The translations under genes and the position numbers were made by a program. DNA of 64,000 nt from assembly GCA_023399095.1 (NCBI GenBank), contig JAEWQS010000006.1:4550-68549 (forward strand). Reading direction: 5' to 3'. This DNA comes from Bacillota bacterium. GTDB taxonomy: Bacteria; Bacillota; Clostridia; Christensenellales; SZUA-584. This document shows, piece after piece, positions 1-64,000 of the stretch. Positions within the stretch are counted from its first letter, which is position 1, and each line of letters opens with the position of its first letter. A model generated the notes under the pieces. That model saw nothing but the letters and a program-made list of their open reading frames with translations, made no database searches and was not told the origin of the DNA.

Positions 1-1408
1 CCTCAGGCTTAACCATTATGCGGACTTCACGTCCCGCCTGTATGGCGAAGCATTTTTCTACGCCTGAGAACGAATTCGCGATTTCTTCCAAAGCTTCTAA
101 GCGTTTTATATAGTTTTCGAGAGTTTCTCTTCTTGCACCGGGCCGCGCCGCCGAAATGGCGTCTGCCGACTGAACGAGCACCGCTTCCACGGTCTGCGCT
201 TCAATGTCGCCATGATGTGCCTGTATACAATGTATCACATCGTTTGCTTCCCGGTATTTCTTTGCCAGATCGGCACCGATCTGGATATGTGGACCTTCGA
301 CCTCATGGTCAACTGCTTTTCCGATGTCATGCAGAAGACCGCCGCGTTTGGCAAGCTTGATATTGGCTCCAAGCTCTGCCGCCATGACTGCCGACAGATG
401 TGCAACCTCCAGTGAATGCTTAAGTACATTCTGACCATAGCTTGTGCGGTATTTGAGCCTTCCAAGAAGCTTGATGATTTCAGGGTGCAGATTATGTATG
501 CCGGTATCAAAAGCGGCCTGCTCTCCCGCGTCACGTATCTCCTTATCCACCTCTTTGCGCGCTTTTTTGACCATTTCTTCAATGCGTGCCGGATGGATTC
601 TGCCATCGATGATGAGCTTTTCAAGCGCGATCCGCGCCACTTCTCTCCTGATGGGGTCAAATCCGGACAGTATGACGGCCTCCGGCGTATCATCGATGAT
701 TAAATCGATACCAGTTGCCGTTTCAAGCGCACGGATATTGCGTCCTTCACGACCAATGATTCTGCCCTTCATTTCATCGTTGGGCAACGATACAACCGAA
801 ACAGTATTTTCCGCCACGTGATCAGCCGCATATTTCTGAATGGCATTGGCTATGATTTCACGGGACTTCTTGTCGGCCTCTTCTTTGGCCTTATACTCGA
901 TATCCCGAACATAAACCGCCATGTCGCGTCTGGTTTCCTGCTCGACCTTTTCAAGCAGCAGCGATTTGGCTTCATCAATCGTCAAACCGGATATTTTCTC
1001 CAGCTGAGCGACCTGATCGGCAAACACCTGATCAATATCTTCCTTGCGTTTGCTGACTTCCTTAAGCTTTTTGTTGATCTGTTCGTCTTTGGATTCCACA
1101 CTTGCCATTTTCTTATCAAGCGTTTCTTCCCTTTGGGCTAACCTTCTCTCGATTCTTTGGATCTCGCTTCGTCTTTCTTTGGATTCTCTATCGAATTCAG
1201 TTCTTAATGTGTGGACTTCTTCTTTGGCTTCCAGTATCGTTTCCTTTTTGACAGCTTCGGCTTTTCTCTGAGCATCAGCCACAAGCTTTTTAACTGATTC
1301 TTCTGCCCTGCCTACTTTTGCTTCAGCTACGTTCCTTCTGTAAATATATCCCACAAACGCACCGATAACAATTGTTACAAGAGGCAGAATGACATGCCAA
1401 ATATCCAC
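1..1408 (-). CDS. rny: Ribonuclease Y (partial; C-terminus lies beyond the left edge)
   Basis: Minus-strand translation; it is absent from the ORF track because it runs off the window. It shows an N-terminal TM helix, a long coiled coil, the KH motif [15 protein letters not shown] and the HD motif HSLEVAHL...[11 protein letters not shown] start at 1408 with GGAGG upstream. Confidence 0.9.
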
Positions 1409-1650
1409 TTGAGTATGTCGCACCTCCTCTATTAAGTTTTAATGCAAATATATCCCTTTAACCAATTACCCTTTGTATATTTGCTGTTTGTTTATGCACT
1501 TCAATTATAATCTTATAATTCGCGTTATAAAATTATACTCTCTGTGCCTATAAGATTGCTAATAAGGAATTATCTATAAGAAGAAAATAATAGTAATATC
1601 TCATATTAGAACCATGATCAATTTTATTATCTGCGTAGATTTTTGTCAAG

Positions 1651-2514
1651 TCAGGATATACCCATGTCGCCACTTTCTTCGTCGGTACGGCTCTTTTTGA
1701 AAGCCAAAACGGCAAGAAGAAAGCATACGGCAGCGATAATAGGATAATAAAATTTGAAACCAGCTATTAGAGGCCAAAGCAATACGATAAAACCGCATAT
1801 CACATAACGCTTGATCTTAGTTTTGCTCAAGGTGGACTGTTTAATTTTTTCAAACGTCAATATGGATGCGTTCATCTCATTTTCTGCCCGCTGCTCTGCC
1901 TCTTCTTCATTCGGCAGCATATCATTCTTAACGGCGAGCCTTAAGACAAAAGAACCCGGTATCAACGTAATGCTTTCGGTCATTCCCTCACAAAGCTTTT
2001 GAGCATTTTCGCTAAATTCGCTGAGCGATATTATAATCAACGGCTCGCTATTGCCTCTCAATACATCCAGAATATCAGACACATCGATATTTGAACGGGG
2101 ATGATTATGAAATGCGTATACCATTACATCGTCCTTATAGGCGGTAAAGCCTTTGTTCCACGGCTTGATATTCTCAATACCATTCAATAGCTTATCTATG
2201 TAATCTGAAAACTGGTGTATGGTCATAAACGTCAGTGTTTCAAGTAAGCATTTTTCTTTAATGCTGTTTATTTCTTTGCATATAAACCGTTCCGTTCTTT
2301 TTCGATTTATCAACAGTATCAAAAGGCTTAAAGCAATTGTGAGAAATATCGAAATAGTTATCGACACCGTAATGGAACGGCTAAAATAAAGCAGCACCCA
2401 AAACAGCATAAATGCGAAGAAAAACCTAAACACGACAAGATCAATTATTCGGGCTACGAGTGATCGCCCGCCATGCATTTTCTTTCGATAATATCGCAGC
2501 ATCCTTGCATCCAT
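1651..2514 (-). CDS. Hypothetical membrane protein (2 N-terminal and 2 C-terminal TM helices around a soluble domain)
   Basis: Long ORF. The internal ATG at 2514 is preceded by GAGGAGGTAAAGG. Hydrophobic segments are visible in the translation. No family recognised. Confidence 0.6.
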   Translation of the reverse strand: MDARMLRYYRKKMHGGRSLVARIIDLVVFRFFFAFMLFWVLLYFSRSITVSITISIFLTIALSLLILLINRKRTERFICKEINSIKEKCLLETLTFMTIHQFSDYIDKLLNGIENIKPWNKGFTAYKDDVMVYAFHNHPRSNIDVSDILDVLRGNSEPLIIISLSEFSENAQKLCEGMTESITLIPGSFVLRLAVKNDMLPNEEEAEQRAENEMNASILTFEKIKQSTLSKTKIKRYVICGFIVLLWPLIAGFKFYYPIIAAVCFLLAVLAFKKSRTDEESGDMGIS

Positions 2515-2625
2515 AACCTTTACCTCCTCTACAAACATTGTAGCCACATGATATTTATTGTATACTTGCACAACTTGTTATAAATTTTGGGCTAGTGTAT
2601 AATACTAGATGTGAAAGGTGCCGGT

Positions 2626-3291
2626 ATGCGCGATTTAACGGAGTTTTCTCATCTTGAAACAGAATATCTGCGAATGAAGCCAAACAGAATCGGTCTTTTG
2701 GGAGGCACGTTTAATCCTATCCACAGCGGTCATCTTAAAATGGCTTATATTGCGTTGTATGAGTTTGGTCTTGGTGAGATTGTCTTTCTGCCGCTTGGCA
2801 TCCCTCCGCATAAGCGAGACGATTTTGTTGCGTGTGTTCAGCATCGTCTTGAAATGATTAAGATTGCAATTGCTGATGAGAAGAGATTTAGCCTAAGCAC
2901 ACTTGAGACGGATAGAAAAGGGTACACATATACGGTTGACACCTTGGAACTGCTTGCGCGCAGCCAGACTCAAAATGCATATTATTATATTATTGGCGCG
3001 GATACGCTGTATGAGCTGGAAAAATGGAGGAATTACGAGCGGGTCTTTGTATTAACGGACTTTATCTGTATTCTTCGCCCCGGTCAGGACACTGCTAAAG
3101 TGCGTCAGCATGCGAACAGGCTCAATGATCGCTTTGGGAATAAAATTCATCTGGCAAATGAATGCGGGCCCAACATATCATCCTCGCAGATTCGGACACA
3201 GATTAGCGCAAATAAGCTTGCAGACGGTTTGATTCCTATAAAAGTAGCTCAATATATCGTACAAAACAGGGTATATAATCAAGAGGTTTAA
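2626..3291 (+). CDS. nadD: Nicotinate-nucleotide adenylyltransferase
   Basis: GGTFNPIHSGHL nucleotidyltransferase motif and ISSSQIR C-terminal motif. Conserved nadD-yqeK-rsfS order. The start could also be GTG at 2611. Confidence 0.9.
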   Translation: MRDLTEFSHLETEYLRMKPNRIGLLGGTFNPIHSGHLKMAYIALYEFGLGEIVFLPLGIPPHKRDDFVACVQHRLEMIKIAIADEKRFSLSTLETDRKGYTYTVDTLELLARSQTQNAYYYIIGADTLYELEKWRNYERVFVLTDFICILRPGQDTAKVRQHANRLNDRFGNKIHLANECGPNISSSQIRTQISANKLADGLIPIKVAQYIVQNRVYNQEV

Positions 3292-3867
3292 ATGCCAGAC
3301 GATACAACACTTATTCGCTATCTCGAAGAGAATATTGACGACAAGCGCCTCGCTCATTCACTGGGCACTGCCAGTGAGGCTGTGAAACTTGCAAAGATTT
3401 ACGGAGCTGATCCAAAAAAGGCTTATGTAGCCGGTTTGCTCCATGACGTGGCCAAAGGCAAATGCCAATATGGACTCAGAAAATATGCAGACCAATATGG
3501 TATTTTCATTGATGATATAGAGGCAAAGAATGTCGAGCTGATTCATGGAAAGCTCGGTGCGGCTATGGTTAAAGAACAGCTGTGTATAGACGATGAAGAT
3601 ATACTTTCCGCAATACGCTGGCATACAACAGGCCGAGCCGGCATGTCTTTGCTTGAAAAAGTCATTTATCTCGCCGATCTTATAGAACCAGGACGGGATT
3701 TTGAGGATATTGAGGCCATCAGACAAATTGCCTATCAGGATATCGATAAGGCGATGCTTATAGCGCTGGATCAAGTCATGTGTTTTGTGGGGAGCAAGGG
3801 CTTTGCTTTGCACACGAATAGCCTTGAGGCTTACAACTATTTTATTAATAAGGAGGAAGAAAATTAA
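3292..3867 (+). CDS. yqeK: HD-domain phosphohydrolase YqeK (bis(5'-nucleosyl)-tetraphosphatase type)
   Basis: HD motif RLAHSLGT...LLHDVAK. It lies immediately downstream of nadD; the ATG abuts the nadD stop. Confidence 0.85.
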   Translation: MPDDTTLIRYLEENIDDKRLAHSLGTASEAVKLAKIYGADPKKAYVAGLLHDVAKGKCQYGLRKYADQYGIFIDDIEAKNVELIHGKLGAAMVKEQLCIDDEDILSAIRWHTTGRAGMSLLEKVIYLADLIEPGRDFEDIEAIRQIAYQDIDKAMLIALDQVMCFVGSKGFALHTNSLEAYNYFINKEEEN

Positions 3868-3871
3868 TTTG

Positions 3872-4243
3872 ATGCACCAATTCAATGACGACGTTGTGGA
3901 AGTATCCAAACAATTGTTTCTGAAAAAAGCTGAGGATGTGAGAGTGCTGCACGTATCACATCTGACAATCGTGGCGGACTATTTTATACTCGCCAGCGGT
4001 CGTTCGGACGTTCATGTTAAATCACTCTGCGATGATGTTGAAAAATTCATGATGGCGAAAGGAAAGCAACGGCTTCGAATAGAAGGCTATCGCGAAGGCC
4101 GATGGATCGTGCTTGACTACGGCGACGTATTGATTCATGTTTTTCATAAGCAAGAACGTGAGTTTTACGGCCTTGAACGCCTTTGGGTGGATGGAGACAA
4201 TTGCCTAATAATTACGGAGGATGATGTCAAACCTAAAGAGTAG
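3872..4243 (+). CDS. rsfS: Ribosome silencing factor RsfS
   Basis: DYFILASGRSDVHVKS...WIVLDYGDVLIHVFHKQEREFYGLERLW is typical of RsfS/IojAP. AAGGAGGAAG lies upstream. Confidence 0.85.
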   Translation: MHQFNDDVVEVSKQLFLKKAEDVRVLHVSHLTIVADYFILASGRSDVHVKSLCDDVEKFMMAKGKQRLRIEGYREGRWIVLDYGDVLIHVFHKQEREFYGLERLWVDGDNCLIITEDDVKPKE

Positions 4244-4270
4244 GGCGTGTTTTTCGGTTTATGAAAGCTA

Positions 4271-4305
4271 AAGGCACAAAGTGCAGAAAACTTTGTGCCT
4301 TTTAT
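4271..4305 (+). terminator. Rho-independent terminator after rsfS
   Basis: 11-bp perfect stem AAGGCACAAAG/CTTTGTGCCTT with a 9-nt loop, followed by a T-rich tract. Confidence 0.6.
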
Positions 4306-4335
4306 ATGTTCTTTTTATATTTTCAATATGACTTC

Positions 4336-5712
4336 TTAGAACACGCGCCGTGCACAGATAAAGTTTCTTGTCCAATACGATGAACCCATGATGTTGGAAC
4401 AAATACGCACCTGGTCGTCACTGGAACCTGCATCAATCATCTGACCGTCACCCATATAGATGCCCACATGGCCTTTAAAACAGATGATATCTCCTCTGGC
4501 CATATCCGACATGCTTGTGACTTTCGGAAGGCCGCAGTTTGCCCATCCTTTGGATGTCATGTAACCGATTTTATAGCCTGCCGTATTAAGACAGTAGTAG
4601 ACGAAGCCAGAGCAATCAAACTCGTTGGGCCCCTTCCCCGCTCGTGTATAGTTGCAGCCCAGCTTAGACTTAGCAATTTCAATAAGCTTATCAACGGATG
4701 CTTCGTCGGGATTGCCCACTGCGATGACGCTGCCTCCGCCAGATCCACCGCCTGAACTGCTAGCGCTGCCGCTTGTCGTCTTGGCGGGTCTGGCATCCTC
4801 CGAATATAGGATTTCCCTTGTGTATTCACCGATATTGCCGTCGGCAGAAAGACCATTTCGCGTTTGAAAGCTCTTAACAGCAGCCTCAGTATCAGTGCCG
4901 AAATAGCCGGTATGGCCGGCTTTAAGGTAATTGTGTGCCTGCAATCTCTCCTGCATGGCCACAACGTCGTTACCCCTGTCGCCAAGCTTTACAGTATAAG
5001 GCAGTGCTTCTTCCGAAAACAAGGCAGTTAATGTTTGTTCACCAAGCAACCCGTCTACCTGCAGGTTGTTTTTTCTCTGGAAGAGCTGAAGCGAAAATTT
5101 TGTACCTCTGCCGTAAAAGTCTGTCGGCTCATCTGGATCCATAAAATTAAGCTCCATCAGGCGTTCCTGTACATCTATAATTCGCGGATCGTGAACACCG
5201 GGAACCAGTTCAACTTCATCGGGTGCGGTTGTGGGTATGGGAGTGGGCTGAGACGTTGCAGCCGCTGCTTTTTCGAAACCCATACCTTGGGTATCGACTT
5301 CCAAAAGACCGATTTGTTGACCACCCTCTTGCGTATCAGCGGAAACAGGCTCGCCGTTTTGAGAGACAATTGTATTTCCGGCAATTGCAATGCCGTTATT
5401 CACAGATGCCAAAGCTCCATTTTGAGATATGGGCAGTGCAATTGCCAAAACGATTGCAGCAATGATAGCAAAGCTGCAGCTTGCGATGATAATCTTCTTG
5501 TTTTGCCACCATCTTGTTGGTTTCCTTCGGGTATTGCTCCGCATAACCGGCACAGCCACGGAGCCGCCTTTCGAATAACCCGCCTTTTTATCAGATAAGG
5601 ATGAATGCGAAAACAATACGCGGGTACGCTTAAGAATTCGTCCAAAAGCCCGCTTTAGGTTGTATATCGTTTTTACGCAATATTCTTTAATATTGGCGAG
5701 AATACCCTTCAT
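4336..5712 (-). CDS. NlpC/P60 cell-wall hydrolase with two PG_binding_1 repeats and an N-terminal membrane anchor
   Basis: The C-terminus has DCSGFVYY...GHVGIY (NlpC/P60 Cys/His). Two LQ..L...G......DG.FG..T repeats are present, plus a Gly/Ser linker. ATG at 5712 follows AGAGG. Confidence 0.85.
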   Translation of the reverse strand: MKGILANIKEYCVKTIYNLKRAFGRILKRTRVLFSHSSLSDKKAGYSKGGSVAVPVMRSNTRRKPTRWWQNKKIIIASCSFAIIAAIVLAIALPISQNGALASVNNGIAIAGNTIVSQNGEPVSADTQEGGQQIGLLEVDTQGMGFEKAAAATSQPTPIPTTAPDEVELVPGVHDPRIIDVQERLMELNFMDPDEPTDFYGRGTKFSLQLFQRKNNLQVDGLLGEQTLTALFSEEALPYTVKLGDRGNDVVAMQERLQAHNYLKAGHTGYFGTDTEAAVKSFQTRNGLSADGNIGEYTREILYSEDARPAKTTSGSASSSGGGSGGGSVIAVGNPDEASVDKLIEIAKSKLGCNYTRAGKGPNEFDCSGFVYYCLNTAGYKIGYMTSKGWANCGLPKVTSMSDMARGDIICFKGHVGIYMGDGQMIDAGSSDDQVRICSNIMGSSYWTRNFICARRVF

Positions 5713-5824
5713 AATAACCTCTTGAGTATGCAATATATGTAATGATAACGTAATGCTCTTGTAACTATTTAATAATATTATACGCAAGAAATTAAAATAT
5801 GCAACCTCTTTTATATAGTTGTGG

Positions 5825-6490
5825 TTATATTTGGTCACGATATTTTTCCATCAGCTGTTTAAATATCTCAGCTGACGTCGGCGGTGTGTATGTAATGGCG
5901 TTAGCGCCGGCTTCAATTGTCCTTTGAATGGACTCTTCAGTTGGGCCGCCCGTTGCGATGATAGGCACCTCAGGATATTTTTTACGAATAGATTTGACAA
6001 TGCTTGGAGACTTGGACGCTCCAGATACGTTGATGATGGACGCGCCGCATTTCAGCCTCTCTCCCACATCTTCGGCTTCAGATACCACAGTAATAAGGAT
6101 GGGAATATCGATACGGTCTTTGAGCTTGAGCAAAACCTCGTTGGAGGTTGGTGCATTGACAACAACGCCGATGGCTCCCTGGAACTCCGCGTCCATTGCA
6201 AGGTTGACCACACGTTTTCCGGTTGTGGTTCCTCCCCCCACACCGCAGAATACCGGTATATCGGAAACAGTGATGATTGCATGCGTAATAAGCGGCTGGG
6301 GCGTAAATGGATAAACAGCGATCACTGCGTTTGCGTTGCAATTTTTTATCAAAGCCACATCAGTCGTAAAAATCAATGATTTAATTGTTTTGCCGAAAAT
6401 GCGGATTCCGCTAACCTCGTTGATAATTTCGGGTACGCGAACCATATGCTTTCTCAAATTTCCGTGAATCTCGGGGACAAACTGGCTCAT
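5825..6490 (-). CDS. Predicted TIM-barrel (phosphate-binding beta/alpha barrel) protein, function unknown
   Basis: Clean 221-aa ORF. It has alternating beta/alpha sequence character and Gly-rich phosphate-binding-like motifs (CGVGGGTTTG, IIATGGPTEE). The family was not identified with certainty. Confidence 0.55.
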   Translation of the reverse strand: MSQFVPEIHGNLRKHMVRVPEIINEVSGIRIFGKTIKSLIFTTDVALIKNCNANAVIAVYPFTPQPLITHAIITVSDIPVFCGVGGGTTTGKRVVNLAMDAEFQGAIGVVVNAPTSNEVLLKLKDRIDIPILITVVSEAEDVGERLKCGASIINVSGASKSPSIVKSIRKKYPEVPIIATGGPTEESIQRTIEAGANAITYTPPTSAEIFKQLMEKYRDQI

Positions 6491-6919
6491 AAATAATCTC
6501 CTTATAAGTGTATAAGTCAGTAATACTTTCGCAATAGATGTACTAACGATTCTTACCTAAGTTTTAATCTTTTTATTCATTTGACGGCAACCAAGACAAA
6601 TTGTGAAACAATGATGAGATAATAATGTATTATTTCCTATATAGGAGTAAGATATAATTCGATATCCGTAACGATAAACCTTTTTTTAATAATAAATTTG
6701 CATAATATTTAACAAGTATTGAAGTGCATTGTTATTCTGCTTACATAAATAAGCTGTTGGCGGTGGCACATGCACGCAGTATCGCGATGCCGCCATTAAT
6801 AGCTTAAATTTGCTTTACCTATGAATTCTTTCATCCGCAAATATCCAACGCCAAGGCCGGTTGTTTTCTGGAATGCGCTTGTAATATAATAATGATACAT
6901 ACAAATTCGGAGGTAGACA

Positions 6920-7114
6920 ATGGCCTGCAACAAAAAAATTCAATGTTCATGCACCTATACGTCTTGTTCGCATCATGGTAAGTGCTGCGAATGTATCGAC
7001 TACCACCGAAGGCTGGGTGAAGCACCCGGCTGTCTTTTCTCTAAAAAAGTCGAAAAGACATACGACCGCAGTATCGATATGCTTTATAAAGACAGCAGAA
7101 GTGTCAGAAGATAA
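6920..7114 (+). CDS. Small Cys-rich protein (DUF6485-like)
   Basis: 64 aa with the CSC...C..HGKCCECIDYH...GCLF cysteine pattern, GGAGG upstream and a hairpin terminator downstream. Confidence 0.5.
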   Translation: MACNKKIQCSCTYTSCSHHGKCCECIDYHRRLGEAPGCLFSKKVEKTYDRSIDMLYKDSRSVRR

Positions 7115-7175
7115 GCTCATTGGATTATTCCGATTAGACTTTTCTGTAACTATAACCAACACGAAGACCAAACCT

Positions 7176-7206
7176 TATAAGACCGGTGTGCAAAGCCGGT
7201 CTTATA
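7176..7206. terminator. Hairpin between convergent genes (bidirectional terminator candidate)
   Basis: 11-bp perfect stem TATAAGACCGG/CCGGTCTTATA with a 9-nt loop. Confidence 0.6.
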
Positions 7207-7230
7207 GTATCGTTTTAAGGTGTGTGATAT

Positions 7231-7572
7231 TCAATAAAGTTGCTCTTGAGAATATCTTTCTCGCGTCATTTCTATCAGCGCTTCGATATCCGACTTAAAC
7301 TCACTCTCAGTCTGTTCCTCTTTCTTTTCCAGCTCTTCAATCACTTCAAATACAAAGCATGAGCCGTTTTCGCCCCAATCATTGCGCAGCTTGGGATGTA
7401 AACAGCCGCCCATCTGCTGCGAGAAATTGAAGCGATTTAGGCTTCCCGGCATGTCTGTCGTGCTGAATAGCAGTCTCTTATTATTTTGAGTGTTACGTGC
7501 GGCATATACGCCGCCAATCACGCGGCGCAAGGCATATTGCTCTTTAAGCTTCTTTCTTTTTTCATTATCCAT
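7231..7572 (-). CDS. Small GIY-YIG-like domain protein
   Basis: GGVYAARN...(~10 aa)...LLFST...R...FEVIEEL spacing resembles short GIY-YIG family proteins. The start ATG overlaps the upstream stop (TGATG). Confidence 0.5.
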   Translation of the reverse strand: MDNEKRKKLKEQYALRRVIGGVYAARNTQNNKRLLFSTTDMPGSLNRFNFSQQMGGCLHPKLRNDWGENGSCFVFEVIEELEKKEEQTESEFKSDIEALIEMTRERYSQEQLY

Positions 7573-8051
7573 CAATAACCCAGCTCCTTTAATAGCCGCG
7601 ATAGCGTTGCAAGACGCTCACCTATCAATTCGTCGTCAGTGCTCAATACGTTCGCAAAAAGCTTGATATCCTCTTCAATAAGCGGATTATCCGTGCAAAC
7701 CGATACGGTCATCGCGTCTCCTTGCAAACCGATGCGGTCGAGTTGCGTATTTTCCGGGTCATAAAGCTTTTCATAGCGATACGCTTCTTTAAAGTGCTGT
7801 TTTGCCCGGCAAACGAGAATCGCCAAATCAATGACACGGTGTAATGGCAGCTCTTCGGACTGCCGTGACCACTTCTCCCCTGTATATCTCCAGACCTTCG
7901 CGGAAATCTCCACCTTGCCTCGGTCGTTCCATTGTGCAAGACCAAGCGAAAGCCCCTTGGTATCGGAATTGTATGCGTTGCGGCCATCTATATTTTCGTA
8001 ATTTTCGGATACGATGACTGGTTTGTGCTTAAGCGTTGTGGGAATTTTCAT
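7572..8051 (-). CDS. Conserved hypothetical protein (DUF6530-like)
   Basis: 159-aa ORF translationally coupled to the downstream GIY-YIG-like gene. The family assignment is from memory only. Confidence 0.5.
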   Translation of the reverse strand: MKIPTTLKHKPVIVSENYENIDGRNAYNSDTKGLSLGLAQWNDRGKVEISAKVWRYTGEKWSRQSEELPLHRVIDLAILVCRAKQHFKEAYRYEKLYDPENTQLDRIGLQGDAMTVSVCTDNPLIEEDIKLFANVLSTDDELIGERLATLSRLLKELGY

Positions 8052-8306
8052 TTTCTGTTCTCCAATTACTTATTTACTAATCTACTAATATAATTAATAT
8101 AGTTTATCTCAAATTAAATGTCAATACATTCGCTTATTTCATGGGAGATGCTTTTTTATGATACATGAAATAATCACGCTGTTTGCTACGAAAATTGAGT
8201 GGAAAAATAAATGAAAATAATGTGGAAACGATGAGAGAGCAGGCTCGCATTGACGAACATGGATGGGTCATTATGTGTACGCAGGATGTTTTGCAGGCGT
8301 ATGGTC

Positions 8307-9527
8307 TCAGTCGGTTTTCTGCGCAAGCCCGGCTTTTACCAATGACTTGCTGCCAAGAAGTATAGCGCTGACGACCACCATCAGGATTCCCGTTCCCACA
8401 AGCAGCCACTCAATGGCTACCGTATCGGACAGCGGTCCAAAAACGAGCATTCCAAGTGGCATCACGGCGCTTGTGATCATGCCAAATAAACCGAATACCC
8501 GTCCCAGGAAGGATTCTTCGACCTTCTCCTGCAGAAGCACAGTCGCTGGCGTGTGAAACAACGGGATGACAATACCCGTCACGCCCATCACGACCAAATA
8601 AAGCCAGAATATCGGTATCACACCCATGGCGAATGTGCACATACCAAGCGCAAACCCTGAAAAAACCATTGTATATATCCTGTTCTTAAAGCCGCCCCAT
8701 ACAGCCATCACGAGACCGCCCAGAACCATGCCTAAGGAAAACGCAATTTCAATGGCGCTTAGGTGCCAGACTCCCCCGCTGAAGCTTCTAGTGACCTGCA
8801 ATGGCGTTAAAAAGGCAGCGGGCGCAGCAAGGAAAAAGAAAACCGCGCTGAAGCTTAGAAACTTGATGATAAAGCCATGTGATCTGATATAGGACAGGCC
8901 GCTGCGGAAATCGGAAAAATACCCTTCTTGCCGTTTCTGCATCGCTTTTTCATGCGCCGGCACATGCAGAAAAAAGATCAGTATGATAATCGCGATAGCA
9001 GCGGTCACAACATCGATAAAAAATATGATATCGAGTGTAGCCACAGCCATTAGAGCTCCGCTCGCCATGGGTGACACAAGAGTGATCACGCTTTGAATGG
9101 TGCTGTTTATGGCGTTGACGCGTGTCAGCTTCTCTTCGGGGACAATTTGCGGAATAAATGCGCCCACGGCCGGTTGCTGTATGCCCGATCCCAGCGAGCG
9201 AATCGCAGATATCAAAAATAGCAGCCAAATTGCCTCATAGCCAAGCAAATAGAGAATGGCAAGCGCAAGCGTGACAGTTGCAATGCCAGCGTCGGAGAGA
9301 ATAATGAGTTTTTTTCTATTGTAACGGTCTGCCCAGACTCCTGCGAACGGTGACAGAAAAAAGTTCGGCAAAAAACCACAGACGATCGAAAGCGTCATCA
9401 TCAGCCCTGATTGCGTGGAGAGTGTGATATGCCAGAGAATTGCGTATTGCACAAGTGACGAACCAAGCAGAGACACTGTCTGGCTCGATATAAAAATAGC
9501 GGCTTTTTTCTTCCAATCCGAATTCAT
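8307..9527 (-). CDS. MFS transporter (12 TM, drug/enterobactin-exporter-like subfamily)
   Basis: 406 aa, hydrophobic throughout, with the loop 2-3 motif GVWADRYNRKK typical of MFS. Confidence 0.85.
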   Translation of the reverse strand: MNSDWKKKAAIFISSQTVSLLGSSLVQYAILWHITLSTQSGLMMTLSIVCGFLPNFFLSPFAGVWADRYNRKKLIILSDAGIATVTLALAILYLLGYEAIWLLFLISAIRSLGSGIQQPAVGAFIPQIVPEEKLTRVNAINSTIQSVITLVSPMASGALMAVATLDIIFFIDVVTAAIAIIILIFFLHVPAHEKAMQKRQEGYFSDFRSGLSYIRSHGFIIKFLSFSAVFFFLAAPAAFLTPLQVTRSFSGGVWHLSAIEIAFSLGMVLGGLVMAVWGGFKNRIYTMVFSGFALGMCTFAMGVIPIFWLYLVVMGVTGIVIPLFHTPATVLLQEKVEESFLGRVFGLFGMITSAVMPLGMLVFGPLSDTVAIEWLLVGTGILMVVVSAILLGSKSLVKAGLAQKTD

Positions 9528-9647
9528 ATGTTTCCTATCATCGCTAAATTTGCAGACTGCTGTAAGACTTTAGCATAAGAGAACAAAGCGAGTCAATATG
9601 AAATTAAATATCATCGCCAGTAAAAAGGAAGTTTTATTAAGTAAGAC

Positions 9648-10295
9648 TCAGGCGTAACGCATAAGCATATCGGCATGAACAATGCAGAATGCCATGTCCT
9701 TGATGCCGAGCTTTCTGTTATAATAATTCTTAGCTGAGTTAACAGCATTGATTTTTTCAACCATATCCTTTGCATCAGCCGAGGCGATATCCTCAGCGCT
9801 TGTGAATCCTGCTTCTAAGAAAAGCTTAACAGCCAACGAGCCGATTCCGTTTATACGGACAAGCCCACATATGTGGTATAGCTTATCACAGTCTATCTGC
9901 TCACAAATCGGTTCTTCGATAACCGAATATGCTTCGAAGAAGTCCTTGGAATTATTAAAGCCTTTTGATTTAAGCTGCAGCACAGCCTCGGGTGGCAGAA
10001 CATCAAATTCGTTTAACGTCACAGCTTTTGGTATCAAGCCGCCGATCTCACGCTTTAGTATTTTCAGATAGTTAATATCAATATTTGATTTTTGGCTGAA
10101 GGCTGTCATCTTTGCCGTTGTCGATAACGCTTTCATCAAGGTTTGAATGTCGTCGATTCCGCTTTTTTGGATAGCAGAAAAATTTTCGTCAATGACGTCC
10201 AAGAGTACTTTGCGAGAAGGCAACAGCTCAATGCATTTCAAATGGTCTTTATATTGCTGAACAGACAGGCGGGATAGATCCGGATCATATCTCAT
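9648..10295 (-). CDS. DUF4332-type helix-hairpin-helix protein
   Basis: The C-terminal INGIGSLAVKLFLEAGFTSAEDIA HhH motif is repeated in the N-terminal half. Confidence 0.55.
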   Translation of the reverse strand: MRYDPDLSRLSVQQYKDHLKCIELLPSRKVLLDVIDENFSAIQKSGIDDIQTLMKALSTTAKMTAFSQKSNIDINYLKILKREIGGLIPKAVTLNEFDVLPPEAVLQLKSKGFNNSKDFFEAYSVIEEPICEQIDCDKLYHICGLVRINGIGSLAVKLFLEAGFTSAEDIASADAKDMVEKINAVNSAKNYYNRKLGIKDMAFCIVHADMLMRYA

Positions 10296-10331
10296 AACAC
10301 ATCATCTCCTTTTGTCTAGACTCGTACCGTG

Positions 10332-10691
10332 TCAGACAGAATTGATTTCATTCTGCACCTTTTTGGTCAACGAATGCAAAACAAGATCATGCGACTTATC
10401 AAGCATGTCCTTCAGAACGTCATCAGGCACTTCTCCGTTTAGATCGACGGAGTTCCAATGCTGCTTGTTCATATAATAGCCAGGCCTTATGTCCTCATAC
10501 TGGCTGCGCAAAAACTCGCCGAAAGGAGGCTCAAGCTTTACAGTCATGATTGAGCGGCCATCACTATCTTGACCCTGCATAACAAACATCTTGCCGCCAA
10601 CCTTATAAAGCAGTGCTCCCCATTCTGTCTTGTATTCCTTTTCTACGCCTTTCTTTGTTAAGCAGTAATCTTCTATCCAAGTATATTTCAT
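10332..10691 (-). CDS. MmcQ/YjbR family DNA-binding protein
   Basis: About 119 aa; ...WGALLYKVGGKMF...KLEP......Y..I.PGYYMNKQHWNSV matches the family pattern. Confidence 0.75.
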   Translation of the reverse strand: MKYTWIEDYCLTKKGVEKEYKTEWGALLYKVGGKMFVMQGQDSDGRSIMTVKLEPPFGEFLRSQYEDIRPGYYMNKQHWNSVDLNGEVPDDVLKDMLDKSHDLVLHSLTKKVQNEINSV

Positions 10692-10705
10692 AAGACGTTC
10701 TCCTG

Positions 10706-11083
10706 TTATTTATTTTTAAGCAGATCTCTGATTTCAGTCAGCAAAACTTCTTCTTTGGTTGGCTCGGGCGGAGATGGTGGAGCGGAAGGCTTCTCTTCTT
10801 TTTTAAACTTGTTCATGATTCTGATAATGATAAAAATACATAATGCAATAATGAGAAAATCTATGATGCTCTGAATAAAGCTGCCATACGCAATTGTCGC
10901 ATCACCTACTTTATAGCTCATGTCCTTTAAGTCAAGGCCTCCGCTGATGATACCGATAAAAGGCATGATGACATCGTTCACAAGCGATGATACGATTTTG
11001 CCAAAGGCGCCGCCTATAATCACACCAACAGCGAGGTCTATGACATTACCCCTTGAAATAAACTCTTTGAATTCTTTAATCAT
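10706..11083 (-). CDS. mscL: Large-conductance mechanosensitive channel
   Basis: [41 protein letters not shown] is the canonical MscL N-terminus. Confidence 0.92.
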
Positions 11084-11189
11084 ATCGGCTCTCCTTAATA
11101 AAATGCCACAATACAGATGGATGCATTGCGGCTGAAAACATAATGTGGTAATTATATTATACTGATATTCGTAATGATTTCAATTCGTT

Positions 11190-12470
11190 TCAGACTGCGA
11201 TGCTAAAAAAATTTTCATATATGGCAGCTTCTTTTTGTTGGCTTTCATGGCAAAGATCAGTAAACTCATCAAGTCTGCCAATCAACGTATCAACAACTTT
11301 TGTGCAAATGGCCTTTTCTTGTGCCATACTTTTCAGAACCCTCACAATCTGCGTTTGAGACATGCCGTTGCGGTAAGGCCTGTCCTCGGTGATGGAAGTA
11401 AAAATATCCGCAACAGCCATAATGCGTGAGCCAAGAGGGATGCTTTCCTCACTCAATTGAAACGGATATCCTTTGCCGTTAAGCTTTTCATGGTGAAGCG
11501 ATGCCCATTTGTTGATCACTTCAAATCCGGCAATTGTATTCAGCAGTCGATACGTATGGAATGTATGACCCCGTATGATATTGAACTCTTTACGATTGAG
11601 CGCTGACGGTTTTTCAAGCACAGAATTCGGAACGGTCAGCTTTCCGAAGTCATGAAGATATCCGGCTATAAGCAGCATTTTGCACTCGTTCTGTGAAAAG
11701 CCGCTTAGCTCGCCCAGCCTTTTGGCAACAGCGGCCACGCCCGCAGAATGTGTTGCTGTGAAATGACTTCGAAAATCAATAATGAATGAAATCATCCGCG
11801 TCACATCGAGAAGCTCATCGATGTTGAGGGGCATCATCGCAAAAATGCGCTGAGTCGGCAAATAGTTCAGCGGAGCGGATTCAAGCAAACTGAGCCAAAT
11901 ATGGTCAGATTTTTTTAATTCTTCAAGAGCCTTAACTGATTCGGGCATAAATTTAGTATCGGAGTTCTTAGCGATGCTGTTTATGACGTCAGGCACCTGC
12001 TCAATAGCACTCTGCTTCGGGTTGAATTTTACGCAAACACGGTCTGCAAGATGAAGGATATGGCTGCTTATGGGCACTTCCTTATCAAGGAAGTGTAAAC
12101 CTGATCCAAAGACCCAAGAAATATGATGATACCGGACAATATCAGCAATAGTCGAAAAGACAGGCACTTCTTCCAGAAGCTTTGCGCTGCGAAACGCATG
12201 GCTGTTGACTGTGACAGGTTCTTCTTCGATGAGCATCAATTTTTCATCGTTGGATAAAGCACCGATATCATGAAGCATACCGGCCATTAGCAGCTCGCGG
12301 CAAGCGGCATCATCGAGCCCCATTTGTTGGCCAATATGGTAAGATAAAAATGCAACCTGCTGATGATGGCTGGTGTATTCTGCCGCGATCAGGTCAACTG
12401 CGTTGGATATACATAAAAGCATGTCGTATTGGTTAACTAACAAAGCTGTCATCTCCTTGAAGCAATACAA
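11190..12470 (-). CDS. Tandem HD-domain protein; the C-terminal module is a canonical HD-GYP c-di-GMP phosphodiesterase
   Basis: Module 2 has HS.GVA...LHDFGK...HHEKLNGKGYP. Module 1 has LHDIGAL, and where GYP is expected it has RYHHISWVFGSG. Confidence 0.8.
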   Translation of the reverse strand: MYCFKEMTALLVNQYDMLLCISNAVDLIAAEYTSHHQQVAFLSYHIGQQMGLDDAACRELLMAGMLHDIGALSNDEKLMLIEEEPVTVNSHAFRSAKLLEEVPVFSTIADIVRYHHISWVFGSGLHFLDKEVPISSHILHLADRVCVKFNPKQSAIEQVPDVINSIAKNSDTKFMPESVKALEELKKSDHIWLSLLESAPLNYLPTQRIFAMMPLNIDELLDVTRMISFIIDFRSHFTATHSAGVAAVAKRLGELSGFSQNECKMLLIAGYLHDFGKLTVPNSVLEKPSALNRKEFNIIRGHTFHTYRLLNTIAGFEVINKWASLHHEKLNGKGYPFQLSEESIPLGSRIMAVADIFTSITEDRPYRNGMSQTQIVRVLKSMAQEKAICTKVVDTLIGRLDEFTDLCHESQQKEAAIYENFFSIAV

Positions 12471-12578
12471 GCCTTTTTTTATTTACCACGATATCATAAG
12501 TTTAATCAGAACTTATAAAAAATGAGCAAAATAAAAATGACTCCTTGTCTATGAAAGACAAAGAGTCACTAAATAACA

Positions 12579-12827
12579 TCAGTCCAGAATCACCATTTGA
12601 GCTTTTACACTTGGCAGTACATTAAGCGCTTTTTCCAGCTTCAGCATTTCGTCCTTCTCCCCTGTCAGCTGTAAAATGAGAATGCCTTCCTCGGAACAAA
12701 CATTATCCGTTTCATGCAGCCCAAGCCGAACCTTAATGGAACAACCAAATTGAGACAGCACCTCTTGAACCTTTGGTGAATGTTCTCTGCGCTCACCGAT
12801 TTTTACAACCATAATATAACATGTCAT
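12579..12827 (-). CDS. TM1266-type 'iron-only hydrogenase system regulator' (small ACT-like protein)
   Basis: About 82 aa; the pattern I..V......SPKVQEVLSQFGC.I..RLGLHE....CS..G.I.L.L.G matches the family. AAAGGAGAG lies upstream of the ATG at 12827. Confidence 0.6.
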   Translation of the reverse strand: MTCYIMVVKIGERREHSPKVQEVLSQFGCSIKVRLGLHETDNVCSEEGILILQLTGEKDEMLKLEKALNVLPSVKAQMVILD

Positions 12828-12900
12828 CGTATCTCTCTCCTTTCTGCACACTGCTTATTAATACCTTGTATTCAAGATTATAATCAAAAAGGATGAAGGC

Positions 12901-13554
12901 TCACGGCTTTTTTTCAAGGGATCTTTTCAAATGCTTTGATAACAGCGACAAAGATACGGCCATGTTTTCATTTTGGACAAGTATGTGCTCGGGTACCTTG
13001 AGATGAACGGGCGCAAAGTTCCAGATCGCTAAAATCTCGCTGTTAACAAGTCTGTCGCATACCTCCTGAGCTGCTGAGTCCGGCACGGTAATAATACCGA
13101 TATGAATATGCATACGGTTGCAGATATCTTCAAGCTTATCCATTGTCAATACAGGTATTGAATTGATAGTTGAGGAAACTGGCAGCTTATCAAACGCTGC
13201 CGCGATTCTTATACCGTAGTCTTCAAATCCTTTGTACGACAACAACGCTCTGCCAAGCTGACCATTGCCAACGAGCACAGCTTCTTTTGTATTGTCGTAG
13301 CCGAGAAAAGAAGAGATGCTTTCTATGAGCTCAGTAATCAGAAAACCCTTCTTGGGCTTTCCGGCACTTATGCTGACAGCTGCAATATCTTTGCGCACCT
13401 GCACTTCATTTAGCCGCATCGCCTTGGCAATTGTCGGTGACGAGATATAGACCATGTCGTCTTGTTGAAGTGTCTTGAGAAAGTTCAGATAATCGGGGAG
13501 CCTCCTAAGCGTCTGTTTTGATATGACGGAGAGTTGTCTGGCTGAATCGGCCAT
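12901..13554 (-). CDS. rex: Redox-sensing transcriptional repressor Rex
   Basis: N-terminal winged helix (RLP.Y...L......ISS..IA) and Rossmann motif LVGNGQLGRAL. Confidence 0.9.
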   Translation of the reverse strand: MADSARQLSVISKQTLRRLPDYLNFLKTLQQDDMVYISSPTIAKAMRLNEVQVRKDIAAVSISAGKPKKGFLITELIESISSFLGYDNTKEAVLVGNGQLGRALLSYKGFEDYGIRIAAAFDKLPVSSTINSIPVLTMDKLEDICNRMHIHIGIITVPDSAAQEVCDRLVNSEILAIWNFAPVHLKVPEHILVQNENMAVSLSLLSKHLKRSLEKKP

Positions 13555-13589
13555 CGCTGCACCTCCAATTTGGTATGTTTATACCGATA

Positions 13590-13618
13590 ATTCTATATTG
13601 ATATCGAAAGTGTGTCAA
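13590..13618 (-). promoter_or_regulatory. SigA-type promoter candidate for rex
   Basis: On the minus strand, TTGACA is followed by a 17-nt spacer and TAGAAT, about 35 nt upstream of the rex start. Confidence 0.45.
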
Positions 13619-13619
13619 C

Positions 13620-13654
13620 AAAAAAGCAGCAGCAAGCTCAAGACCTGCTGCTGC
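13620..13654 (-). terminator. Rho-independent terminator after the chemoreceptor gene
   Basis: 9-bp GC-rich stem GCAGCAGCA/TGCTGCTGC followed by a T-run on the minus strand. Confidence 0.6.
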
Positions 13655-13676
13655 GCAAAAGAGCTTATTCTTCTTC

Positions 13677-16034
13677 CTAGTATAGACAATTAAAATCATC
13701 AAACGGCGGTGCATCCGGCAGAGCAAGGGGCTCATATACGTGAGCAAGCCCAGGTATAGAGTCATCACCATTGCTATCTGTTTTCAGCTTAAACTGTTTC
13801 ACTAAGCTTTTGAGTGTTTCAGCCTGGCTATAAAGCTGCTCGGCTGCCGCCGCGCTTTGCTGAGACGTGGCGGAGTTGGTCTGGACAACAGCAGACATCT
13901 GTTCAACGCCCTGATTAATCTGAGAAATACTTGTTGCCTGTTCGATGGATGAGACGGCGATCCCCCCTACCAGAACCGCAGCCTTTTCAACACCCGCAAC
14001 GATATCCGAAAGCGATGATGCCGTTTCCTCCGCAATTTTGGTTCCGGCCTCCGTCTTTTTGATTGACCCTTCAATAAGAGCCGTGGTTTCCTTTGCTGCC
14101 TGCGCACTTCTGGCTGCAAGATTTCTTACTTCCTCCGCGACCACAGCGAAGCCTTTGCCGTGCACCCCCGCACGTGCGGCTTCCACAGCAGCGTTCAACG
14201 CGAGTATATTGGTTTGAAACGCAATGTCGTCAATCACCTTAATGATCTTGGATATATTGGCGGACGTATCGTTGATTTCCTGAATGGCCTTTTGCATATT
14301 GCGCATCTGTACGTCGCCGCTGGCTGCACTCCGTTTTGCTTCCATGACAAGCTCGTTGGCTTTGTCGGCATTCTGTGCGTTTTGCTTTGCAGCTTCTGCG
14401 ATCTGTAAAATTGAAGCTGTCAGTTCCTGAATGGAAGCGGCCTGCTCTGCAGCCCCCTGAGATATATTTTGGCTGCCATCTGAAACCTGCCGAGTGCCCG
14501 AGGCCACCTGCTCTGCAGCGATATTGATTTCAGATAACACTTCGCTTAAAGAAAAAGTGATATTATTGATGGAATCCTTAAGCGCTACAAAATTGCCTTT
14601 GTATTCTGCTGAGATACTGACACTCAGATTACCTCCGGCAATGCATTGCAGAAGCTCTGAGATTTCATCGATGTAATTTCTGATAGCGCTGATTGTTTGA
14701 TTGAGCGCGTTCTTAATAATCGCATGATCACCTTTATATTCATTGACAAGCGTCACGTCAAGGTTGCCCTTTGCCATTTCCTGAAGCACTCCCGCTGCAT
14801 CGCCAATGGGTATCGTCACGGCGTCAAGTGTGTTGTTAATGCCAACGATGATTTTTCTAAAGCCGCCTTGATGACGCTCTGCATCTGCTCTGGCGGATAG
14901 GTTTCCATCTAGGGCAGTTTGTGTGAGCATGCTGGTATCTGCGACGAGAGATTTGATGGATTGCATCACGCGATCGAAAGATGCCGCCAAAACGCCAATC
15001 TCGTCTTTACGCCGATAATTGAATGTGATATCCGTTTCGCCGGCAGCTATCTTCGTGGCTTTATCTGCGATAGTTAACAACGGCTTTCTGATGCTTCGTC
15101 TAACAAAAAGAAAAATAGATAATACAGCAATCAGCACAATACCTGCAGAAACAGAGACAGACATGATAACCGCCTGACTACGGCTGTTTTCAATTTCGGT
15201 AAGCGGCATTGCAGCAGCCAAAACACCGATTGTATCACCATTGTTGTCATAAAGCGGGGCGTATTTGGCTAGGTATGGAATGTTAAGTATGCTTGTTGTG
15301 CCGGAAAATTCTTGACCATTGCTCAGAACAACTCCAGCAATGTCGGCATCCAGCTTTGTGTCGACTGCACGCTGATCATCTTGTTCAATTGTTGTGACAT
15401 AACGCGAATCACCTTGATACATCGTAAATTCCAGACCGTGATTGCTCTTGAGATCATCGAGCAGGTTTGTCTTATTGAGCTGAGTGATTGTCACAATGCT
15501 GCCCACGATCTGCTTATCCGCATTATATGTAGGCACAGCCGAGATGCAGTATATTCCAAACTGATCGTTCTGATACACACCGGCTGTGCTTTCTCCTGCC
15601 AACGCCTTCTGCAGCGCACCCATTGATTCGCTGATGTTTTTGCCGAGAGGAATTTCTTCCGTCGATGAATAGATGGTATTGCCGTTGATGTTCGTAATCA
15701 CAATAAAATCAAACCCGGTATTTTGGTAATCGCCGATAATTTCCGTGGCATTTATAAAATTACTTCGTTCAATAGCCCGGATTAAGTCGAAGTTATCTGA
15801 ATAGAAATTCGCGCCCTTTATGCAGTCTTGCGTGATGCTTTCAAGATAAGAGTTTAAATTCAAAAAAGCTCTGTCAACCTGATGCGACAGCAAACCATCG
15901 GAAAAAGCACTGTTCTGGTTTTGTGTGACATAGACACAAATTGTGACAACCAAAATGAACATCGAAATAATGACAATGAGTATTCTTGCAGATAGGCTTT
16001 TTAGCCCTCTGGCCTTTGATTCACCCTGTTTCAT
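13677..16034 (-). CDS. Methyl-accepting chemotaxis protein (dCache-type sensor, HAMP, MA domain)
   Basis: Signalling hairpin [20 protein letters not shown], an N-terminal TM helix, a periplasmic domain, a second TM helix and HAMP. ATG at 16034 follows GAAGGGGTGA. Confidence 0.9.
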
Positions 16035-16109
16035 GTTATCACCCCTTCTATTTAATAAAAAATTATATATGAAAAAATGCTGCGATTTTTTCAAAAACGT
16101 TTTGTCAGA

Positions 16110-16568
16110 TTAATCTATGGAAGACTCCCTGTACATAAAAGTGACATGTCCCGCTTGGGAGAATCCGTTCTTCTTATAAAATTTAAGCGCCGGCATATTC
16201 TTATCGGTTAGAAGCGTGATACCGGCGAGATTATTTTTCCGTGCATATTGTTCAAGAAAATCAAGAAGAGCCGTGCCCCAACCCTTGCGCTGTGCGCTGC
16301 GGCGAATAAATAATTCCTCAATAAACAGCTCATCTTGTGTCCACCATGTTTTTTCACGGCATAGGGCACAGCCGATGAGAATACCGCCATCAGTTGCCTC
16401 AAAACCGACAAACCGGGGCATATCAATAAGCTCACCAAGTAGCTTTTTGGCGGATTCATGAGACCAGTTTTGATTCCAAGAATCCCCGCTATAGACTTCC
16501 GCCATAAGAGCGGCGTAGTCATCAAGCTTTTGTTTTGTTAGAGCCTGAATTTGCATAAGCTGCCTCAT
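16110..16568 (-). CDS. GNAT family N-acetyltransferase
   Basis: Acetyl-CoA motif RRSAQRKGWGTALL. 4-nt overlap with the upstream GNAT gene. Confidence 0.8.
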   Translation of the reverse strand: MRQLMQIQALTKQKLDDYAALMAEVYSGDSWNQNWSHESAKKLLGELIDMPRFVGFEATDGGILIGCALCREKTWWTQDELFIEELFIRRSAQRKGWGTALLDFLEQYARKNNLAGITLLTDKNMPALKFYKKNGFSQAGHVTFMYRESSID

Positions 16569-17032
16569 TTGCTTAAGATAAGGATCATGTCATCGTGACG
16601 ATCATTTTGCACAAACCCGAGATTGTTGTATAAGGGTTTGCCTGCTTCAGTTGCGGTTAGCTCGATACTAGACAACGCAAGATTTCTGGCATCGTCAATA
16701 ATTCTGTTCATAAGCTGTTTGGCAATACCGCGACGGCGATATTCTTTAATTGTATACACATTCAGCAGCAGTCCGGTTCTTCCGGACAAAAATCTTGGGT
16801 TGGCTGGCTTTTCCTGTACGACCAGGAAAGCAGTAGCGATAGCATGATTGTTGGTCTGAGCGATATATGCGATAAAGTCATGCGGCAGATGTGCTCTAAA
16901 ATAGCCGGGTAGCTGCGCGCGTATCTGGGCTTGCTGTGCATCATTCAGCGAGCCAAAGTGTTCGGTGAGATAATCAATTCTTAATTGAATCAAATCGAAT
17001 ATATCATCTGATGTGGCTTTGCGAATTATCAT
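16565..17032 (-). CDS. GNAT family N-acetyltransferase
   Basis: Acetyl-CoA motif EYRRRGIAKQLM. Confidence 0.8.
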   Translation of the reverse strand: MIIRKATSDDIFDLIQLRIDYLTEHFGSLNDAQQAQIRAQLPGYFRAHLPHDFIAYIAQTNNHAIATAFLVVQEKPANPRFLSGRTGLLLNVYTIKEYRRRGIAKQLMNRIIDDARNLALSSIELTATEAGKPLYNNLGFVQNDRHDDMILILSK

Positions 17033-17193
17033 TTGGATATGTTCCTCGATCTTTGTTTAGTAAAGGCTGCACTAGCAATAGCTGAGGATGCTGAAGATGT
17101 CGAAGTGACCTTTTTGAGCGTTGTACGGTTTTTCACACATTATGATATCCAAACAAGGAGCGCTCGCGTTGATTGTGCCCTATATCTTACCTG

Positions 17194-18108
17194 CTAAATT
17201 GTACCATTTAATCTTGAGAGCACATACCGACCGCTTTGAGAAAGCTGCTCCTGTGTCCAGTTTCCAAGCGGTGCTCCCACAGACAGCGCCGCACTTGTTT
17301 CATCCCGGTCACCAAGGTTCCAGTTGCACCAGCTGATTTCATGCTGCGCGAGAAACCTGAGCCAGACATCGCTTTCGTTTAAGAACACCCCACCGTTCCC
17401 GTCAGCCGCGCTTGTGCCCCATTCGCTGGCAAAGATGGGCGCTCCCATTTCGAGTGCCTTTAGGCATTTGCTGCGGAGTTCGTCACCGTGTGTTCCCGCA
17501 TAGAAGTGCAGCGTATACATAATATTGTCAAATTCAAGCGGGTCGGCCGCGCATATATCCACGTCCTGACTCCAAGTCGGGCATCCGGCCAGAATAACAG
17601 AATGAGGTGCGTTTTTGCGAATGATTGGTATAACTTTTTGTGCGTAGGATTTAACGTTTTTTGCCCAAGTGACTTCGGCTCCGTTGGGCTCGTTACAAAT
17701 TTCGCAAATGACGCCGGGGGTATTTTTGTAATATCTGCTTATGTAATCAAAGAAAGACTGCGCTTCTTCCAAATGAACAAGCGGATCATTATCAAACATA
17801 ATGTGCCAGTCGATAATGGCATACATGTCCAGCGCAAGCGTGTCATCCACAGCACGGATGACATCTTTAACGATGGACCGATTCGTCAAATATCCGCCTT
17901 CATCCGTATACATCGCAACGCGAAAAACATTGGCCCCCGCTTGCTTTGTGGTGCGGATGGATTCGGTACGAGCAAACTGTGGATACCATTGCATACCGTG
18001 GCTGCTCATGCCGCGGAGCACGACTTTGCGTCCACTCTGGTCTAATAGGTTAATGCCGGAAACATTCAGATTTCCATGATAAGAAACACCATGCCATTCA
18101 ACACTCAT
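17194..18108 (-). CDS. Glycoside hydrolase family 5 (endoglucanase/cellulase type), no signal peptide
   Basis: Acid/base motif ICNEPNG, nucleophile motif FASEWGTS and an N-terminal LRG.S.HG..W motif. Confidence 0.85.
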   Translation of the reverse strand: MSVEWHGVSYHGNLNVSGINLLDQSGRKVVLRGMSSHGMQWYPQFARTESIRTTKQAGANVFRVAMYTDEGGYLTNRSIVKDVIRAVDDTLALDMYAIIDWHIMFDNDPLVHLEEAQSFFDYISRYYKNTPGVICEICNEPNGAEVTWAKNVKSYAQKVIPIIRKNAPHSVILAGCPTWSQDVDICAADPLEFDNIMYTLHFYAGTHGDELRSKCLKALEMGAPIFASEWGTSAADGNGGVFLNESDVWLRFLAQHEISWCNWNLGDRDETSAALSVGAPLGNWTQEQLSQSGRYVLSRLNGTI

Positions 18109-18364
18109 AATAACACCGCCACTTAATCGTTTTCGAATTATGTTTTATATTACTATCTATTGCTGATAAATGCAATAAATTATCGAATATTAACGACAAA
18201 AAAGAGTTTACTATCATGAAATGATTAAAAATTGATAGGTCGATAATTAAAAAAAATAAAGCTATATTGAACAGCTTAAACGATTTCGCTCTGTTTTTCT
18301 TATTTTCTTCTCATCTTGATAAAAAAAGCACCCTTCAGGCCGCTTAATAAAATCTATCCAGAAA

Positions 18365-18850
18365 TTATTTTTGTATGGAAACAGCAGAATCGGAAAGCTC
18401 TGTCTTCGTCAATTGTTCATATTTTAGCTTTTCCTTCTGCCCCAGATCATTTGTGTTGATAGTATTGCGGTAAACCACAAAACGCGTAAACATAAATTCC
18501 GTAACAAAGTTGATAACCATCGTTCCTGCTAGCACTATGTATTCATTCCAGCCGATATTGGTCAGCGCTTGGCCCCACCATGTGGACAAAGGGGTAAAAA
18601 CCAAGTAATAGCCAAAAACCTTCATCATAGCAAGAGGAAAGTTGGCAGTCGATTTAAAGGTAAATCTTCTGTTCACAGTAAAATTATAGACAACAGAAAG
18701 AATAAGCGCAAAAAGGTAGCATGGCCAATACGGTAAACCTGCCAATTCATTCAGGAGAGTAAAGCTGCCGAATTGAATGATGCCGGCAGACGCTGAGAAA
18801 AGCGTAAATTTGATAAACTGAAAAAAGTTCTGTTTTCTGGATAATTCCAT
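18365..18850 (-). CDS. GtrA family membrane protein
   Basis: Four TM helices; F..F..FS.SAG...F...... and N...NRRFTF motifs. The ATG at 18850 has GGGGGAGA upstream. Confidence 0.75.
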   Translation of the reverse strand: MELSRKQNFFQFIKFTLFSASAGIIQFGSFTLLNELAGLPYWPCYLFALILSVVYNFTVNRRFTFKSTANFPLAMMKVFGYYLVFTPLSTWWGQALTNIGWNEYIVLAGTMVINFVTEFMFTRFVVYRNTINTNDLGQKEKLKYEQLTKTELSDSAVSIQK

Positions 18851-18997
18851 GATTGATCTCCCCCGCTTCATAAAATCAGCATGATCAACTTTAATTCATT
18901 ATATTTCATGCCTGTCCACATGTAAACAACACATATAAGCAAAGAACGCAGGAAGATTGTATATCAATCCTGCGTTTTCTGTTAGATAGTGGCTAGA

Positions 18998-20056
18998 TTA
19001 GAATATAAGATTCTCGTCAAAGAATGGTATGATGTGTTCTTGCGCACTTTTCGGCGGCACTTCATGCCTGCCCTCAAAGACAAAGAGCGTATGATCAATT
19101 TCGTTCTCCGTAAGAAGATCAGAGAAAAACTGTGTACCTTTGGGTATCCACGTATATGCGTCGTTTGTTCCGTAGCTAAGCCCGATAGCTCGAAGCGGTG
19201 TACCCAGCGCCAGATAGGCATCAAGTTTTTCCTTTACATTGCCAAAGCCGTTCTCCCATTGCTCAACGATGATATCGTCTTCTTCGCTTCCATCAAGCTT
19301 GGGTATATGGCCAAGTAGCTCTGTGTCTGAATCAGGCGAGAATGTGCGTGCATAATCAGTTAGAAATGAACCGTCACGCCGCCAAGATTCCATAGCCTCC
19401 GTCATGCCGTCCTCCGTTAATAAGCCGGGAGACATGGAATATACTGCCCCGAAAATATCCGGATGACGTAATGCGAGGTTCAGCGAACCAAAGCCGCCCA
19501 TCGAAAAACCACAGATTCCGCGGGATTCAGAGCTTTTCATTGTCCTGTAGGTGTCGTCGACCAGCGGAATGACCTCATCCATGATATAGTCTTCCCAATT
19601 ACCGGTAACTGGCGAATTGACATAGTAATACAAATCTCCTTGAACTTCTACAAATATAAATTCTTTAGCATCTGATTCGAAGGCTTCATCAAATCGGGTC
19701 TGGTTGCTGTTCATGTAGCCCCCAACGCCTTCTCCATGGCCATGGAGGTAATAGACGACAGGATACGCTTTTTCACTCGTATAATACGAGGGCGGCAAAT
19801 AGACCCATATGGCCTTCCTAGGCAGGTTATCAATGATATTATTCTGCAGGCTGACAGAATCCAGCATCAATCTGACCCGCCGGAGCTCAGAGACGGTTTC
19901 CGTCGGCTCGGTCGTTGCAGATAGCGTGACAGTGGCCTCTTCGGACACTGACGGTGAAGGAGACTCTTCCTGGATTACATCCGGTGTGGCTGAAGAACAT
20001 GCAACCGTTGATAATGTGAGAAGGATACATAAAATGTACAGGATACTTTTTTTCAT
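18998..20056 (-). CDS. Secreted lipoprotein esterase (alpha/beta hydrolase, 'putative esterase' family)
   Basis: Lipobox LSTVAC after a signal peptide. Nucleophile elbow GFSMGG and a YLHG oxyanion region. Confidence 0.8.
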   Translation of the reverse strand: MKKSILYILCILLTLSTVACSSATPDVIQEESPSPSVSEEATVTLSATTEPTETVSELRRVRLMLDSVSLQNNIIDNLPRKAIWVYLPPSYYTSEKAYPVVYYLHGHGEGVGGYMNSNQTRFDEAFESDAKEFIFVEVQGDLYYYVNSPVTGNWEDYIMDEVIPLVDDTYRTMKSSESRGICGFSMGGFGSLNLALRHPDIFGAVYSMSPGLLTEDGMTEAMESWRRDGSFLTDYARTFSPDSDTELLGHIPKLDGSEEDDIIVEQWENGFGNVKEKLDAYLALGTPLRAIGLSYGTNDAYTWIPKGTQFFSDLLTENEIDHTLFVFEGRHEVPPKSAQEHIIPFFDENLIF

Positions 20057-20182
20057 AGATAATCCTTTCCTTTCAAAATTTACAAAGCATCTAAAATAGT
20101 ATAAAATACAAATAATGAACAAAACGAACATTTCTTGCTCATTTTACTTATGATCAATTTGTAAGAGTCGGGAGTTTGAACA

Positions 20183-21082
20183 ATGCGAAATACATCGGTC
20201 GAGCTTGTGATGCAAGTGGTGAGACTGATTGAAGAGACCCTAAACGAACCGCTATTGCTGGATAATATAGCGCGCAGCGTTTTTGTTTCTAAATACCATT
20301 TGCACCGCTTGTTTAAAACATTGACCGGCAGAACGCTTATGTCTTACGTGAGAGGCCGGCGGCTGAGCCGCAGCCTTGATGAGCTTCTCAATACGCAAGA
20401 AAAGCTCTCGTATATTGCCGAAATGTATGGGTTTAACTATGAGCAAAGCTATGAACGCGCTTTCAAAAGTCATTTTGGCATGACGCCAACCGCATTTCGA
20501 AACGCACCAAATGAATTGGAAATCGTTCATATGTTTGATACCAGCACGATACGTGATATTGCGAGCGGAATATTTGTGGCACCGCGTTTTCTTGTATTGC
20601 CCGAGATGATGTTTACAGGCATTCGCCATAGCATCTCATTGCAGCCAAAGCGGCCCACTGCCGCAAACGAAGCCGCGCTGCGGTTTTGTGACAGTGAGCG
20701 CGAAAGCATACCCCATCGGATTAACGAACAATTATATTATGGGTTTACTGATGATATAAACGAACGATCATATTGCTATATGTCTTGCGTCGAAACAAAT
20801 GAATTATCTCAGTTGCCCATGCCTTTTGAAAGCTTTGTGCTTCCTTCTCATCTTTATGCAGTATTCAGGTATGTGGGATTTCATTCAGCCGATTGTCTGT
20901 CCGACTATACGCTTGATGAGATATATAATTATATCTCTGTGGATTGGTGCGCAAAAACGGATTATCGAAGAGACAACGATTACATGTTTGAGCGGGTTGA
21001 CGCCACTGTATGCAAATCAACCTATTGTGAGATGGATATTTTTCTGCCTGTGAATGATAAACCAAACCAGAAAGATTCCTGA
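20183..21082 (+). CDS. AraC family transcriptional regulator with GyrI-like effector domain
   Basis: N-terminal double HTH (SKYHLHRLFK...GF.YEQSYERAFK..FG.TP..FR) and a C-terminal ~150-aa GyrI-like region. It is divergent from the esterase gene. Confidence 0.85.
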   Translation: MRNTSVELVMQVVRLIEETLNEPLLLDNIARSVFVSKYHLHRLFKTLTGRTLMSYVRGRRLSRSLDELLNTQEKLSYIAEMYGFNYEQSYERAFKSHFGMTPTAFRNAPNELEIVHMFDTSTIRDIASGIFVAPRFLVLPEMMFTGIRHSISLQPKRPTAANEAALRFCDSERESIPHRINEQLYYGFTDDINERSYCYMSCVETNELSQLPMPFESFVLPSHLYAVFRYVGFHSADCLSDYTLDEIYNYISVDWCAKTDYRRDNDYMFERVDATVCKSTYCEMDIFLPVNDKPNQKDS

Positions 21083-21195
21083 TAAAAATTAAAATCTATT
21101 GAGCTTAGCTGTATTAATCTTTCGTCATTTGTTTAACTTTCGCATATTTTTAATCCTAATGGCAAAATAATAAAAAATATGATGGGAGATAAAAG

Positions 21196-22146
21196 ATGAC
21201 TGTTGGAATACCTAAAGGTCTTTTGTATTCAAAATATCATGTTTTTGCCGAGTCTTTTTTTCGTGCTCTTGGAATGGATGTCGTGACGTCCCCAGACACA
21301 AATAAGGAAATACTTGATGAAGGTGTAAAATCCTGCGTAGATGACGCTTGTCTGCCGGTGAAAGTTTTTCATGGACATGTGCAATGGCTGATGGACAAAT
21401 GCGATTATTTATTGATGCCGCGCTTTTTGAGTCTTGAGAAAAGGAAGTCTCTATGCCCCATGTTCTGCGGTCTCGTGGAGATGGTTAAAAGCAGTATAAC
21501 CGGACTTCCTCCGCTTATTGATTCCCCCGTTTATTCCCTTGATAAGAAACGCTTGCAGGAATGGGCCGTGCAATCGGGCAGCTTTTTGACGAGAGACAAA
21601 AAAGCAATAGCGGATGCTTTTGAATATGCACTGGGAAAGCAAAAAAATCATCAAACAGCACTTAATGATGATGGTTACTCATACCGCATTGCCTTGATCG
21701 GGCATACGTACAATATCCACGATGCTTTCATCAACATGAATCTGGTCAAGAAACTGCACGCAATGGATATTGGTGTCGTGACTACGGAAAGCGTGGCTAA
21801 AGATGATATTGCGATTCACGCAGGCGGGCTCTACAAACCTCCGTTCTGGTATTTTGCGCGGGAATATTACGGTGCTGCCGTCAGCCTTTATAAAAACAAA
21901 CTAGTCGATGGTTTCATCTACGTGTCCGCTTTCTCGTGCGGTGTCGATTCGGTTGTTATCGAGTTGATTAATCTGGAAGCGGATTCTCTTCCCTTCATGG
22001 TTTTAAAAATCGATGAACATACCGGAGAAGCCGCTATAGATACGCGTATCGAGGCGTATGCGGATATGCTTAAAAGGAGGGTACAAATTGGTTATCACCG
22101 TCCCACGCATGGGCAACACATGCCTTGCCGCCAAAGCGTTTTTTGA
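21196..22146 (+). CDS. Acyl-CoA dehydratase activase-related protein (DUF2229-type module 1)
   Basis: N-terminal GIPKGLLY...DDACLPVKVFHGH and C-terminal KIDEHTGEAAIDTRIEAY, typical of the CoA-activase accessory domain. Confidence 0.7.
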   Translation: MTVGIPKGLLYSKYHVFAESFFRALGMDVVTSPDTNKEILDEGVKSCVDDACLPVKVFHGHVQWLMDKCDYLLMPRFLSLEKRKSLCPMFCGLVEMVKSSITGLPPLIDSPVYSLDKKRLQEWAVQSGSFLTRDKKAIADAFEYALGKQKNHQTALNDDGYSYRIALIGHTYNIHDAFINMNLVKKLHAMDIGVVTTESVAKDDIAIHAGGLYKPPFWYFAREYYGAAVSLYKNKLVDGFIYVSAFSCGVDSVVIELINLEADSLPFMVLKIDEHTGEAAIDTRIEAYADMLKRRVQIGYHRPTHGQHMPCRQSVF

Positions 22147-23185
22147 AGCTGCACACATCCCCTATGTGATGCCCGAGAAAATAAACAAACAAACATTGCA
22201 AAACGGCATTGCGCTGTCTCCGGATGAAATATGTCTGCCGTTTAAGATTCTCATGGGCAGCTATATGGATTGTATAGAAAAGGGCGCGGATACCATACTG
22301 ATTACTGGAAGCTGCGGCCCGTGCCGTTTTGGAGAATACTGTGAGCTGCAGATGAAGCTGCTAAAAAAACTCGGAACTCAGGCAGAAACGATAGTTCTTG
22401 ATGCTCCAAAAGAAATCGGGAGACAGGAGCTTCTTAGGCGAATCGGTTTGATCTCCATGGCCAGTCCTTTAAGCGCAAAGAAAAAGCTCAATGCTCTACG
22501 GCAAGCGTTTCACATATTATCCCTTGTGGACAGCATTGATGAAAAGGCGTACATGCTGGCCGGTTACGAAGTGAACAGTGGTGAATGCAAGCAATTGATT
22601 ATGGATTGCCATGAGCAAACGGAGAACTGCCGCAAGCCCAATGAAATACAAACACTTTTGAAGCAATATCTTCAAAAGCTGGGTAATGTAAAGACCGATA
22701 TGAGTAAAAAGCCGCTGCGTATCGCTTTGATTGGAGAAATCTATTCGATGGTTGAGCCGTTTGCGAATTTGTATATAGAAGAAAAGCTGATGGACTACGG
22801 TGTGAGCACCAGCCGACTTATCACACCCAGCTGGTGGCTCAAGGATCTCATAGCCAAACCGCTTAAGCTTAATTCGATGGATATTCGGCGCGCTGCCCAT
22901 GACTATCTGTCTTATAACACGGGCGGACATGCAAAGGAATCGATTGGCCATGCCGTGATATGTCAAAGAAACAATTTTGACGGTGCAATACAGATTTTTC
23001 CGCTCGGCTGCATGCCTGAAATCGTCGTCAAGGCGATTTTGCCTGTCATACAACAAGAAAAGGATTTTCCGGTGTTGACATTGGTCGTGGACGAAATGAC
23101 GGGTGAAGCGGGATATATGACGAGAATTGAAGCTTTTCTTGACATGCTGGAAGCGAAAAGAAGAAAAGGAGAGATATCAGCTTGA
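22088..23185 (+). CDS. Acyl-CoA dehydratase activase-related protein (module 2)
   Basis: The TTG start at 22088 follows AAGGAGGG. N-terminal ITVPRMGN...PDEICLPFKILMG, CGPCRFGEY, and C-terminal VDEMTGEAGYMTRIEAF. Confidence 0.7.
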   Translation: MVITVPRMGNTCLAAKAFFEAAHIPYVMPEKINKQTLQNGIALSPDEICLPFKILMGSYMDCIEKGADTILITGSCGPCRFGEYCELQMKLLKKLGTQAETIVLDAPKEIGRQELLRRIGLISMASPLSAKKKLNALRQAFHILSLVDSIDEKAYMLAGYEVNSGECKQLIMDCHEQTENCRKPNEIQTLLKQYLQKLGNVKTDMSKKPLRIALIGEIYSMVEPFANLYIEEKLMDYGVSTSRLITPSWWLKDLIAKPLKLNSMDIRRAAHDYLSYNTGGHAKESIGHAVICQRNNFDGAIQIFPLGCMPEIVVKAILPVIQQEKDFPVLTLVVDEMTGEAGYMTRIEAFLDMLEAKRRKGEISA

Positions 23186-24186
23186 ATAAAGAGTTTTGCC
23201 TTGGCATCGATGTCGGTTCAGTCAGCACAAATATTGTGTTGATCGACACAGACGGTAAGGTGGTTGAGAAGCTGTACTTACGAACGAATGGACGCCCGAT
23301 TGAGGCCATTTGCAAAGGCCTTTCCTTGCTCAAAGGCAAACTGGACGAAAGTGCCGTTATCATTGGTGCGGGCACAACGGGCAGCGGCAGGCAGTTGGCT
23401 GGTGCGATGGTGGGTGCGGATGTCATGAAAAATGAAATCACAGCGCATGCTGTGGCCGCTTGCCATGTTGTACCGGATGTGCGTACGATACTGGAAATCG
23501 GCGGCCAGGATTCAAAGATCATTCTGATTAAAGACGGCATGGTCTGTGATTTTGCCATGAATTCCGTTTGTGCGGCAGGAACGGGTTCCTTCTTAGACAG
23601 GCAGGCCTCACGCCTTGAAATTCCCATTGAAGAGTTCGGCGGTTATGCGCTGCGTTCCAAGTCCCCCGTGCGTATTGCAGGGCGTTGTGCCGTGTTTGCC
23701 GAGTCAGATATGATCAGCAAGCAACAAGCAGGTCATACGGCTGAGGATATTATTGCGGGCCTGTGCGAGGCTCTCGTTCGCAATTACTTAAATAATCTCG
23801 CTAAAGGAAAAGAAATTAGAGGCCCTATATTATTTCAAGGAGGCGTGGCTGCCAATATCGGTATCCTCTCGGCATTTGAAAAAGCACTTGGGAAAAAAGT
23901 CATTATCCCTCAGCAATACGACGTGATGGGTGCTTATGGCGCTGCCTTAATTGCCAAAGACGCAATGCTTGACAAACAAACCTGTTTTAAGGGATTTGAG
24001 AACCTGAGCCGCGAGTTCATTACCGAGAGCATCGCCTGCACAGATTGTGCCAATATGTGTGAAGTTGTCAGAATTAAGGCGGATGGCGCTTGTATTGCCC
24101 ACTGGGGTGATCGATGCGGCAAATGGGGCAATAGGATGGACACATCCGAACAAAGTGAAAAAAACAAAGAGTCGGAAGTATCGTAA
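23182..24186 (+). CDS. BcrAD/BadFG-type ATPase (acyl-CoA dehydratase activase, HgdC-like)
   Basis: LGIDVGSVSTN (phosphate 1), GTTGSGR, ILEIGGQDSK, CAAGTGSFLD. 4-nt overlap with the upstream gene. Confidence 0.85.
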   Translation: MNKEFCLGIDVGSVSTNIVLIDTDGKVVEKLYLRTNGRPIEAICKGLSLLKGKLDESAVIIGAGTTGSGRQLAGAMVGADVMKNEITAHAVAACHVVPDVRTILEIGGQDSKIILIKDGMVCDFAMNSVCAAGTGSFLDRQASRLEIPIEEFGGYALRSKSPVRIAGRCAVFAESDMISKQQAGHTAEDIIAGLCEALVRNYLNNLAKGKEIRGPILFQGGVAANIGILSAFEKALGKKVIIPQQYDVMGAYGAALIAKDAMLDKQTCFKGFENLSREFITESIACTDCANMCEVVRIKADGACIAHWGDRCGKWGNRMDTSEQSEKNKESEVS

Positions 24187-24280
24187 GCATATCTATTGTT
24201 AAAGAACAAATATTCAAAGAAACTCATAGTATACATCAGCAAACAATTCATGTTTGTTTTCGATGAAAGGAGTTTTTTTG

Positions 24281-24745
24281 ATGCCAGATGAAATGAATAC
24301 ATCAAGCGGTACGGAACTTGCGCAACGCGGCGGACGGGGTGGTTTTCCGGGTGGTGGCCCAGGTGGTTTCCCGGGGCGCGGCCCACGCGGCGGTTTCCCG
24401 GGCAGAAGATTCCCGCGCGGCGGTTTTCCGGGCAGACGGTTTCCCCGGAGATTTCCAGTAAGACAACGATTCCCCAGGTTCTTCTTCCTCCCGATCGGTT
24501 TCCCGACCGGACGGTGTTACTGGACAGATCAGTTTGGCCGATGCTGCGACCAATTTGGCCGATGCTGCGACCGGTATGGCAGATGTTCTTACAACGATAG
24601 ATATGCTGACAACCGCTTAGCGATGGGTCCCAGCCAGTCGGGCGGCTGGTATGGCGCACCGGGAAACTGGGATATGATTCCGGACTATGATGACATGATG
24701 GATTATGACATGGACGATATGGACGATATGGACGACGATTATTAA
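24281..24745 (+). CDS. Repeat-built low-complexity protein with an Arg/Gly/Pro/Phe-rich N-terminal half, D(Q/R)(F/Y)GRC(C/S) repeats and a poly-acidic D/M/Y tail
   Basis: AAAGGAG lies 8 nt upstream of the ATG at 24281, and a strong terminator lies downstream. The repeats are in frame. No homolog recognised. Confidence 0.6.
   Translation: MPDEMNTSSGTELAQRGGRGGFPGGGPGGFPGRGPRGGFPGRRFPRGGFPGRRFPRRFPVRQRFPRFFFLPIGFPTGRCYWTDQFGRCCDQFGRCCDRYGRCSYNDRYADNRLAMGPSQSGGWYGAPGNWDMIPDYDDMMDYDMDDMDDMDDDY
24386..24589 (+). repeat. In-frame tandem DNA repeats inside the 24281-24745 gene
   Basis: Two 30-nt units (24386-24415 and 24416-24445) encode RGGFPGRRFP. Two 21-nt units (24527-24547 and 24548-24568) plus a degenerate third (24569-24589) encode DQFGRCC. 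Confidence 0.75.
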
Positions 24746-24807
24746 AAAAATCTTAACAATGCCAGATTTCGGCCAAGTATTGTGTGCATTGTCGTACTTT
24801 GTTTAAA

Positions 24808-24846
24808 ATGGTCACTGGAATATCAAGATCCAGTGACCATTTTTAC
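24808..24846 (+). terminator. Rho-independent terminator
   Basis: 12-bp perfect stem ATGGTCACTGGA/TCCAGTGACCAT with a 9-nt loop, followed by TTTT. Confidence 0.7.
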
Positions 24847-24903
24847 GGGTTTCTGAAAAGCGGCGCATTTTGGGAACCAAAGTTGTGAAGCTTAAGGGTA
24901 TGA

Positions 24904-25251
24904 TCAATAAGTTTTTATAGTTTGATTGACATCAAGCAGTCCGTTTAAGTAATCAACGCATTGCGTCACCATGCTGTGATACCCCTGTGTGGCCTTCATA
25001 TACGCCTTCACTTCGCCTGCTTCAAGAAAAGCCTTGTTATCATTAAATAATTTTTTTAGGTGTGAGCTAACCTGATCCTCAGGAAAATCATGATGCATGA
25101 TCCTCGCATGTTCTCTCTCGAAATTTATCATAACCCTGCCGAGCCTAGGGTTTTTCATGATAAGCCTGCGTTGGTTAACCATTTCGTTGAATTCCTGTGT
25201 CGCCTTGAGCGCATTCGCAAGATCCTGCAGTTCTTTTTTGGGTAACATCAT
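24904..25251 (-). CDS. YlbF/YmcA family protein (sporulation/competence regulator-like)
   Basis: 115-aa helical protein with size and pattern similar to the YlbF family. Weak recognition. Confidence 0.5.
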   Translation of the reverse strand: MMLPKKELQDLANALKATQEFNEMVNQRRLIMKNPRLGRVMINFEREHARIMHHDFPEDQVSSHLKKLFNDNKAFLEAGEVKAYMKATQGYHSMVTQCVDYLNGLLDVNQTIKTY

Positions 25252-25410
25252 ATACCCCCTTTATGTTTATTTCATTATCTATTCTATTGATACAATATTC
25301 AAACTGTGCAAATACGCCAATTTGCATTGATATGCAACCAAAAACCTAAGATGACGTCTATGGGAAGCCTTTTATTCATAATTATGATTAGAACAAAAAG
25401 GAGTCCCTCT

Positions 25411-26532
25411 ATGTACTCTACACAAGTATCACGGAAAAATATGATTGTGCTTTATCTGTCGCTGGTTTTTTTTATAATTACCGGCTTATTGCTTTTGACA
25501 CTATGTCAAGATGAAGCAAGTCCGGCTGTTAATGCCGAAAGCGAGGATTGGCAAAGGATATTGAATGGGCTATTTGATTTACGTAATGATTGTATCTTAA
25601 AACAGGATAAAGATACACTTGAAAAGATTTTTCTCACAAACGAGAAAAATGGAAGGTGGGCATATGAATTTGAGGTGCAGAGAGCGAAGTATTTAAGTGC
25701 ATGGTCAGCCAAACAAGGTGTTGATGTAACGGGCATTTGCAGTGAAATAAAAATAAAAAGCGTAAAACAAGTCGGGCGAGGCTATTCTTTTTATCTTATC
25801 TCATCAAATGAATACAAATATGTCTATAAGGATACGCCTGAGACTGAAAACATATTCCGTTTGGGTGCGTATCACTCTTTAGACCTGATTCCAAGTGACG
25901 ACGAAAACAGTTGGATCATTAGTCGGGAATGGTATGATGATCCGTTGCTTGATTCAATTAATCTGGATAATGTGACCGAAGAGATGACTACGTATATCAT
26001 GTCTCATCCCGCTATAGACATATCAGGCATCAGTGAACAACGCGTCACGGCGGTCGAGTATGCGGATATGTATTGCGGTGCAGCATCGGACGGACAAAAC
26101 AATTATGAATATAACAGCGAATATACCAACTACAATCCTTTGGGCGGAGACTGCGCGAATTTTGCTTCACAGGTTTTGCTCGAAGGCGGTTTTAAAAAGA
26201 ACGGCACATGGAATTACACCGGCGGAAAAGGCAGCCGCGCATGGGTAAATGCGCAAGGACTCAAGGATTACCTTGTATACAGCGGGCGGGCTTCAGTGCT
26301 TGCGGCAGGCAGCTATAAGGAAATATACCAGTATGCTTACAGTCTTCGCCCCGGTGATATCGTGGCGTATGTCAAAAAAGGAAAGGTGGCGCACGTGTCT
26401 GTGGTCACGGGCGCTGATTCCAAGGGATATCCCCTCGTGAGCTGTCATAATCTAGACCGCTACCGCGTGCCATGGGATATCGGCTGGAGCGGTGACAAAG
26501 TGAAATATTTTTTGCTTAACGTCAGCTATTAA
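25411..26532 (+). CDS. Membrane-anchored putative amidase-domain protein (Amidase_6 type)
   Basis: AAAGGAG upstream of the ATG at 25411 and an N-terminal TM helix. The C-terminal GGDCANFASQVLLEGGF...W...AW.NAQGL..YL and GD...Y......HV motifs are typical of the putative amidase domain. Confidence 0.7.
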   Translation: MYSTQVSRKNMIVLYLSLVFFIITGLLLLTLCQDEASPAVNAESEDWQRILNGLFDLRNDCILKQDKDTLEKIFLTNEKNGRWAYEFEVQRAKYLSAWSAKQGVDVTGICSEIKIKSVKQVGRGYSFYLISSNEYKYVYKDTPETENIFRLGAYHSLDLIPSDDENSWIISREWYDDPLLDSINLDNVTEEMTTYIMSHPAIDISGISEQRVTAVEYADMYCGAASDGQNNYEYNSEYTNYNPLGGDCANFASQVLLEGGFKKNGTWNYTGGKGSRAWVNAQGLKDYLVYSGRASVLAAGSYKEIYQYAYSLRPGDIVAYVKKGKVAHVSVVTGADSKGYPLVSCHNLDRYRVPWDIGWSGDKVKYFLLNVSY

Positions 26533-26680
26533 GGCTGCCCCTCATATGTTCATCAGCATATTCGTATAATGAGTGCCAAAGTTGAGAAACTATTACGGAG
26601 ACGGACAAACATGTAAATAGAAATGAAAATGTTTGATCGTCGGAGCAATAAGCCATGAAATCAACTTTAAGGAGACAGAC

Positions 26681-27624
26681 ATGAGCGAACAGGACAAGCC
26701 GTCTAAAGCGTTATCTGCCCGCTGCGCTTATCAGCTTGCGGACGTAGAGAAAACTGCGCCCCAATACATATCCATCAGTCCCAGATGGCTGACAAGATTT
26801 TTGGAATGGAAACCGCTTGAGTCGGGCATATTCCGGCTAAACAAGGTGAGAAAAGGTAAGAACTGTTGGAGACGCTGTGCGCCCAGTCTAACGGAGAAGA
26901 TATTCCGGAAGGCTATATTGACTATGAACCGGAGCCCCGCGAATATATTTTAACTTCCGTATCATCCATAATAAAAATCGAGACACGCGTGTCTGATATT
27001 TACAGCAAGCCATATGATCAGATAAAGGAGCAGCTGCGGCTCGGCATGGAGAGCATCAAGGAAAAACAGGAAAGCCTCATCATAAACAGCGATGATTACG
27101 GCCTGCTCAACAACATCGACGATTCACAAAGAATCAAAACGCGAGATGGGTCCCCCACGCCGGATGATCTTGATGAGCTTATCGCCAAGGTGTGGAAGCA
27201 GCCGTCTTTCTTTCTTGCGCACCCTGCCGCCATTGCCGCGTTTGGTCGCGAGTGCACACACCGCGGCGTGCCGCCGGTGGCTGTTAACCTTCATGGCTCC
27301 CCTTTCATCACATGGCGCGGCATTCCGCTTGTGCCCACTGATAAGCTTTTGGTAGACGGGCAAAGAAAGCCGTTTGGGGCAAAAGGAAAAACGAATATTT
27401 TGCTTATTCGCAGCGGTGAAGCCAATCAGGGTGTTATCGGTTTGTATCAGACGGGATTGCCCGGAGAACAGTCACGCGGTATGTCTGTGCGGTTTATGGG
27501 TATCAACAATCAGGGGATCGGTTATTACTTGCTGTCTATTTATTGTTCGGCGGCCATTTTAGCTGACGACGCTATCGCTGTTCTTGAGGACGTCGAAATC
27601 GGAAACTACTATGATTATCAATAA
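26681..27624 (+). pseudogene. Family 2A encapsulin shell protein (HK97 fold); reading frame interrupted by an apparent 1-nt frameshift between 26860 and 26892
   Basis: The frame-A ORF starts at ATG 26681 (AAGGAGA upstream) and gives ...SPRWLTRFLEWKPLESGIFRLNKV..., then stops at 26951-26953. The -1 frame is open from 26860 and gives ...GEDIPEGYIDYEPEPREYIL...RVSDIYSKPYDQIKEQLRL...WRGIPLVPTDKL.... Joined length is about 314 aa. There is no cNMP-binding insert. Confidence 0.75.
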
Positions 27625-29086
27625 TGATCTGGAAGAAATAGAGAGTGGTGCGTTTAATCAGGATACGCTCATAAGGGAATCGGTCGCTTCGCTGGCCAAA
27701 ATGTATTTCCCCGAATTTAATGTGCCTCGTTCTCAAACCTCCGAACCGGCAATCGAATCGGCAGATTTATTTGCCGATCCAATTCGCATCACTCCCCTGC
27801 TTCGATGGGACAAAGAAGAAACAACTTTGGACAGAAAAGAAGACTTGGATTTTACGCGCCAAGACTTTCCTATTCTTTCTGAACGAATAAACGATCATCC
27901 GCTTGTCTGGTTAGATAACGCCGCGACCACTCAAAAGCCTCAATGCGTAATCGACAGAATCAAGTCGTTTTACGAGCATGAAAACTCGAACGTACATCGC
28001 GGTGCGCATACGCTTGCCAAAAGAACGACAGATGCTTATGAAGACGCACGCGCCAAAGCCGCCGTTTTTCTCAATGCCTCTAAGCCCAAAGAGATTGTTT
28101 TTGTTCGCGGCACCACAGAAGCCATTAACCTTGTGGCGCATTCGTACGGTCTCACCCATCTGGATGAAGGCGATGAAGTGCTTATCACGCAGCTGGAACA
28201 CCATGCCAATTTCGTGCCATGGCAGATCGTCTGCGCCAAAACAGGCGCAAAGCTTAAGGCGTCGCCGGTTAACGAGCATGGGCAAGTTGACTTGGCAGCG
28301 TTTGAAAAGTTGCTCAACAGCAAGACAAAGATGGTGGCCATCACGCATGTGTCCAACGCGATTGGCACAATAACTCCTGCTGCTCAAATGATACGAATGG
28401 CGCACGAATATGGCGCCAGAGTGCTGGTGGACGGTGCACAGGCGGTGGCGCATCTGGCGGTGGATGTACAGGCGCTGGATTGCGATTTTTACGTATTTTC
28501 GGGTCATAAAGTATTCGGCCCCACGGGCATTGGGATTCTGTATGCAAAATCCAAGTTGCTTGATGAGATGCCGCCCTATCAGGGCGGCGGCAGCATGATC
28601 GAGGATGTTTCGTTAGAAAGCACAAAATATAAAGCCCCTCCCCACCGTTTTGAAGCGGGAACGGGCAATATCGCGGGTGCAATAGGGCTTGGCGCGGCGC
28701 TTGATTATGTCAGGTGCGTGGGGCTTGATCGTATCGAGCAATACGAACAACGCTTGCTCACACTCGCTATTAAGTCTTTGGAAAGTGTCCCGGGTCTTAA
28801 GTTCATAGGCAAGCCGCAAACAGGAATCGTTTCGTTTTTACTGAATGACGTTTCTCCGGATGAAGTCGGAAAGCGGCTCGACGAGAAAGGCATTGCCGTC
28901 CGTGCGGGCCACCACTGCGCCCAGCCCATACTACGGCATCTCGGCTATGAAAGCACCGTCCGTATGTCGCTTGCCTTTTACAACACACGATCTGAAATTG
29001 ACCGTCTTGCAAACGTACTTAAGAACACCGGCAAAGCCACATCGTATTGGACTTTTCCGCCTATTCCTCCAGCAATGCCTGATTAA
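27611..29086 (+). CDS. SufS/type II cysteine desulfurase with an ~80-aa N-terminal extension (encapsulin cargo type)
   Basis: PLP lysine in FSGHKVFGPTGIG, catalytic Cys in RAGHHCAQP, and LDNAATTQKP near the core N-terminus. The N-terminal extension contains SLAKMYFPEF. The ATG overlaps the shell gene end by 14 nt. Confidence 0.85.
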   Translation: MIINNDLEEIESGAFNQDTLIRESVASLAKMYFPEFNVPRSQTSEPAIESADLFADPIRITPLLRWDKEETTLDRKEDLDFTRQDFPILSERINDHPLVWLDNAATTQKPQCVIDRIKSFYEHENSNVHRGAHTLAKRTTDAYEDARAKAAVFLNASKPKEIVFVRGTTEAINLVAHSYGLTHLDEGDEVLITQLEHHANFVPWQIVCAKTGAKLKASPVNEHGQVDLAAFEKLLNSKTKMVAITHVSNAIGTITPAAQMIRMAHEYGARVLVDGAQAVAHLAVDVQALDCDFYVFSGHKVFGPTGIGILYAKSKLLDEMPPYQGGGSMIEDVSLESTKYKAPPHRFEAGTGNIAGAIGLGAALDYVRCVGLDRIEQYEQRLLTLAIKSLESVPGLKFIGKPQTGIVSFLLNDVSPDEVGKRLDEKGIAVRAGHHCAQPILRHLGYESTVRMSLAFYNTRSEIDRLANVLKNTGKATSYWTFPPIPPAMPD

Positions 29087-30125
29087 TAAGCTCCGCAACC
29101 AGATACTTGGCTTTAGACCATATCAGCGATTCAAAATCCGAATCATCATGCGGCGTGCTGCCATTGCCTGTGGGTGTAAGCTCCACACAAAATCCGGGAC
29201 GCGAGAAATCCTGCCGGAACCAGTTTTCAAATCCGGCGGCATATACCGCCGGATCTTCGGATACAGGCATCAGTTCATAGCCTGTCACATCCGCCATCGT
29301 TTGCGCGATAGACGAGCCCGCCTCAATGCTGTCCTGCGTACCGCTGTCCGCCCAGTAAATCACCTCGCCCTTGGTGTGGAAAGAAGCGGCGAGTAGAAAT
29401 TCGTTGCTTTTACAGAGCGTCATTATGGCCTGAACCTCGGGTTCGGTACCGGGTGCGATGCCCTTATACATTTCTGAACTCGGCATATCAGTATTACTCT
29501 GCTTTTCGTCCCAATGGCAGGGATACTGGCGGTTTAAATCCACACCGTTAATGTTGGCCTTCCATTCATCATAGCCTTCCTGTAGCATGCGCATAGATTT
29601 AACCTTCTCCGGATCCTTCACAGCCTCTACGCCGTTTTGTACGAGATTCACGCCATCAGGATTGACCATGGGCACAATATAAACCGTCACCTCATCAAGC
29701 AGTGCTTCTATATCATAATCGCCGAAAGCCTCATTTGTAGCATAACGGCGCGCATATTCATCAATCGTCTCCATCAGAAATGTGCTGGTAATGTATTCGC
29801 GCGCGTGATGCGTCCCCGCAAGCACAATTTTCTTTTCACCCTTGCCGAGCTTAATAAGCAAAAGCTCCCGCCCTTCAACGCTTTGTCCGATAGATTCTGT
29901 TGATATAATATCGGAATAACTTTCTGCCAGCAATTGCGCGTCGCTAAGCATTTGCTCATAGCTGTAGGTTTGAGAAGGGTTGACGATGTCTGCAACCTTA
30001 TCGGCTTTGATTGTTTGTTGCGGAATATCGCCTATCTCAACGACTTCAATATCCGGCTTGGGCGATGCACATGCGGATACGCTCAGAACCGCAATGATGA
30101 TCAATATCAATAGTGTTTTTTTCAT
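29061..30125 (-). CDS. M14 family zinc carboxypeptidase lipoprotein (gamma-D-glutamyl-meso-DAP peptidase-like)
   Basis: Signal peptide with lipobox LSVSAC. Zn motif HAREY, plus NPDG and a distal H in ASFHTKGE. Confidence 0.8.
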   Translation of the reverse strand: MKKTLLILIIIAVLSVSACASPKPDIEVVEIGDIPQQTIKADKVADIVNPSQTYSYEQMLSDAQLLAESYSDIISTESIGQSVEGRELLLIKLGKGEKKIVLAGTHHAREYITSTFLMETIDEYARRYATNEAFGDYDIEALLDEVTVYIVPMVNPDGVNLVQNGVEAVKDPEKVKSMRMLQEGYDEWKANINGVDLNRQYPCHWDEKQSNTDMPSSEMYKGIAPGTEPEVQAIMTLCKSNEFLLAASFHTKGEVIYWADSGTQDSIEAGSSIAQTMADVTGYELMPVSEDPAVYAAGFENWFRQDFSRPGFCVELTPTGNGSTPHDDSDFESLIWSKAKYLVAELINQALLEE

Positions 30126-30290
30126 GATGTCCCTTTCTGTTATACTTGAGCTGTTGTATTCAGTATAGCATTTATTATTTGCTGTTTAGCAAATAAACGT
30201 AACATTATGACGAATGATTTCACCGTTTTGATCCCATAAAAATAAAAAAGTCTCAAAGTGCTAAGACAGTTACTCATGTGCTTGTAAAAT

Positions 30291-30968
30291 TTATGTTTTA
30301 AAAATGTAACCATATCCCCAAACAGTCTCTAAAAACTTATGGTATGGTTTGATATTTTCGCGGAGTGTCTTTATATGCGTATCCACAGTGCGATCCGTGC
30401 CGAAGAAATCCTCTCCCCAGACCTCTCTTAATATCATATCTCGGGAAAAAGCACGATTGTGGTTTTTGGCAAGAAAAACAAGCAGTTTGTATTCCTTGGG
30501 CGTTAATAGTATGCCTTCTCCTTCCACATAAACCACATGTGAAATAACATCAATACACAAGCCGTCGAAAATGAGCCGCCGCGGTGTATATTCTTCATGA
30601 TGGGCGCTGTGGCGCAGCAAAACATGAATACGCGCCATAAGCACCTTGCACGAATATGGGATGTTTAAAAAGTCATCCACGCCAAGATCGAAGAAAAAAA
30701 GCTTTTGTTCTTCGCTGCCGTTCCTGGACAATATGATGATTGGCGTCTGAGAGCTTTTGCGAATCTGCCGGCACACAAGCCATGCATCCAGCTCGGGAAG
30801 CTCCGCATTCATCACAATAATATGATAGTCATGACGCCTAAACATTTTTAGTGCGGCGATACCGTCGGCGGCTTCGTCAACGACAAAGTTCTCAAGTGCT
30901 GCGTGTGTTTTTACCGTTGCTCTCAAATCTGCTGCCGGATCGACGACCAATAAGCTAATATCACTCAT
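30291..30968 (-). CDS. Orphan OmpR/PhoB-family response regulator with a degenerate (aspartate-less) receiver domain
   Basis: The C-terminal winged helix (LTPKEYKLLVFLA...VDTHIKTLR.KI.......TVWGYGY) is intact. In the receiver, the phospho-acceptor position reads IIVMNAELP (Asn) and the conserved Lys position reads LNIPY (Ile). Confidence 0.8.
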   Translation of the reverse strand: MSDISLLVVDPAADLRATVKTHAALENFVVDEAADGIAALKMFRRHDYHIIVMNAELPELDAWLVCRQIRKSSQTPIIILSRNGSEEQKLFFFDLGVDDFLNIPYSCKVLMARIHVLLRHSAHHEEYTPRRLIFDGLCIDVISHVVYVEGEGILLTPKEYKLLVFLAKNHNRAFSRDMILREVWGEDFFGTDRTVDTHIKTLRENIKPYHKFLETVWGYGYIFKT

Positions 30969-31278
30969 TATCGGACCCTTTTTTTAATCTGAATCGCTCA
31001 CGTAGCTTATGAAATTTCTCTGGATGTGTGAATGTAATAATAAATATTCTATATCAATCGTATGATAGAAGCAAGTGGTGACATGATTTTAATGAAAATG
31101 TGATGATTCTGTGAAGGAAACAATGATATTACCATGATTTACAGCTTTAAAACGGACCTATAAGAATATAATTGTGAAGATTCATCATTTTTTCATAACA
31201 ATGCTTTGATATGATGCCATTATACCATGAATAAACTTTCAACATCCTGTCAAAATATATCGCGCTTGGAGGTAAAAA

Positions 31279-31791
31279 ATGAGCACAAAACCTGTTAAAG
31301 CCAAGCAAGGCTGCTGCAAGGAATGCAATGATGACAAATTCGCAGCCATTGCCAACGTCATTGATTTGTACAAGGACAAGGAAGGAAGCCTGATACAGAT
31401 CCTCCATCTTGCCCAGCAGATCTATGGATATCTGCCGCTGGAGGTTCAGATCTTCATCGCGGATTCGCTTAAAGTTCCGCTGTCCGAGGTATCCGGGGTG
31501 ATTACATTTTACTCGTTTTTCTCCACTGAGCCAAGAGGACGCCATACCATTCGCGTCTGCCTTGGAACAGCTTGCTACGTAAGAGGCGGCAAAAAAATTG
31601 TGGAAAGCCTCAAGGAAAAGCTGGACGTGGATATTGGCTCCACAACCAAGGATGGTAAATTCACTTTTGAGGTTGCAAGATGCATTGGCGCTTGCGGGCT
31701 TGCTCCGGCCATGATGATAGACGACGTTGTCTACAAACAGGTTAATGTTAACAAACTCAATTCAATATTGGCCAAATATGATAACGAATAA
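31279..31791 (+). CDS. NuoE/HydC-like [2Fe-2S] thioredoxin-fold subunit
   Basis: Cys pattern VCLGTACYVRG...CIGACGLAP. GGAGG lies upstream. Confidence 0.85.
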   Translation: MSTKPVKAKQGCCKECNDDKFAAIANVIDLYKDKEGSLIQILHLAQQIYGYLPLEVQIFIADSLKVPLSEVSGVITFYSFFSTEPRGRHTIRVCLGTACYVRGGKKIVESLKEKLDVDIGSTTKDGKFTFEVARCIGACGLAPAMMIDDVVYKQVNVNKLNSILAKYDNE

Positions 31792-31804
31792 GGAGGTGAG
31801 CGGT

Positions 31805-34800
31805 ATGAAATCAGCCAGAATAAAGACAATTGACCAGCTAAACGAGATCAAGGAAAGATACAATTCCGAGCTGGAAAAATATAAATATCGGATATTCGTC
31901 TGCGCAGGCGCAGGCTGCGTCTCGTCTAACTGCTCTCTTGTCCGGGATGCAGTCATCAGTGAGCTTAAGAACGTCAAAATGCAGGATGAAGTTAAAGTGT
32001 TTGAAACCGGTTGTATGGGAACATGCGCGGTTGGCCCTGTCATGCTTGTGATGCCGGATAAGGTTTTCTACACAGAGCTTGATGAGGATAAAGCGCGTCA
32101 GATCGTCCGCACGCATATCAAAAACGGCCATACCATCGTCCCTTACACGTTCTATGACCATTCGCTTGGCGAACATATTCCAAACATCGACGACATCGGT
32201 TTCTTTAAAAAGCAGGTCAAAATCGCTCTGCGCAACTGCGGCTCCATGGAATACGCGGACATTGAAGCCTATATTGCACGGGACGGCTATTACGCCGCTT
32301 ATAAAGCGCTAAAGGATATGACACCGCAGACAGTCGTACAGGAGGTCAAAACGTCGGGCATCAAGGGGCGCGGCGGTGCAGGCTTCCCCACAGGCGTAAA
32401 ATGGGATGCGGCTCATAAGCAGCAAAGTGAAAGCAAGTATATCGTATGCAACGCGGACGAGGGTGATCCAGGCGCTTTCATGGACAGAAGCATTATCGAG
32501 GGTGATCCCCATACCGTCATCGAAGGCATGCTGATCGGTGGATATGCCATTGGAGCCACAACGGGTTACATCTACGTGCGTGCTGAGTACCCCATCGCGG
32601 TAGACAGAATGACGGCGGCACTGGATGAAGCGAGAAACAGAGGTTTGCTCGGGAAAAACATATTCGGGAGCGGCTTTTCATTTGATATCGAGCTAAGAAT
32701 CGGCGCGGGCGCTTTTGTATGCGGTGAGGAAACATCGCTGATGGCGTCTATTGAAGGCCATCGCGGCGAGCCAAAGCAAAAACCGCCTTTCCCGTTCCAA
32801 AGAGGTCTTTTCGGCAAGCCGACCATCATAAACAATGTCGAGACGCTGGCGAGCATACCGATGATCATACTCAGCGGCGGCGAGTGGTACACACAGTTCG
32901 GCACCGAAAAGAGCAGAGGCACAAAAGTCTTTGCGCTTGCGGGTGACGTCATGAACACGGGTATCGTTGAAGTGCCCATCGGCATACCGCTTGGCGATAT
33001 CATATTCGAAATCGGAGGCGGAACCGTCAACAAGAAGAAATTCAAATCCGCGCAGATCGGCGGACCTTCGGGCGGCTGCATCACGACGGATAATCTCAAC
33101 GTACCGACAGACTACGAACCGTTAAAGGAGCTGGGTGCGATTATGGGCTCGGGCGGGCTTATCGTTATGAACGAGGATACCTGCATGGTCGATACCGCAC
33201 GGTTTTTTATGGATTTTATCAAGGATGAATCCTGCGGCAAATGTACGGCCTGTCGTATCGGCACCAAACGCATGCTTGAGATACTCGAGCGTATCACACG
33301 GGGCGAAGGTGAAGAAGGCGATGTGGAGCTGCTCATCGAGCTTGGCGAGACAATTCAGGAGACAGCCATGTGCGGCCTCGGTCAGACGGCGCCGAATCCT
33401 GTGCTTTCCACCATCAAGTATTTCCGCGAGGAATATGACGAGCACATCAGAAACAAATACTGCCGCGCGGGTGTGTGCAGCGATCTGTTCATTTCGCCGT
33501 GTGAGAATACGTGCCCCGCCAATGTCAACGTGCCGGGTTATATGTCGCTTATCGCCGCAGGACGGTTCACCGATGCGTATAAGCTGATCCGGCAGGAAAA
33601 CCCCTTCCCTGCCGTTTGCGGACGAATCTGCACACGGCCATGCGAAAGCAAATGCCGTAGGCGCACGGTCGACGAAGCGCTGGCCATTTGCGATCTCAAG
33701 CGGTTTGTCGCCGACTACGCAATGAATAATGGTAAAAATGCGTATCAGACCGATGTTGTGTTCCCGAAAAACGGGAAGAGTATTGCAGTGATCGGCGCGG
33801 GCGCGTCGGGGCTGACGTGCGCGTATTATCTTGCGCGTATCGGTTATGATGTGGATGTATTTGAATCGCATAACACAGCAGGCGGCGTGCTGGCATATGG
33901 CATTCCCGAATACCGTCTGCCCAAGGACGTGCTTGACTATGAAGTCAGGCTCATCGAACAGGCGGGTGTCAAAATTCATTTAAATACTGAGGTGGGGCGT
34001 GATATCACGTTCAAAGAGCTCAAAGCGACATATGACGCGATTTATATCGCAACGGGTACGCAATTGCCGCAAAAAATCAATGTGCCCGGAGAGAGCCTTC
34101 CAGGCGTTATGCATGGCATCAAGTTTTTAAAGAAAGCCAACACGCACTCTCCCATCGAAATGGGCAAAAACGTGGTCGTCATCGGCGGCGGCAATACGGC
34201 GATAGACTCCGCAAGGACAGCGCTGCGTTTGGGAGCGGAAAAGGTGACGATACTGTACAGGCGCACCTGTGATTCAATGCCGGCGTACGAGCAGGAAATA
34301 CGTGAAGCCGTGGAAGAAGGCATTGAGATCATATCACTTGCTGCACCCGTGCGCTTCATTCAGGGCGCTGATGGACGCATATCAAAAATCGAATGTATCA
34401 AGATGTGCCTTGGCGATTTCGATGCGTCTTGCCGCAGGCGCAGCGTTTACGTGGAGGATTCAAATTTCTTCATTGATGCCGATATGGTCATACCTGCTGT
34501 CAGCCAGTTTGCAGATTTCCCGTTTATCGGAAAAGACGAGATTGGCCTGACGCCTTGGGGCACGTTTATACTGCAAAGCGATACGCAGATGACCACGATG
34601 GATGGCGTATTCGCTGGCGGCGATGTCACCCGCGGGCCTGACGAGGTGATACGCGCGATTGCGGACGGTAAAAAAGCAGCAATTTCAATCGACAAATATC
34701 TTGGCGGCAAAGGCCATCTCAATAAGGGTGAACCAATTGACATTCCCGAAACCACGGATGAAGACGACATCGTGGCTCATGGCCGGTTTGATCTTGAGAT

Positions 34801-34909
34801 ACTTGATCCGAAAACACGTAAATATTCATTCGACGAAGTGATTAAGGGTTACCATAAGCTCAATGCGATGGCAGAAGCGATGCGCTGTCTGCATTGTGAA
34901 AGGAGGTAG
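31805..34909 (+). CDS. Fusion protein of a NuoF/HydB-like FMN/NADH subunit (N-terminal ~550 aa) and a GltD/NfnB-like FAD/NAD(P)H oxidoreductase (C-terminal ~480 aa)
   Basis: N-terminal 2Fe-2S thioredoxin-like domain (CAGAGC...CMGTC). NuoF motifs are GRGGAGFPTG, NADEGDPGAFMDR and ESCGKCTACRIG. These are followed by GltD-type Cys motifs (CENTCP...CGRICTRPCESKC), IAVIGAGASGL (FAD) and VVVIGGGNTAID (NADPH). ATG at 31805 follows AAGGAGGTGA. Confidence 0.85.
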   Translation: MKSARIKTIDQLNEIKERYNSELEKYKYRIFVCAGAGCVSSNCSLVRDAVISELKNVKMQDEVKVFETGCMGTCAVGPVMLVMPDKVFYTELDEDKARQIVRTHIKNGHTIVPYTFYDHSLGEHIPNIDDIGFFKKQVKIALRNCGSMEYADIEAYIARDGYYAAYKALKDMTPQTVVQEVKTSGIKGRGGAGFPTGVKWDAAHKQQSESKYIVCNADEGDPGAFMDRSIIEGDPHTVIEGMLIGGYAIGATTGYIYVRAEYPIAVDRMTAALDEARNRGLLGKNIFGSGFSFDIELRIGAGAFVCGEETSLMASIEGHRGEPKQKPPFPFQRGLFGKPTIINNVETLASIPMIILSGGEWYTQFGTEKSRGTKVFALAGDVMNTGIVEVPIGIPLGDIIFEIGGGTVNKKKFKSAQIGGPSGGCITTDNLNVPTDYEPLKELGAIMGSGGLIVMNEDTCMVDTARFFMDFIKDESCGKCTACRIGTKRMLEILERITRGEGEEGDVELLIELGETIQETAMCGLGQTAPNPVLSTIKYFREEYDEHIRNKYCRAGVCSDLFISPCENTCPANVNVPGYMSLIAAGRFTDAYKLIRQENPFPAVCGRICTRPCESKCRRRTVDEALAICDLKRFVADYAMNNGKNAYQTDVVFPKNGKSIAVIGAGASGLTCAYYLARIGYDVDVFESHNTAGGVLAYGIPEYRLPKDVLDYEVRLIEQAGVKIHLNTEVGRDITFKELKATYDAIYIATGTQLPQKINVPGESLPGVMHGIKFLKKANTHSPIEMGKNVVVIGGGNTAIDSARTALRLGAEKVTILYRRTCDSMPAYEQEIREAVEEGIEIISLAAPVRFIQGADGRISKIECIKMCLGDFDASCRRRSVYVEDSNFFIDADMVIPAVSQFADFPFIGKDEIGLTPWGTFILQSDTQMTTMDGVFAGGDVTRGPDEVIRAIADGKKAAISIDKYLGGKGHLNKGEPIDIPETTDEDDIVAHGRFDLEILDPKTRKYSFDEVIKGYHKLNAMAEAMRCLHCERR

Positions 34910-34915
34910 TCAGAT

Positions 34916-36940
34916 ATGATTAATTTGCAGATTAACGGCCGCTCGGTGACGGTACCCGAGGACTACACAATCATGGAAGCAGCTAAAACTGTGGGAATTA
35001 AAATTCCCGGGCTTTGCCAAATGGACGGTGTACACCAGTTTGGCTCCTGCCGCATTTGTGTTGTGGAGGTCAAAGGCGCGAAAACACTGCAGGCGTCATG
35101 CCTGGCAAAGGTCGCCGAAGGCATGATTGTGGATACAAATACGGCAAAGGTGAGAAACGCACGGCGCGTGCTCTATGAGCTGCTGCTTTCCGATCATGAT
35201 AAGGACTGCTTAAGCTGTACGAGAAACCAGAGCTGTGAGCTTCAGGAGCTTGGAAAAGTTCTCGGTGTGAGCGAATCGCGCTTCGACGGCGAACACTCGG
35301 AATTTAATCTTGACTCCTCCGTATCCATTACACGCAATATGTCAAAATGCGTGCTGTGTAGGCGCTGCGTCACTGTCTGCAACGAGATTCAGGGAACAGG
35401 AATACTCAACGCGCAGAATCGCGGGTTCCAGACTGTGATTGGCCCAGCGATGGATTTAAAGCTGGGCACCGTCAACTGCGTATTCTGCGGACAGTGTACG
35501 GTGGTTTGTCCGGTGGGTGCGCTCAAGGAAACCGATGCCATACAGCCTGTTTGGAAAGCACTCAGCGACGAGAAAAAAAGATGTGTGGTGCAGGTGGCTC
35601 CTGCAATTCGTGTGGCGATTGGTGAAGAGTTTGGGTATGAACCCGGCGCGCGCGTAACAGGCAAGCTTGCGCAGGCGCTTTCCACGCTGGGGTTCGATGA
35701 CATTTTCGATACGAATTTCACCGCTGACCTTACGATTATGGAGGAAGGCACCGAATTTTTGACACGTGTGAAAAAAGCGTTGACGGGAGGCGAAGCCATG
35801 CTGCCGATGATTACATCGTGCAGCCCGGGCTGGATCAAATATATCGAGCATTCATATCCTGACCTTCTCCCCCATCTGTCAACGTGCAAATCGCCGCATA
35901 CCATGCTGGGTGCGTTGGTCAAATCGTTCTATGCTGAAAAGATCGGCTGCGATCCAAAAGACATGTACGTGGTGTCGGTGATGCCGTGTACCGCCAAGAA
36001 GTTTGAGATCAGCCGTCATGAGATGTGCAATAATGACGTTCCCAATGTGGATGCGGTGCTCACAACAAGAGAGCTTGGGCAAATGGTACGTGAAGCCGGT
36101 ATCGACTTTACTTTGCTGGAAGATCGTGAGTTTGATAATCCGCTTGGCATGTCGACAGGCGCTGCTGATATTTTCGGCGTCACAGGGGGCGTCATGGAAG
36201 CTGCGCTGCGTACCGTATATGAGCTTGTTACAGGGCGCGAACTGCCGTTTGACAAGCTGCATGTCGCACCGATTGTAGGCTTGGAACAAATAAAAACAGC
36301 TGAGATCAAGATTGAAGATACACTGCCGGATTATAAATTCCTGGAAGGCGTTGTCGTGAAGGTGGCTGTGACGAGCGGCCTTTCAGGCGCGAAGATACTC
36401 ATGGATCAAATTAAAAATGGAGAATCACCTTACCACTTTATTGAGGTGATGGGCTGCCCCAATGGATGCATTATGGGCGGCGGACAACCGAGATCCAAAG
36501 ATCCGGATGTAAGGACAAAACGTTTTCAGGGTATTTATGACGAAGATGAAGCCAAGGTCATGCGCAAATCGCATGAGAATCCTTCTGTCAAAAAGCTTTA
36601 TGAAGAGTATCTGGAATTCCCAAACAGCCATGTGTCACACAAACTGCTGCATACGCATTATGTCAAACGCGGACGGTTTAATGAGTTCCTGGAGGACGAA
36701 TATGTGAATGAAGAGGTGATTCCTATGGCGGAAAAGAACAAAGCATCTGCCAAGCAGACGCAAAAAAAAACGGCTCAGGAGCGCGCATCCAGACGGGTTC
36801 ATGAGGACTTAGAGTCGGTCAAAGTCATGTCCTTGGAGGCTGAGGTAACCCGGCTCAAACAGGAATTATCCGATTCTCAGGAAACTGTCGAGATATTAAA
36901 AGATGTGATGAGCGATTACGCTAAAAAGCCCAAAAGATAA
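34916..36940 (+). CDS. hydA: [FeFe]-hydrogenase large-subunit-like protein (M3-type F-cluster N-terminus) with variant P1 motif TSCSPGW and an ~88-aa C-terminal coiled-coil extension
   Basis: N-terminal plant-type 2Fe-2S (CQMDG...GSCRICVVEV), His-ligated 4Fe-4S and 2x CxxCxxCxxxCP. H-cluster motifs are P2 VMPCTAKKFE and P3 EVMGCPNGCIMGGGQP. P1 reads TSCSPGW, whereas the canonical motif is TSCCPxW. Confidence 0.85.
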   Translation: MINLQINGRSVTVPEDYTIMEAAKTVGIKIPGLCQMDGVHQFGSCRICVVEVKGAKTLQASCLAKVAEGMIVDTNTAKVRNARRVLYELLLSDHDKDCLSCTRNQSCELQELGKVLGVSESRFDGEHSEFNLDSSVSITRNMSKCVLCRRCVTVCNEIQGTGILNAQNRGFQTVIGPAMDLKLGTVNCVFCGQCTVVCPVGALKETDAIQPVWKALSDEKKRCVVQVAPAIRVAIGEEFGYEPGARVTGKLAQALSTLGFDDIFDTNFTADLTIMEEGTEFLTRVKKALTGGEAMLPMITSCSPGWIKYIEHSYPDLLPHLSTCKSPHTMLGALVKSFYAEKIGCDPKDMYVVSVMPCTAKKFEISRHEMCNNDVPNVDAVLTTRELGQMVREAGIDFTLLEDREFDNPLGMSTGAADIFGVTGGVMEAALRTVYELVTGRELPFDKLHVAPIVGLEQIKTAEIKIEDTLPDYKFLEGVVVKVAVTSGLSGAKILMDQIKNGESPYHFIEVMGCPNGCIMGGGQPRSKDPDVRTKRFQGIYDEDEAKVMRKSHENPSVKKLYEEYLEFPNSHVSHKLLHTHYVKRGRFNEFLEDEYVNEEVIPMAEKNKASAKQTQKKTAQERASRRVHEDLESVKVMSLEAEVTRLKQELSDSQETVEILKDVMSDYAKKPKR

Positions 36941-36960
36941 ATCAAACAACCATTTTCTCA

Positions 36961-36990
36961 AAAAGCCGGTTATGTGCCGGCTTTTACTTT
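36961..36990 (+). terminator. Rho-independent terminator after the hydrogenase operon
   Basis: Stem AAAAGCCGG/CCGGCTTTT with a 7-nt loop and a T-rich tail. It overlaps the 3' end of the convergent gerA-family gene. Confidence 0.6.
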
Positions 36991-38450
36991 TCATTTTTTT
37001 CGTTTTGTATCGGCGCTCGCGTATTGTCCTTGTTTCTTAAATATGCGGGGCGATGTGGGGCGATAGACTTGCTGTACACAATTGATTTGAGAAAATCTCG
37101 CATGTTAAATGGTGCAGCAGGCGCCATATATGGCACGCCGAACGTGTTAATGGATACAAGATGTGAAATAATAAGGACAACGACGAGAGTAAATCCATAA
37201 AAGCCAAATGTACCTGATGCGATGATTAACAAGAATTTTAAAATGCGAAACGGATTAACAATCATGTAGTCAGACGGTACGAAAGACGCGATAAGGGACA
37301 TCGAAATAACGATTAACAGCAGCGGGCTGAATACTCCCGCTGAAACCGCAGCTTGACCGATAATAATTGCCCCGACGATACCTATAGCAGTACCGATTTT
37401 GGTGGGTACTCGAATCAACGATTCTCTGATCAGTTCGCCGATTGTTTCAATAAGCAGCACTTCAATCAGCGCATTGAACGGCACCTTTGCCCGGCTTTCA
37501 GCTATAGCGATCATGTAGGTTCCGGGCAACACATCGTTGTGGAAGGATACAATTGCCACGTAAATAGAGGAAACAGCAAAAGAGATGTTGAGAGAAATGA
37601 CCCGTAGAATCCTCATGAATGTGCCAAAGTATTTATTGGCATAAAAATCATCGCATGACCATATATATTCGCTGAACACCTTTGGCGCGACAAGCGCCCA
37701 TGGACTGCCATCCATGATAATGACAACCTTGCCTTCTAAAATAGCTCCGCATGCCATATCCGAGCGCTCAATAATTCCCATCTGAGGGAAAATGCTTCTC
37801 TGATTGTTAAGCAGATACGATTCTAGTTCGCCCGAGGAAACAAGCCCGTCAACATCAACTTTTGATATTCTTTTCTTGATTTCGGTTATACAAGTATTGT
37901 TGGCGACATCTTCAAGATAAAGAATCGCAATACTTGTTTTTGTTCTCCTGCCCACTTTCATGCTTTCAACACGCAAATTCTCGTCCTTTATTCGGTACCT
38001 AACAAGCGAGAGATTGGTATCAAGATTTTCAATGAATGCGTCTCTTGGCCCTCTTATCGTGTAGGTAAACTCAGGAACAGGGATAGCACGTTTCTCAACT
38101 TTTTTAATATCCATGACCAGGTATTGGTTATCAGAGGAGAATAAAGCGACTGTCATGCCGCTCAATATGTATTGCTCAATTTTCGCTTTATCTGAATCCA
38201 GCGTGCATTGGCTGGCGCTGACAATATTCGCCGCATCGGCGGCTTTCACATTCGTCTGCCCATTAGTTGCTGCAAGTGGCTTTATGACATACTCTGATAT
38301 TCCCGTTAGATCGGTGAGTTCTTTAATATAAAACAAAGAGATAGATTCAGATTTTAACGAGATCGTTCGTTGTACAACATCCATGTTCTTTTCTCTGATT
38401 GCGCTGATTATGTTCTCATATCTTATGTTCTGATTGTTCTGCCTCTGCAT
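36984..38450 (-). CDS. Spore germination protein, GerA family A subunit
   Basis: 488 aa with the typical soluble N-domain and a C-terminal 5-TM region (PLLLIVISMSLIASF...). Last gene of a B-C-A operon. Confidence 0.85.
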   Translation of the reverse strand: MQRQNNQNIRYENIISAIREKNMDVVQRTISLKSESISLFYIKELTDLTGISEYVIKPLAATNGQTNVKAADAANIVSASQCTLDSDKAKIEQYILSGMTVALFSSDNQYLVMDIKKVEKRAIPVPEFTYTIRGPRDAFIENLDTNLSLVRYRIKDENLRVESMKVGRRTKTSIAILYLEDVANNTCITEIKKRISKVDVDGLVSSGELESYLLNNQRSIFPQMGIIERSDMACGAILEGKVVIIMDGSPWALVAPKVFSEYIWSCDDFYANKYFGTFMRILRVISLNISFAVSSIYVAIVSFHNDVLPGTYMIAIAESRAKVPFNALIEVLLIETIGELIRESLIRVPTKIGTAIGIVGAIIIGQAAVSAGVFSPLLLIVISMSLIASFVPSDYMIVNPFRILKFLLIIASGTFGFYGFTLVVVLIISHLVSINTFGVPYMAPAAPFNMRDFLKSIVYSKSIAPHRPAYLRNKDNTRAPIQNEKNEK

Positions 38451-38460
38451 TAATTCTCCT

Positions 38461-39600
38461 CTATTTAGCGAGTTTCTGGCCCATTGTTTCGAAATCCATC
38501 ATGTTCCCCATCAAAAGATTGGACTCGGCCGATACTGTGAAACTTGCATTCAAATAAGTATCTTTCCAATTGATATTTTTCAGCACATTCGGATATTTAA
38601 TGCGAAAATGTTCTTTAAACTGTAGATAGTCGCACTGCACTTCTTTTGAATGCATGAGAGCTTGTGATATATCCCCCAATATCGCATTCAGCAGGTTTTG
38701 CGTCACGTCTTTTTGAATGTGTTCATCAAACTTGGTATTCTTGCTAAGATACATAACCTTGGATTCAAACTTAAATTTTAAATCAAACTTCAATTTCCCA
38801 TTTTCGTAAGTTGGTTTATACTTTTTAATTTTTAGAGTTACCTCTATTGTTGCTTCACTGTCATCAAACGGAATCACATACAAACGTTTTATGTTATCTC
38901 CTAAAATCCAGACAAGACCTCTTGACTGTTCTACAGGGATAAAATCTATAAGTTTGTTTTCATGAAAAACGGTAAAACCGTTGTATGTAAGTACACCATC
39001 TTCAACATCCAAATTGGGTAGCACAAAGCATGTATTGCTGTAGATAAACTCAAGCAAGTCCGAAACCGTGTATACGTGTATCTTCTCCAACGCCTTTAGA
39101 CTCTTGATAGTGTCATCAATGGATTCTCCAATGGACACATTATTTGGCGGCTGAACAGCTAGAATATCTTCTGGGCTCGAAAAGGATGTCACAACATTGA
39201 GCGTTTTTCTGTACTGCACATCCGATTGCATACGCAGCATATACTCCTCTATGCCAGCCTTTCCGAGATCGTCAGTAATTACAAGCGCTTTTACAGTACC
39301 TAAAAAAATAGGATTGTCTGTTTTTGCATTTAAATGCCTCCTTGCGTCCGCAAAAGTTGTACCCTTAGCATATATCATTTGGTAGCTTTTTTTACTTGCA
39401 TAGTCTCCAATACCTGGCTGATTCTGTCCTTGGCCTAAATTCGGGGATTCTATATAAAAAGCAAAATCATCATCCTGTTTATCTGAAATAACAGTGACAA
39501 CCAGCGTTTTGTTATTGACATCCATTGAATCCCAGCATCCCGATCCCACAAATAAAAAGCCAATTATTAAGAAGATACACGATGCTATTTTAAGACGCAT
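38461..39600 (-). CDS. Ger(x)C family germination lipoprotein
   Basis: Lipobox FVGSGCWD, with size and pattern typical of GerAC-type proteins. It overlaps the upstream B subunit by 11 nt. Confidence 0.8.
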   Translation of the reverse strand: MRLKIASCIFLIIGFLFVGSGCWDSMDVNNKTLVVTVISDKQDDDFAFYIESPNLGQGQNQPGIGDYASKKSYQMIYAKGTTFADARRHLNAKTDNPIFLGTVKALVITDDLGKAGIEEYMLRMQSDVQYRKTLNVVTSFSSPEDILAVQPPNNVSIGESIDDTIKSLKALEKIHVYTVSDLLEFIYSNTCFVLPNLDVEDGVLTYNGFTVFHENKLIDFIPVEQSRGLVWILGDNIKRLYVIPFDDSEATIEVTLKIKKYKPTYENGKLKFDLKFKFESKVMYLSKNTKFDEHIQKDVTQNLLNAILGDISQALMHSKEVQCDYLQFKEHFRIKYPNVLKNINWKDTYLNASFTVSAESNLLMGNMMDFETMGQKLAK

Positions 39601-40699
39601 TTCTTTTGCCTTTCTTTTGAACTTTTCTTATTTTTGCCAGAAACAATAGGCATACCGGAATCACAAAGCAGGTCATAAGACCTAAATATGTACCAATATC
39701 CTCAACGAATTGTTCATATTTGGCCAAGTCTTTCACAAGGAAGAATATGATGTAAGTTATAATCCCAATAATTGTTATAATCATTGACTTTTTAATGTTA
39801 TTAAAAATACGACTTAAATACTCTGCGATAACAGCAATAACAATGGAGAAACCCACAAAAAGAGCGCTAAAACCGATTGTCAGATATAAAATGTCCATCC
39901 TTGTGAAAATTACTATCTTTTCAGGAGAAGTATCGCGAATAGCCACAATCAGAGCATCTTTGAAATTAACAATATCATTGAGTCCAACCTTCATTATGCA
40001 GCTTTCGACCAAAAAGATATAAAACAAACCGATAAACATAATTGTTAGAAATGCTGTTCTTTTTGCTTTTTTGCCGTTTTTTTTGGTTAGTGGAATAGCC
40101 AGCAGCAACTCGATTCCTAAAAAAGGAAATATTGAGTATTTAAAAGCTTCGACATAGTTTTTAATTTCAGCTGCATTAAAAAAAGGCTGTATGCGACTAA
40201 TCTTCCCTTGAGATACCATAATTAAATGCACAAAAATAGCAGTAATAATAAAAACAACGCCGATGAGCTCTGCCAATCGGCTGACGTTTGTGATTCCTTT
40301 ATTGGCAATAAAGCAGAAAACAGGTATGCCTATAAGAGGGAAAGACCAAAGCGGCGTCTGCGGAAAAAAATCCGCCTTAAGAAGGCGGGCGTTCATTGTG
40401 ACTAAATAAACGACAATGAAAAAAAAGTACATTACATAAAAAATAACAACGATGTATGTTGCTGGTTTACCAATGATTTGAGGCGCATATTCAAACAACA
40501 TCTTTCCCTGAAACATGCTGTTAAGACTAACTATAATCACAGCGGCCACGCCGAAAATGAGCGCCGTTAATATAAGTGTTATCCAATTTCCCGTTCCTGC
40601 GCTCTCAGCCATCACTTTAGGTATCACAATGACGCTGTAGCATGTCAACGTGATAATGAGAACCATGACCATCTGCCTGTTCGTTATGCTGTTCATCAA
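39590..40699 (-). CDS. Spore germination permease, GerAB/APC-superfamily B subunit
   Basis: 369 aa, about 10 TM helices, N-terminal ITNRQM motif typical of GerXB proteins. Confidence 0.8.
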   Translation of the reverse strand: MMNSITNRQMVMVLIITLTCYSVIVIPKVMAESAGTGNWITLILTALIFGVAAVIIVSLNSMFQGKMLFEYAPQIIGKPATYIVVIFYVMYFFFIVVYLVTMNARLLKADFFPQTPLWSFPLIGIPVFCFIANKGITNVSRLAELIGVVFIITAIFVHLIMVSQGKISRIQPFFNAAEIKNYVEAFKYSIFPFLGIELLLAIPLTKKNGKKAKRTAFLTIMFIGLFYIFLVESCIMKVGLNDIVNFKDALIVAIRDTSPEKIVIFTRMDILYLTIGFSALFVGFSIVIAVIAEYLSRIFNNIKKSMIITIIGIITYIIFFLVKDLAKYEQFVEDIGTYLGLMTCFVIPVCLLFLAKIRKVQKKGKRNAS

Positions 40700-40807
40700 A
40701 CGTCACCCAAACTCTATTCTTAGGAATTAGTATTGGCTTTGAGATGGCATTTGATGCAATGGCTAATTTGACGAGAGCATAATGGAAAGGCATGGCAACA
40801 TAAAATT

Positions 40808-40847
40808 AAAAAAGGCCTTGCTCAATCATAAAATGACCAAGCAAGGC
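40808..40847 (-). terminator. Rho-independent terminator candidate
   Basis: 8-bp stem GCCTTGCT/AGCAAGGC followed by a T-run on the minus strand, downstream of the methyltransferase gene. Confidence 0.5.
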
Positions 40848-40864
40848 ATATGTGTAAATATTAA

Positions 40865-41476
40865 TTAAACGATAAACGGAATGAATCTTTTTGAGTTTTT
40901 CATATAATCACGATATTCATCCCCGAATTCTTCCAGCATGTCTTTCTCCTCGCGCTTGGCGAGCCGCACGTACATGAAAACCATGACCGGAAACAGAATC
41001 AGCAGCGGCAGCGTGGCCCATTCAATCAACATGCCCAGAGAGAGCAACATTAATCCGGTATATTGCGGATGGCGTATGTATCTGTAGATACCTGATCTAA
41101 CCAGCAGGCCGGATCCCTTTTCTTTAGACCAATAATGCTTATAAATATGATACCAGCCATTTATGATGAGAATCAAAGCAATGACAGCACAACCGATATT
41201 GATATACATGCCAAGATGCCCGACGGAATCGAACAATGTGTGTCCCCATAGCACGCCTTCCGGAAGAGTTTTGCCTAATATCCATGAGATAATGTACATG
41301 CTGAAGGGTATTCCGTGCATTTCAATTGCAAAAGCGATGACGAATGCGATATAAGTGCCGATGGGCTTTTTATCCATCTTCCTGTAAAACGGGATAAAGA
41401 TAAGAACAATACTATAGACAACAATGAAGAAGATGACTCCGAACCAGTTTAAAAAGTGACTTTCCGTGGTTTCCAT
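40865..41476 (-). CDS. Isoprenylcysteine carboxyl methyltransferase (ICMT/PEMT) family membrane protein
   Basis: Multi-TM protein with the C-terminal motif GIYRYIRHPQY.G......G.......L and EE..L...FG.EY..Y. Confidence 0.7.
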   Translation of the reverse strand: METTESHFLNWFGVIFFIVVYSIVLIFIPFYRKMDKKPIGTYIAFVIAFAIEMHGIPFSMYIISWILGKTLPEGVLWGHTLFDSVGHLGMYINIGCAVIALILIINGWYHIYKHYWSKEKGSGLLVRSGIYRYIRHPQYTGLMLLSLGMLIEWATLPLLILFPVMVFMYVRLAKREEKDMLEEFGDEYRDYMKNSKRFIPFIV

Positions 41477-41576
41477 TAGACTACACCTCACATGATAATA
41501 TTTGCAGTACGAATTCGTGCCTGCTGAGGTTAATATATCAGTGCAGTCTTAAACCACGATCATTCCAATCTTAAGT

Positions 41577-42980
41577 TTACCTTAAACTTTTTAGCGTGAT
41601 GATAAACGAACATCCATTGTTGTTATTTTCGAGGCGAATGCTGCCGCCGTGCGCGGCAACGATCTTATTCACAATAGCCAAACCAAGGCCGGTTCCTTGT
41701 GTGCTTCTTGCGGCATCCCCCCTGACAAACGGATCAAAAATGTGATCGGTGAGATTGTCAGGTATGCCGCCCCCATTATCGCTATATGATATTTGGATTT
41801 CATCATTTTGTTTTGATAAATAGATAACAATATGTGTGCCCTTGGGCGTGTGCTGCAATGTGTTAGCCGTGAGGTTTTGTATCATTCGCTGCATATGTGT
41901 CATGTCAATATCAGCAAAAATTTCTTCTTCGGGAATATGGACTTCGTACGTATATCCTGACTGCTCGAGCTGAGGGACAATCTCTCCGATCTGCTGGCGC
42001 AAAAACTCGCATACATCTATATGTGAAATTTGAAGCTTGAAATCAGGGCTATCCATCTTAGAAAGCTCGAACATATCAATAATCAGATTGTTTGCTCTCA
42101 AGCTGTTCTGATATATTGTTTGCAAAAAGGCCCGCTGCTGCTCGTCGTTTATATTATTGTCGCGAATCAAAAGCTCAGCATATCCCATCGTGTTGGCAAG
42201 CGGCGTTTTTAGATCGTGTGAGATATCCGCGATAAGCTTCTTGCGGTTGTTTTCGGACTGCTCTTTCATCGCTGTTTCTTCTTCAATCTGCTCGGCCATA
42301 TCGTTGAAAGCGTCTTGGATGTCTTTGAATTCATTTTTTAGCTTAAAGTCAACACGTGTGGAATAATTGCCGTTGCGGAAAAGCTGTACACTCTCGCTTA
42401 GTTGACGCAAAGGCTTGATTATGCCAATGGATGATAATTTGGAATAAACAAAGGTGACGATGGTAAGCATCAACAAATAAAATAGCACAACGGCAACTAT
42501 CGCGGTCGTTACCCCTTCTGAATCCTTGGAAGCATATTCTGTGTTATGCGCGATCGCTATATCGATGCGGACTGATGTCGGAAACGTGATAACCAACCAA
42601 AAGTTTTTGTTTTCGTTATATGCGATGTTATAACTGTACGGAATGCCGATGCGCTGACTTTCTGTGAGTAATTCAGTAAGCTCCGACATCGTTAATTGTT
42701 CTTGGTCAATCGTATCTATACCTTCTGAAAGCACGATGTTCCCCTTTTGATCAATCACCTGAGCGCCGCCACCGTTCTCTATGACGGGGGTAAAGTTAAT
42801 ACTCTCATAGTCGTCCTGCATAAGACTTTGCGCCGTAAAACTATTTTTTTTCAGCGTCATCTCAAGAACATTGCCCGCGAACGATAGCAGAAAGAACGCA
42901 CATAAAGAAAGAATGGCGGAGATGATAAACATGAGAAAATAGTTTGCCAAAAACTGATTGGAGATTTTTCTTTTCATCAT
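41577..42980 (-). CDS. Sensor histidine kinase (2 TM, HAMP, HisKA, HATPase_c)
   Basis: H-box ISHDLKTPL, N-box QNLTANTLQH, G-boxes DNGGGI and GTGLGLAI. Confidence 0.88.
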   Translation of the reverse strand: MMKRKISNQFLANYFLMFIISAILSLCAFFLLSFAGNVLEMTLKKNSFTAQSLMQDDYESINFTPVIENGGGAQVIDQKGNIVLSEGIDTIDQEQLTMSELTELLTESQRIGIPYSYNIAYNENKNFWLVITFPTSVRIDIAIAHNTEYASKDSEGVTTAIVAVVLFYLLMLTIVTFVYSKLSSIGIIKPLRQLSESVQLFRNGNYSTRVDFKLKNEFKDIQDAFNDMAEQIEEETAMKEQSENNRKKLIADISHDLKTPLANTMGYAELLIRDNNINDEQQRAFLQTIYQNSLRANNLIIDMFELSKMDSPDFKLQISHIDVCEFLRQQIGEIVPQLEQSGYTYEVHIPEEEIFADIDMTHMQRMIQNLTANTLQHTPKGTHIVIYLSKQNDEIQISYSDNGGGIPDNLTDHIFDPFVRGDAARSTQGTGLGLAIVNKIVAAHGGSIRLENNNNGCSFIITLKSLR

Positions 42981-43669
42981 CGCTCTCCATCATATTGGAA
43001 CTTATATCCGATACCTCGTATGGTTTTAATGTATTGTGGTTTATTGGGATAAATTTCTATTTTATTTCTCAGGCGGCTGATATGCACCATGATGGTATTG
43101 TCGTCAAAGAAGATATCTTCGTCCCAGACAGCACTATAAAGCTGTTTTTTAGTAAACACGCGCCCCGGACTTTCCATTAATACCTTGATAAGCTTGTATT
43201 CTTTTGCGCCGAGCTCGACAAGCTTTCCATCCAATAGTAAACTGCAGCTTTCCGTGTCCAGCATTAAGCGGCCATAATCAAGACGACTATTATTCTGTGA
43301 GCCATAAATGTGGCTGCGCCTTAATACAGCGCCAACCCTTGCGATCAATTCTGCCATATTAAATGGCTTTACAATGTAATCGTCTGCGCCTAGCCCCAGA
43401 CCAAGCACTTTATCCATGTCTTCACCACGGGCAGTCAGAAATATCACAGGCGTGTGATTGCTTGTTTCACGGAGCTTTCTTAAAAGATTAAAGCCATCGA
43501 GATATGGCATCATCACGTCAAATATGGCAAGATGAAACGGCTGCGCTTTAGCCCGTTCTAACGCTTGCAGTCCGTCGCTTGCTGTTTCGCAGGTGTAGCC
43601 TTCCTTTTCAAGCTGAAATGCAATAAGATTTTGCAGGTCTTTATCATCCTCAGCAATCAATATATCCAT
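42977..43669 (-). CDS. OmpR family response regulator (canonical receiver)
   Basis: ILIAEDD, AIFDVMMP (phospho-Asp), FLTARG, DDYIVKPF and a winged-helix C-terminus. 4-nt overlap with the kinase gene. Confidence 0.9.
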   Translation of the reverse strand: MDILIAEDDKDLQNLIAFQLEKEGYTCETASDGLQALERAKAQPFHLAIFDVMMPYLDGFNLLRKLRETSNHTPVIFLTARGEDMDKVLGLGLGADDYIVKPFNMAELIARVGAVLRRSHIYGSQNNSRLDYGRLMLDTESCSLLLDGKLVELGAKEYKLIKVLMESPGRVFTKKQLYSAVWDEDIFFDDNTIMVHISRLRNKIEIYPNKPQYIKTIRGIGYKFQYDGER

Positions 43670-43732
43670 ATATCCTCCAGTTAATGACAAATCTAATAAT
43701 TATATTATAGCACAAAATGTCTTTAAGATGGA

Positions 43733-43761
43733 TAAAAAAGCATCCGCGACGTGGCGAATGC
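43733..43761 (-). terminator. Rho-independent terminator (minus strand)
   Basis: Stem GCATTCGC/GCGGATGC with a 6-nt loop, followed by TTTTTT on the minus strand. Confidence 0.6.
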
Positions 43762-43769
43762 TACTGTGG

Positions 43770-43919
43770 TTATTTTTTTTTGTTTACCCCGAAAACGGCT
43801 CTGGCGCTTTCGGCTTGTGGATCATGCTTGATCTTTTTTGATCTGAACGTGCCGTCGTCCTTCTTGCCGTTACGTGTGCTTTTCATTTTGTTGCTTTTTC
43901 CCATTGAGTACACCTTCAT
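43770..43919 (-). CDS. Small highly basic ORF (44-49 aa), not in the ORF track
   Basis: The minus strand gives M(KVYSM)GKSNKMKSTRNGKKDDGTFRSKKIKHDPQAESARAVFGVNKKK. The ATG at 43919 abuts the stop of the upstream small ORF (TGAATG). The alternative ATG at 43904 has GAAGGTG upstream. A terminator follows directly. Confidence 0.3.
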   Translation of the reverse strand: MKVYSMGKSNKMKSTRNGKKDDGTFRSKKIKHDPQAESARAVFGVNKKK

Positions 43920-44114
43920 TCATCTTTTTGTATTTGGTCCTTGAGCTTGTTTGACAGTATTGTGCTGTTGATTCTGATTCTGCTCAGAAATACCGTCTTT
44001 TTTGTTCATTAATTCGACCTTGTCGGCAGAAACCTTAAGAGATTTATTATCCTGTTTCCTTGTCAATTCTATCACCTCAAGATTAGTATGGAGCATTGGA
44101 AGAATTGTATTCAT
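43920..44114 (-). CDS. Small hydrophilic hypothetical protein (64 aa, Asn/Gln/Lys-rich)
   Basis: ORF only; no family recognised. Confidence 0.35.
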   Translation of the reverse strand: MNTILPMLHTNLEVIELTRKQDNKSLKVSADKVELMNKKDGISEQNQNQQHNTVKQAQGPNTKR

Positions 44115-44120
44115 AATTAA

Positions 44121-44825
44121 CTAGAAGGGTTTTTCTCCCGATAACCAGCCCTGAGCTTCCCAGTGGTTGCGGTCATGCAGATTCCACGTATTCTTCTTCA
44201 TCATGCCTTTCATTGCTCCAAACACAAGATGCGTAAACAGAGTTGGGTTTAAGTTATCCATTTTGTTTTTGGCTTTTACGATCTTTTTAGCGAGTATGGC
44301 AGTTTCTTTTTGAATGCTTTCTTTTTCTGTAATATCATCCCATTTCATAGCGGCAACGGTTTTCTTAAAGGTGAATGACCGTTTAACTCCCCAAAATTTT
44401 AAGCTGTTTGTCATTGTTTTTGTGGTATGTCCCAGCCCTGTTCCAGCTGTCGTCGTCATTGTGACGCCAACCTTGTTGAACATCTTGGGATTGGGACGGT
44501 GGCTGAACCACATAAAACAAAGATGATCGAGCAGCGTCTTAAGCTGCCCGCTAACATCCAGCGCGTAAACAGGCGATGTCATAATAATCAAATCTGCTTC
44601 TTCCATTGATTTCACAATGGGGCTGATAAACTGCGCGTGCGGGCATTTATCTTCGCCGCGAACGATGCAAGAGAAGCAGCCATTACAAAAATGCGGCATA
44701 TCCTTGGGTAAAACGAATTCAGTCGTTTCAACCTGTTCGTGCTTTGATAATGCTGCCAATAAGAGTTCTTTACAATGCCATGTGCTTCCGTGACGACTGG
44801 TACCGTTAATCACAACAACTTTCAT
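44121..44825 (-). CDS. Flavodoxin-fold NAD(P)H-dependent FMN reductase family protein (iron-sulfur flavoprotein-like)
   Basis: MKVVVINGTSRHGST and the CNGCFSC...C cysteine cluster. Co-oriented with the TetR gene upstream. Confidence 0.75.
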   Translation of the reverse strand: MKVVVINGTSRHGSTWHCKELLLAALSKHEQVETTEFVLPKDMPHFCNGCFSCIVRGEDKCPHAQFISPIVKSMEEADLIIMTSPVYALDVSGQLKTLLDHLCFMWFSHRPNPKMFNKVGVTMTTTAGTGLGHTTKTMTNSLKFWGVKRSFTFKKTVAAMKWDDITEKESIQKETAILAKKIVKAKNKMDNLNPTLFTHLVFGAMKGMMKKNTWNLHDRNHWEAQGWLSGEKPF

Positions 44826-44836
44826 TTAATTTACCT

Positions 44837-45484
44837 CTATAACTTATTACAATGCTTTTTTAATCCGTATGTTTGATTAAAATGTCGCACATGCTTGGCA
44901 ATTTGTTTTTTTGCTTGAATGAGTCCTTCAGTATCGTTGTCAAATTTATAAAAGATAAGAAATATGGGCGCGAAGAATTCCAATGCCAGAACATATGGAT
45001 CTACCTCAATAAGCAAGCCTTCCTTCATCAAAACAGCGAAAAGCTGTGATTGAAATTCCAAACTGCTGTCAAAAGAGATTTCGCGGTAGAGCTTTGCAAG
45101 CTCTTTACTTCGGTATTGTTCGATCGTGAGCATTTTGCGGAATTTCGTCATTATTTCATCACATAAGAAGTATTCGAGGATCTGAATACTTATAGCTTCA
45201 AATTGCTCCGGGGACATGGCTTTATACATATTGACTGTTCTCTCGTCCACAGCAAATGTCTTATCATCGTCTAGTATCAGAATTTTATAAAAAAACTCAT
45301 TTCCTCTGTCGCAATATTCACGCAGTATGCTATCGAAAATATCCTGTTTGTTTTTATAATGATTATAGAGAGAGCTTTCCTTAATACCAACCGAACGCGC
45401 AATATCTCTTACGGGCACAGAATCAAACCCTTTTTCCGAAAACAGATTTAATGCTTCGTTAAGAATCCTTTCCTTTGTCGTCAT
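44837..45484 (-). CDS. TetR/AcrR family transcriptional regulator
   Basis: N-terminal HTH ERILNEALNLFSEKGFDSVPVRDIARSVGIKESSLYNHYKNK. Confidence 0.88.
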   Translation of the reverse strand: MTTKERILNEALNLFSEKGFDSVPVRDIARSVGIKESSLYNHYKNKQDIFDSILREYCDRGNEFFYKILILDDDKTFAVDERTVNMYKAMSPEQFEAISIQILEYFLCDEIMTKFRKMLTIEQYRSKELAKLYREISFDSSLEFQSQLFAVLMKEGLLIEVDPYVLALEFFAPIFLIFYKFDNDTEGLIQAKKQIAKHVRHFNQTYGLKKHCNKL

Positions 45485-45519
45485 TGTAAACCTCATTTCA
45501 CTAAATTGCGCATTTTAAA

Positions 45520-45558
45520 CTAACACTCGTTAGCATCATATTAACTAACAAGTGTTAG
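45520..45558. promoter_or_regulatory. Two 14-bp palindromic operator candidates upstream of the TetR gene
   Basis: CTAACACTCGTTAG (45520-45533) and CTAACAAGTGTTAG (45545-45558). The second has perfect CTAACA/TGTTAG arms. Centres are 25 bp apart, and the sites lie 36-74 nt upstream of the tetR start. Confidence 0.45.
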
Positions 45559-45705
45559 TGTGTCAAGTTTTTTTATTTGAATTATTCATTTATATTTAAT
45601 TAATAAATGGTTATTTGGTTCAATTATGACTGTATAGCATTTAATTACATGTGTATTTTCCTATGCTCGCGGAGAAAATAATGATATAAAAAGGAGGTGA
45701 AAAAC

Positions 45706-45906
45706 ATGGCTAACAACAATTCGAATCAGACATTAGTTCCATCGTCCAAGCAGCTGCTTAACAACATGAAGTATGAAGTGGCGACAGAAGTTGGTGTCAG
45801 TCTGAAGCAGGGCTACAACGGAGACATCGCTGCCCGTGATGCTGGCAGAGTCGGCGGTAATATGGTTAAAAAGATGATCCAGTACGCTGAAAGCAATATG
45901 TCTTAA
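45706..45906 (+). CDS. Alpha/beta-type small acid-soluble spore protein
   Basis: LVPSSKQLLNNMKYEVATEVGV...ARDAGRVGGNMVKKMI is the canonical SASP signature. AAAGGAGGTG lies upstream. Confidence 0.9.
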   Translation: MANNNSNQTLVPSSKQLLNNMKYEVATEVGVSLKQGYNGDIAARDAGRVGGNMVKKMIQYAESNMS

Positions 45907-45934
45907 AGCCTAAGATCATAACACAAATAAAAAA

Positions 45935-45962
45935 AAGAAGGGTGAATCACTCTTCTTTTTTT
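45935..45962. terminator. Bidirectional terminator between the SASP gene and eno
   Basis: Stem AAGAAGGGTG/CACTCTTCTT flanked by an A-run and a T-run. Confidence 0.6.
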
Positions 45963-45968
45963 GTTAGT

Positions 45969-47294
<1,326 letters not shown>

Positions 47295-47428
47295 TTAATA
47301 AATAACAGTATTACCAGCCGTTTCAATTTAATTCTACGATATTTATGTGAAAGAAAACAAGAGATATTTCCAGAAAGATATAATAAACAAAGGATCTCCC
47401 AATAGGAGACCCTCTGCTGAAATGGAGG

Positions 47429-47593
47429 TTATGTCCGTGACTTTTCGGCCATCTCGATCGCCTCACGAACAATATTACCGCAATTTCTCGATGAAACACT
47501 GCCCCATCCTTCGCTTGCTACGATATCATCAACACCAAGCCGCTTTGCAATATCTTGTTTCAGGGCTTCTGACATTACCTTGTGTCTAGACAT
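47429..47593 (-). CDS. Divergent small acid-soluble spore protein-like ORF (54 aa), below the ORF-track length cutoff
   Basis: The minus strand gives MSRHKVMSEALKQDIAKRLGVDDIVASEGWGSVSSRNCGNIVREAIEMAEKSRT. GGAGGT lies 7 nt upstream of the ATG. The K..IA..LGV....G..SSR..G.IV pattern resembles alpha/beta SASPs. Confidence 0.55.
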   Translation of the reverse strand: MSRHKVMSEALKQDIAKRLGVDDIVASEGWGSVSSRNCGNIVREAIEMAEKSRT

Positions 47594-47743
47594 TTACATA
47601 CCTCCTATCCATATTCACGGCCTAACGCCGCTAAGAATAGTATTCCCCGTTTTGTTATCACTAGCTTGTAAACATGAAGCAACAAATTCACTATATTGCC
47701 TGGGCATAGAAGCCCAAGCAGCACTGACTAATTCTGTTATTGC

Positions 47744-48292
47744 CTAAATAATAAAGAAATATGAAACAAAAGCCGCAAGAGCAGAACCGATCACATTAAA
47801 GATCATATCAAGGTCAGTATCCTTGAGATTTTTCTGCATTTTTGTATGCTTTGTCTTATCAAATAAGAATTCAATGATCTCAAATACTGCGCCGATGGCT
47901 ATTCCCAGCACAAAAACAAATATAACAGCATACAGTTTGGGAGTAATAACTGGTTTCAAAATTTTATCAATCAAAGAGTAAAAGAAAAGCGCGTAAGAAA
48001 ACGAACCATATGCGTGAAGATATCGGTCAAACACCATTGATCTCATAAATAGATTTTTATAGTAACCAAAAAACGTCTGGATAAATATCGATATCATCAC
48101 CAAAACAAGTATAAGCTTTGACACATCGATCCCAAAGAAAATATCTGCAAGAACATAGAGAAAAAACAGAAGTGAACTCGTTAAAGTAGCCTGTAAAAGA
48201 AGCTTGTTTTTTTGTATTGCAAATGAATAAATGATAAAAGCTTCTATCAACGCATAAGCAATAAAAAAAACGATGAATATAGTAAGCCTCAT
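47744..48292 (-). CDS. Hypothetical integral membrane protein (5-6 TM)
   Basis: ORF with strongly hydrophobic periodic segments. No family recognised. Confidence 0.6.
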   Translation of the reverse strand: MRLTIFIVFFIAYALIEAFIIYSFAIQKNKLLLQATLTSSLLFFLYVLADIFFGIDVSKLILVLVMISIFIQTFFGYYKNLFMRSMVFDRYLHAYGSFSYALFFYSLIDKILKPVITPKLYAVIFVFVLGIAIGAVFEIIEFLFDKTKHTKMQKNLKDTDLDMIFNVIGSALAAFVSYFFII

Positions 48293-48407
48293 TTGGTCTA
48301 CCCTTCGAGTTTTTTGTATCTATCTACTATTATCATTATTAAGCGAAAATAATATTCAGTTATAAGTGAAATCCATAGCACACGAAAAGGTTTATTAGGG
48401 CGCAGGT

Positions 48408-48439
48408 TAAAAAATACCGGTTCGATTAGGAGCCGGTAT
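48408..48439 (-). terminator. Rho-independent terminator after tlp
   Basis: Stem ATACCGG/CCGGTAT with a 12-nt loop, followed by TTTTTT on the minus strand. Confidence 0.55.
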
Positions 48440-48449
48440 GAAAAGGCGT

Positions 48450-48686
48450 CTATTCTTTTTTCTGAGCTTTTGCTTCATCGCGTATTTCTGAACGCATGCC
48501 ATCTAGCGCTTGCCTTCTTCGATCATTCTTTTCGGAAAGCGTCTTCTTCATCTTGTCATCAGATGTTTCGGCGATCATTTCATCAGCCGCCTCCATATTC
48601 TGAATCGTATAATTGATATTTCTCTGTATGTTCTCCACGTTATCTTCGCGATTATCTGGGTTCGGACGATTATTATGTTTCCTCAT
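48450..48686 (-). CDS. tlp: Small acid-soluble spore protein Tlp
   Basis: NPDNREDNVENIQRNINYTIQNMEAADEMI...KNDRRRQALDGMRSEIRDEA parallels Bacillus Tlp (PNPDDRSDNVEKLQ...). Start taken at the internal ATG. Confidence 0.7.
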   Translation of the reverse strand: MRKHNNRPNPDNREDNVENIQRNINYTIQNMEAADEMIAETSDDKMKKTLSEKNDRRRQALDGMRSEIRDEAKAQKKE

Positions 48687-48760
48687 CAGTATGCTCCTTT
48701 TGCATTTTCTTTTATGATTATTATGCAGCAATGAGCATTTTTTTATGTATAAAATCGCTA

Positions 48761-49183
48761 CTAGGACATTGCCGAAGATAACAATTGCGTTTTGTCGTAA
48801 TAAAACTGCAGGATATCTCTTCGTGTGACAATGCCGATAAATAGCCCCCGATCGTCCGTAACGGGAATAAAGTTCTGATTCATGGCCATAAGTAATAAAT
48901 CTTCAATCGCTGCATTAACATTTACGGGTTCATTCTGTCGCCCTTTTAATATATCTTTGACGAATAATTGTTCCTTAGTATGGTTGTCAAAAGCATTATT
49001 ATTCAAAATGGCCCACAGCAAATCACCTTCACTGAGCGTCCCGGCATAGCTGCCGTCTCGGTCTATAACAGGAATAGCAGAATAACAGTGGCATTTCATT
49101 TTTTCGAGTGCTTGGCGCAAGGTGAAATGATCGTAAATATACACGATATCGCCTTTTGGTTTTAGAAAAAACAGTATGTTCAT
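48761..49183 (-). CDS. CBS domain pair protein
   Basis: 140 aa with two CBS-like repeats (IPVIDRDGSYAGTLSEGDLL and IPVTDDRGLFIGIVTRRDIL). Confidence 0.8.
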   Translation of the reverse strand: MNILFFLKPKGDIVYIYDHFTLRQALEKMKCHCYSAIPVIDRDGSYAGTLSEGDLLWAILNNNAFDNHTKEQLFVKDILKGRQNEPVNVNAAIEDLLLMAMNQNFIPVTDDRGLFIGIVTRRDILQFYYDKTQLLSSAMS

Positions 49184-49329
49184 GATGCTCCATTCTCATT
49201 TATACATTAATTAATCTTCCTGTTTCGTTATAACATATTTAAATCATTTGCATCAACCCAATTTGACGAGAACATAAAAAGTTCACATTTTATCATGTTA
49301 TTATCAGTAAACTATGCTTATTTTGGAAG

Positions 49330-49362
49330 AGAAAAAACAGCCAGCTGATTTAGCGGGCTGTT
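49330..49362 (-). terminator. Rho-independent terminator after the LCP gene
   Basis: Stem CAGCCCGC/GCTGGCTG followed by TTTTTT on the minus strand. Confidence 0.55.
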
Positions 49363-49371
49363 ATACTTCAT

Positions 49372-50403
49372 CTATTCTTCTAAAAAATTGTGCAATTTCT
49401 TTATCTCTATCTTGAAGTCTTTTGGCTGAACAATATCTTTTGATTTATATGAACCATATTCATAGTCATCCGGATAACGGAATTTTTCTATCTCGGAGGT
49501 TTTCAATCCCATGATAGTGGAGGCAATATCGATCATCTTACTCGCAGGCTTGATATCAGTTCTAACATAGTTTGACATCGTATCAATGAGACCGGGAAGC
49601 TGACCGATATTTACGTCCTTGGCCTTTGAGAACAGCTGAGATAAAACGTTCTGCTGACGCTCAATTCTTGCAATATCTGTACCCACTTTACGGATTCTCA
49701 TATAAGCGACGGCTTGCCGTCCATTTAAATGCTGCACACCTGAATCTTCTACAAGAGATACGCTGTTATCAGGGTCGTGTTCGTTGATTTCCTGTATGGA
49801 GCCGTTCATATGAGACACTTCAGCATCACTCAATTTAATGTCAACACCGTCAAGTGCGTTAATGATGTCCTCCATGCCATAGAAGTTCACCACAATATAG
49901 TAGTCAGGTATCAAACCTAAAGTCGTTTTTAGCGTTTTCTTTGTTAGGTCAATATTGCCATAGTTAAAGGCAGTATTGATTTTATTATAATCATGTCCTT
50001 CTATGGGAACAAGCGTATCTCTCATGATAGAGGCAAGCTTCAATTCTCCCGTGTTCGTATCAATACGAAGATACATCAAAACATCTGACAGCCCTGTGAA
50101 CTTCGATACATTACGGTTGTCAACACCGACTAAGAGAATATCGATATTGCCTTGAGATTTTATGAGTTCACTCACTTCACCGCCGCTGTAAGTAACCGTG
50201 GGGTAGTCTCCCAAGTCCTCGTCATCTTCTTCAGCGATATCGTTAGGGTCGAAGCCTAAGTCGCCCGTTATTTTCTCATAGTTTACCCATACGTAGACAC
50301 CGCATCCAATCAATAATGCCAGTAATACACAAAAAATGATAAGAAGGGTCTTAAAAGCTTTTCTTTTTTCTTTTGGACGCGGCTTATTTATTATATTCAT
50401 CAA
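49372..50403 (-). CDS. LytR-CpsA-Psr (LCP) family cell-envelope phosphotransferase
   Basis: N-terminal TM anchor and the NILLVGVDNR...SDVLMYLRID...SIMRDT core motifs. Confidence 0.85.
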   Translation of the reverse strand: MMNIINKPRPKEKRKAFKTLLIIFCVLLALLIGCGVYVWVNYEKITGDLGFDPNDIAEEDDEDLGDYPTVTYSGGEVSELIKSQGNIDILLVGVDNRNVSKFTGLSDVLMYLRIDTNTGELKLASIMRDTLVPIEGHDYNKINTAFNYGNIDLTKKTLKTTLGLIPDYYIVVNFYGMEDIINALDGVDIKLSDAEVSHMNGSIQEINEHDPDNSVSLVEDSGVQHLNGRQAVAYMRIRKVGTDIARIERQQNVLSQLFSKAKDVNIGQLPGLIDTMSNYVRTDIKPASKMIDIASTIMGLKTSEIEKFRYPDDYEYGSYKSKDIVQPKDFKIEIKKLHNFLEE

Positions 50404-50592
50404 TCATCATCCTTTTCTAAATAAATTATCCCCCTCGCCAATAATCCTATACTAATAACTATTTATACCATATAACGATTGAATGCGTCTATCATTATCA
50501 TTGGTGGTTAGTACTTAACTCAAATATTTCTATGGATGAAGCATGCATCTCGTGGAAATAATATGTTAAAACCAATATGACGGAGGAAACAA

Positions 50593-50865
50593 ATGAAAAG
50601 ATATCCGGAAGTATTTAAAAAACAAGAGAACAGCTTTGAAGATGACTATGCCTCGCTCGATATTGCATCAACAATGGATTGCACCGGAATGATCCCAACG
50701 CCTCCACTCAATAATGATGAGGTTGATAATTATTCTGATATTTACTCTGTACCGCAGCAAAGCGCAGTGAATGCAAATAATGTCGCCACAACATCACAGC
50801 AGGAAAAAATAAGTTCAGTTAAAGGAGATAAAGAAAGCGTTTTACCACAAAACAGGCAAAGTTAA
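50593..50865 (+). CDS. Hypothetical protein (90 aa)
   Basis: ORF with GGAGGA upstream. No family recognised. Confidence 0.4.
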   Translation: MKRYPEVFKKQENSFEDDYASLDIASTMDCTGMIPTPPLNNDEVDNYSDIYSVPQQSAVNANNVATTSQQEKISSVKGDKESVLPQNRQS

Positions 50866-50871
50866 GTAATA

Positions 50872-51858
50872 TTATTTTTCATATCCGCCCGGATGGCTGG
50901 TGTGCCAATTCCATGCAGATTCGATAATTTTGCCGATATCATCATTGTTCGGGCTCCAGCCGAGAACCTCTCTGGCCTTGCCGGAATCGGCCACAAGTCG
51001 CGCAGGGTCTCCCTCGCGTCTTGGTGCCATATCCACTCTGAAGTCTTTGCCTGTGACCTCTTTGACCTTGCTGATAACCTCCATCACGGAAAAACCGTTA
51101 CCGCTGCCGAGGTTGAAGCTGCCTGAATGGCCGCCGTTCTTCAGGTATTCCAGTGCCAGTATGTGCGCGTCTGCTAAATCGGACACATGGATATAGTCTC
51201 GGATACAAGTGCCGTCAGGTGTGTCATAGTCCTGCCCGAACACCTTGATGCTTTCCCTTTTGCCCATTGCGGCCTGCAGAATGATAGGAATCAAGTGGGA
51301 TTCCGGGTCATGATCTTCGCCTATTTGACCAGATTCGTGTGCTCCGGCCGCGTTAAAGTAACGCGGAGCAGCCCATTTGATACCGTAGGCTTCATCGCAC
51401 CACCTCAGCATTTTCTCCACTGTCAGTTTTGTTTCACCATACGGATTAACAGGATTCTTTTCGCTGTCTTCCTTGATGGGTATCGACTTTGGATAGCCGT
51501 ATACCGCGGCTGTAGATGAAAAGACGATATTTCTGACTTTATGTTTCTGCATGCTTTCCAGCATGCAGATTACTGTGTATACGTTATTTCTGTAGAACGT
51601 CAGCGGATCCTTCATGCTAAGCCCTACTTCTATGTCTGCTGCAAAATGGATGACAGAATCGATGTCATTTTCGGAAAACACACTGTCCATAAACGCTGCA
51701 TTGCGGATATCGCCGATATACAGCTTGCCGCCCAGTACAGCCTGCTTGTGTCCCTTAACGAGGCTATCGACCACGACGACCTCCTGCCCTCTTTGCAGCA
51801 GCTCCGCCACCGTATGGCTGCCGATATATCCTGCGCCGCCTGCGACCATTATCGCCAT
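50872..51858 (-). CDS. galE: UDP-glucose 4-epimerase
   Basis: GGAGYIGSH, the YGETK catalytic motif, and RDYIHV.DLA.AH. Confidence 0.92.
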   Translation of the reverse strand: MAIMVAGGAGYIGSHTVAELLQRGQEVVVVDSLVKGHKQAVLGGKLYIGDIRNAAFMDSVFSENDIDSVIHFAADIEVGLSMKDPLTFYRNNVYTVICMLESMQKHKVRNIVFSSTAAVYGYPKSIPIKEDSEKNPVNPYGETKLTVEKMLRWCDEAYGIKWAAPRYFNAAGAHESGQIGEDHDPESHLIPIILQAAMGKRESIKVFGQDYDTPDGTCIRDYIHVSDLADAHILALEYLKNGGHSGSFNLGSGNGFSVMEVISKVKEVTGKDFRVDMAPRREGDPARLVADSGKAREVLGWSPNNDDIGKIIESAWNWHTSHPGGYEK

Positions 51859-53027
51859 TCTTCTACCTCCGTTGCACCTTGCCCCGCGTCCGATTGATAG
51901 AACGTCGGTTCATACCCTATTTGCTTAAAATATTCTTCTCTGACAATCAGTTTGAACGGCTCGACCATGTTCTTTTTGACAATGCTGATGTTGCAGCCGC
52001 CAAAGCCCCCGCCCGTCATTCTTGAGCCGATCACTCCATCGGTTTTCATCGCAATGTCAAACACTGCATCGAGCTCCTTGCCTGTTGCCTCATAGTCGTC
52101 CCTGATTGATATGTGCGCCTCTTTCAGCAGAGAACCGAATGTCATGATATCACCTTTTTGAAGAGATATCAACGACATCAGCGTCCGCTTTTCCTCTGTC
52201 ACGCAATGCCTCGCGCGCCTGTACAGTGTTTCATTATTGAAAAAGCCTTTATATGTTTCCAACTCCGTTATGCCGATCTCACAAAGGTGCTTGTACTGCC
52301 CCCCGTGTACGTTGATGATCGAAAGCGCCTGATCGCACTCGCTGCGCCTTTGATTATACTGAGAGTCTGTCAGTTTGTGCGGCGCATTCGTGTTCGTGAT
52401 GACAATGGTATATTCGCCAAGCTCCAACGGCACATATTGATAATCAAGCGTATCACAGTTCAGGAATATCGCATGATCTTTCTTCCCTACCGCAGATATG
52501 AACTGATCCATGATGCCGCAGTTCATGCCCACATATTGATTTTCTGCCCTTTGGCACAACACAGCGATATCTTCCATCACAAGCTTCTCGGTTCCGCCCA
52601 GTTTAGCGAGGCAAACAGCCGTGGCGACTTCGATAGATGCGGACGATGAAAGGCCCGCGCCGTATGGCACGTTGCCGTGATACAACAGATCACAGCCGAT
52701 AAGCGGATACCCGTCCTGCTGCAGCATAAACGCCACGCCGCACTGGTAGTTGCCCCATTTCAGATTCTTGTAATTAATAAGATTATCCAATCGAGCGGAA
52801 ACACGATCAGGAAGGTCTGTCACCGCCATATTGAGCACATCTTGGCCATTGGGACGTGCCACAATGATATTTTTTAAATCCAGCGCGACCGGAAAAACGT
52901 GCCCGCCGTTGTAATCGATATGTTCACCGATCAGGTTGATCCTGCCTGGCGCTTCAAATATCCGGATACTTTCCTCGGTGCCACCAAATATTTTTATAAA
53001 TTCTTCGACAAGAACAGAACACGTCAT
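51849..53027 (-). CDS. galK: Galactokinase
   Basis: The galactokinase signature GRINLIGEHIDYNGG and the GHMP motif GAGLSSSAS. Confidence 0.92.
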   Translation of the reverse strand: MTCSVLVEEFIKIFGGTEESIRIFEAPGRINLIGEHIDYNGGHVFPVALDLKNIIVARPNGQDVLNMAVTDLPDRVSARLDNLINYKNLKWGNYQCGVAFMLQQDGYPLIGCDLLYHGNVPYGAGLSSSASIEVATAVCLAKLGGTEKLVMEDIAVLCQRAENQYVGMNCGIMDQFISAVGKKDHAIFLNCDTLDYQYVPLELGEYTIVITNTNAPHKLTDSQYNQRRSECDQALSIINVHGGQYKHLCEIGITELETYKGFFNNETLYRRARHCVTEEKRTLMSLISLQKGDIMTFGSLLKEAHISIRDDYEATGKELDAVFDIAMKTDGVIGSRMTGGGFGGCNISIVKKNMVEPFKLIVREEYFKQIGYEPTFYQSDAGQGATEVEEWR

Positions 53028-53998
53028 ACATCGGCCCTCGTAATATATTTTTGATATGCTTCTCTCAATTCCACAGCCTTTTCTTCGGGCGCTGTGGGAT
53101 TACAGTGCGCGCCGGCACCCGTTTCACTAGACGCGAGGAACTGCTGCTTTTCCTTGGAACGCATAGGCGGAAAGAACTCGATATGGAAATGGAAGCCCTC
53201 GATGTCGCTCGTGTTGACGGGTGCGTTGTACATACACATCATATATGGGAACGGCATATCAAAGAGGCTGTCGTACATTCCCACCGTGTCTCTTACAGTT
53301 CGTGCGAGCGCGATTTTCTCCTCGTCGCTGAAATCTGTGATAAACTTTTTATGTGTCTTGGAAATAATCTGTGTACCGTATGCGAACTCCGCAAAGAACG
53401 GAATGATTACGCTAAAATGTTCGTCCTCAAAAATGACACGCTGTTTGAACGCCTGCTCGGCTTTTAGCCAATCGCAGAAAAGACATTTGCCTGTTTCCGC
53501 GAGATATTTTTTCGCGCTGTCAAACTTCAACTCAACCTTTTTGGGCATAAAGGGATAGGCGTATATTTGGCCGTGCGGATGCGGCATAGTGACGCCCACA
53601 ACATCGCCCCGGTTTTCAAATATCATGATGTACTTTGATTTTTCGTATTTGGACAGCGCGTCAAACCGTTCGCACCAAAGCTCGACCAATCTTCTCACAT
53701 GCTCTGTGGAAAGCTGCGGCAGTGTGATATTGTGCTCGGGTGAGTATAATATCACTTCACATTTTCCATATGACTTTTCAGTTTTGAAAAAATCGGATGC
53801 CACATCATCGGGCTCCGGCGGGTTCATTGAGAGAGCCGGAAAGTCGTTATCGTACTTGAGCACATCAAATTTGTCCGGCACTCTGCCCGAGCCCGGGCAA
53901 AAAGGGCACCAATCTTTTGGCATTTGCGGTCTGTTCTGCCTTGCGGACGCCACCATGATCCAATCGTTTTTAAACGGGTTAAATCTTAATTCTGCCAT
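53024..53998 (-). CDS. galT: Galactose-1-phosphate uridylyltransferase (HIT-type)
   Basis: CPFCPG zinc motif and the HPHGQIY active-site His-x-His. First gene of a galT-galK-galE operon with overlapping junctions. Confidence 0.9.
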   Translation of the reverse strand: MAELRFNPFKNDWIMVASARQNRPQMPKDWCPFCPGSGRVPDKFDVLKYDNDFPALSMNPPEPDDVASDFFKTEKSYGKCEVILYSPEHNITLPQLSTEHVRRLVELWCERFDALSKYEKSKYIMIFENRGDVVGVTMPHPHGQIYAYPFMPKKVELKFDSAKKYLAETGKCLFCDWLKAEQAFKQRVIFEDEHFSVIIPFFAEFAYGTQIISKTHKKFITDFSDEEKIALARTVRDTVGMYDSLFDMPFPYMMCMYNAPVNTSDIEGFHFHIEFFPPMRSKEKQQFLASSETGAGAHCNPTAPEEKAVELREAYQKYITRADV

Positions 53999-54138
53999 TT
54001 TAGACCTCTTATAATGTGGTTATTTTGAGATATATACTATCCTAATGGAAATGTTGGCTAAAATCAATATTAAATATAGAGTATCGTAAAAAAACGCAAC
54101 GAAGCGTACATAAACGAAAGCAAACCCGTTTAGAGACT

Positions 54139-54627
54139 TTAAAAGTAAACAAGCTGTGCATTGATTGTATGATAACATTCTATTATACCCAATGAGTATT
54201 GCTTATTACGCCGTTTGTCTGTGGGCGAACCAGGATTGAATAGCAATATCTGATCATGATACGCGCAATATGGGATATGGCTGTGACCAAAAATGATGCA
54301 ATCCACAGGATCATCATTGAAACAAGCAACAGCCCTTCCTAATGTATTGCCTTTGCTGCCGTGTCCATGAAAAATACCGAATCGAAAACGGCGAAAGCTT
54401 ACTATTTTCGTCTCACCCAGTTGTTCTCTTACCTCAAGCGGGTCAACATTACCTGCAACGACAGTCACGGGAGCCAGTGTTTCTAGTTTGTGGATGACGC
54501 TAAGGCTTACAATATCACCGGCGTGAATAATATGATCCACATCTTTGAACTTATCAATCAAAAACTCGGGGAGTTCTTTTGCTTTGCTCGGGATATGTGT
54601 ATCTGCCAGCACACCGATTTTTATCAT
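54139..54627 (-). CDS. YfcE/MJ0936-type metallophosphoesterase
   Basis: Motifs LADTH, HAGD, GNVD, HGH and GHSH. Confidence 0.8.
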   Translation of the reverse strand: MIKIGVLADTHIPSKAKELPEFLIDKFKDVDHIIHAGDIVSLSVIHKLETLAPVTVVAGNVDPLEVREQLGETKIVSFRRFRFGIFHGHGSKGNTLGRAVACFNDDPVDCIIFGHSHIPYCAYHDQILLFNPGSPTDKRRNKQYSLGIIECYHTINAQLVYF

Positions 54628-55467
54628 CTACATCAACAGGCTGCGAATCTCGTCTGCGCCAAAGACGTAACTTTTTCCGCATTTATTGCATCTCACTTCA
54701 ATATCTTGATTCTCTTTAAGTGTCCACTCCAGATCGCTGTTACCAAGGCCAAGCAGCATTTCCAGAATCATTTCCTTACTGCAGGTGCACATCAGCCGGA
54801 CAGGAAACTGTTCCACAACGTCAGTATCATAAAACATCGTCTCAAGTATCTTTTCTGATGAATTTGTTGGATCGGCAAACGTATTCGCGTGTGATTCAAT
54901 GCATTTATCCCATTCGTCTATCAAAGAATTTTCTGCAAATGGCAGCGCTTGTACCAGCACACCGCGGCTTAGCCTAACCATGGAATTCTGTACATTTTGA
55001 AAATATCGATATGTTGCCTTCGTTTGTTCACTCTGCGAGAAATAATGGGCCAGATTATTTGAGATATTGCTATCTATAATTTCAACAATTCCGGTAAAAG
55101 TGGTACCTCGTCCATTATCCTGGATAATTTTCAAAAATCCGTTATTGCCAATCATTTGTTCAAGATCAGCAAATTCTTTCTCGCGAAAATCATCTGAGGC
55201 ATAGCCTTGTATATTGCCGTTGGCATCCGCGCCGCAAATCAAAAACACCGAACTGTCTGAGGTTTCAAGTTTTATAGATATCTGTTTTGCATTTGTCATT
55301 ATGCCGCGCAGAATACAACAAAACGTCATGACTGTATAAAACACCTCGGAAGCAACGGCGCTGTTAAAATAATGAACTTCAAGAGCATTTAGCAGCAAAG
55401 TGTTATCGACAAGATAGATTCGTGCCTGCTTATCTTTTGTCAGCAATTTGTATAAGAACGTATCCAA
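54628..55467 (-). CDS. hslO: Hsp33 redox-regulated chaperone
   Basis: C-terminal zinc centre CTCS...CNKCG and typical length. Confidence 0.85.
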   Translation of the reverse strand: MDTFLYKLLTKDKQARIYLVDNTLLLNALEVHYFNSAVASEVFYTVMTFCCILRGIMTNAKQISIKLETSDSSVFLICGADANGNIQGYASDDFREKEFADLEQMIGNNGFLKIIQDNGRGTTFTGIVEIIDSNISNNLAHYFSQSEQTKATYRYFQNVQNSMVRLSRGVLVQALPFAENSLIDEWDKCIESHANTFADPTNSSEKILETMFYDTDVVEQFPVRLMCTCSKEMILEMLLGLGNSDLEWTLKENQDIEVRCNKCGKSYVFGADEIRSLLM

Positions 55468-55503
55468 ACTTTAAGTGCCTCCATTTTTATCAATTCACGC
55501 AAA

Positions 55504-56367
55504 TTACTGCTTTTGTTTTCGTACGTACTTGATAACCTCCATGCCCGCCTTGGCTCCTTGATACACCGCTTTTGCAATCTGCATCATACCGCCTGTACAG
55601 TCGCCCGCTGCATAGAGCCCGGGAATATTGGTGGCCATGTTTTCATCAACAACGATCTTCAAGCCCTCGGTTTCAGCGCCAAGTTTCTTTGCAAGATCAC
55701 TGCTGCCAGCCACACCGATTGCCACAAATACACCGGCTACGTCTAGAGAACTTCCATCCAAAAATTTGACACTGCTTAATGTCTCATCACCTTCAAAGGA
55801 TGCTATTTCTGTCTCAATAACCTGAATCTCTTTTGGAATCTGCGGAATAGCTCGTACTCCGTTTGTCAGCAACGTGACTGATTTCACGATTGGAAGCAGC
55901 TCCATTGCCTCATGGAGTGCGTATTCACAGCATCCAAGCACCGCGACATCTTTGCCCTTATAGAAAAAAGCATCACAAATTGCGCAATAGCTGATTCCTT
56001 GCCCCTCAAACCGGGTAAACCCCTCGATTTTCGGCGCTGTTCGGTTAGAGCCTGTGGCAATGATCACGCTTTGCCCCTTATATTCATTGTTATTTGTTTT
56101 GACAATGAAGCCATCCTCGTAACCGATATTGACAACCTGGTCACTTATGATTTGCGCGCCAACTCTTTGGGCCTGCGAAATACCGTCAGCAATAAGCTTT
56201 TCACCAGATACCGGAGTCGCAAATCCGTAATAGTTCTCAATCTTATCGGCTTTTGATAATGCGCCGCTGCTCTCCGAAATAATCAACGTTTGGAGCCTTG
56301 CGCGTGATGTATAGATGCCTGCAGATATCCCCGCCGGTCCAGTACCTATAATGATCACATCATTCAT
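55504..56367 (-). CDS. Thioredoxin-reductase-like flavoprotein with a CxxC redox centre, lacking canonical NADPH-binding motifs
   Basis: FAD motifs IIGTGPAG and AAGDC, and redox CAICD. GGGDSA is replaced by GCCEYA, and the HRRxxFR region reads LTNGVRA. Confidence 0.8.
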   Translation of the reverse strand: MNDVIIIGTGPAGISAGIYTSRARLQTLIISESSGALSKADKIENYYGFATPVSGEKLIADGISQAQRVGAQIISDQVVNIGYEDGFIVKTNNNEYKGQSVIIATGSNRTAPKIEGFTRFEGQGISYCAICDAFFYKGKDVAVLGCCEYALHEAMELLPIVKSVTLLTNGVRAIPQIPKEIQVIETEIASFEGDETLSSVKFLDGSSLDVAGVFVAIGVAGSSDLAKKLGAETEGLKIVVDENMATNIPGLYAAGDCTGGMMQIAKAVYQGAKAGMEVIKYVRKQKQ

Positions 56368-56698
56368 CGTTTTTCCCCTTCTATTATCTTTAGTTTTTCC
56401 GTCATCCGATTTCTACTTCTTCATTATTTTCGTTCATAAAACATCAGCATATCCATAATAATCAAACTTTGCTACACAGTATAGCTTTCTTATTGGAAGT
56501 ATGCAACAAAATACAAATAAATAACCTTTTGCTGTTCACAAAAGTCACAATACGAGATTGTGGTCTTTATCTTTGTTTAATATGAGAAAAAAGTCAGTAA
56601 CGTCTTAGAGCCTTCAATCGCATTGCAATATTTTTTACTATAAATGTTGAATAGATATCGTTTGCTCACAGATAATATTAAAAAAAGGAGGTAAAAAT

Positions 56699-56950
56699 AT
56701 GAATGGTAAAGTTGCAATAGAGCTGGGCCTCACCAACGTTAAAAGCTATCTGAATGAAAAGGGCTATTCTGTGGAGGACATAAATTTCGGTGATGTTTCT
56801 AAAGACCTTCAGAATTATGATGCAATCGTGGTGACAGGACAGAACTCAAATTTCCTAGGATATGAAGAAACCCAAACCAAAGCAGTTGTAATCAAAGCAG
56901 ATGGGTTAACACCAGAGCAAGTAGAAAACGAGCTTAATCAGATAAAATAA
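56699..56950 (+). CDS. YkuS/UPF0180 family small protein
   Basis: 83 aa; L..V...L...GY.V......D....YDA.VVTG pattern. AAAGGAGGT lies upstream. Confidence 0.6.
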   Translation: MNGKVAIELGLTNVKSYLNEKGYSVEDINFGDVSKDLQNYDAIVVTGQNSNFLGYEETQTKAVVIKADGLTPEQVENELNQIK

Positions 56951-56972
56951 TCGTTTTTTTATTAAGATTGAT

Positions 56973-57010
56973 AAGGCCACCCTGTTTAGTTAAATCAACA
57001 GGATGGCCTT
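56973..57010. terminator. Hairpin between convergent genes
   Basis: 14-bp stem AAGGCCACCCTGTT/AACAGGATGGCCTT with one mismatch and a 10-nt loop. Confidence 0.6.
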
Positions 57011-57044
57011 GTTATTATGCAGCGAAATTCTTTTAGCGCATCAA

Positions 57045-57773
57045 TTATTCTCCTTGAATGCGTTTTAGGTTACTTATGGCCAATTCACCAGCTTTTTTGA
57101 GAGCTTCTTCTGCTTTAGTGGGATCAGAGCAACTCATCAGAATGACAATACAATGCTCACCTGATAGTATGCTTATCCCCTGCGCTGAAATGAAAATGTC
57201 GTCTCCTATACGCCCAGTCAGTGCGGTGTTTGGATCAGAAAAAAGCTTCTTAAGTCCTTCATATAGTGTTTTAGGAGACATTTCCTCCCCACCAGAGCCA
57301 CCTGATCCTCCACCGGACTCCTTCTGTTGCCCGGATTCGGAGCCGCCGGATTCACCTGATTTCCCGGACTCACCGGACCCGCCTGATTGCCCAGACTCTC
57401 CACTGCCTTGTTTTAACGCACTCTGTTGTATCAAACAAACTTGCAGATAGCTCTTGGAATCTGGTTTTTCCGGCGCATAAAAACTGGTACTCAGACCAAG
57501 CAGCGGATATTCTTCACTAACCCCGGCTTTTACCGATTCGCCGATCAGCGTTACAGCGTCTTCCTTGGATATTAATTGCTCTGGCTTTATCTTCTTACTT
57601 TCGGAACCTCCAGAGCCTGATGCCTGCTTACTATCCGAACTATTGGCCTGAGGCGATTGCGAACTGCCAGGCTGAACTGTCGCAGAAGCGCCTTCAGATT
57701 CTCCACCTGAACAACCCGGCATTAATAAAATGATAGCTATTAATGTTAATATTAAACATAAAGTTTTCTTCAT
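57045..57773 (-). CDS. Lipoprotein with Gly/Ser/Glu-rich low-complexity linkers, function unknown
   Basis: Signal peptide with lipobox MPGCSG. A long (GSGES)-like tract sits between two small folded segments. Confidence 0.65.
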   Translation of the reverse strand: MKKTLCLILTLIAIILLMPGCSGGESEGASATVQPGSSQSPQANSSDSKQASGSGGSESKKIKPEQLISKEDAVTLIGESVKAGVSEEYPLLGLSTSFYAPEKPDSKSYLQVCLIQQSALKQGSGESGQSGGSGESGKSGESGGSESGQQKESGGGSGGSGGEEMSPKTLYEGLKKLFSDPNTALTGRIGDDIFISAQGISILSGEHCIVILMSCSDPTKAEEALKKAGELAISNLKRIQGE

Positions 57774-58039
57774 ATTAGGGCCCTCTTTTCTTTGAAGATC
57801 TTTGTTTTAAGTTTGTCACAAAACCTGGATTATATACCTTTTTCCATTTCTAGCTGGACAATAAATAAACGTGAAAAGCAGATATGCTTTTTGGATAGAT
57901 GAATATGCAAGGGGAAATGTATATAGTTATCTATCGTTAATTAATTCTTATCCATAAGCATCCTGACCTCTAATAAAAAGAGCACAGAATCTCGTTAATT
58001 TGAATATGTATGATGTATAACATATTTTAGGTGGTCCGT

Positions 58040-59026
58040 ATGATAACTATGTATGCTTTATTAAGCACTGTCAATGAAACCTCGGCACAGTCTGATAATA
58101 TTTATAAAATATTGTTCTACTCCCTGCTGGGGCTTATCTTGCTATCAGCCATCGCAATCCTGATTTATAAAAATTTAAGACAGCTCTCTCTGATATTTAA
58201 AAATGCACTTTCTTTGTTAAAAAGGTATACATCCAAAGCGTTCGTTAGTATAAAAGCATTGCTGACAGACCCAATTGCTGGATTTGCGTATTCAAAAGAG
58301 CAGGATATATTCTTTTCAACCATAAATGCATGGCAGAGAAACTTTGGTTATAGCCGTTTATACGATGAAGCAGCGCCACATTTTGCTATGATTGTTGATA
58401 GTGAACCCGTATACTTCGAATACGATAACAAAAGGTGGCTTATTGAATTTTGGAAAGGCCAGTATGGTTTGACAACAGGATGTGAAGTCGGCATCTATAA
58501 TACAAAACGACCCGAATTCAGCATCCCCGGTATTTTCAACGAAACCTTCTATGATTGTGCCCGCGATGAGGATATGCTATTTATCTCTTATACGTTCTAT
58601 AAAAATGGACAGGAGCTATTCGCAAGAGAAGACAAACATTGGTGGCTTACCGGCTTCAAACTCGGTGAATTCTCCCAGCCATCAGAGCTCTTTATGGAAA
58701 TATCAATCACACTAAAAGACGAAGCGATGCTTGATGCCTTTATAGAAGGGATGAGCAACTTAGGGTATATGAATGATGAAATGGATGTAAGTGATAAAAC
58801 AGTCCGATTTGTCTTCGGTGAACCGCACTCGACGCAACCGCATTCACGAACCAAAGAGCTTGAGGATTTCATGCAAAGTTACAACAAACAAAACTGCGAT
58901 TTATTCAAAGAGTTAACCCAAGATTATAACGGTACTCCATCAAAGCTCATCGCACTCCGTAAGAAGGATCCTTCTTTATACAACAGTGTTCTAAACTTCG
59001 GTGGGATAAAGAGGATTACCCGGTAG
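58040..59026 (+). CDS. DUF4474 domain membrane-anchored protein
   Basis: N-terminal TM helix. FGYSRLYDEAAP...YFEYDNKRWLIEFWKGQYGLTTG.E.G.Y matches the DUF4474 core as I remember it. Confidence 0.6.
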   Translation: MITMYALLSTVNETSAQSDNIYKILFYSLLGLILLSAIAILIYKNLRQLSLIFKNALSLLKRYTSKAFVSIKALLTDPIAGFAYSKEQDIFFSTINAWQRNFGYSRLYDEAAPHFAMIVDSEPVYFEYDNKRWLIEFWKGQYGLTTGCEVGIYNTKRPEFSIPGIFNETFYDCARDEDMLFISYTFYKNGQELFAREDKHWWLTGFKLGEFSQPSELFMEISITLKDEAMLDAFIEGMSNLGYMNDEMDVSDKTVRFVFGEPHSTQPHSRTKELEDFMQSYNKQNCDLFKELTQDYNGTPSKLIALRKKDPSLYNSVLNFGGIKRITR

Positions 59027-59060
59027 TACAGAATTGAGCAGTGGTCAAAGAGGAAAGAGT

Positions 59061-59957
59061 ATGTCCGATTTAAAACGTCTCACAGAGATTTTCGATTCTG
59101 CCAAAATCATAGATTTTGACGATTCAACAAAAATCGTTATGATGAGCGATTGCCACAGAGGTGATGGAAGCTGGGCTGATGATCTGTCGCGGAATGAGAA
59201 TATCTACTATTCCGCGCTGCAATATTATCTAAACAACGGTTACATATATTTCGAGCTGGGTGACGGCGACGAGCTTTGGGAAAACAGAGAATTTTCTTTA
59301 ATTACAGAGGCGCACAAGGATATTTTCCTGCTGCTACAAAAGTTTCACATGCATAAGCGGCTATATATGATATACGGCAATCATGATATGGTAAAGAAGG
59401 TTAAAAAGTTTGTTGATAAAGAACTTAGCCTCTATTCCGGTCTTAATAGGAACGGGTCTATGTTAGAAAACATCACTCCATATGAAGCCTTGGTCCTGCG
59501 GCATTCACAGACGAGAAAGCATATATTTCTAATACATGGACATCAGGTGGATTTCCTTAACAATACACTCTGGAAAGTCGCAAGATTTCTTGTTCGTCAT
59601 CTTTGGCGGCATTTGGAATCCATGGGATTCAACGATCCAACAAGCCCAGCCAAAAACAACAGTAAGAAATCATCAGTAGAGTCAATTCTGATAAAGTGGG
59701 CGCAGAAAGAAAAACATATGCTGATTGCCGGACATACCCACAGGCCAATGTTCCCAGATTTGGGCGATCCTATGTATTTTAACGACGGAAGCTGTGTTCA
59801 TCCCCGTTGTGTAACGTCTATCGAGATTACCGAGGGAAATATGGCTCTCGTTAAATGGTGTATCGGCACCACGCAAGAGGGTATATTACACGTCAGAAAA
59901 GAAGTATTAGCCGGGCCTGAAAAAATACAGGACTTCTATTCGGCTATCGATGGATAA
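59061..59957 (+). CDS. Metallophosphoesterase family protein
   Basis: Motifs SDCHRGDG, GDGDELWEN, GNHD, HGH and GHTH. AAGAGGAAAG lies upstream. Confidence 0.75.
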   Translation: MSDLKRLTEIFDSAKIIDFDDSTKIVMMSDCHRGDGSWADDLSRNENIYYSALQYYLNNGYIYFELGDGDELWENREFSLITEAHKDIFLLLQKFHMHKRLYMIYGNHDMVKKVKKFVDKELSLYSGLNRNGSMLENITPYEALVLRHSQTRKHIFLIHGHQVDFLNNTLWKVARFLVRHLWRHLESMGFNDPTSPAKNNSKKSSVESILIKWAQKEKHMLIAGHTHRPMFPDLGDPMYFNDGSCVHPRCVTSIEITEGNMALVKWCIGTTQEGILHVRKEVLAGPEKIQDFYSAIDG

Positions 59958-60154
59958 AAATCTTATTTATTAATGCCCAATCGGGCAAAGCTCACCTTTG
60001 CTTATATAGCTACCGTAACACGGCAGGAAATTACATTCAAGGTCTTAGAGCGTAAGCATATTCTAACTTGTTAATATTGACGCATTATGTAAGTTGAATA
60101 TATAATACTATCATAATTTGCTTATAATTGTTAATTATTCAAAGAGGTATTGAT

Positions 60155-61063
60155 ATGGCATTAATTAATTGTCCCGAATGCAACAAAGAAATATCTAATT
60201 CCGCTATATGTTGCCCATATTGCGGATTTCCAATAAAGAATGAAATAAAGAGGAGAAAGCTTTCAAAAAAAGCGCGTATATTATTGATTATCATTCCTGT
60301 TTTCATGGTGCTTATCGGTATATGTCTATATTTTGGATTACAATACATCAAAGAACAGGAACAAAATAAAGCAATAAATGTAGTTTCTTCTTTAATAACT
60401 AATGGTCAAATCCCAGAAGCGGAGAATCAATTTTCGCAAATGCAATCTAAAGAATTTAGCGAAGAACAACTTAATGAACTTGCCACTCAATTTGATCAAT
60501 ATTATCTTGAGTTGGCACAAACCGCAATTGAATCTGGTAATTTTATAGCCGTAAAAGATGCTATGAATAACATCCATGGTTTTGTAGATACGTCAAGTGT
60601 CGAGTCTGATTTTGATTATGCTATACTAGACAAAATTGACAATGATGTTCAATTGATAAATACGATGATAGATGACTGCAATACTTTTGCTCAGGAATGT
60701 TCAGATGTATACAACGGAATGTTGTATGGCCTATACGATATTGATACAGCAAATAACAAATTACTTGAACTAAGCTTAAACTCAAACTCCAGAAAAGCAA
60801 TTAATTATGACATAATTGATATAAAGGATTCTATCCATAATCTAGAAATCTTATTTCCTAGAGAAATTATTGAAGATGACTTTTTGGAATTGTATGATTT
60901 CAACATGGAGGCGCTTACAAAAGCCTATGATTTTAGTTTAAATTTTCTAAGTGATCCAGAAAGCCAAGAGAATGACCTTCTAGACCTTTCACAGACACTA
61001 TCTAATATTGAAGAAGCAGCTTCGAATCTTCGATCAGCGACATATGCTAAGTACGCTAAATAA
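60155..61063 (+). CDS. Zinc-ribbon domain protein with a single TM helix and a helical extracytoplasmic domain
   Basis: N-terminal CPECNKEIS...CPYCGF zinc ribbon, followed by a TM helix. Confidence 0.65.
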   Translation: MALINCPECNKEISNSAICCPYCGFPIKNEIKRRKLSKKARILLIIIPVFMVLIGICLYFGLQYIKEQEQNKAINVVSSLITNGQIPEAENQFSQMQSKEFSEEQLNELATQFDQYYLELAQTAIESGNFIAVKDAMNNIHGFVDTSSVESDFDYAILDKIDNDVQLINTMIDDCNTFAQECSDVYNGMLYGLYDIDTANNKLLELSLNSNSRKAINYDIIDIKDSIHNLEILFPREIIEDDFLELYDFNMEALTKAYDFSLNFLSDPESQENDLLDLSQTLSNIEEAASNLRSATYAKYAK

Positions 61064-61167
61064 ATGTTGCTATTAATGACAGTTTGCGAATCTGACTATT
61101 TAATTTATAGAGACTATGTAGAACTTCAAAAAAGATCCTACAAAATTCTTATAATTGAGAACGTTAG

Positions 61168-62628
61168 CTATTGTAGGATATCAGCTTTGCTTACCTTTCG
61201 AAGTCTTCCCTTGATGGGGGTTGTCTGAAGCTCTCGGAATACCATTTCACCTTTGTTGTTTAAAATTTCCACGTATGTGGATACATCTTTGATATTGATA
61301 ATCCCGATATCAGATGCAGTCATTCCTTTAATATTGCATAGTGTACCTACGATATCCACTGGTCTCATTTTTGTTTTTTTACCCGCATTGATATGTAGTT
61401 TGATTATTTCTTTGTTGAGCCTAAGGCCTTTTGTTTTTTTAATTTCAGGTGAAGTATTTATTTTATTTGCAAATTCCGACTTGAAATGATCAACCGTTTC
61501 TTTTTTCGGTTTCTCCTTCAAAATAATATTTTTTCCTATATATTGCTCAATCGCACTTAGAAATTTGTTTTCATATTGTGTTACAAATGAAATAGCTCTT
61601 CCCGTGTTCTCAAAACGTCCAGTTCTGCCAATACGATGAACATAGCTTTCACCGTCCAGCGGCAAATCATAATTGATGATAAGCGTAATTGAATCCACAT
61701 CTATGCCTCTGGCGGCTACATCTGTCGCTACAAGATATCGAAAACAACCTTTTTTGAAAGAATTCATGACTCTTAAACGATCGGACTGTTCCATGCCGCC
61801 ATGTATCTTCTCACAGGTATACTTAAGATGTGAAAGCCCGCTGCTGACTTCATCGACCTTTTGTTTTGTGTTGCAGAATATAATACAGCTATCCGGGTTT
61901 TCCACGATTATGGTATCTTTAAGCAGCTGCATTTTGTCTTTAGCATCAACATCATACCGCTCCTGAGATATCTTATCAGCTATCGTGTTTTGTTCTTCAA
62001 CCTCTACTTGCACAGGATCTTTCATATATTTTTGACATAGTTCTTTTATATCTTTGGGTATTGTAGCCGAAAATAACATCGTTACATGCTCTTCTGGCAA
62101 GCTCATTATTATGGTCTCTATTTGATCTATAAAACCCATTTTCAACAGCTCGTCCGCTTCATCGATCACAAGATATTTGATACTGGACGTGTTTAAAGTT
62201 GCTTTTTCAATATGATCGATTATTCGGCCCGGCGTTCCCACCACAATATGTGTTTTTTGCTTAAGCTCCTTTTCCTGAATAGAAAAAGGGGCTTTGCCAT
62301 AAACCGCAGATACCTTTAGCCTTTTAAACCTGCCTATATTAAAGATGTCTTCTTTCACCTGTATCGCAAGTTCCCTTGTTGGTGTGATAACCAAAGCTTG
62401 GGGTTTATTTTCGTCCCAGTCCACTAGCTGACAAACAGGTATGGCAAATGCCGCAGTCTTTCCGCTCCCCGTCTGGGACTTTACGATGATATCCTTCTGC
62501 TCAAAAACAGCCGGTATAACCTGCTGCTGGACACATGTGGGGTTATCAAAATTAAGCATGCCAATGGCTTTTAATAATTCATTGCTTAATGGATAATCAC
62601 TAAAATTGGCTTTTATCAGTCCCTCCAT
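61168..62628 (-). CDS. DEAD-box ATP-dependent RNA helicase with a DbpA-type C-terminal RNA-binding domain
   Basis: Q motif, GSGKTAAF, DEAD, SAT and HRIGRTGR. C-terminal LHINAGKK..MRPVDIVG. Confidence 0.9.
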   Translation of the reverse strand: MEGLIKANFSDYPLSNELLKAIGMLNFDNPTCVQQQVIPAVFEQKDIIVKSQTGSGKTAAFAIPVCQLVDWDENKPQALVITPTRELAIQVKEDIFNIGRFKRLKVSAVYGKAPFSIQEKELKQKTHIVVGTPGRIIDHIEKATLNTSSIKYLVIDEADELLKMGFIDQIETIIMSLPEEHVTMLFSATIPKDIKELCQKYMKDPVQVEVEEQNTIADKISQERYDVDAKDKMQLLKDTIIVENPDSCIIFCNTKQKVDEVSSGLSHLKYTCEKIHGGMEQSDRLRVMNSFKKGCFRYLVATDVAARGIDVDSITLIINYDLPLDGESYVHRIGRTGRFENTGRAISFVTQYENKFLSAIEQYIGKNIILKEKPKKETVDHFKSEFANKINTSPEIKKTKGLRLNKEIIKLHINAGKKTKMRPVDIVGTLCNIKGMTASDIGIINIKDVSTYVEILNNKGEMVFRELQTTPIKGRLRKVSKADILQ

Positions 62629-62811
62629 GTTGCCCTTTCATTTTTACATAAGTGAAAAACATATAAGAAATTGGTCCATTTAGTCTTTGCGGATATTTAT
62701 AATAATACGTCAAGCTATGCAATAAAGTCTATGTTTATTATGGTATTTGCCCTATCATAATATCGCTTCTTGCCTCGTATGGATAGCTAAATTTGGAGCG
62801 ATTCTAATTTA

Positions 62812-63126
62812 CTACCTGTCCTCTTCTTGTCTAATTCCAATTATCTTTTTTATACTTTTTTCTCTTTTGATCATTTTCTTAATTTCATTGACTCTTCTTT
62901 GCTCTTTGCCCTCAGTTCCAGTTTCTATCTGTTTCGTAATTTGTTCTTTATTATCCAAAGATGTTTTGTTTTGAAGCTCTAAGAAATCCCCTATTGCCTC
63001 GGGGTACAGAAATTTCTTCTCCTCTTTTGTTTCATTAAACAGCACCATAATATAATCGTCTTGAGATTCGACGATTGTACCCATGCCAAACTTATTATGT
63101 TTAACAACTTCACCAAGCAGATCCAT
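62812..63126 (-). CDS. Hypothetical protein (104 aa; small beta-rich N-domain and Lys/Glu-rich tail)
   Basis: ORF only. Confidence 0.4.
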   Translation of the reverse strand: MDLLGEVVKHNKFGMGTIVESQDDYIMVLFNETKEEKKFLYPEAIGDFLELQNKTSLDNKEQITKQIETGTEGKEQRRVNEIKKMIKREKSIKKIIGIRQEEDR

Positions 63127-63382
63127 GTTTTAGCCTCATTATCTTTTTATACTTTAGATTATACCACTTTTTTAATATAAAATCCTTCTAAATATTATCA
63201 TAATAAACGTTAAGAATTTTTTTACGGGCTAGGTATAAATATTTGTAAAAGCGACCTTGATGACTACTGCTATCCTTTCAGCCTCAAGAAACTAAAGGCA
63301 ATCATTCGAGCAGAATGCTGATATAATGCGGCGTCGCGTTCTTCGACCATGCAATTTTGCGAATTTAGCATTTAAGCAATAG

Positions 63383-63408
63383 AAAAGGCACATTAGCTGG
63401 TGCCTTTT
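63383..63408 (-). terminator. Terminator hairpin after the cold-shock gene
   Basis: 9-bp stem AAAAGGCAC/GTGCCTTTT with an 8-nt loop. Confidence 0.5.
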
Positions 63409-63426
63409 CTCGATCGCGTTTAACAC

Positions 63427-63624
63427 TTAGGGTATTATGACATTTGAGGCTTCCGGCCCACGCTGCCCCTTTACGACATCAAATTGAACTTTTTGCCCCT
63501 CATCCAGGGATTTATACCCTTTGGACTGAATAGCGGAAAAATGGACAAACACATCCCCTCCGCCTTCCTGTTCGATAAACCCGAAGCCTTTATCTGCATT
63601 AAACCACTTTACTTTTCCGAACAA
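63427..63624 (-). CDS. Cold-shock protein (CspA family)
   Basis: [15 protein letters not shown] (RNP1) and VFVHFSAI (RNP2). Confidence 0.92.
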
Positions 63625-63900
63625 TTTTTTCTCCTCCAGAATTAGATTAAACGAATGTTTCGTTTATTATTATTTTGCTGCTTATAACCATAAGTTATTC
63701 TAATATTTTTTACGTCTAATCGTATAATTGTTTGAATTTTTAGCCGTATAAACATGCCAAAAAGAGCCCGAAAGATCTCATATCCAATACGCTCTCTCAA
63801 CCTCGGAAAATTTCGAAACATTAATCTGCCTTCTAGCGATCCTTATAATGCTCCCATAAAATGCGACACAAAAACGAGATGAATAAGTTATAATGGAACC

Positions 63901-64000
63901 ATGAATAAGAGAACACAGTACACAGCCGAATACAAGGCGAGCGTGGTGCTGCGGGTGCTGCGCGAAGAAGAAACGGTGGCCGAAATCGCGGCATCCGAGG
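63901..64000 (+). mobile_element. IS3-family transposase orfA, N-terminal fragment (continues beyond the right edge)
   Basis: MNKRTQYTAEYKASVVLRVLREEETVAEIAASE is the typical IS3/IS911 OrfA HTH N-terminus. Confidence 0.6.

Follow-up and report, generated by a model that had tools for sequence, protein, structure and literature searches.

A two-gene desulfurase encapsulin operon of family 2A in an uncultured Clostridia bacterium and a probable one-base deletion in its shell gene

The locus described here raises a double question: does this Clostridia bacterium encode a family 2A encapsulin with a cysteine desulfurase as its cargo, and can the compartment still be built? An earlier note, made from the letters of a 64,000-nt stretch of DNA (hereafter the window), had proposed such a locus, with a shell of about 314 aa obtained by joining two reading frames. 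Judging from its sequence matches, the locus is almost certainly a desulfurase encapsulin operon of family 2A, made up of two genes. Its shell gene has probably been inactivated in the recent past by a genuine one-base deletion, most likely leaving no compartment. The coordinates of the features are collected in Table 1.

Table 1. Features of the encapsulin locus (positions in the window)
Feature	Position	Strand	Remarks
Shine-Dalgarno AAGGAG	26669..26674	+	6 nt 5' of shell ATG 26681; read from sequence
Shell native codons 1-59, frame A, N-arm region, holds SPRWLTRFLEWKPLESGIFRLNKV	26681..26857	+	NF041162 profile positions 1-63 matched
1-nt deletion, first base of codon 60	26857..26858	+	relatives here: GGT-CAA, GGT-GAA or GGG-GAG
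Out-of-frame tail of frame A, KNCWRRCAPSLTEKIFRKAILTMNRSPANIF	26858..26953	+	closed by premature TAA 26951-26953
Shell codons 61-314 and stop, frame B, SrpI-like HK97-fold body	26860..27624	+	NF041162 414.7 bits, profile 53-295; PF19307 E 9.2e-96
Cysteine desulfurase cargo CyD, 491 aa, intact	27611..29086	+	NF041166 723.6 bits; TIGR01979; PF00266
82-aa CyD N-terminal extension, putative cargo-loading domain	27611..27856	+	precedes RQDFPIL, where all SufS homologues begin
LIRESVASLAKMYFPEF, residues 20-36, putative loading motif 1	27668..27718	+	counterpart of LARLANEFFS (PMC8049743)
SGHK, PLP-binding lysine motif, residues 297-300	28499..28510	+	aligned to solved desulfurases
RAGHHCAQP, catalytic cysteine loop, residues 431-439	28901..28927	+	aligned to solved desulfurases

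The proposed shell product exists only if the two frames are joined. The segment 26681-27624 then comprises 59 native codons, one broken codon and a further 254 codons, giving 314 aa, a length shared by almost every one of the 120 best homologues, and both profile and sequence searches identify it as a family 2A encapsulin shell. The joined protein matches the NF041162 profile from end to end (positions 1-295 of 295; 484.9 bits against a cutoff of 380, E 7e-146) and the SrpI-like Pfam family PF19307 (321.5 bits, E 3.7e-96), the sole Pfam domain found. The family 2 N-terminal signature recognised in the earlier note was found in frame A, and the two downstream blocks that it had likened to the HK97 fold, RVSDIYSKPYDQIKEQLRL and WRGIPLVPTDKL, are located in frame B. 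A phmmer comparison of the shell with PDB sequences returned 8T6R (E 4.9e-119), 6X8M (SrpI; E 1.8e-115), and 9KSL and 8WOL (both about E 3e-101). In the fold-search alignments, identity to the solved 2A shells is about 55% over the full length (53% for SrpI, 56% for 8T6R).

Family 2B shells, e.g. that of Streptomyces griseus (9BHU), have the HK97-fold body in common with this protein, and their best-described cargos are a terpene cyclase or a polyprenyl transferase. The 2B profile NF041163 gave 377.9 bits, which is under its cutoff of 400. The main match runs from profile position 209 to 449, and positions 2-49 are matched by the N-terminal fragment of the shell alone. The cNMP-binding insertion typical of 2B (NF041163 positions ~50-208) was absent from the shell in both profile and Pfam searches. 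As the score stays below the cutoff and the match lies only outside the cNMP domain, the shell is of the 2A and not the 2B type, as had been proposed, and its length is that of the 2A homologues.

The AlphaFold model of the shell is of low confidence (mean pLDDT 51.7; the input was a 36-sequence alignment with shallow diversity). Even so, Foldseek retrieved SrpI (6X8M) first, then 8T6R and 8WOL, next the 2B shells, and then phage HK97-type capsids. Because the model is weak, the assignment to the HK97 fold rests on the sequence matches.

The second gene begins within the first, its ATG (27611) lying 14 nt before the shell stop (27624), so the claimed 14-nt overlap with a complete SufS-type desulfurase was confirmed. 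CyD has the domain of a class II (SufS/CsdA-like) PLP desulfurase, with both the PLP-binding lysine and the catalytic cysteine; both motifs, as well as an extra N-terminal domain, had been noticed earlier. CyD passes the SufS model TIGR01979 (568 bits, cutoff 475) and matches PF00266 with E 2.1e-147. Its top-scoring family is nevertheless the 2A cargo model NF041166, with 723.6 bits versus 568 for SufS, which supports its designation as shell cargo, although the curated cutoff of 800 is not reached. The match is confined to profile positions 221-621 of 623, and we attribute the shortfall to the short N-terminal domain. The cargo of the closest relative (L002) also fails the cutoff (719.6 bits), whereas that of an actinobacterial locus (L027) passes it (857.7 bits).

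The N-terminal extension of CyD contains 15% Pro/Gly/Ser and one recognisable motif. LIRESVASLAKMYFPEF aligns with ..[LM]A..YFPE[FL] of the Clostridial relatives and with the actinobacterial LTRMASELFSAL, and its core, SLAKMYFPEF, is the counterpart of the loading motif LARLANEFFS described in the Synechococcus elongatus work (PMC8049743). In the alignment, the equivalent in cargos of Actinomycetota and Acidobacteriota reads LTRMA[SN]E[LF]F. A scan with the regular expression [FY][YFA]FL..[GAD] for the second motif (AASPYYFLDG type) found it in none of the 21 Clostridial extensions, that of the window included, and in 4/8 actinobacterial or acidobacterial ones. The putative loading domains of the Clostridial cargos are ~80-150 aa long, most of them 81-99 aa.

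Two experimentally studied systems serve for comparison. In S. elongatus (SrpI/CyD; 6X8M, 6X8T; Nichols et al. 2021, PMC8049743), whose shell is 53% identical, the desulfurase cargo likewise carries an N-terminal targeting domain, with LARLANEFFS in place of SLAKMYFPEF. The second S. elongatus motif, AASPYYFLDG, is missing from all 21 Clostridial cargos examined, that of the window among them. The first 100 residues of S. elongatus CyD are enough for loading, at lower efficiency (PMC8049743). SrpI is induced by sulfur starvation, whereas the window operon has no sulfur-related neighbour or riboswitch in Pfam and Rfam scans.

The desulfurase encapsulin of Acinetobacter baumannii 118362 (8T6R; Benisch et al. 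2024, PMC10836720) has a shell 56% identical to that of the window (match over residues 4-313), also without a cNMP insert, and a SufS-type cargo with an N-terminal extension encoded directly downstream. The chemistry is expected by analogy to be the same, i.e. conversion of cysteine to alanine with storage of elemental sulfur inside the compartment. On the other hand, A. baumannii is an aerobe and the host of the window a strict anaerobe, and the A. baumannii shell gene is not frameshifted. Its loading domain is ~225 aa long, Pro/Gly/Ser-rich and equipped with five partly conserved motifs, compared with 82 aa and one motif here. The A. baumannii operon consists of four genes (rhodanese, serine acetyltransferase, shell and desulfurase), that of the window of two.

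This last difference is less unusual than it may seem. According to the published scheme, all cysteine desulfurase encapsulin operons consist of shell and desulfurase, the other two genes being present only 'often' (PMC10836720). As the window locus has no rhodanese or acetyltransferase gene, it has only the two genes that every published operon type shares. The two-gene operon is thus an ordinary, published type, already catalogued in many bacteria. The earlier note had stressed that the genomic context differs from that of SrpI/CyD; the absence of the partner genes stands, but the novelty of the arrangement was overrated.

How widespread is the pair? Shell and desulfurase genes adjoin in 34 of the 36 genome loci surveyed, the two exceptions being a contig that breaks off directly behind the shell gene and a MAG with severe frameshifts. 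The window and 19 of 20 aligned Clostridial relatives share the 14-nt overlap, and the M[IT][IT]N start recurs in relatives as well. Pair, overlap and the motif of the extension are found again in different phyla, with differing flanks. At least 120 protein clusters are 66-92% identical to the shell, and NCBI/UniRef already list homologues from Clostridia, Negativicutes and Peptococcaceae under the name 'family 2A encapsulin nanocompartment shell protein'. The shells of Sporobacter termitidis, Marasmitruncus massiliensis, Pelotomaculum spp. and Anaerosinus massiliensis, for instance, are 69-76% identical, 314 aa long and carry either this name or 'Type 2A encapsulin shell protein'. Unlike the broken window shell they are intact; the literature searched contained no experimental study of them. 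The MAG relatives have the same two-gene layout and short loading domain as the window.

Clustering of the flanks of 21 Clostridial loci showed that only shell and desulfurase are conserved. Rhodanese and serine acetyltransferase were not among the recurrent neighbour families of these loci, and the families that do recur are unrelated to sulfur: CoA-enzyme activase, DeoD purine nucleoside phosphorylase, DUF4004, HMGL-like, bactofilin, radical SAM, LigB/AMMECR1 and a two-component system. The activase lies upstream in 5/21 Clostridial relatives and also in the window. A recurrent PNP_UDP_1 neighbour was considered as an MTA/SAH nucleosidase, which was ruled out, as it is DeoD.

Within the window itself, the operon is flanked by genes for an Amidase_6 protein and an M14 peptidase, matching the neighbours named earlier. 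These flanks are conserved only in L002 and one other relative (L003). Of the 63 non-overlapping ORFs of 90 aa or more, three belong to shell and desulfurase; Pfam scans of the other 60 revealed no rhodanese, serine acetyltransferase (cysE) or sulfate-assimilation domains, again as the earlier note had it. At the gathering threshold, Rfam gave no match anywhere in the window, hence no S-box or T-box precedes the operon, and promoter and terminator scans yielded counts at chance level. The window also holds GerA/GerAC/spore-permease genes, a Tlp spore protein gene and an [FeFe] hydrogenase, which support the suggestion that the host is a spore-forming anaerobe. The host is an uncultured, hydrogen-producing member of the Clostridia, and MAGs that a paper assigns to anaerobic digesters are its close relatives.

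The family and architecture of the shell proposed in the earlier note are thus upheld, but not an intact gene: as sequenced the gene is broken, which the words 'joined' and 'repaired' had only implied. Alignment of the DNA with four intact relatives places one missing base between GGT (26855-57) and AAG (26858-60). The literal frame-A product is 90 aa long, with its stop ending at 26953, and frame B is closed upstream by TAA 26857-59, leaving no uninterrupted full-length shell reading frame. Gene callers annotate only a 252-aa ORF starting at TTG 26866. In every Clostridial relative in which the gene is complete in its locus the shell is intact, including the syntenic closest relative, L002, with a 314-aa shell 92% identical at the amino acid level. 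Compared with L002, codons 1-59 are 97% identical and dN/dS is 0.024 upstream and 0.063 downstream of the break, at a dS of ~0.6-0.7. Only 1 of 111 otherwise invariant positions is altered, no more than in intact homologues. Since the remaining gene still looks fully constrained, either the inactivation is very recent or the reads are in error.

We rate it as fairly probable that the deletion is real. The other reading, that it is an artefact of sequencing or assembly and that the organism has an intact 314-aa gene and a normal desulfurase-loaded nanocompartment, is distinctly less likely, though it deserves serious consideration. The 254 downstream codons, open and under strong purifying selection, fit a sequencing error equally well. 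The unremarkable changes at invariant positions and the intact genes of the Clostridial relatives also speak for an artefact, and the lost base may have been part of a short stretch of A, GGT[A]AAGAA. There is, however, no long homopolymer at the site (GGT|AAG), and along the 17 kb in synteny with L002 all remaining genes keep their length, so no second frameshift appears where gene-by-gene comparison is possible. Indels in short-read consensus sequences are rarer than genuine pseudogenes, which also counts against an artefact. The Logan assembly of SRR13358366, made with a different assembler, carries the identical deletion; as it and the NCBI/ENA contig probably derive from the same reads, and may stem from one run, a systematic read or consensus error is possible. 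Neither the intact nor the deleted allele turned up when JGI metagenomes were scanned for exact patterns, and the JGI relative L039, whose contig edge lies downstream of the deletion site, carries no information on it.

Even a real deletion could in principle be bypassed, either by a -1 slip near 26857-26860, which at exactly the break would restore the 314-aa product, or by re-initiation at TTG 26866, the start picked by the gene callers, where AAAAGG ~9 nt upstream is a possible weak ribosome-binding site and a truncated functional shell might result. Both routes seem very improbable. G-GUA-AGA is not a slippery heptamer, on which sequence grounds programmed frameshifting was rejected, and a slip of tRNA-Lys from AAG to UAA would leave the first position of the codon mispaired. 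Owing to the frame-B TAA, slippage would only work within a window of a few nucleotides, and the plain uninterrupted gene of the relatives argues against a conserved recoding signal. The truncated product, in turn, would lack residues 1-62, including the near-invariant PRW motif and the N-arm, which forms chain-mail contacts between subunits (PMC10836720). Still harder to credit is the view that there is no nanocompartment at all, the capsid-like gene being a decaying prophage remnant beside a housekeeping SufS for Fe-S assembly. The broken shell gene, a desulfurase that passes the SufS model but fails the cargo cutoff, and the Fe-S-rich enzymes nearby ([FeFe] hydrogenase operon, CoA-enzyme activase) would suit it. 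Nevertheless, Pfam scans of the window found no phage genes and no SufB, SufC, SufD, SufE or SufU domains, the cargo model gives the desulfurase a higher score than the SufS model does, and the shell matches an encapsulin equivalog model, whereas phage capsids reach only 8-14% identity. That pair, overlap and motif recur in different phyla with varying flanks likewise speaks against a remnant, which was rejected on context and profile scores.

We therefore return to an operon whose shell gene was recently inactivated. By analogy with its relatives and with the published systems (PMC10836720, PMC8049743), the intact 314-aa HK97-fold protein would form a 60-subunit shell of ~24 nm, inside which the desulfurase would be tethered by its disordered N-terminal extension, here through SLAKMYFPEF. 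It would convert L-cysteine to L-alanine, and the sulfur released would accumulate as protected elemental sulfur. With the gene cut at codon 60, ribosomes would halt at 26953 after 90 aa, and a restart product devoid of the whole N-arm would probably not assemble. The desulfurase would lose translational coupling and, if expressed, would be free in the cytosol. The source genome may make no compartment at all.

The family, cargo, loading principle and sulfur-storage chemistry are already published, and curated models name the Firmicutes homologues. What is mildly new is the short, single-motif putative loading domain of the Clostridial clade, under the cutoff of the NCBI cargo model, together with the broken shell. 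The literature searched contained no study of a desulfurase encapsulin of a strict anaerobe. It is conceivable, though rather unlikely, that the Clostridial clade is a distinct functional variant, marked by a minimal loading domain with a single YFPE[FL], no rhodanese or acetyltransferase and strict-anaerobe hosts, and that the window strain is a shell-null mutant of natural origin, its cargo orphaned. If so, sulfur storage in sulfide-rich reducing habitats would serve a purpose other than in aerobes, e.g. cysteine detoxification or a sulfur reserve for Fe-S enzymes such as hydrogenase and CoA-enzyme activase. If the frameshift is genuine, then loss of the shell is possible. Clostridial cargo desulfurases fall below the NF041166 cutoff; annotation pipelines that rely on it would presumably report plain SufS, and the link to a compartment would disappear. 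For engineering, the extension offers a naturally short candidate 2A targeting tag of 82 aa, with a core motif of ~17 aa.

Joined across its two overlapping plus-strand reading frames, which were recovered by ORF listing and by direct reading of the sequence, the gene at 26681-27624 encodes a family 2A encapsulin shell. The joined product scored 484.9 bits on the NF041162 equivalog 'family 2A encapsulin nanocompartment shell protein' (cutoff 380), with the entire profile covered, and PF19307 (SrpI-like) was its only Pfam family. On the family 2B model it reached 377.9 bits, below the cutoff of 400, and the main match began at profile position 209, past the cNMP-binding insert. Essentially full-length matches were found to the solved shells of A. 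baumannii (2A, 8T6R, E 4.9e-119), S. elongatus (SrpI, 6X8M, E 1.8e-115) and mycobacteria (Mmp1/MMP-I, about E 3e-101). A shallow alignment yielded only a poor AlphaFold model (mean pLDDT 51.7), for which Foldseek nevertheless placed 6X8M, 8T6R and 8WOL at the top, followed by 2B shells and, after them, phage capsids of the HK97 type. The earlier note had assigned the protein to the HK97-fold family 2 encapsulins, as a 2A type without the cNMP insert, and had proposed profile and structure searches as one means of refutation; the profile scores and solved-structure matches place it inside encapsulin family 2, and the Foldseek ranking agrees.

The 314-aa product described in that note matches almost all of the best 120 homologues in length; however, it exists only after repair, because the gene occupies two frames separated by a one-base gap, and the broken state of the gene was under-reported. 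When the DNA is aligned with four intact relatives, which carry GGT-CAA, GGT-GAA or GGG-GAG at this site, the single missing base falls between GGT (26855-26857) and AAG (26858-26860). Both RVSDIYSKPYDQIKEQLRL and WRGIPLVPTDKL are encoded within frame B.

Features of the shell-desulfurase locus and its surroundings (window positions)
Feature	Position	Strand	Remarks
AAGGAG ahead of shell ATG	26669-26674	+	direct reading
Shell frame A	ATG 26681 to TAA 26951-26953	+	MSEQDK...SPRWLTRFLEWKPLESGIFRLNKVRKGK, then 30 unrelated residues
Shell frame B	closed by TAA 26857-26859; open GAA 26860 to stop 27622-27624	+	ORF listing/direct reading
Cargo desulfurase gene	ATG 27611, 14 nt before shell stop	+	uninterrupted 491-aa protein
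M14 peptidase gene/desulfurase 3' end	29061-29086	convergent	26-nt overlap
HydABC-like [FeFe] hydrogenase operon	31279-36940		
GerA/GerAC/spore-permease germinant receptor operon	36984-40699		
Tlp small acid-soluble spore protein	48450-48731		

The shell gene apart from the lesion appears fully constrained. Compared with its closest relative, locus L002 of the MAG 'Bacillota bacterium OH_PBB_253' (shell 92% identical), the gene has a dN/dS of 0.024 before the break and 0.063 after it (dS 0.6-0.7), and neighbouring genes have 0.05-0.14; of 111 positions that are otherwise invariant, a single one is changed, as is typical of intact homologues. Such constraint can be explained in two ways: (i) the lesion is very recent or (ii) it is an error in the reads. 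A Logan contig, assembled independently from SRR13358366, is identical across the site, and the exact 252-aa product is recorded from NCBI, ENA and Logan (longest contig 68.7 kb), although these records probably reflect the same data assembled twice. No long homopolymer is present at the site, and no other gene shows a frameshift-like length difference across the 17 kb collinear with L002. We therefore regard the lesion as probably real, and a read error as a possible but rather doubtful origin. Recoding by a -1 shift is unlikely, since the sole workable site, G-GUA-AGA, is not slippery and the DNA alignment reveals no such arrangement in relatives.

If the lesion is real, the 90-aa product would be unable to form a shell, and a restart product from TTG 26866 would be devoid of residues 1-62. 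This segment contains the near-invariant PRW block and the N-arm, which makes chain-mail contacts between subunits (PMC10836720). The desulfurase start is preceded by a weak GGA only and overlaps the shell stop in most relatives, which suggests that the two genes are translationally coupled; a real lesion would abolish this coupling.

The cargo is a class V aminotransferase-fold, SufS-type desulfurase (PF00266, E 2e-147; TIGR01979, 568 bits), complete and overlapping the shell gene as the earlier note had it, with the SGHK PLP lysine (residues 297-300) and the RAGHHCAQP catalytic Cys (residues 431-439) in place. A tail of about 20 aa (KNTGKATSYWTFPPIPPAMPD) extends past the SufS domain. The protein scores highest on NF041166 ('family 2A encapsulin nanocompartment cargo protein cysteine desulfurase'; 723.6 bits) but stays below the curated cutoff of 800 because profile positions 221-621 alone were matched: the extra N-terminal domain, also noticed earlier, comprises the 82 aa ahead of RQDFPIL, whereas the profile expects about 220 aa. 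The L002 cargo likewise falls below the cutoff (719.6), and an actinobacterial cargo passes it (857.7).

Residues 20-36 of the cargo (LIRESVASLAKMYFPEF) align with ..[LM]A..YFPE[FL] of the aligned Clostridial relatives and with LTRMA[SN]E[LF]F of actinobacterial and acidobacterial cargos, and as judged from these alignments are the counterpart of the published motif LARLANEFFS. This motif lies within the first 100 residues of the S. elongatus cargo, which sufficed for loading (PMC8049743). None of the 21 Clostridial extensions examined (81-154 aa, 14-32% Pro/Gly/Ser) has the second published motif (AASPYYFLDG type), which occurs in 4 of the 8 from other phyla (156-320 aa, 35-42%). This short, single-motif putative loading domain is a clade-level peculiarity and brings the cargo under the curated cutoff. 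Pipelines using that cutoff presumably label Clostridial cargos (720-724 bits; window 27611-29086, L002 8932-10407) as generic SufS family desulfurases, whereby the compartment context is presumably lost.

The SrpI/CyD-like shell-plus-cargo architecture was correctly recognized, the broken shell gene aside: of the 36 genome loci recovered with the shell, 34 have a desulfurase directly behind it. The other two are L024, a 2-kb contig that stops just past the shell, and L037 (7955-8912), in the heavily frameshifted Actinomycetota MAG MFD02581.bin.2.29. In the latter the shell is spread over several frames and the downstream desulfurase is seemingly fragmented too, a pattern suggestive of long-read indel noise or of locus decay. 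Among 21 Clostridial relatives ('Bacillota', 'Clostridiales', 'Oscillospiraceae' and 'Papillibacter' MAGs) only shell and desulfurase are conserved; the window flanks recur only in L002 and a further locus, L003, and recurrent neighbours elsewhere have no sulfur link. For one OH_PBB MAG, a paper gives an anaerobic digester as the source (PMC13135261).

Desulfurase encapsulins of family 2A are known from S. elongatus (PMC8049743); one catalogue lists 1,281 of their operons from 12 phyla (PMC8346489) and another 1,462 from 11 phyla (PMC10836720), and the A. baumannii system stores crystalline elemental sulfur (PMC10836720). At least 120 protein database clusters are 66-92% identical to the window shell; named homologues include Sporobacter termitidis, Marasmitruncus massiliensis, Pelotomaculum spp. 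and Anaerosinus massiliensis, and several already carry the family 2A name. Firmicutes members are not specifically discussed in the papers searched. The locus was identified correctly, and it represents an ordinary example of a known system.

Of the 63 non-overlapping window ORFs of at least 90 aa, all but the three that make up the shell and desulfurase genes were scanned with Pfam (60 ORFs). These scans confirmed the reported absence of sulfate-assimilation, serine acetyltransferase (cysE) and rhodanese genes and detected no Suf scaffold domains; Rfam gave no riboswitch or T-box in the window. The claim that the context differs from S. elongatus thus holds for the sulfur genes, but the two-gene operon is a published type, since all four organisations of the 2024 paper contain shell and desulfurase, with rhodanese and acetyltransferase optional (PMC10836720). 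The pair is flanked, as reported, by an Amidase_6 protein and an M14 peptidase, and by an OmpR-type response regulator. The start of the Amidase_6 gene (25306-26532) is uncertain, the longest ORF having 408 aa from GTG (domain at residues 245-403) versus 373 aa in the public call.

The hydrogenase, germinant receptor, Tlp, Rex and CoA-enzyme activase genes nearby indicate a spore-forming fermentative anaerobe, in line with the earlier note; spore formation in the lineage is confirmed by the GerA-type operon and Tlp. The middle gene of the hydrogenase operon (31727-34909, 1060 aa) fuses a NuoF-like module (Complex1_51K, NADH_4Fe-4S) to GltD/NfnB-like Fer4_20 and Pyr_redox_2, an uncommon combination that may link the hydrogenase to NADPH. 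Upstream of the shell, the window and 5 of the 21 Clostridial relatives encode the activase (BcrAD_BadFG + DUF2229), as three ORFs in the window (21196-24186), L002 and L003 and as a single 1386-1458-aa fusion in L009 (1803-5963), L011 (3501-7877) and L012 (2109-6440); common descent alone may explain this, or the association may be a recurrent one. A 163-aa ORF (24254-24745) without a Pfam match, rich in Gly/Pro/Arg/Phe, with repeats like GGFPGRRFPR and an acidic Asp/Met/Tyr tail, has counterparts of about 60% identity in the corresponding place in L002 and L003.

What the first reader, a model, noticed from the sequence alone, without database searches (positions are those of the whole stretch)
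31279..36940. Three-gene HydABC-like operon in which the NuoF-like subunit is fused to a GltD/NfnB-like NADPH module
**What the sequence shows**
- The gene order is a NuoE-like subunit, then a 1034-aa fusion protein, then a HydA-like subunit.
- The fusion keeps the full NuoF module. This includes the N-terminal 2Fe-2S domain, GRGGAGFPTG, NADEGDPGAFMDR and ESCGKCTACRIG.
- The usual C-terminal 2x[4Fe-4S] ferredoxin domain is absent.
- In its place the fusion continues into a complete GltD-type module. This has the CENTCP...CGRICTRPCESKC clusters plus GAGASGL and GGGNTAID dinucleotide folds.
- The complex therefore has two separate pyridine-nucleotide/flavin sites.

**Comparison with known systems**
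- GltD-linked [FeFe] hydrogenases are classed as group A2 in the Greening/HydDB scheme and, to my knowledge, lack biochemical characterisation.
- The combination also recalls the Sporomusa-type Nfn transhydrogenase (Stn), which I recall as being built from NfnB-, HydB- and HydA-like parts.

**Open questions**
- It is not known whether this enzyme is an NAD(P)-linked or bifurcating hydrogenase, or a transhydrogenase.
- No hydE, hydF or hydG maturase genes are in the window.
Basis: partly seen in the sequence, partly recalled or inferred. Interest (0 to 1): 0.7.

Follow-up and report, generated by a model that had tools for sequence, protein, structure and literature searches.

The report
Hydrogenase with built-in NADPH module
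This is a real, widely conserved three-gene iron-iron hydrogenase in which the part that normally hands electrons to ferredoxin is replaced by an NADPH-binding flavin module, so it probably links hydrogen gas to both NADH and NADPH; nobody has yet tested this in the lab.

Summary
Window 31279-36940 (+) encodes three subunits: a NuoE/HydC-like subunit, a 1034-aa NuoF/HydB::GltD fusion, and a complete [FeFe] HydA. A hairpin terminator follows.

- **The fusion is not an artefact.** More than 120 protein clusters share the full-length architecture. About 30 Clostridia and Oligoflexia genomes keep the same gene order.
- **Where the join lies.** It sits directly after the HydB zinc-hinge motif, where the ferredoxin-like 2x[4Fe-4S] domain of bifurcating HydB normally begins.
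- **Nature of the added module.** It is the circularly permuted, Lys-bearing, NADPH-type GltD cassette found in Stn/NfnABC transhydrogenases. It is not an NfnB-type bifurcating module.
- **State of the NuoF core.** It keeps every published "bifurcating" signature, and all cofactor ligands are invariant.
- **HydA.** It is closest to the Acetobacterium woodii and Thermoanaerobacter kivui bifurcating HydA1.
- **A reusable module.** Elsewhere, NuoE plus NuoF::GltD pairs with [FeFe] HydA in Sphaerochaeta, with a [NiFe] Hox-type enzyme, or with a formate-dehydrogenase-like subunit.
- **A fourth linked gene.** An OmpR-type response regulator is conserved next to the operon.

Best reading, which is inferred and untested: a ferredoxin-independent hydrogenase coupling H2 to NAD and NADP together.

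Prior art: HydDB "group A2" is uncharacterised. A 2024 paper noted a GltA-domain HydB in archaeal hybrid hydrogenases.

Verdict: new variant of a known kind, of moderate to high interest.

The parts
30291..30968 (-). OmpR-family response regulator, divergently transcribed; a conserved fourth gene linked to the operon and its putative regulator
   Evidence: Pfam gives Response_reg plus Trans_reg_C. Orthologues (49-96% identity) lie immediately upstream and divergent in close relatives. In the 49-53%-identity relatives they lie immediately downstream of hydA on the same strand. The phospho-acceptor position is Asn in the window and its two closest relatives, and Asp in the others.
30969..31278 (.). 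Divergent promoter and regulatory region, with conserved TGTGA direct repeats (31099-31103, 31110-31114, 31173-31177) and a GGAGG ribosome-binding site before hydC
   Evidence: Alignment of eight orthologous intergenic regions shows the conserved blocks. That these are regulator-binding sites is inference.
31279..31791 (+). hydC: NuoE-like thioredoxin-fold [2Fe-2S] subunit (the C1 cluster; CLGTAC at residues 94-99 and CIGAC at residues 135-139)
   Evidence: PF01257 at 174 bits; HoxE and NuoE NCBIfam models also match. Motifs located. Conserved upstream of the fusion in all loci.
31805..33490 (+). hydB part of the fusion (residues 1-562): N-terminal [2Fe-2S] domain, FMN/NADH site, SLBB domain, [4Fe-4S] domain and the His/Cys zinc-hinge motif HIRNKYCRAGVC (33443-33478)
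   Evidence: Pfam. PDB: A. woodii HydB 7q4v_B at 711 bits covers residues 28-562. Hinge alignment. Bifurcating-type signatures GAFMDR, GAGAFVCGEE and GGPSG are present, and the ligand Cys are 100% conserved in 125 sequences.
33491..34909 (+). GltD-type module of the fusion (residues 563-1034): 2x[4Fe-4S] (Cys 566, 570, 605, 609, 613, 617, 1028, 1031), Lys632, FAD fold GAGASGL, and NADPH fold GGGNTAID plus YRR. It is circularly permuted and ends in RCLHCERR-stop
   Evidence: Pfam Fer4_20 plus Pyr_redox_2; NCBIfam PRK12771 at 503 bits. PDB alignments to 9bov_A, 9n5u_A, 8oh5_C, 4ylf_B and 5jca_L. Conservation.
34916..36940 (+). hydA: [FeFe]-hydrogenase catalytic subunit. It has an N-terminal [2Fe-2S], a His-ligated [4Fe-4S], 2x[4Fe-4S], an H-cluster domain (P1 TSCSPGW 35813-35833, P2 MPCTAKKFE, P3 EVMGCPNGC) and an 88-aa Cys-free charged tail (36674-36937)
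   Evidence: Pfam and NCBIfam NF040763, 865 bits against a cut-off of 765. PDB: A. woodii HydA1 at 619 bits, with the same TSCSPGW, and T. kivui HydA1 at 609 bits. The motifs are present in all 26 loci that cover them. Coordinates.
36961..36985 (+). Hairpin terminator between the convergent hydA and gerA genes
   Evidence: Stem of 10 pairs followed by a T-run.

Best explanation
**What it is (shown).** A cytoplasmic heterotrimeric [FeFe]-hydrogenase of the HydABC/Bfu lineage. The mobile C-terminal ferredoxin-like domain of HydB (clusters B3/B4, the ferredoxin-reducing end of the low-potential branch) has been swapped for a Stn-type GltD cassette. The swap point is exactly after the zinc hinge. 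The cassette carries two [4Fe-4S] clusters, FAD and an NADPH site.

**How it most likely works (inferred).**
- H2 is split at the H-cluster of HydA.
- Electrons run along the HydA FeS chain to the FMN/[4Fe-4S]/[2Fe-2S] 'flavobicluster' formed by HydB and HydC.
- From there one electron path reduces NAD+ at the FMN.
- The other path goes through the mobile HydC cluster into the two GltD clusters and the FAD, which reduces NADP+ in place of ferredoxin.
- Net reaction: 2 H2 + NAD+ + NADP+ <-> NADH + NADPH + 2 H+, reversible and independent of ferredoxin.

**Energetics (inference from textbook values).** With cellular potentials of about -280 mV for NAD and -380 mV for NADP (values in PMC9304861), my own Nernst estimate puts the equilibrium near 100 Pa H2. 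The enzyme could therefore make NADPH from H2, or vent NADH plus NADPH as H2 at low H2.

**Regulation (inferred).** A neighbouring OmpR-type regulator probably controls expression.
For: **Architecture and conservation**
- establish the three subunits and their conservation.
- The join lies immediately after the conserved H-x5-C-x4-C hinge shared with A. woodii and T. kivui HydB and with StnB. The sequence then continues as StnC/NfnA residue 102 onward.

**Where the swapped domain sits in the known mechanism**
- Published Bfu structures place the low-potential path as FMN to C1 to B3/B4 to ferredoxin. Ferredoxin docks on the BfuB C-terminal domain, which is the domain replaced here (PMC12018979; PMC9499530).

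**The NuoF core looks bifurcating**
- All three residue signatures of Losey et al. for bifurcating beta subunits are present and invariant in 125 family members: Ala/Met in GAFMDR, Phe in GAGAFVCGEE, and GGPSG.

**The GltD module looks like an NADPH entry/exit module**
- All eight cluster Cys are 100% conserved, as are the GxGxxA NADP fold, the YRR motif and the FAD fold.
- Lys632 matches StnC K170, the ligand typical of the non-bifurcating NADPH module. NfnB has Glu at this position.
- The closest solved relatives, StnC and NfnA-Bfu, are experimentally NADPH-specific.

**HydA looks active**
- It keeps all H-cluster motifs and shares its P1 variant with the active A. woodii enzyme.

**Modularity**
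- The same NuoE plus NuoF::GltD pair also serves [NiFe] Hox-type and Fdh-like partners, as expected of a self-contained electron-output module.
Against: - No biochemical data exist for any member of this family.
- The only published comment on a GltA/GltD-domain HydB concerns archaeal hybrid hydrogenases. It guesses that ferredoxin is the acceptor at that domain (PMC11216029).
- The position of the GltD module in the complex is unknown. My AlphaFold model was too poor to use (pLDDT 63, pTM 0.45).
- NAD and NADP have the same standard potential. A bifurcation between them relies on cellular ratios and would give a much smaller driving span than NAD/ferredoxin.
- NADPH specificity is inferred from motifs only.
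- The NuoF 'bifurcating' signatures are correlative.
Confidence: 0.45

Rival explanations
1. Non-bifurcating, dual-cofactor hydrogenase. NADH (at the FMN) and NADPH (at the FAD) each exchange electrons with the H-cluster on their own. The GltD module simply adds an NADPH port to an NADH-dependent hydrogenase.
For: - Non-bifurcating NADH-dependent HydAB(C) enzymes exist, and they lack the C-terminal HydB clusters (PMC7311640).
- The Stn-type FAD module is itself non-bifurcating.
- NCBIfam names this HydA 'NADH-dependent'.
Against: - The HydB core carries all three bifurcating-type signatures, not the non-bifurcating ones, and keeps the N-terminal [2Fe-2S] domain and the zinc hinge.
- An ungated enzyme would also short-circuit NADPH to NAD+ and dissipate the cellular NADPH/NADH disequilibrium. 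This point is inference.
Confidence: 0.2
2. The enzyme is still ferredoxin-dependent. The GltD [4Fe-4S] pair replaces B3/B4 as the ferredoxin docking site, as in NfnSL where ferredoxin is served by these clusters. The enzyme would then bifurcate H2 electrons to NAD(P)+ and ferredoxin, or work as a four-substrate redox valve.
For: - Greening et al. [quoted passage not shown]
- In NfnAB the two clusters of the GltD-like subunit are the low-potential route to ferredoxin.
Against: - The module keeps a complete, invariant FAD and NADPH site. That would be pointless for a pure ferredoxin dock.
- It has the Lys ligand of the Stn type, not the Glu that gives NfnB its low-potential proximal cluster.
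- The ferredoxin site seen by cryo-EM needs the BfuB ferredoxin-like domain, which is missing here.
Confidence: 0.15
3. The complex is primarily a Stn-like NADH:NADP+ transhydrogenase. HydA would serve only as an overflow valve or as an inactive scaffold.
For: - The GltD cassette is closest to those of the Stn/NfnABC transhydrogenases.
- The NuoE plus NuoF::GltD pair also occurs with only a small HoxU-like FeS protein and no catalytic partner, for example at L039.
Against: - HydA keeps every H-cluster motif in all 26 loci that cover them and is 46-96% identical across phyla, which indicates selection on catalysis.
- Stn needs the ferredoxin-like StnB domain for its bifurcation.
Confidence: 0.08
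4. The classic 'group A2' idea: the GltD part is a glutamate-synthase small subunit, and the hydrogenase feeds reductant to glutamate synthesis.
For: [quoted passage not shown]
Against: - No gltB-sized ORF lies in the window. The largest ORFs are the fusion itself and an 805-aa protein.
- No conserved neighbour exists other than the regulator.
- The module is the permuted Stn type, not a free GltD.
Confidence: 0.03
5. The fusion is an assembly or annotation artefact, such as a missed stop or frameshift.
For: One related MAG copy (L017) shows two frame breaks within the fusion gene.
Against: - The ORF is continuous in the window.
- More than 120 independent clusters and dozens of genomes from several phyla have the same uninterrupted protein, with the join at the same place.
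Confidence: 0.01

Closest known systems
Electron-bifurcating [FeFe]-hydrogenase HydABC of Acetobacterium woodii and Thermoanaerobacter kivui (PDB 7Q4V, 8A6T); Bfu family, HydDB group A3
   Same: - Same three subunits and the same gene order.
- HydA matches at 619 and 609 bits, and HydB residues 28-562 at 711 and 654 bits.
- Same zinc-hinge motif, N-terminal [2Fe-2S] domain, FMN/NADH site and bifurcating-type residue signatures.
- Same P1 variant TSCSPGW as A. woodii.
   Different: - The C-terminal ferredoxin-like 2x[4Fe-4S] domain of HydB is absent. That domain is the ferredoxin site and is conserved in all characterised bifurcating enzymes.
- A 472-aa GltD module with FAD and an NADPH site takes its place.
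- HydA carries an extra 88-aa C-terminal tail.
Stn / NfnABC (Nfn-Bfu) transhydrogenases (Sporomusa ovata 8OH5; Caldicellulosiruptor saccharolyticus and Thermococcus sibiricus NfnABC; of PDB entries 9N5U and 9BOV only the sequence matches were checked here)
   Same: - Same NuoE plus NuoF bifurcating core.
- Same kind of GltD cassette: circularly permuted, with the N-terminal 'RCLxC' segment moved to the end.
- Same Lys at the proximal-cluster position, same YRR/GxGxxA NADPH site, and 353-412 bits to the solved structures.
   Different: - In Stn the cassette is inserted in the large NuoG-like subunit, after its [2Fe-2S] domain. There it feeds the mid-potential path.
- The NuoF-like subunit of Stn keeps its ferredoxin domain.
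- Stn has no hydrogenase.
- Here the cassette hangs on the NuoF-like subunit in place of the ferredoxin domain, and the large subunit is a true HydA.
HydDB group A2, 'glutamate synthase-linked (putative)' [FeFe]-hydrogenases
   Same: - An [FeFe] group A HydA is genetically linked to a GltD-type domain.
- The group is still uncharacterised, and is reported in 17% of gut bacterial species.
   Different: - The original definition requires a downstream GltD protein without NuoF.
- Here GltD is fused to NuoF, lies upstream of hydA, and is accompanied by NuoE.
- By sequence this HydA sits with the A3/A6-type enzymes.
HydB with a 'GltA domain' in the archaeal group F hybrid [FeFe]/[NiFe] hydrogenase complexes (Greening et al., Cell 2024)
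   Same: - The diaphorase subunit combines NuoF-like and glutamate-synthase-like parts and lies next to a NuoE-like subunit.
- A related fused protein from an archaeal MAG (L034) is 43% identical to the window fusion over residues 48-1034.
   Different: - That is a five-gene hybrid complex with a HyhS-HydA fusion, HyhL and a NuoG-like conduit.
- Its function was modelled only, and NADP(H) was not considered.
- The window enzyme is a plain bacterial trimer.
NfnAB / NfnSL (Thermotoga maritima 4YLF, Pyrococcus furiosus 5JCA)
   Same: The GltD-like fold with two [4Fe-4S] clusters, FAD and an NADPH site; 318-357 bits.
   Different: - NfnB has the normal, unpermuted topology.
- It has a Glu ligand on the proximal cluster and a bifurcating FAD.
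- It partners with a PyrK-like NfnA, and none of these features is present here.

Membership tests
Bfu-type electron-bifurcating [FeFe]-hydrogenase (HydABC, group A3) | HydA with complete H-cluster motifs P1-P3 and N-terminal FeS domains | tested here: met
   TSCSPGW, MPCTAKKFE and EVMGCPNGC are present, together with the 2Fe-2S, His-4Fe-4S and 2x4Fe-4S domains. The P1 motif is identical to that of the active A. woodii HydA1.
Bfu-type electron-bifurcating [FeFe]-hydrogenase (HydABC, group A3) | NuoE-like HydC with a [2Fe-2S] cluster, and NuoF-like HydB with an FMN/NADH site and [4Fe-4S] cluster (the 'flavobicluster') | tested here: met
   Pfam and NCBIfam domains. All ligand Cys are invariant.
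Bfu-type electron-bifurcating [FeFe]-hydrogenase (HydABC, group A3) | Bifurcating-type residue signatures in HydB (Losey et al. 2020): A/E and M in GxFMD, Phe in GAGAF, and GGPSG | tested here: met
   GAFMDR, GAGAFVCGEE and GGPSG are present. All diagnostic residues are 100% conserved in 125 sequences, except Ser422 at 124 of 125.
Bfu-type electron-bifurcating [FeFe]-hydrogenase (HydABC, group A3) | HydB C-terminal ferredoxin-like domain with the B3/B4 [4Fe-4S] clusters (the ferredoxin site) | tested here: not met
   Alignments to all solved HydB, StnB and NfnB-Bfu chains stop at about residue 562. No Fer4 dicluster domain is detected. A GltD module follows instead.
Bfu-type electron-bifurcating [FeFe]-hydrogenase (HydABC, group A3) | Coupled H2 : NAD+ / ferredoxin activity | not testable with these tools
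   This needs an enzyme assay.
HydDB [FeFe] group A2 (glutamate synthase-linked) | The protein encoded immediately downstream of hydA has a GltA/GltD domain but not NuoF (original HydDB rule) | tested here: not met
   The gene downstream of hydA is a convergent gerA. The GltD domain is upstream and fused to NuoF.
HydDB [FeFe] group A2 (glutamate synthase-linked) | Glutamate-synthase CDD domains (PRK12771, PRK12814, COG0493) in hydA or within two genes of it (2026 preprint rule) | tested here: met
   As scored by the NCBIfam models carrying the same names, PRK12771 gives 503 bits and PRK12814 gives 485 bits on the adjacent gene.
Stn / NfnABC transhydrogenase | GltD module inserted in the NuoG-like large subunit, which lacks an H-cluster | tested here: not met
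   The module is on the NuoF-like subunit. The large subunit is a true HydA.
Stn / NfnABC transhydrogenase | Permuted GltD cassette with a Lys (StnC K170) at the proximal cluster and a GxGxxA/YRR NADPH site | tested here: met
   Alignments to 8oh5_C, 9bov_A and 9n5u_A. K632, Y818-R819-R820 and the G/N/A/D positions of GGGNTAID are invariant. The significance of K170 comes from PMC10482914.
NfnAB / NfnSL | Glu ligand on the proximal [4Fe-4S] cluster, and a PyrK-like NfnA partner | tested here: not met
   Lys is found in place of Glu. No NfnA-like gene lies in the operon or is conserved in the flanks.
NCBIfam NF040763 'NADH-dependent [FeFe] hydrogenase, group A6' | HMM score above the curated cut-off | tested here: met
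   865.5 bits against a cut-off of 765. This concerns HydA only and says nothing about the partner subunits.

The most novel reading that the evidence does not exclude
NuoE plus NuoF::GltD may define a ferredoxin-free branch of the Bfu family. In it, the flavobicluster would split electrons from a mid-potential donor (H2 via [FeFe] or [NiFe] hydrogenase, or formate) between NAD+ as the high-potential acceptor and NADP+ as the low-potential acceptor. The cell's NADH/NADPH disequilibrium would replace ferredoxin as the energy-coupling partner. The window's enzyme would then be an H2-driven NADPH generator (or an NADH+NADPH-driven H2 valve). It would also give a first concrete, testable function for at least the NuoF-fused subset of the widespread, uncharacterised GltD-linked 'group A2' hydrogenases.
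Probability: 0.3. Interest if true: 0.85.

Novelty: new variant of a known kind. Interest (0 to 1): 0.62.

Why it matters
- **An open question in H2 metabolism.** GltD-linked [FeFe]-hydrogenases are reported in about 17% of human-gut bacterial species. They are still left out of H2 budgets because nobody knows what they do.
- **A specific, testable proposal.** This locus shows a clean natural domain swap at the point where bifurcating hydrogenases hand low-potential electrons to ferredoxin. The implied reaction is H2 with NAD plus NADP and no ferredoxin.
- **If the proposal is right.** It would add a new coupling logic to flavin/FeS-based bifurcation. It would change how redox balance and H2 thresholds are modelled for Christensenellales, Oscillospiraceae and Sphaerochaeta. 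It would also offer a direct H2-to-NADPH catalyst for biocatalysis.
- **If the proposal is wrong.** The same assays would still settle whether the Bfu C-terminal domain can be exchanged for another electron-output module.

Tried and rejected
- **Source contig look-up.** The look-up of encoding contigs on the window HydA found no exact record. I annotated the neighbours by Pfam instead.
- **AlphaFold2.** I modelled the fusion with a 62-sequence alignment. Mean pLDDT was 62.9 and pTM 0.45. That is too poor to place the GltD module or to justify a fold search, so the model was not used.
- **Profile-based locus search.** The search with the alignment of divergent fusions failed for lack of a conserved stretch. 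I used the single protein P0123 instead.
- **Rfam.** No RNA family was found anywhere in the window, so there is no riboswitch or leader upstream of the operon.
- **Literature.** Nine full-text searches found no paper that describes or assays a bacterial NuoE / NuoF::GltD / HydA trimer. The Bfu family survey (PMC9304861) and the HydB survey of Losey et al. (PMC7311640) do not mention such a fusion.
- **Considered and rejected.**
  - Assembly artefact.
  - An inactive HydA on account of the TSCSPGW motif. This was rejected because A. woodii HydA1 has the same motif and Ser at that position is reported as common in Bfu-type HydA.
  - A single origin of the fusion. A rough NJ tree of the NuoF cores does not group the fused proteins. 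That tree has no support values, so one origin followed by divergence is not excluded.

Full report

Yes. The + strand carries three tightly packed ORFs:
- 31279-31791, 170 aa.
- 31805-34909, 1034 aa from the ATG.
- 34916-36940, 674 aa.

An in-frame TTG at 31727 would extend the second ORF, but homologues align from the ATG. AAGGAGG-type ribosome-binding sites sit 5-7 nt before the second and third start codons. The third site overlaps the last codons of the fusion. A 10-bp-stem terminator at 36961-36985 closes the operon against a convergent gerA gene.

Pfam and NCBIfam give the following:
- The first protein is a NuoE-type [2Fe-2S] protein.
- The second has an N-terminal thioredoxin-like [2Fe-2S] domain, the Nuo51 FMN domain, SLBB and the NuoF [4Fe-4S] domain. 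It then has the GltD-type Fer4_20 domain and a two-Rossmann Pyr_redox_2 domain (PRK12771 at 503 bits, PRK12814 at 485 bits).
- The third is a full M3-type HydA. NF040763 scores 865 bits against a cut-off of 765.

No bacterial-ferredoxin dicluster domain is present in the fusion.

The fusion is not a sequencing artefact:
- More than 120 clusters at 90% identity have the same length (about 1030-1035 aa) and the same domain set.
- Thirty genome loci, from 94% down to 49% identity, keep the NuoE, fusion, HydA order wherever the contig is long enough. They come from Christensenellales, Oscillospiraceae (Sporobacter, Papillibacter), Saccharofermentanales, unclassified Bacillota MAGs and two Oligoflexia MAGs.

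No ORF in the window has a radical-SAM CxxxCxxC motif or the HydF CxH...HCxxC motif. The maturases therefore lie elsewhere in the genome.

**2. Anatomy of the fusion**

The NuoF half (residues 28-562) matches A. woodii HydB (7q4v_B, 711 bits), T. kivui HydB and StnB.

The alignments run through the motif HIRNKYCRAGVC (residues 547-558). This corresponds letter for letter to HIRDKKCPAGVC in A. woodii and T. kivui HydB; StnB differs only in the spacer (HIRDKKCPAKSC). In T. maritima HydABC the corresponding region is a His/Cys3 zinc site, proposed to act as a hinge for the mobile C-terminal FeS domain (PMC9499530).

Four residues later, from residue 563-564 ('SPCENTCP'), the sequence aligns to residue 102-104 of StnC (8oh5_C), 9bov_A and NfnA-Bfu (9n5u_A). 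That is the first residue of their inserted GltD cassette.

The cassette is circularly permuted relative to free GltD/NfnB:
- The last 35 residues of the fusion (...FDEVIKGYHKLNAMAEAMRCLHCERR) align to the N-terminus of T. maritima NfnB (residues 11-43, ...RCLQCP).
- This is the same arrangement as the end of the StnC cassette at residue 566.
- The two terminal Cys therefore most likely complete the first cluster, by homology to NfnB and StnC.

Lys632 aligns with StnC K170. That residue coordinates the FAD-proximal cluster, is strictly conserved in StnC, and is replaced by Glu in the bifurcating NfnB.

In an alignment of 125 family members, the following are invariant:
- The four Cys of the N-terminal [2Fe-2S] cluster.
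- Three of the four Cys of the NuoF [4Fe-4S] cluster; the fourth, Cys483, is in 124 of 125.
- H547, C553 and C558 of the hinge.
- All eight GltD Cys.
- K632, the glycines of the FAD fold, and the G, N, A and D positions of the GGGNTAID (GxGxxA) fold.
- Y818-R819-R820.

The three residue signatures that Losey et al. use to tell bifurcating from non-bifurcating beta subunits are present. The diagnostic residues are all invariant except Ser422 (124 of 125). The signatures are Ala/Met in GAFMDR, Phe in GAGAFVCGEE, and GGPSG.

**3. HydA**

The best solved relatives are the bifurcating HydA1 of A. woodii (619 bits) and T. kivui (609 bits). T. maritima HydA and CpI score about 420 bits.

The P1 motif is TSCSPGW rather than the textbook TSCCPxW. 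A. woodii HydA1 has the identical string. A survey of Bfu-type hydrogenases reports Ser as common at that position (PMC11406978). All 26 related loci that cover the region keep TSCSPGW, MPCTAKKxE and ExMxCPxGC. I therefore take HydA to be catalytically competent.

An 88-residue, Cys-free, Glu/Lys-rich tail (residues 587-674) has no counterpart in the solved enzymes. It is kept in most Clostridia relatives but is missing in L009, Oligoflexia and Sphaerochaeta.

**4. Wider distribution**

I searched the whole fusion against 1.84 billion representative proteins.
- About twelve clusters at 50% identity contain full-length NuoF::GltD proteins, down to 34% identity. There are also fragments that cross the join.
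- Below these, hits are ordinary HydB/NuoF or GltD proteins.
- In all twelve clusters the two halves abut within 3-15 residues.

Loci recovered with one divergent member (P0123) always have NuoE upstream, but the third gene varies:
- Full [FeFe] HydA in Sphaerochaeta, including the cultured S. halotolerans 4-11 and Sphaerochaeta sp. PS.
- HoxU-like plus HoxY plus HoxH ([NiFe]) in an Acidobacteriaceae MAG (L113).
- A 914-aa molybdopterin/Fdh-like subunit in an Omnitrophota MAG (L035).
- Only a 258-273-aa HoxU-like FeS protein in several Thermodesulfobacteriota and 'delta-proteobacterial' MAGs. In L039 the following genes are on the other strand.

NuoE plus NuoF::GltD thus behaves as a portable module, much as the BfuBC core does. 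A rough NJ tree of the NuoF cores does not group the fused proteins. The window clade sits among unfused A. woodii-like HydBs. This hints at repeated fusion or domain exchange, but the tree has no support values.

**5. A fourth linked gene**

The only other gene family conserved around the operon is an OmpR-type response regulator.
- In the window and close relatives it lies immediately upstream and divergent (30291-30968).
- In the relatives whose regulator orthologue is 49-53% identical (fusion 67-72% identical) it lies immediately downstream of hydA on the same strand.
- Keeping the linkage in two different arrangements argues for a functional tie.

In the window, L001 and L003 the phospho-acceptor Asp is replaced by Asn (IIVMNAELP). 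Other orthologues keep Asp. All share a 'VCRQ(I/F)RK' motif containing a Cys.

The shared intergenic region holds conserved TGTGA direct repeats. Two of them are 11 bp apart (31099-31114) and a third is at 31173. That these are binding sites is inference.

**6. Mechanism**

What is shown is the cofactor inventory and the position of the swap. What follows is inference from published Bfu structures.

In those enzymes:
- The mid-potential substrate feeds electrons through the large subunit to a flavobicluster made of FMN, the B1 [4Fe-4S] cluster and the C1 [2Fe-2S] cluster.
- NAD+ is reduced at the FMN.
- The low-potential electrons leave via the mobile NuoE-like domain to B3/B4 in the C-terminal ferredoxin-like domain of BfuB. 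Ferredoxin docks there (PMC12018979; PMC9499530; PMC10482914).

Here that domain is replaced, right after its hinge, by two [4Fe-4S] clusters leading to FAD and an NADPH site of the non-bifurcating Stn type.

The simplest reading is that NADP+ takes the place of ferredoxin:

2 H2 + NAD+ + NADP+ <-> NADH + NADPH + 2 H+

The in-vivo potentials quoted in the Bfu survey are about -280 mV for NAD and -380 mV for NADP. Their mean is about -330 mV. By my own Nernst estimate, not a tool result, this corresponds to roughly 100 Pa H2. The reaction would thus be reversible at environmental H2 levels. It would keep the bifurcation logic, with a mid-potential donor between a high and a low acceptor. A gated mechanism would also prevent wasteful NADPH-to-NAD+ short-circuiting.

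My estimates are:
- Main model: about 0.45.
- Ungated dual-port NAD(P)H hydrogenase: 0.2.
- Retained ferredoxin coupling at the GltD clusters: 0.15. This is the guess made for archaeal hybrid enzymes in PMC11216029.
- Transhydrogenase-first function: 0.08.
- Feeding glutamate synthase: 0.03.

**7. Comparison with what is known**

*Works like.* A HydABC/Bfu hydrogenase whose third port has been re-plumbed using the NADPH cassette of Stn/NfnABC.

*Membership.*
- Bfu. The enzyme meets every sequence criterion of a Bfu-type hydrogenase except the defining C-terminal ferredoxin-like domain of BfuB. It should not be filed as a canonical A3 enzyme.
- Stn. It fails the Stn definition: the cassette is on the wrong subunit, a true hydrogenase is present, and there is no ferredoxin domain.
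- Group A2. It fails HydDB's original A2 rule, which requires a downstream GltD protein without NuoF. It would be labelled A2 by the 2026 rule set, which calls A2 'functionally uncharacterised' and finds it in 17% of gut species.
- NCBIfam labels the HydA as 'group A6, NADH-dependent'.

*Prior art.* A 2024 Cell paper noted a HydB with a 'GltA domain' in archaeal group F hybrid [FeFe]/[NiFe] complexes. It modelled that domain as the site of an undetermined low-potential acceptor and did not mention NADP(H). I found no description or assay of the bacterial trimer (searches listed under Tried and rejected).

**8. Verdict**

It is best called a new variant of a known kind: a Bfu/HydABC hydrogenase with an NADPH module in place of the ferredoxin domain. 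It belongs to a broad, multi-phylum family whose module also serves [NiFe] and Fdh-like partners.

Interest is moderate to high. The architecture yields a sharp hypothesis that can be tested with standard assays, and it bears on the open 'group A2' question. The score is tempered because such fusions have already been glimpsed in databases and in one paper, and because every functional statement here is inference.

Noticed in passing
window 26866-29086 (+): An SrpI-like type 2A encapsulin shell gene (PF19307, E 1e-95) is directly followed by, and slightly overlaps, a class-V cysteine desulfurase (PF00266, 491 bits). The desulfurase has an N-terminal extension of about 100 aa. Together they look like a desulfurase-loaded encapsulin pair, about 2 kb upstream of the hydrogenase operon.
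   Followed up: no
window 30291-30968 (-); L001, L003: In the operon-linked OmpR-type response regulator, the phospho-acceptor Asp is replaced by Asn in the window and its closest relatives. More distant orthologues keep Asp. All orthologues share a Cys-containing 'VCRQ(I/F)RK' motif that a typical paralogue (42977-43690) lacks. No histidine kinase lies next to it.
   Followed up: partly
window 36674-36937 (HydA residues 587-674): HydA has an 88-aa Cys-free, Glu/Lys-rich and probably helical C-terminal tail that is absent from solved HydA structures. It is conserved in most Clostridia relatives but missing in L009, Oligoflexia and Sphaerochaeta. Its function is unknown; oligomerisation or docking of the GltD module are possibilities.
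   Followed up: partly
L113 9167-11837; L035 9066-11810; L039 9145-9936: The NuoE plus NuoF::GltD pair also occurs with other partners: HoxU/HoxY/HoxH-like [NiFe] hydrogenase genes (Acidobacteriaceae MAG), a molybdopterin/formate-dehydrogenase-like subunit (Omnitrophota MAG), or only a small HoxU-like FeS protein (Thermodesulfobacteriota MAGs).
   Followed up: partly
L017 8001-11067 versus L002 (same MAG, SZUA-584): One MAG holds two copies of the operon. The copy on the long contig matches the fusion in three different reading frames, with breaks near residues 112 and 891-901. It is either a pseudogene or an assembly error. The copy on the short contig is intact.
   Followed up: no
window 31279-36940 versus flanks: The operon has 50.5% G+C. 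The whole window has 43.3%, and the 10 kb downstream has 40.6%. This may reflect horizontal acquisition or the composition of a conserved, highly expressed operon. The patchy multi-phylum distribution fits gene transfer.
   Followed up: no
window 35813-35833 (HydA P1 motif): The P1 motif is TSCSPGW, with Ser where the textbook motif TSCCPxW has its second Cys. From memory, that second Cys is the [4Fe-4S]H ligand in CpI. The motif is invariant in this family and identical in A. woodii HydA1. How the cluster is ligated in these enzymes was not pursued.
   Followed up: partly
window 22058-24186 (+) and 36984-40699 (-): An HGD-D/DUF2229 protein is paired with a BcrAD/BadFG-type ATPase, which suggests a 2-hydroxyacyl-CoA-dehydratase-like component with its activase. 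Downstream, on the opposite strand, is a gerA gene (Pfam-confirmed) followed by two ORFs that look like gerC and gerB from their sequence. This suggests a spore-forming Bacillota host.
   Followed up: no

Follow-up and report, generated by a model that had tools for sequence, protein, structure and literature searches.

The [FeFe]-hydrogenase catalytic subunit (HydA) encoded in the window, as we call the whole 64,000-nucleotide stretch of DNA analysed here, carries a serine at the position where canonical enzymes have a cysteine ligand of the [4Fe-4S]H subcluster. By analogy with a characterized homologue, this residue, Ser303, is likely a natural fourth protein ligand of [4Fe-4S]H in an assembled, catalytically competent H-cluster. 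In nature, few [4Fe-4S] clusters have a serine ligand; the one at issue here belongs to the H-cluster, the active-site cofactor of a catalyst that ranks among the fastest for H2. The exchange is nonetheless already known as a published trait of active NAD(P)H-linked [FeFe]-hydrogenases and is no new discovery; a more open question than the serine is the uncharacterised HydC/HydB-GltD/HydA complex itself.

Sequence, fold and register of HydA

The gene and the residues that bear on the H-cluster are as follows:
34916..36940, + strand: hydA, M3-type [FeFe]-hydrogenase catalytic subunit of 674 aa with a C-terminal extension (Pfam, NCBIfam, AlphaFold)
35744..35881, + strand: proton-transfer residues E277, E280, R284 and S322 (CpI E279, E282, R286 and S319), all conserved
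35813..35833, + strand: P1/L1 motif TSCSPGW, hydA codons (residues) 300-306 of the 674-aa ORF
35819..35821, + strand: Cys302 (TGC), retained equivalent of the CpI proton-relay cysteine C299
35822..35824, + strand: Ser303 (AGC), at the [4Fe-4S]H ligand site (position of CpI C300 and A. woodii Ser301)
35981..36007, + strand: P2 motif MPCTAKKFE, residues 356-364, canonical, with Cys358 equivalent to CpI C355
36443..36490, + strand: P3 motif EVMGCPNGCIMGGGQP, residues 510-525, canonical, with Cys514 equivalent to CpI C499 and the bridging Cys518 to CpI C503
36674..36937, + strand: Cys-free C-terminal extension, residues 587-674, with a long helix predicted at 620-669

HydA has the Pfam domains Fer2_4, NADH-G_4Fe-4S_3, Fer4 domains, Fe_hyd_lg_C and Fe_hyd_SSU, and its H-domain is matched by PF02906 at 2.6e-94 and PF02256 at 1e-24. 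It scores 505 bits against TIGR02512 (cutoff 406) and 865.5 bits, over profile positions 1-571, against NF040763, 'NADH-dependent [FeFe] hydrogenase, group A6' (cutoff 765), a profile that gives 810-881 bits to representatives of the Ser type and 687-769 bits to those of the Cys type. The AlphaFold model (pLDDT 87) superposes on 8a6t_A and 7q4w_A with target-normalised TM-scores of 0.96 and 0.93, and the predicted fold thus matches that of HydA of HydABC. The C-terminal extension is discernible only in closer orthologues.

The P1 motif reads ACA TCG TGC AGC CCG GGC TGG, that is, T-S-C-S-P-G-W. Its register was defined by a MAFFT alignment of 335 sequences including CpI, in which C302 falls on CpI C299 and S303 on CpI C300 without gaps; HMMER alignments to solved structures gave the same register. 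For CpI we used what we take to be its sequence, the numbering of which agreed at C299, C300, C355, C499, C503, E279, E282, S319 and R286. The consensus P2 (MPCxxKxxE) and P3 (ExMxCxxGCxxG) are matched by MPCTAKKFE and EVMGCPNGCIMG, and E277, E280, R284 and S322, together with C302, make up the complete proton pathway of group A HydA. A preliminary description of this DNA had given the same P1 codons, called P2 and P3 canonical and placed the serine on the cubane-ligand site by a gapless alignment, and our analysis bears out all three points, with the relay cysteine kept.

Group A enzymes carry TSCCPxW, with a relay and a ligand cysteine; here the relay cysteine is present and the ligand cysteine is replaced by Ser303. 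Active enzymes that naturally carry TSCSPGW have been documented, so this deviation does not exclude membership of group A. Thermoanaerobacter kivui HydA (8A6T) and C. pasteurianum CpI, both canonical group A enzymes, share with the window HydA the fold (TM-score 0.93-0.96), P2, P3, the proton pathway and the 2Fe pocket, but their cubane is ligated by T. kivui Cys299 or CpI C300 of a TSCCPxW motif. We also considered a sensory HydS of groups C/D and rejected it, as the protein has kept its relay cysteine and proton pathway and contains no PAS domain.

Conservation and distribution of the serine

TSCSPGW is present in 120/120 of the nearest protein clusters, the closest database homologues, and in all 80 species-representative genome loci, which span several phyla at 61-96% identity. 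The loci fetched numbered 85 (the 80 genome loci and five contigs). With paralogues counted, these loci contain 94 gene copies, every one with TSCSPGW, and in these 94 the motif serine is encoded by AGC (51), AGT (28), TCG (5), TCA (5), TCT (3) and TCC (2). All six serine codons, and hence both serine codon families, therefore occur at the ligand position, which stays serine throughout with no drift to Ala, Gly or Thr.

Since TGC and AGC differ by one base, a sequencing or assembly error, or damage specific to this strain, could have produced the same reading. The chance of this is negligible: the serine recurs in all of the nearest clusters and in 80 independent species-level genomes, it is drawn from both codon families, and it stands in the sequence of a solved structure. 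The conservation among orthologues excludes an error, and TSCSPGW is, on this comparative evidence, a real feature. The comparison with orthologues proposed in the preliminary description thus came out as uniform TSCSP.

The same description spoke of a GltD-fused clade. In the window GltD is fused to HydB, not to HydA, and the serine, although universal in the HydB-GltD-fused clade, is not confined to it. Five loci encode a second Ser-type HydA beside a short HydB without GltD, and A. woodii HydB also lacks GltD, which led us to reject a restriction of TSCSP to complexes with a GltD fusion.

Among the best 150 representatives of 50%-identity clusters, ~25 had [TS]SCSPxW and ~98 the canonical CC motif. 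The serine share in these sampled close HydA clusters, about one fifth, is similar to a published value: a passage of Kertess et al. 2017 (PMC5855289) that cites Winkler 2013 puts serine at the ligand position in ~20% of the putative hydrogenases analysed. We computed a crude neighbour-joining tree from H-domain alignments that lacked the two motif columns; the clade that holds the window HydA has 111 tips, of which 110 are Ser-type. A further 6-9 Ser-type representatives lie outside this main clade and one Cys-type sequence (P0127) lies inside it; strict monophyly of the Ser type is accordingly not supported by this tree, which shows one large, near-pure clade and 6-9 scattered representatives that may have arisen independently or may be noise in the tree. 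The exchange of cysteine for serine is an ancient, fixed trait of a large group A clade that forms the core of NCBIfam 'group A6' and includes A. woodii HydA1, and the members of this clade work in NuoE/NuoF-type (HydABC) complexes.

Ligation of the H-cluster

In A. woodii HydA1, Ser301 is reported to replace cysteine as a cubane ligand of the H-cluster, in an active enzyme with normal FTIR signatures (Katsyv et al. 2023, PMC10021017). The H-cluster states of the A. woodii HydABC complex, Hhyd and HoxH among them, are those typical of catalysis, and its activities are typical as well (PMC10021017). Structures are available as 8A5E (3.4 Å), 7Q4W and 7Q4V; the 3.4 Å map cannot prove an Fe-O(Ser) bond. 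Our literature search returned no follow-up study on the serine ligand beyond Katsyv et al. 2023. A. woodii HydA1 (7q4v_A) is the best PDB match to the window HydA, with an identical, gaplessly aligned TSCSPGW, ~50% identity overall and a target-normalised TM-score of 0.93; compared with it, the window HydA has an extra helical C-terminal tail of ~88 aa.

On this model, Ser303 would bind [4Fe-4S]H, presumably as a serinate oxygen, Cys302 would stay the proton relay to the adt bridge, and Cys358, Cys514 and Cys518 would complete the ligation of the cubane, the last of them as the bridge to the 2Fe site. All three of these cysteines are intact in the window HydA, as are its proton pathway and 2Fe pocket, so that an active Ser-ligated H-cluster is the most likely arrangement. 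Our analysis shows the motif with its register and conservation, the intact state of the other H-cluster determinants and the operon architecture; serine ligation, normal FTIR and activity come from the literature on the 50%-identical A. woodii homologue, and we infer the same for the window HydA. Ser303 may also have a redox-tuning role. Ligation of the cubane by serine was among the options raised in the preliminary description, and it agrees with the report for A. woodii HydA1. The natural variant had also been put forward there as functionally informative: the motif is real, but the variant is not new, having been published for A. woodii (Katsyv 2023) and for ~20% of analysed sequences (Kertess 2017).

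Engineered enzymes are harder to reconcile with serine ligation. CrHydA1 C115S (mature numbering; C170 in the precursor) loses most of its [4Fe-4S], takes up no 2Fe and is inactive (PMC5855289). This, rather than the relay-position Cys-to-Ser changes cited in the preliminary description, which concern the neighbouring residue, is the relevant precedent. The natural clade, with this exchange at the equivalent ligand site, is subject to strong purifying selection, and its A. woodii member is active; we found no substitution across the clade that would compensate for the serine. After thinning to 62% identity (17 Ser-type versus 85 Cys-type clusters), no other alignment column separated the two types. 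At the sole further column with a frequent cysteine, that of window C324 (CpI position 321), 63% of Cys-type sequences have Cys as well. We rejected W213, H312, V434, S504, E543 and H328 as Ser-linked columns, since they differed only before thinning and reflect lineage signal from over-sampled orthologues.

What is retained in the Ser-type sequences bears on two other ways of reading the motif. C302, C358, C514, C518, E280, R284 and M356 are kept in 227/227 Ser-type sequences, as are M512, K361, P229, A228, P327 and E364, and E277, S322 and F420 are kept in 226/227 (335-sequence alignment). One reading is a shift of register: Cys302 would ligate the cubane next to a bystander Ser303, and without its canonical proton relay, or with another in its place, the enzyme would be slow or sensor-like. 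The neighbouring relay cysteine was indeed suggested as a substitute ligand in CrHydA1 C115A (Kertess 2017, PMC5855289), and the 3.4 Å A. woodii cryo-EM map is compatible with a small local rearrangement. Such a shift is nevertheless improbable here: near-invariance of E277, E280, R284 and S322 would be unexpected if the relay were unused, the invariance of serine over six codons is not what a bystander would show, sensory HydS features (a PAS domain, loss of the relay cysteine) are missing, and A. woodii HydABC passes through Hhyd and HoxH with typical activities (PMC10021017).

The other reading, of an electron-transfer scaffold without an H-cluster, similar to NfnA/StnA or Nar1-type proteins, is less probable still. 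It draws on the inability of CrHydA1 C115S to hold the cubane (PMC5855289), but P2, P3, the whole 2Fe pocket and the proton path are strictly conserved, the HydA-like similarity of NfnA/StnA is limited to the N-terminal Fe-S region and leaves the H-domain unmatched, and a homologue with the same motif has a spectroscopically normal H-cluster (PMC10021017). A second point in favour of a scaffold is that none of the 20 ORFs scanned in the 64-kb window is hydE, hydF or hydG. These maturase genes are often unlinked, however, and 64 kb is too little to conclude that they are absent, so this result is uninformative. The earlier suggestions that the relay is lost or that no H-cluster is formed thus fit poorly with residues each of which is missing from at most one of the 227 Ser-type sequences, and ligation by Ser303 remains our preferred explanation.

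The hydCBA operon and the HydB-GltD fusion

The genes upstream of hydA, and the end of the operon, are as follows:
31279..31791, + strand: hydC, NuoE/HoxE-like thioredoxin-type [2Fe-2S] subunit of 170 aa (NCBIfam NuoE/HoxE matches)
31805..34909, + strand: hydB-gltD fusion encoding 1034 aa (Pfam, NCBIfam and PDB matches)
36961..36985, + strand: terminator-like hairpin closing the hydCBA operon (from a consensus scan only)

AAGGAGG precedes the hydB-gltD ATG at 31805, and related loci have a hydC-like gene at the same position. HydB-GltD consists, in order, of an N-terminal [2Fe-2S] domain, a NuoF FMN/NADH module with a [4Fe-4S] site, and a GltD-type module made up of 2x[4Fe-4S] Fer4_20 and FAD/NAD(P)H Pyr_redox_2. 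Over residues 28-562 it aligns to A. woodii HydB (7q4v_B, 599 aa), and over residues 564-1031 to GltD modules of the StnA/NfnA type; orthologues are 1034-1040 aa long. Across several phyla, at least 72 species-level genomes encode the HydC/HydB-GltD/HydA complex.

As in bifurcating HydABC complexes (Bfu family), HydC (NuoE-like) and HydB (NuoF-like, with an N-terminal [2Fe-2S]) adjoin hydA. The M3 architecture and adjacent NuoE-like and NuoF-like genes are shared with the bifurcating A. woodii HydABC(D), whose HydB is the best PDB match to the HydB core. A. woodii HydB, however, has a C-terminal ferredoxin-like 2x[4Fe-4S] domain, which has been proposed as the ferredoxin site. This domain is missing from the window HydB, in which the alignment to 7q4v_B ends at chain residue 542 of 599 and the protein continues as Fer4_20 and Pyr_redox_2, a GltD FAD/NADPH module of ~470 aa. 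Because this module replaces the ferredoxin-like domain, the complex probably couples H2/H+ to pyridine nucleotides by electron exchange, using NAD(H) at the FMN site and NADP(H) at the FAD site of GltD.

Stn and NfnABC transhydrogenases of the Bfu family (8OH5, 9BOV, 9N5U) likewise combine a NuoE/NuoF-type core with a GltD-type NADPH module, and the GltD part of the window protein scores 350-410 bits against StnA/NfnA. In Stn/Nfn, GltD resides in an A subunit without an H-domain match, whereas in the window it is on the B subunit and the A subunit has a complete H-domain. In the HydDB classification, a group A HydA with a GltD-domain neighbour resembles A2 (glutamate-synthase-linked, putative), which is functionally uncharacterised, and a NuoF-domain neighbour resembles A3 (bifurcating). 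The A2 rule is GltD without NuoF, but the window neighbour has both domains in one polypeptide, which places the enzyme between A2 and A3. On HydB-GltD fusion hydrogenases, our literature search found only Stn/Nfn and the HydDB classification rules.

A tentative extension, which we think rather unlikely, is that the serine is an adaptive tuner of the redox properties or bias of [4Fe-4S]H specific to NuoF-wired HydA, and that the GltD-fused complex is an uncharacterised class that may couple H2 directly with NAD(H) as well as NADP(H), acting either as a hydrogen-coupled transhydrogenase or as a ferredoxin-independent H2:NAD(P)+ oxidoreductase.

The exchange that kills engineered CrHydA1 is fixed by selection in about one fifth of the sampled close HydA clusters, and in A. 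woodii the enzyme that carries it is fully active. What makes the natural serine tolerable, and how it affects potential, catalytic bias and O2 sensitivity, are worthwhile questions that the published enzymes had already raised; the window contributes one more orthologue to them and no new phenomenon. Its added value lies in quantifying the universality of the serine in the GltD-fused lineage, in separating the serine from the fusion, and in pointing to the HydB-GltD complex.

The hyd operon and its neighbourhood

In the window, hydC, hydB-gltD and hydA form a tight three-gene operon on the forward strand, with the following features.

31279..31791, + strand: hydC, encoding a NuoE/HoxE-like [2Fe-2S] protein
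31805..34909, + strand: hydB-gltD, 1034 aa, with AAGGAGG upstream of its ATG
34916..36940, + strand: hydA, 674 aa, last gene of the operon
36674..36937, + strand: HydA C-terminal extension (residues 587–674), Cys-free and Lys/Glu-rich
36961..36985: terminator-like hairpin downstream of hydA

Two-component systems lie on both sides of the operon (30291..30968 and 41577..42980). A GerA/GerAC/spore-permease germination-receptor operon (36984..40699, − strand) is convergent to hydA and marks an endospore-forming host; a close relative (locus L003) lacks the ger operon at the corresponding position. The source is an uncultured Christensenellales-like spore-former, and when each GTDB species was searched through a single genome, the closest was MAG OH_PBB_253 (96% identity). 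At 26866..29086 (+ strand), the gene for a type 2A encapsulin shell protein (SrpI-like; PF19307 at 1e-95) runs into the start of a second gene, which encodes a 500-aa class-V aminotransferase/cysteine desulfurase with an N-terminal extension of ~107 aa; the two look like an encapsulin–cargo pair in a Clostridia-type genome.

Serine in the P1 motif of HydA

Codons 300–306 of hydA (35813..35833; ACA TCG TGC AGC CCG GGC TGG) encode TSCSPGW, and P2 (MPCTAKKFE, residues 356–364) and P3 (EVMGCPNGCIMGGGQP, residues 510–525) are canonical, exactly as the preliminary description had it from the DNA and translation. Its gapless placement of serine on a ligand position of the [4Fe-4S]H cubane was borne out by a MAFFT alignment of 335 H-domains including CpI, which had no gap around P1: Cys302 aligned with CpI C299, the proton relay, and Ser303 with the cubane ligand C300, the remaining three ligands being Cys358, Cys514 and Cys518. 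HMMER alignments to solved structures gave the same register. In the CpI sequence aligned, C299, C300, C355, C499, C503, E279, E282, R286 and S319 match published numbers.

The preliminary description had left conservation to a comparison with orthologues, and these proved uniform: TSCSPGW was present in 120/120 of the closest 90%-identity clusters (69–96% identity to the window HydA). The species-level scan yielded 80 loci (61–96% identity) from Christensenellales, Oscillospiraceae, other Bacillota, Sumerlaeota, Armatimonadota, Bacteroidia, Spirochaetota and Haloplasmataceae; together with five separately fetched contigs and counting paralogues, every HydA copy carried the motif (94/94 genes). 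Their serine codons were AGC (51), AGT (28), TCG (5), TCA (5), TCT (3) and TCC (2), and this use of both codon families shows long-term selection for serine itself. The motif is thus real and under selection; conservation in homologue clusters and species-level loci rules out a sequencing error at Ser303.

A distance tree of H-domains, computed without the two motif columns, placed the window HydA in a clade of 111 tips, 110 of which were Ser-type (serine at the CpI C300 position), and scattered another 6–9 Ser-type representatives among Cys-type ones. The only TSCCPGW sequence inside the clade, P0127, may have reverted from Ser to Cys, or its placement may be an artefact of the tree. Against NCBIfam NF040763 ('NADH-dependent [FeFe] hydrogenase, group A6'; cutoff 765), the window HydA scored 865 bits and Ser-type representatives 810–881, versus 687–769 for Cys-type ones, so the family is centred on the Ser clade. 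One CC-type representative, P0121, predicted at 4122 aa, matches the HydA H-domain at seven separate places, and may be several hydrogenases strung together in one gene model, or an artefact of assembly or gene calling.

Probable serine ligation of a catalytic H-cluster

The feature is already known, with structure, spectroscopy and a stated frequency published. The best PDB match to the window HydA was Acetobacterium woodii HydA1 (7q4v_A, also 7Q4W and 8A5E; E = 7e-185), which reads LPMITSCSPGW at residues 294–304 and belongs to an active bidirectional hydrogenase with a reduced-state structure at 3.4 Å; in it Ser301 is reported to take the place of the Cys ligand of the cubane, with normal FTIR signatures (Katsyv et al. 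2023, PMC10021017). TSCSPGW was also noted in Melainabacteria hydrogenases (Di Rienzi et al. 2013). In CrHydA1 the same ligand (C115 mature, C170 precursor, CpI C300) has been mutated: the C115S, C115A and C115D variants held little [4Fe-4S], did not incorporate the 2Fe site and showed no activity (Kertess et al. 2017, PMC5855289). The authors, with reference to Winkler et al. 2013, judged this surprising because serine occupies this position in ~20% of aligned sequences. Our own share agrees: when 1.84 billion cluster representatives were searched exhaustively with HMMER, the best 150 included ~25 with [TS]SCSPxW and ~98 with the canonical CC form.

In its remaining residues the site is catalytic. 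The relay Cys, E280, R284, M356, M512, K361, A228, P229, P327 and E364 were conserved in 227/227 Ser-type sequences, and E277, S322 and F420 in 226/227 (CpI equivalents of scored residues: E279, E282, R286, S319, M353, M497, K358, A230, P231, P324, E361 and F417), a pattern consistent with an active H-cluster and a functional proton path. The preliminary description had offered three readings. That the remaining Cys became the cubane ligand, with loss of the relay, is disfavoured by this near-invariance of the relay Cys, proton path and 2Fe pocket; that no H-cluster is assembled is likewise argued against by the retained catalytic residues. A Ser-ligated cubane, with the active A. woodii homologue as precedent, is the best supported reading. 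When the AlphaFold model of HydA (pLDDT 87.4) was superposed on T. kivui HydA, A. woodii HydA and CpI, the target-normalised TM-scores were 0.93–0.96.

No extra conserved Cys compensating for the serine was found among Ser-type sequences of the H-domain alignment, and no other column separated the types after redundancy thinning (17 Ser-type versus 85 Cys-type clusters), so sequence alone leaves unexplained why the natural serine works and CrHydA1 C115S fails. Cys324 (35885..35887; CpI position 321), two positions beyond Ser322 of the proton pathway, was conserved in 98% of Ser-type versus 63% of Cys-type H-domains, making it enriched, not specific.

The HydB-GltD fusion

Residues 28–562 of HydB match A. 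woodii HydB, but from about residue 555 the window protein carries a complete GltD module where bifurcating HydB has a ferredoxin-like C-terminal domain. The module comprises Fer4_20, with two [4Fe-4S] sites, and Pyr_redox_2, a domain that binds FAD and NAD(P)H; it scored 350–410 bits against the GltD parts of the transhydrogenase subunits StnA and NfnA. HydDB assigns A2 to enzymes with a GltD neighbour lacking NuoF and A3 to those with a NuoF neighbour; with both in one chain, the window enzyme is intermediate between them. Descriptions of A2 still call it uncharacterised, and our literature search found no biochemical study of a HydC/HydB-GltD/HydA complex.

HydC and the fusion were present in 72/72 loci with sufficient upstream DNA, across several phyla; of the other scanned loci, five were truncated within the GltD part and three lacked upstream DNA. 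Serine is thus universal in the GltD-fused lineage, yet not confined to it, because A. woodii HydB (599 aa) lacks GltD although its partner HydA1 is Ser-type, and five loci (L072, L075, L079, L080 and L083) have, directly downstream (~5.9–10.5 kb, locus coordinates), a second operon of HydC', a short HydB' (~400 aa) that lacks GltD, and a HydA' with TSCSPGW. At three further loci (L045, L046 and L059), Ser-type HydA occurs twice with no second HydB visible.

The HydA extension was recognisable only in some closer orthologues, down to ~69% identity, and most orthologues at or below ~75% identity are ~590 aa and lack it. AlphaFold predicts a helix of ~50 residues (620–669) within it. The extension may serve in oligomerisation or docking.

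The window contributes one more orthologue of a published feature. The GltD-fused complex would link H2/H+ to NAD(H), bound at the FMN site, and to NADP(H), bound at the FAD site of GltD.
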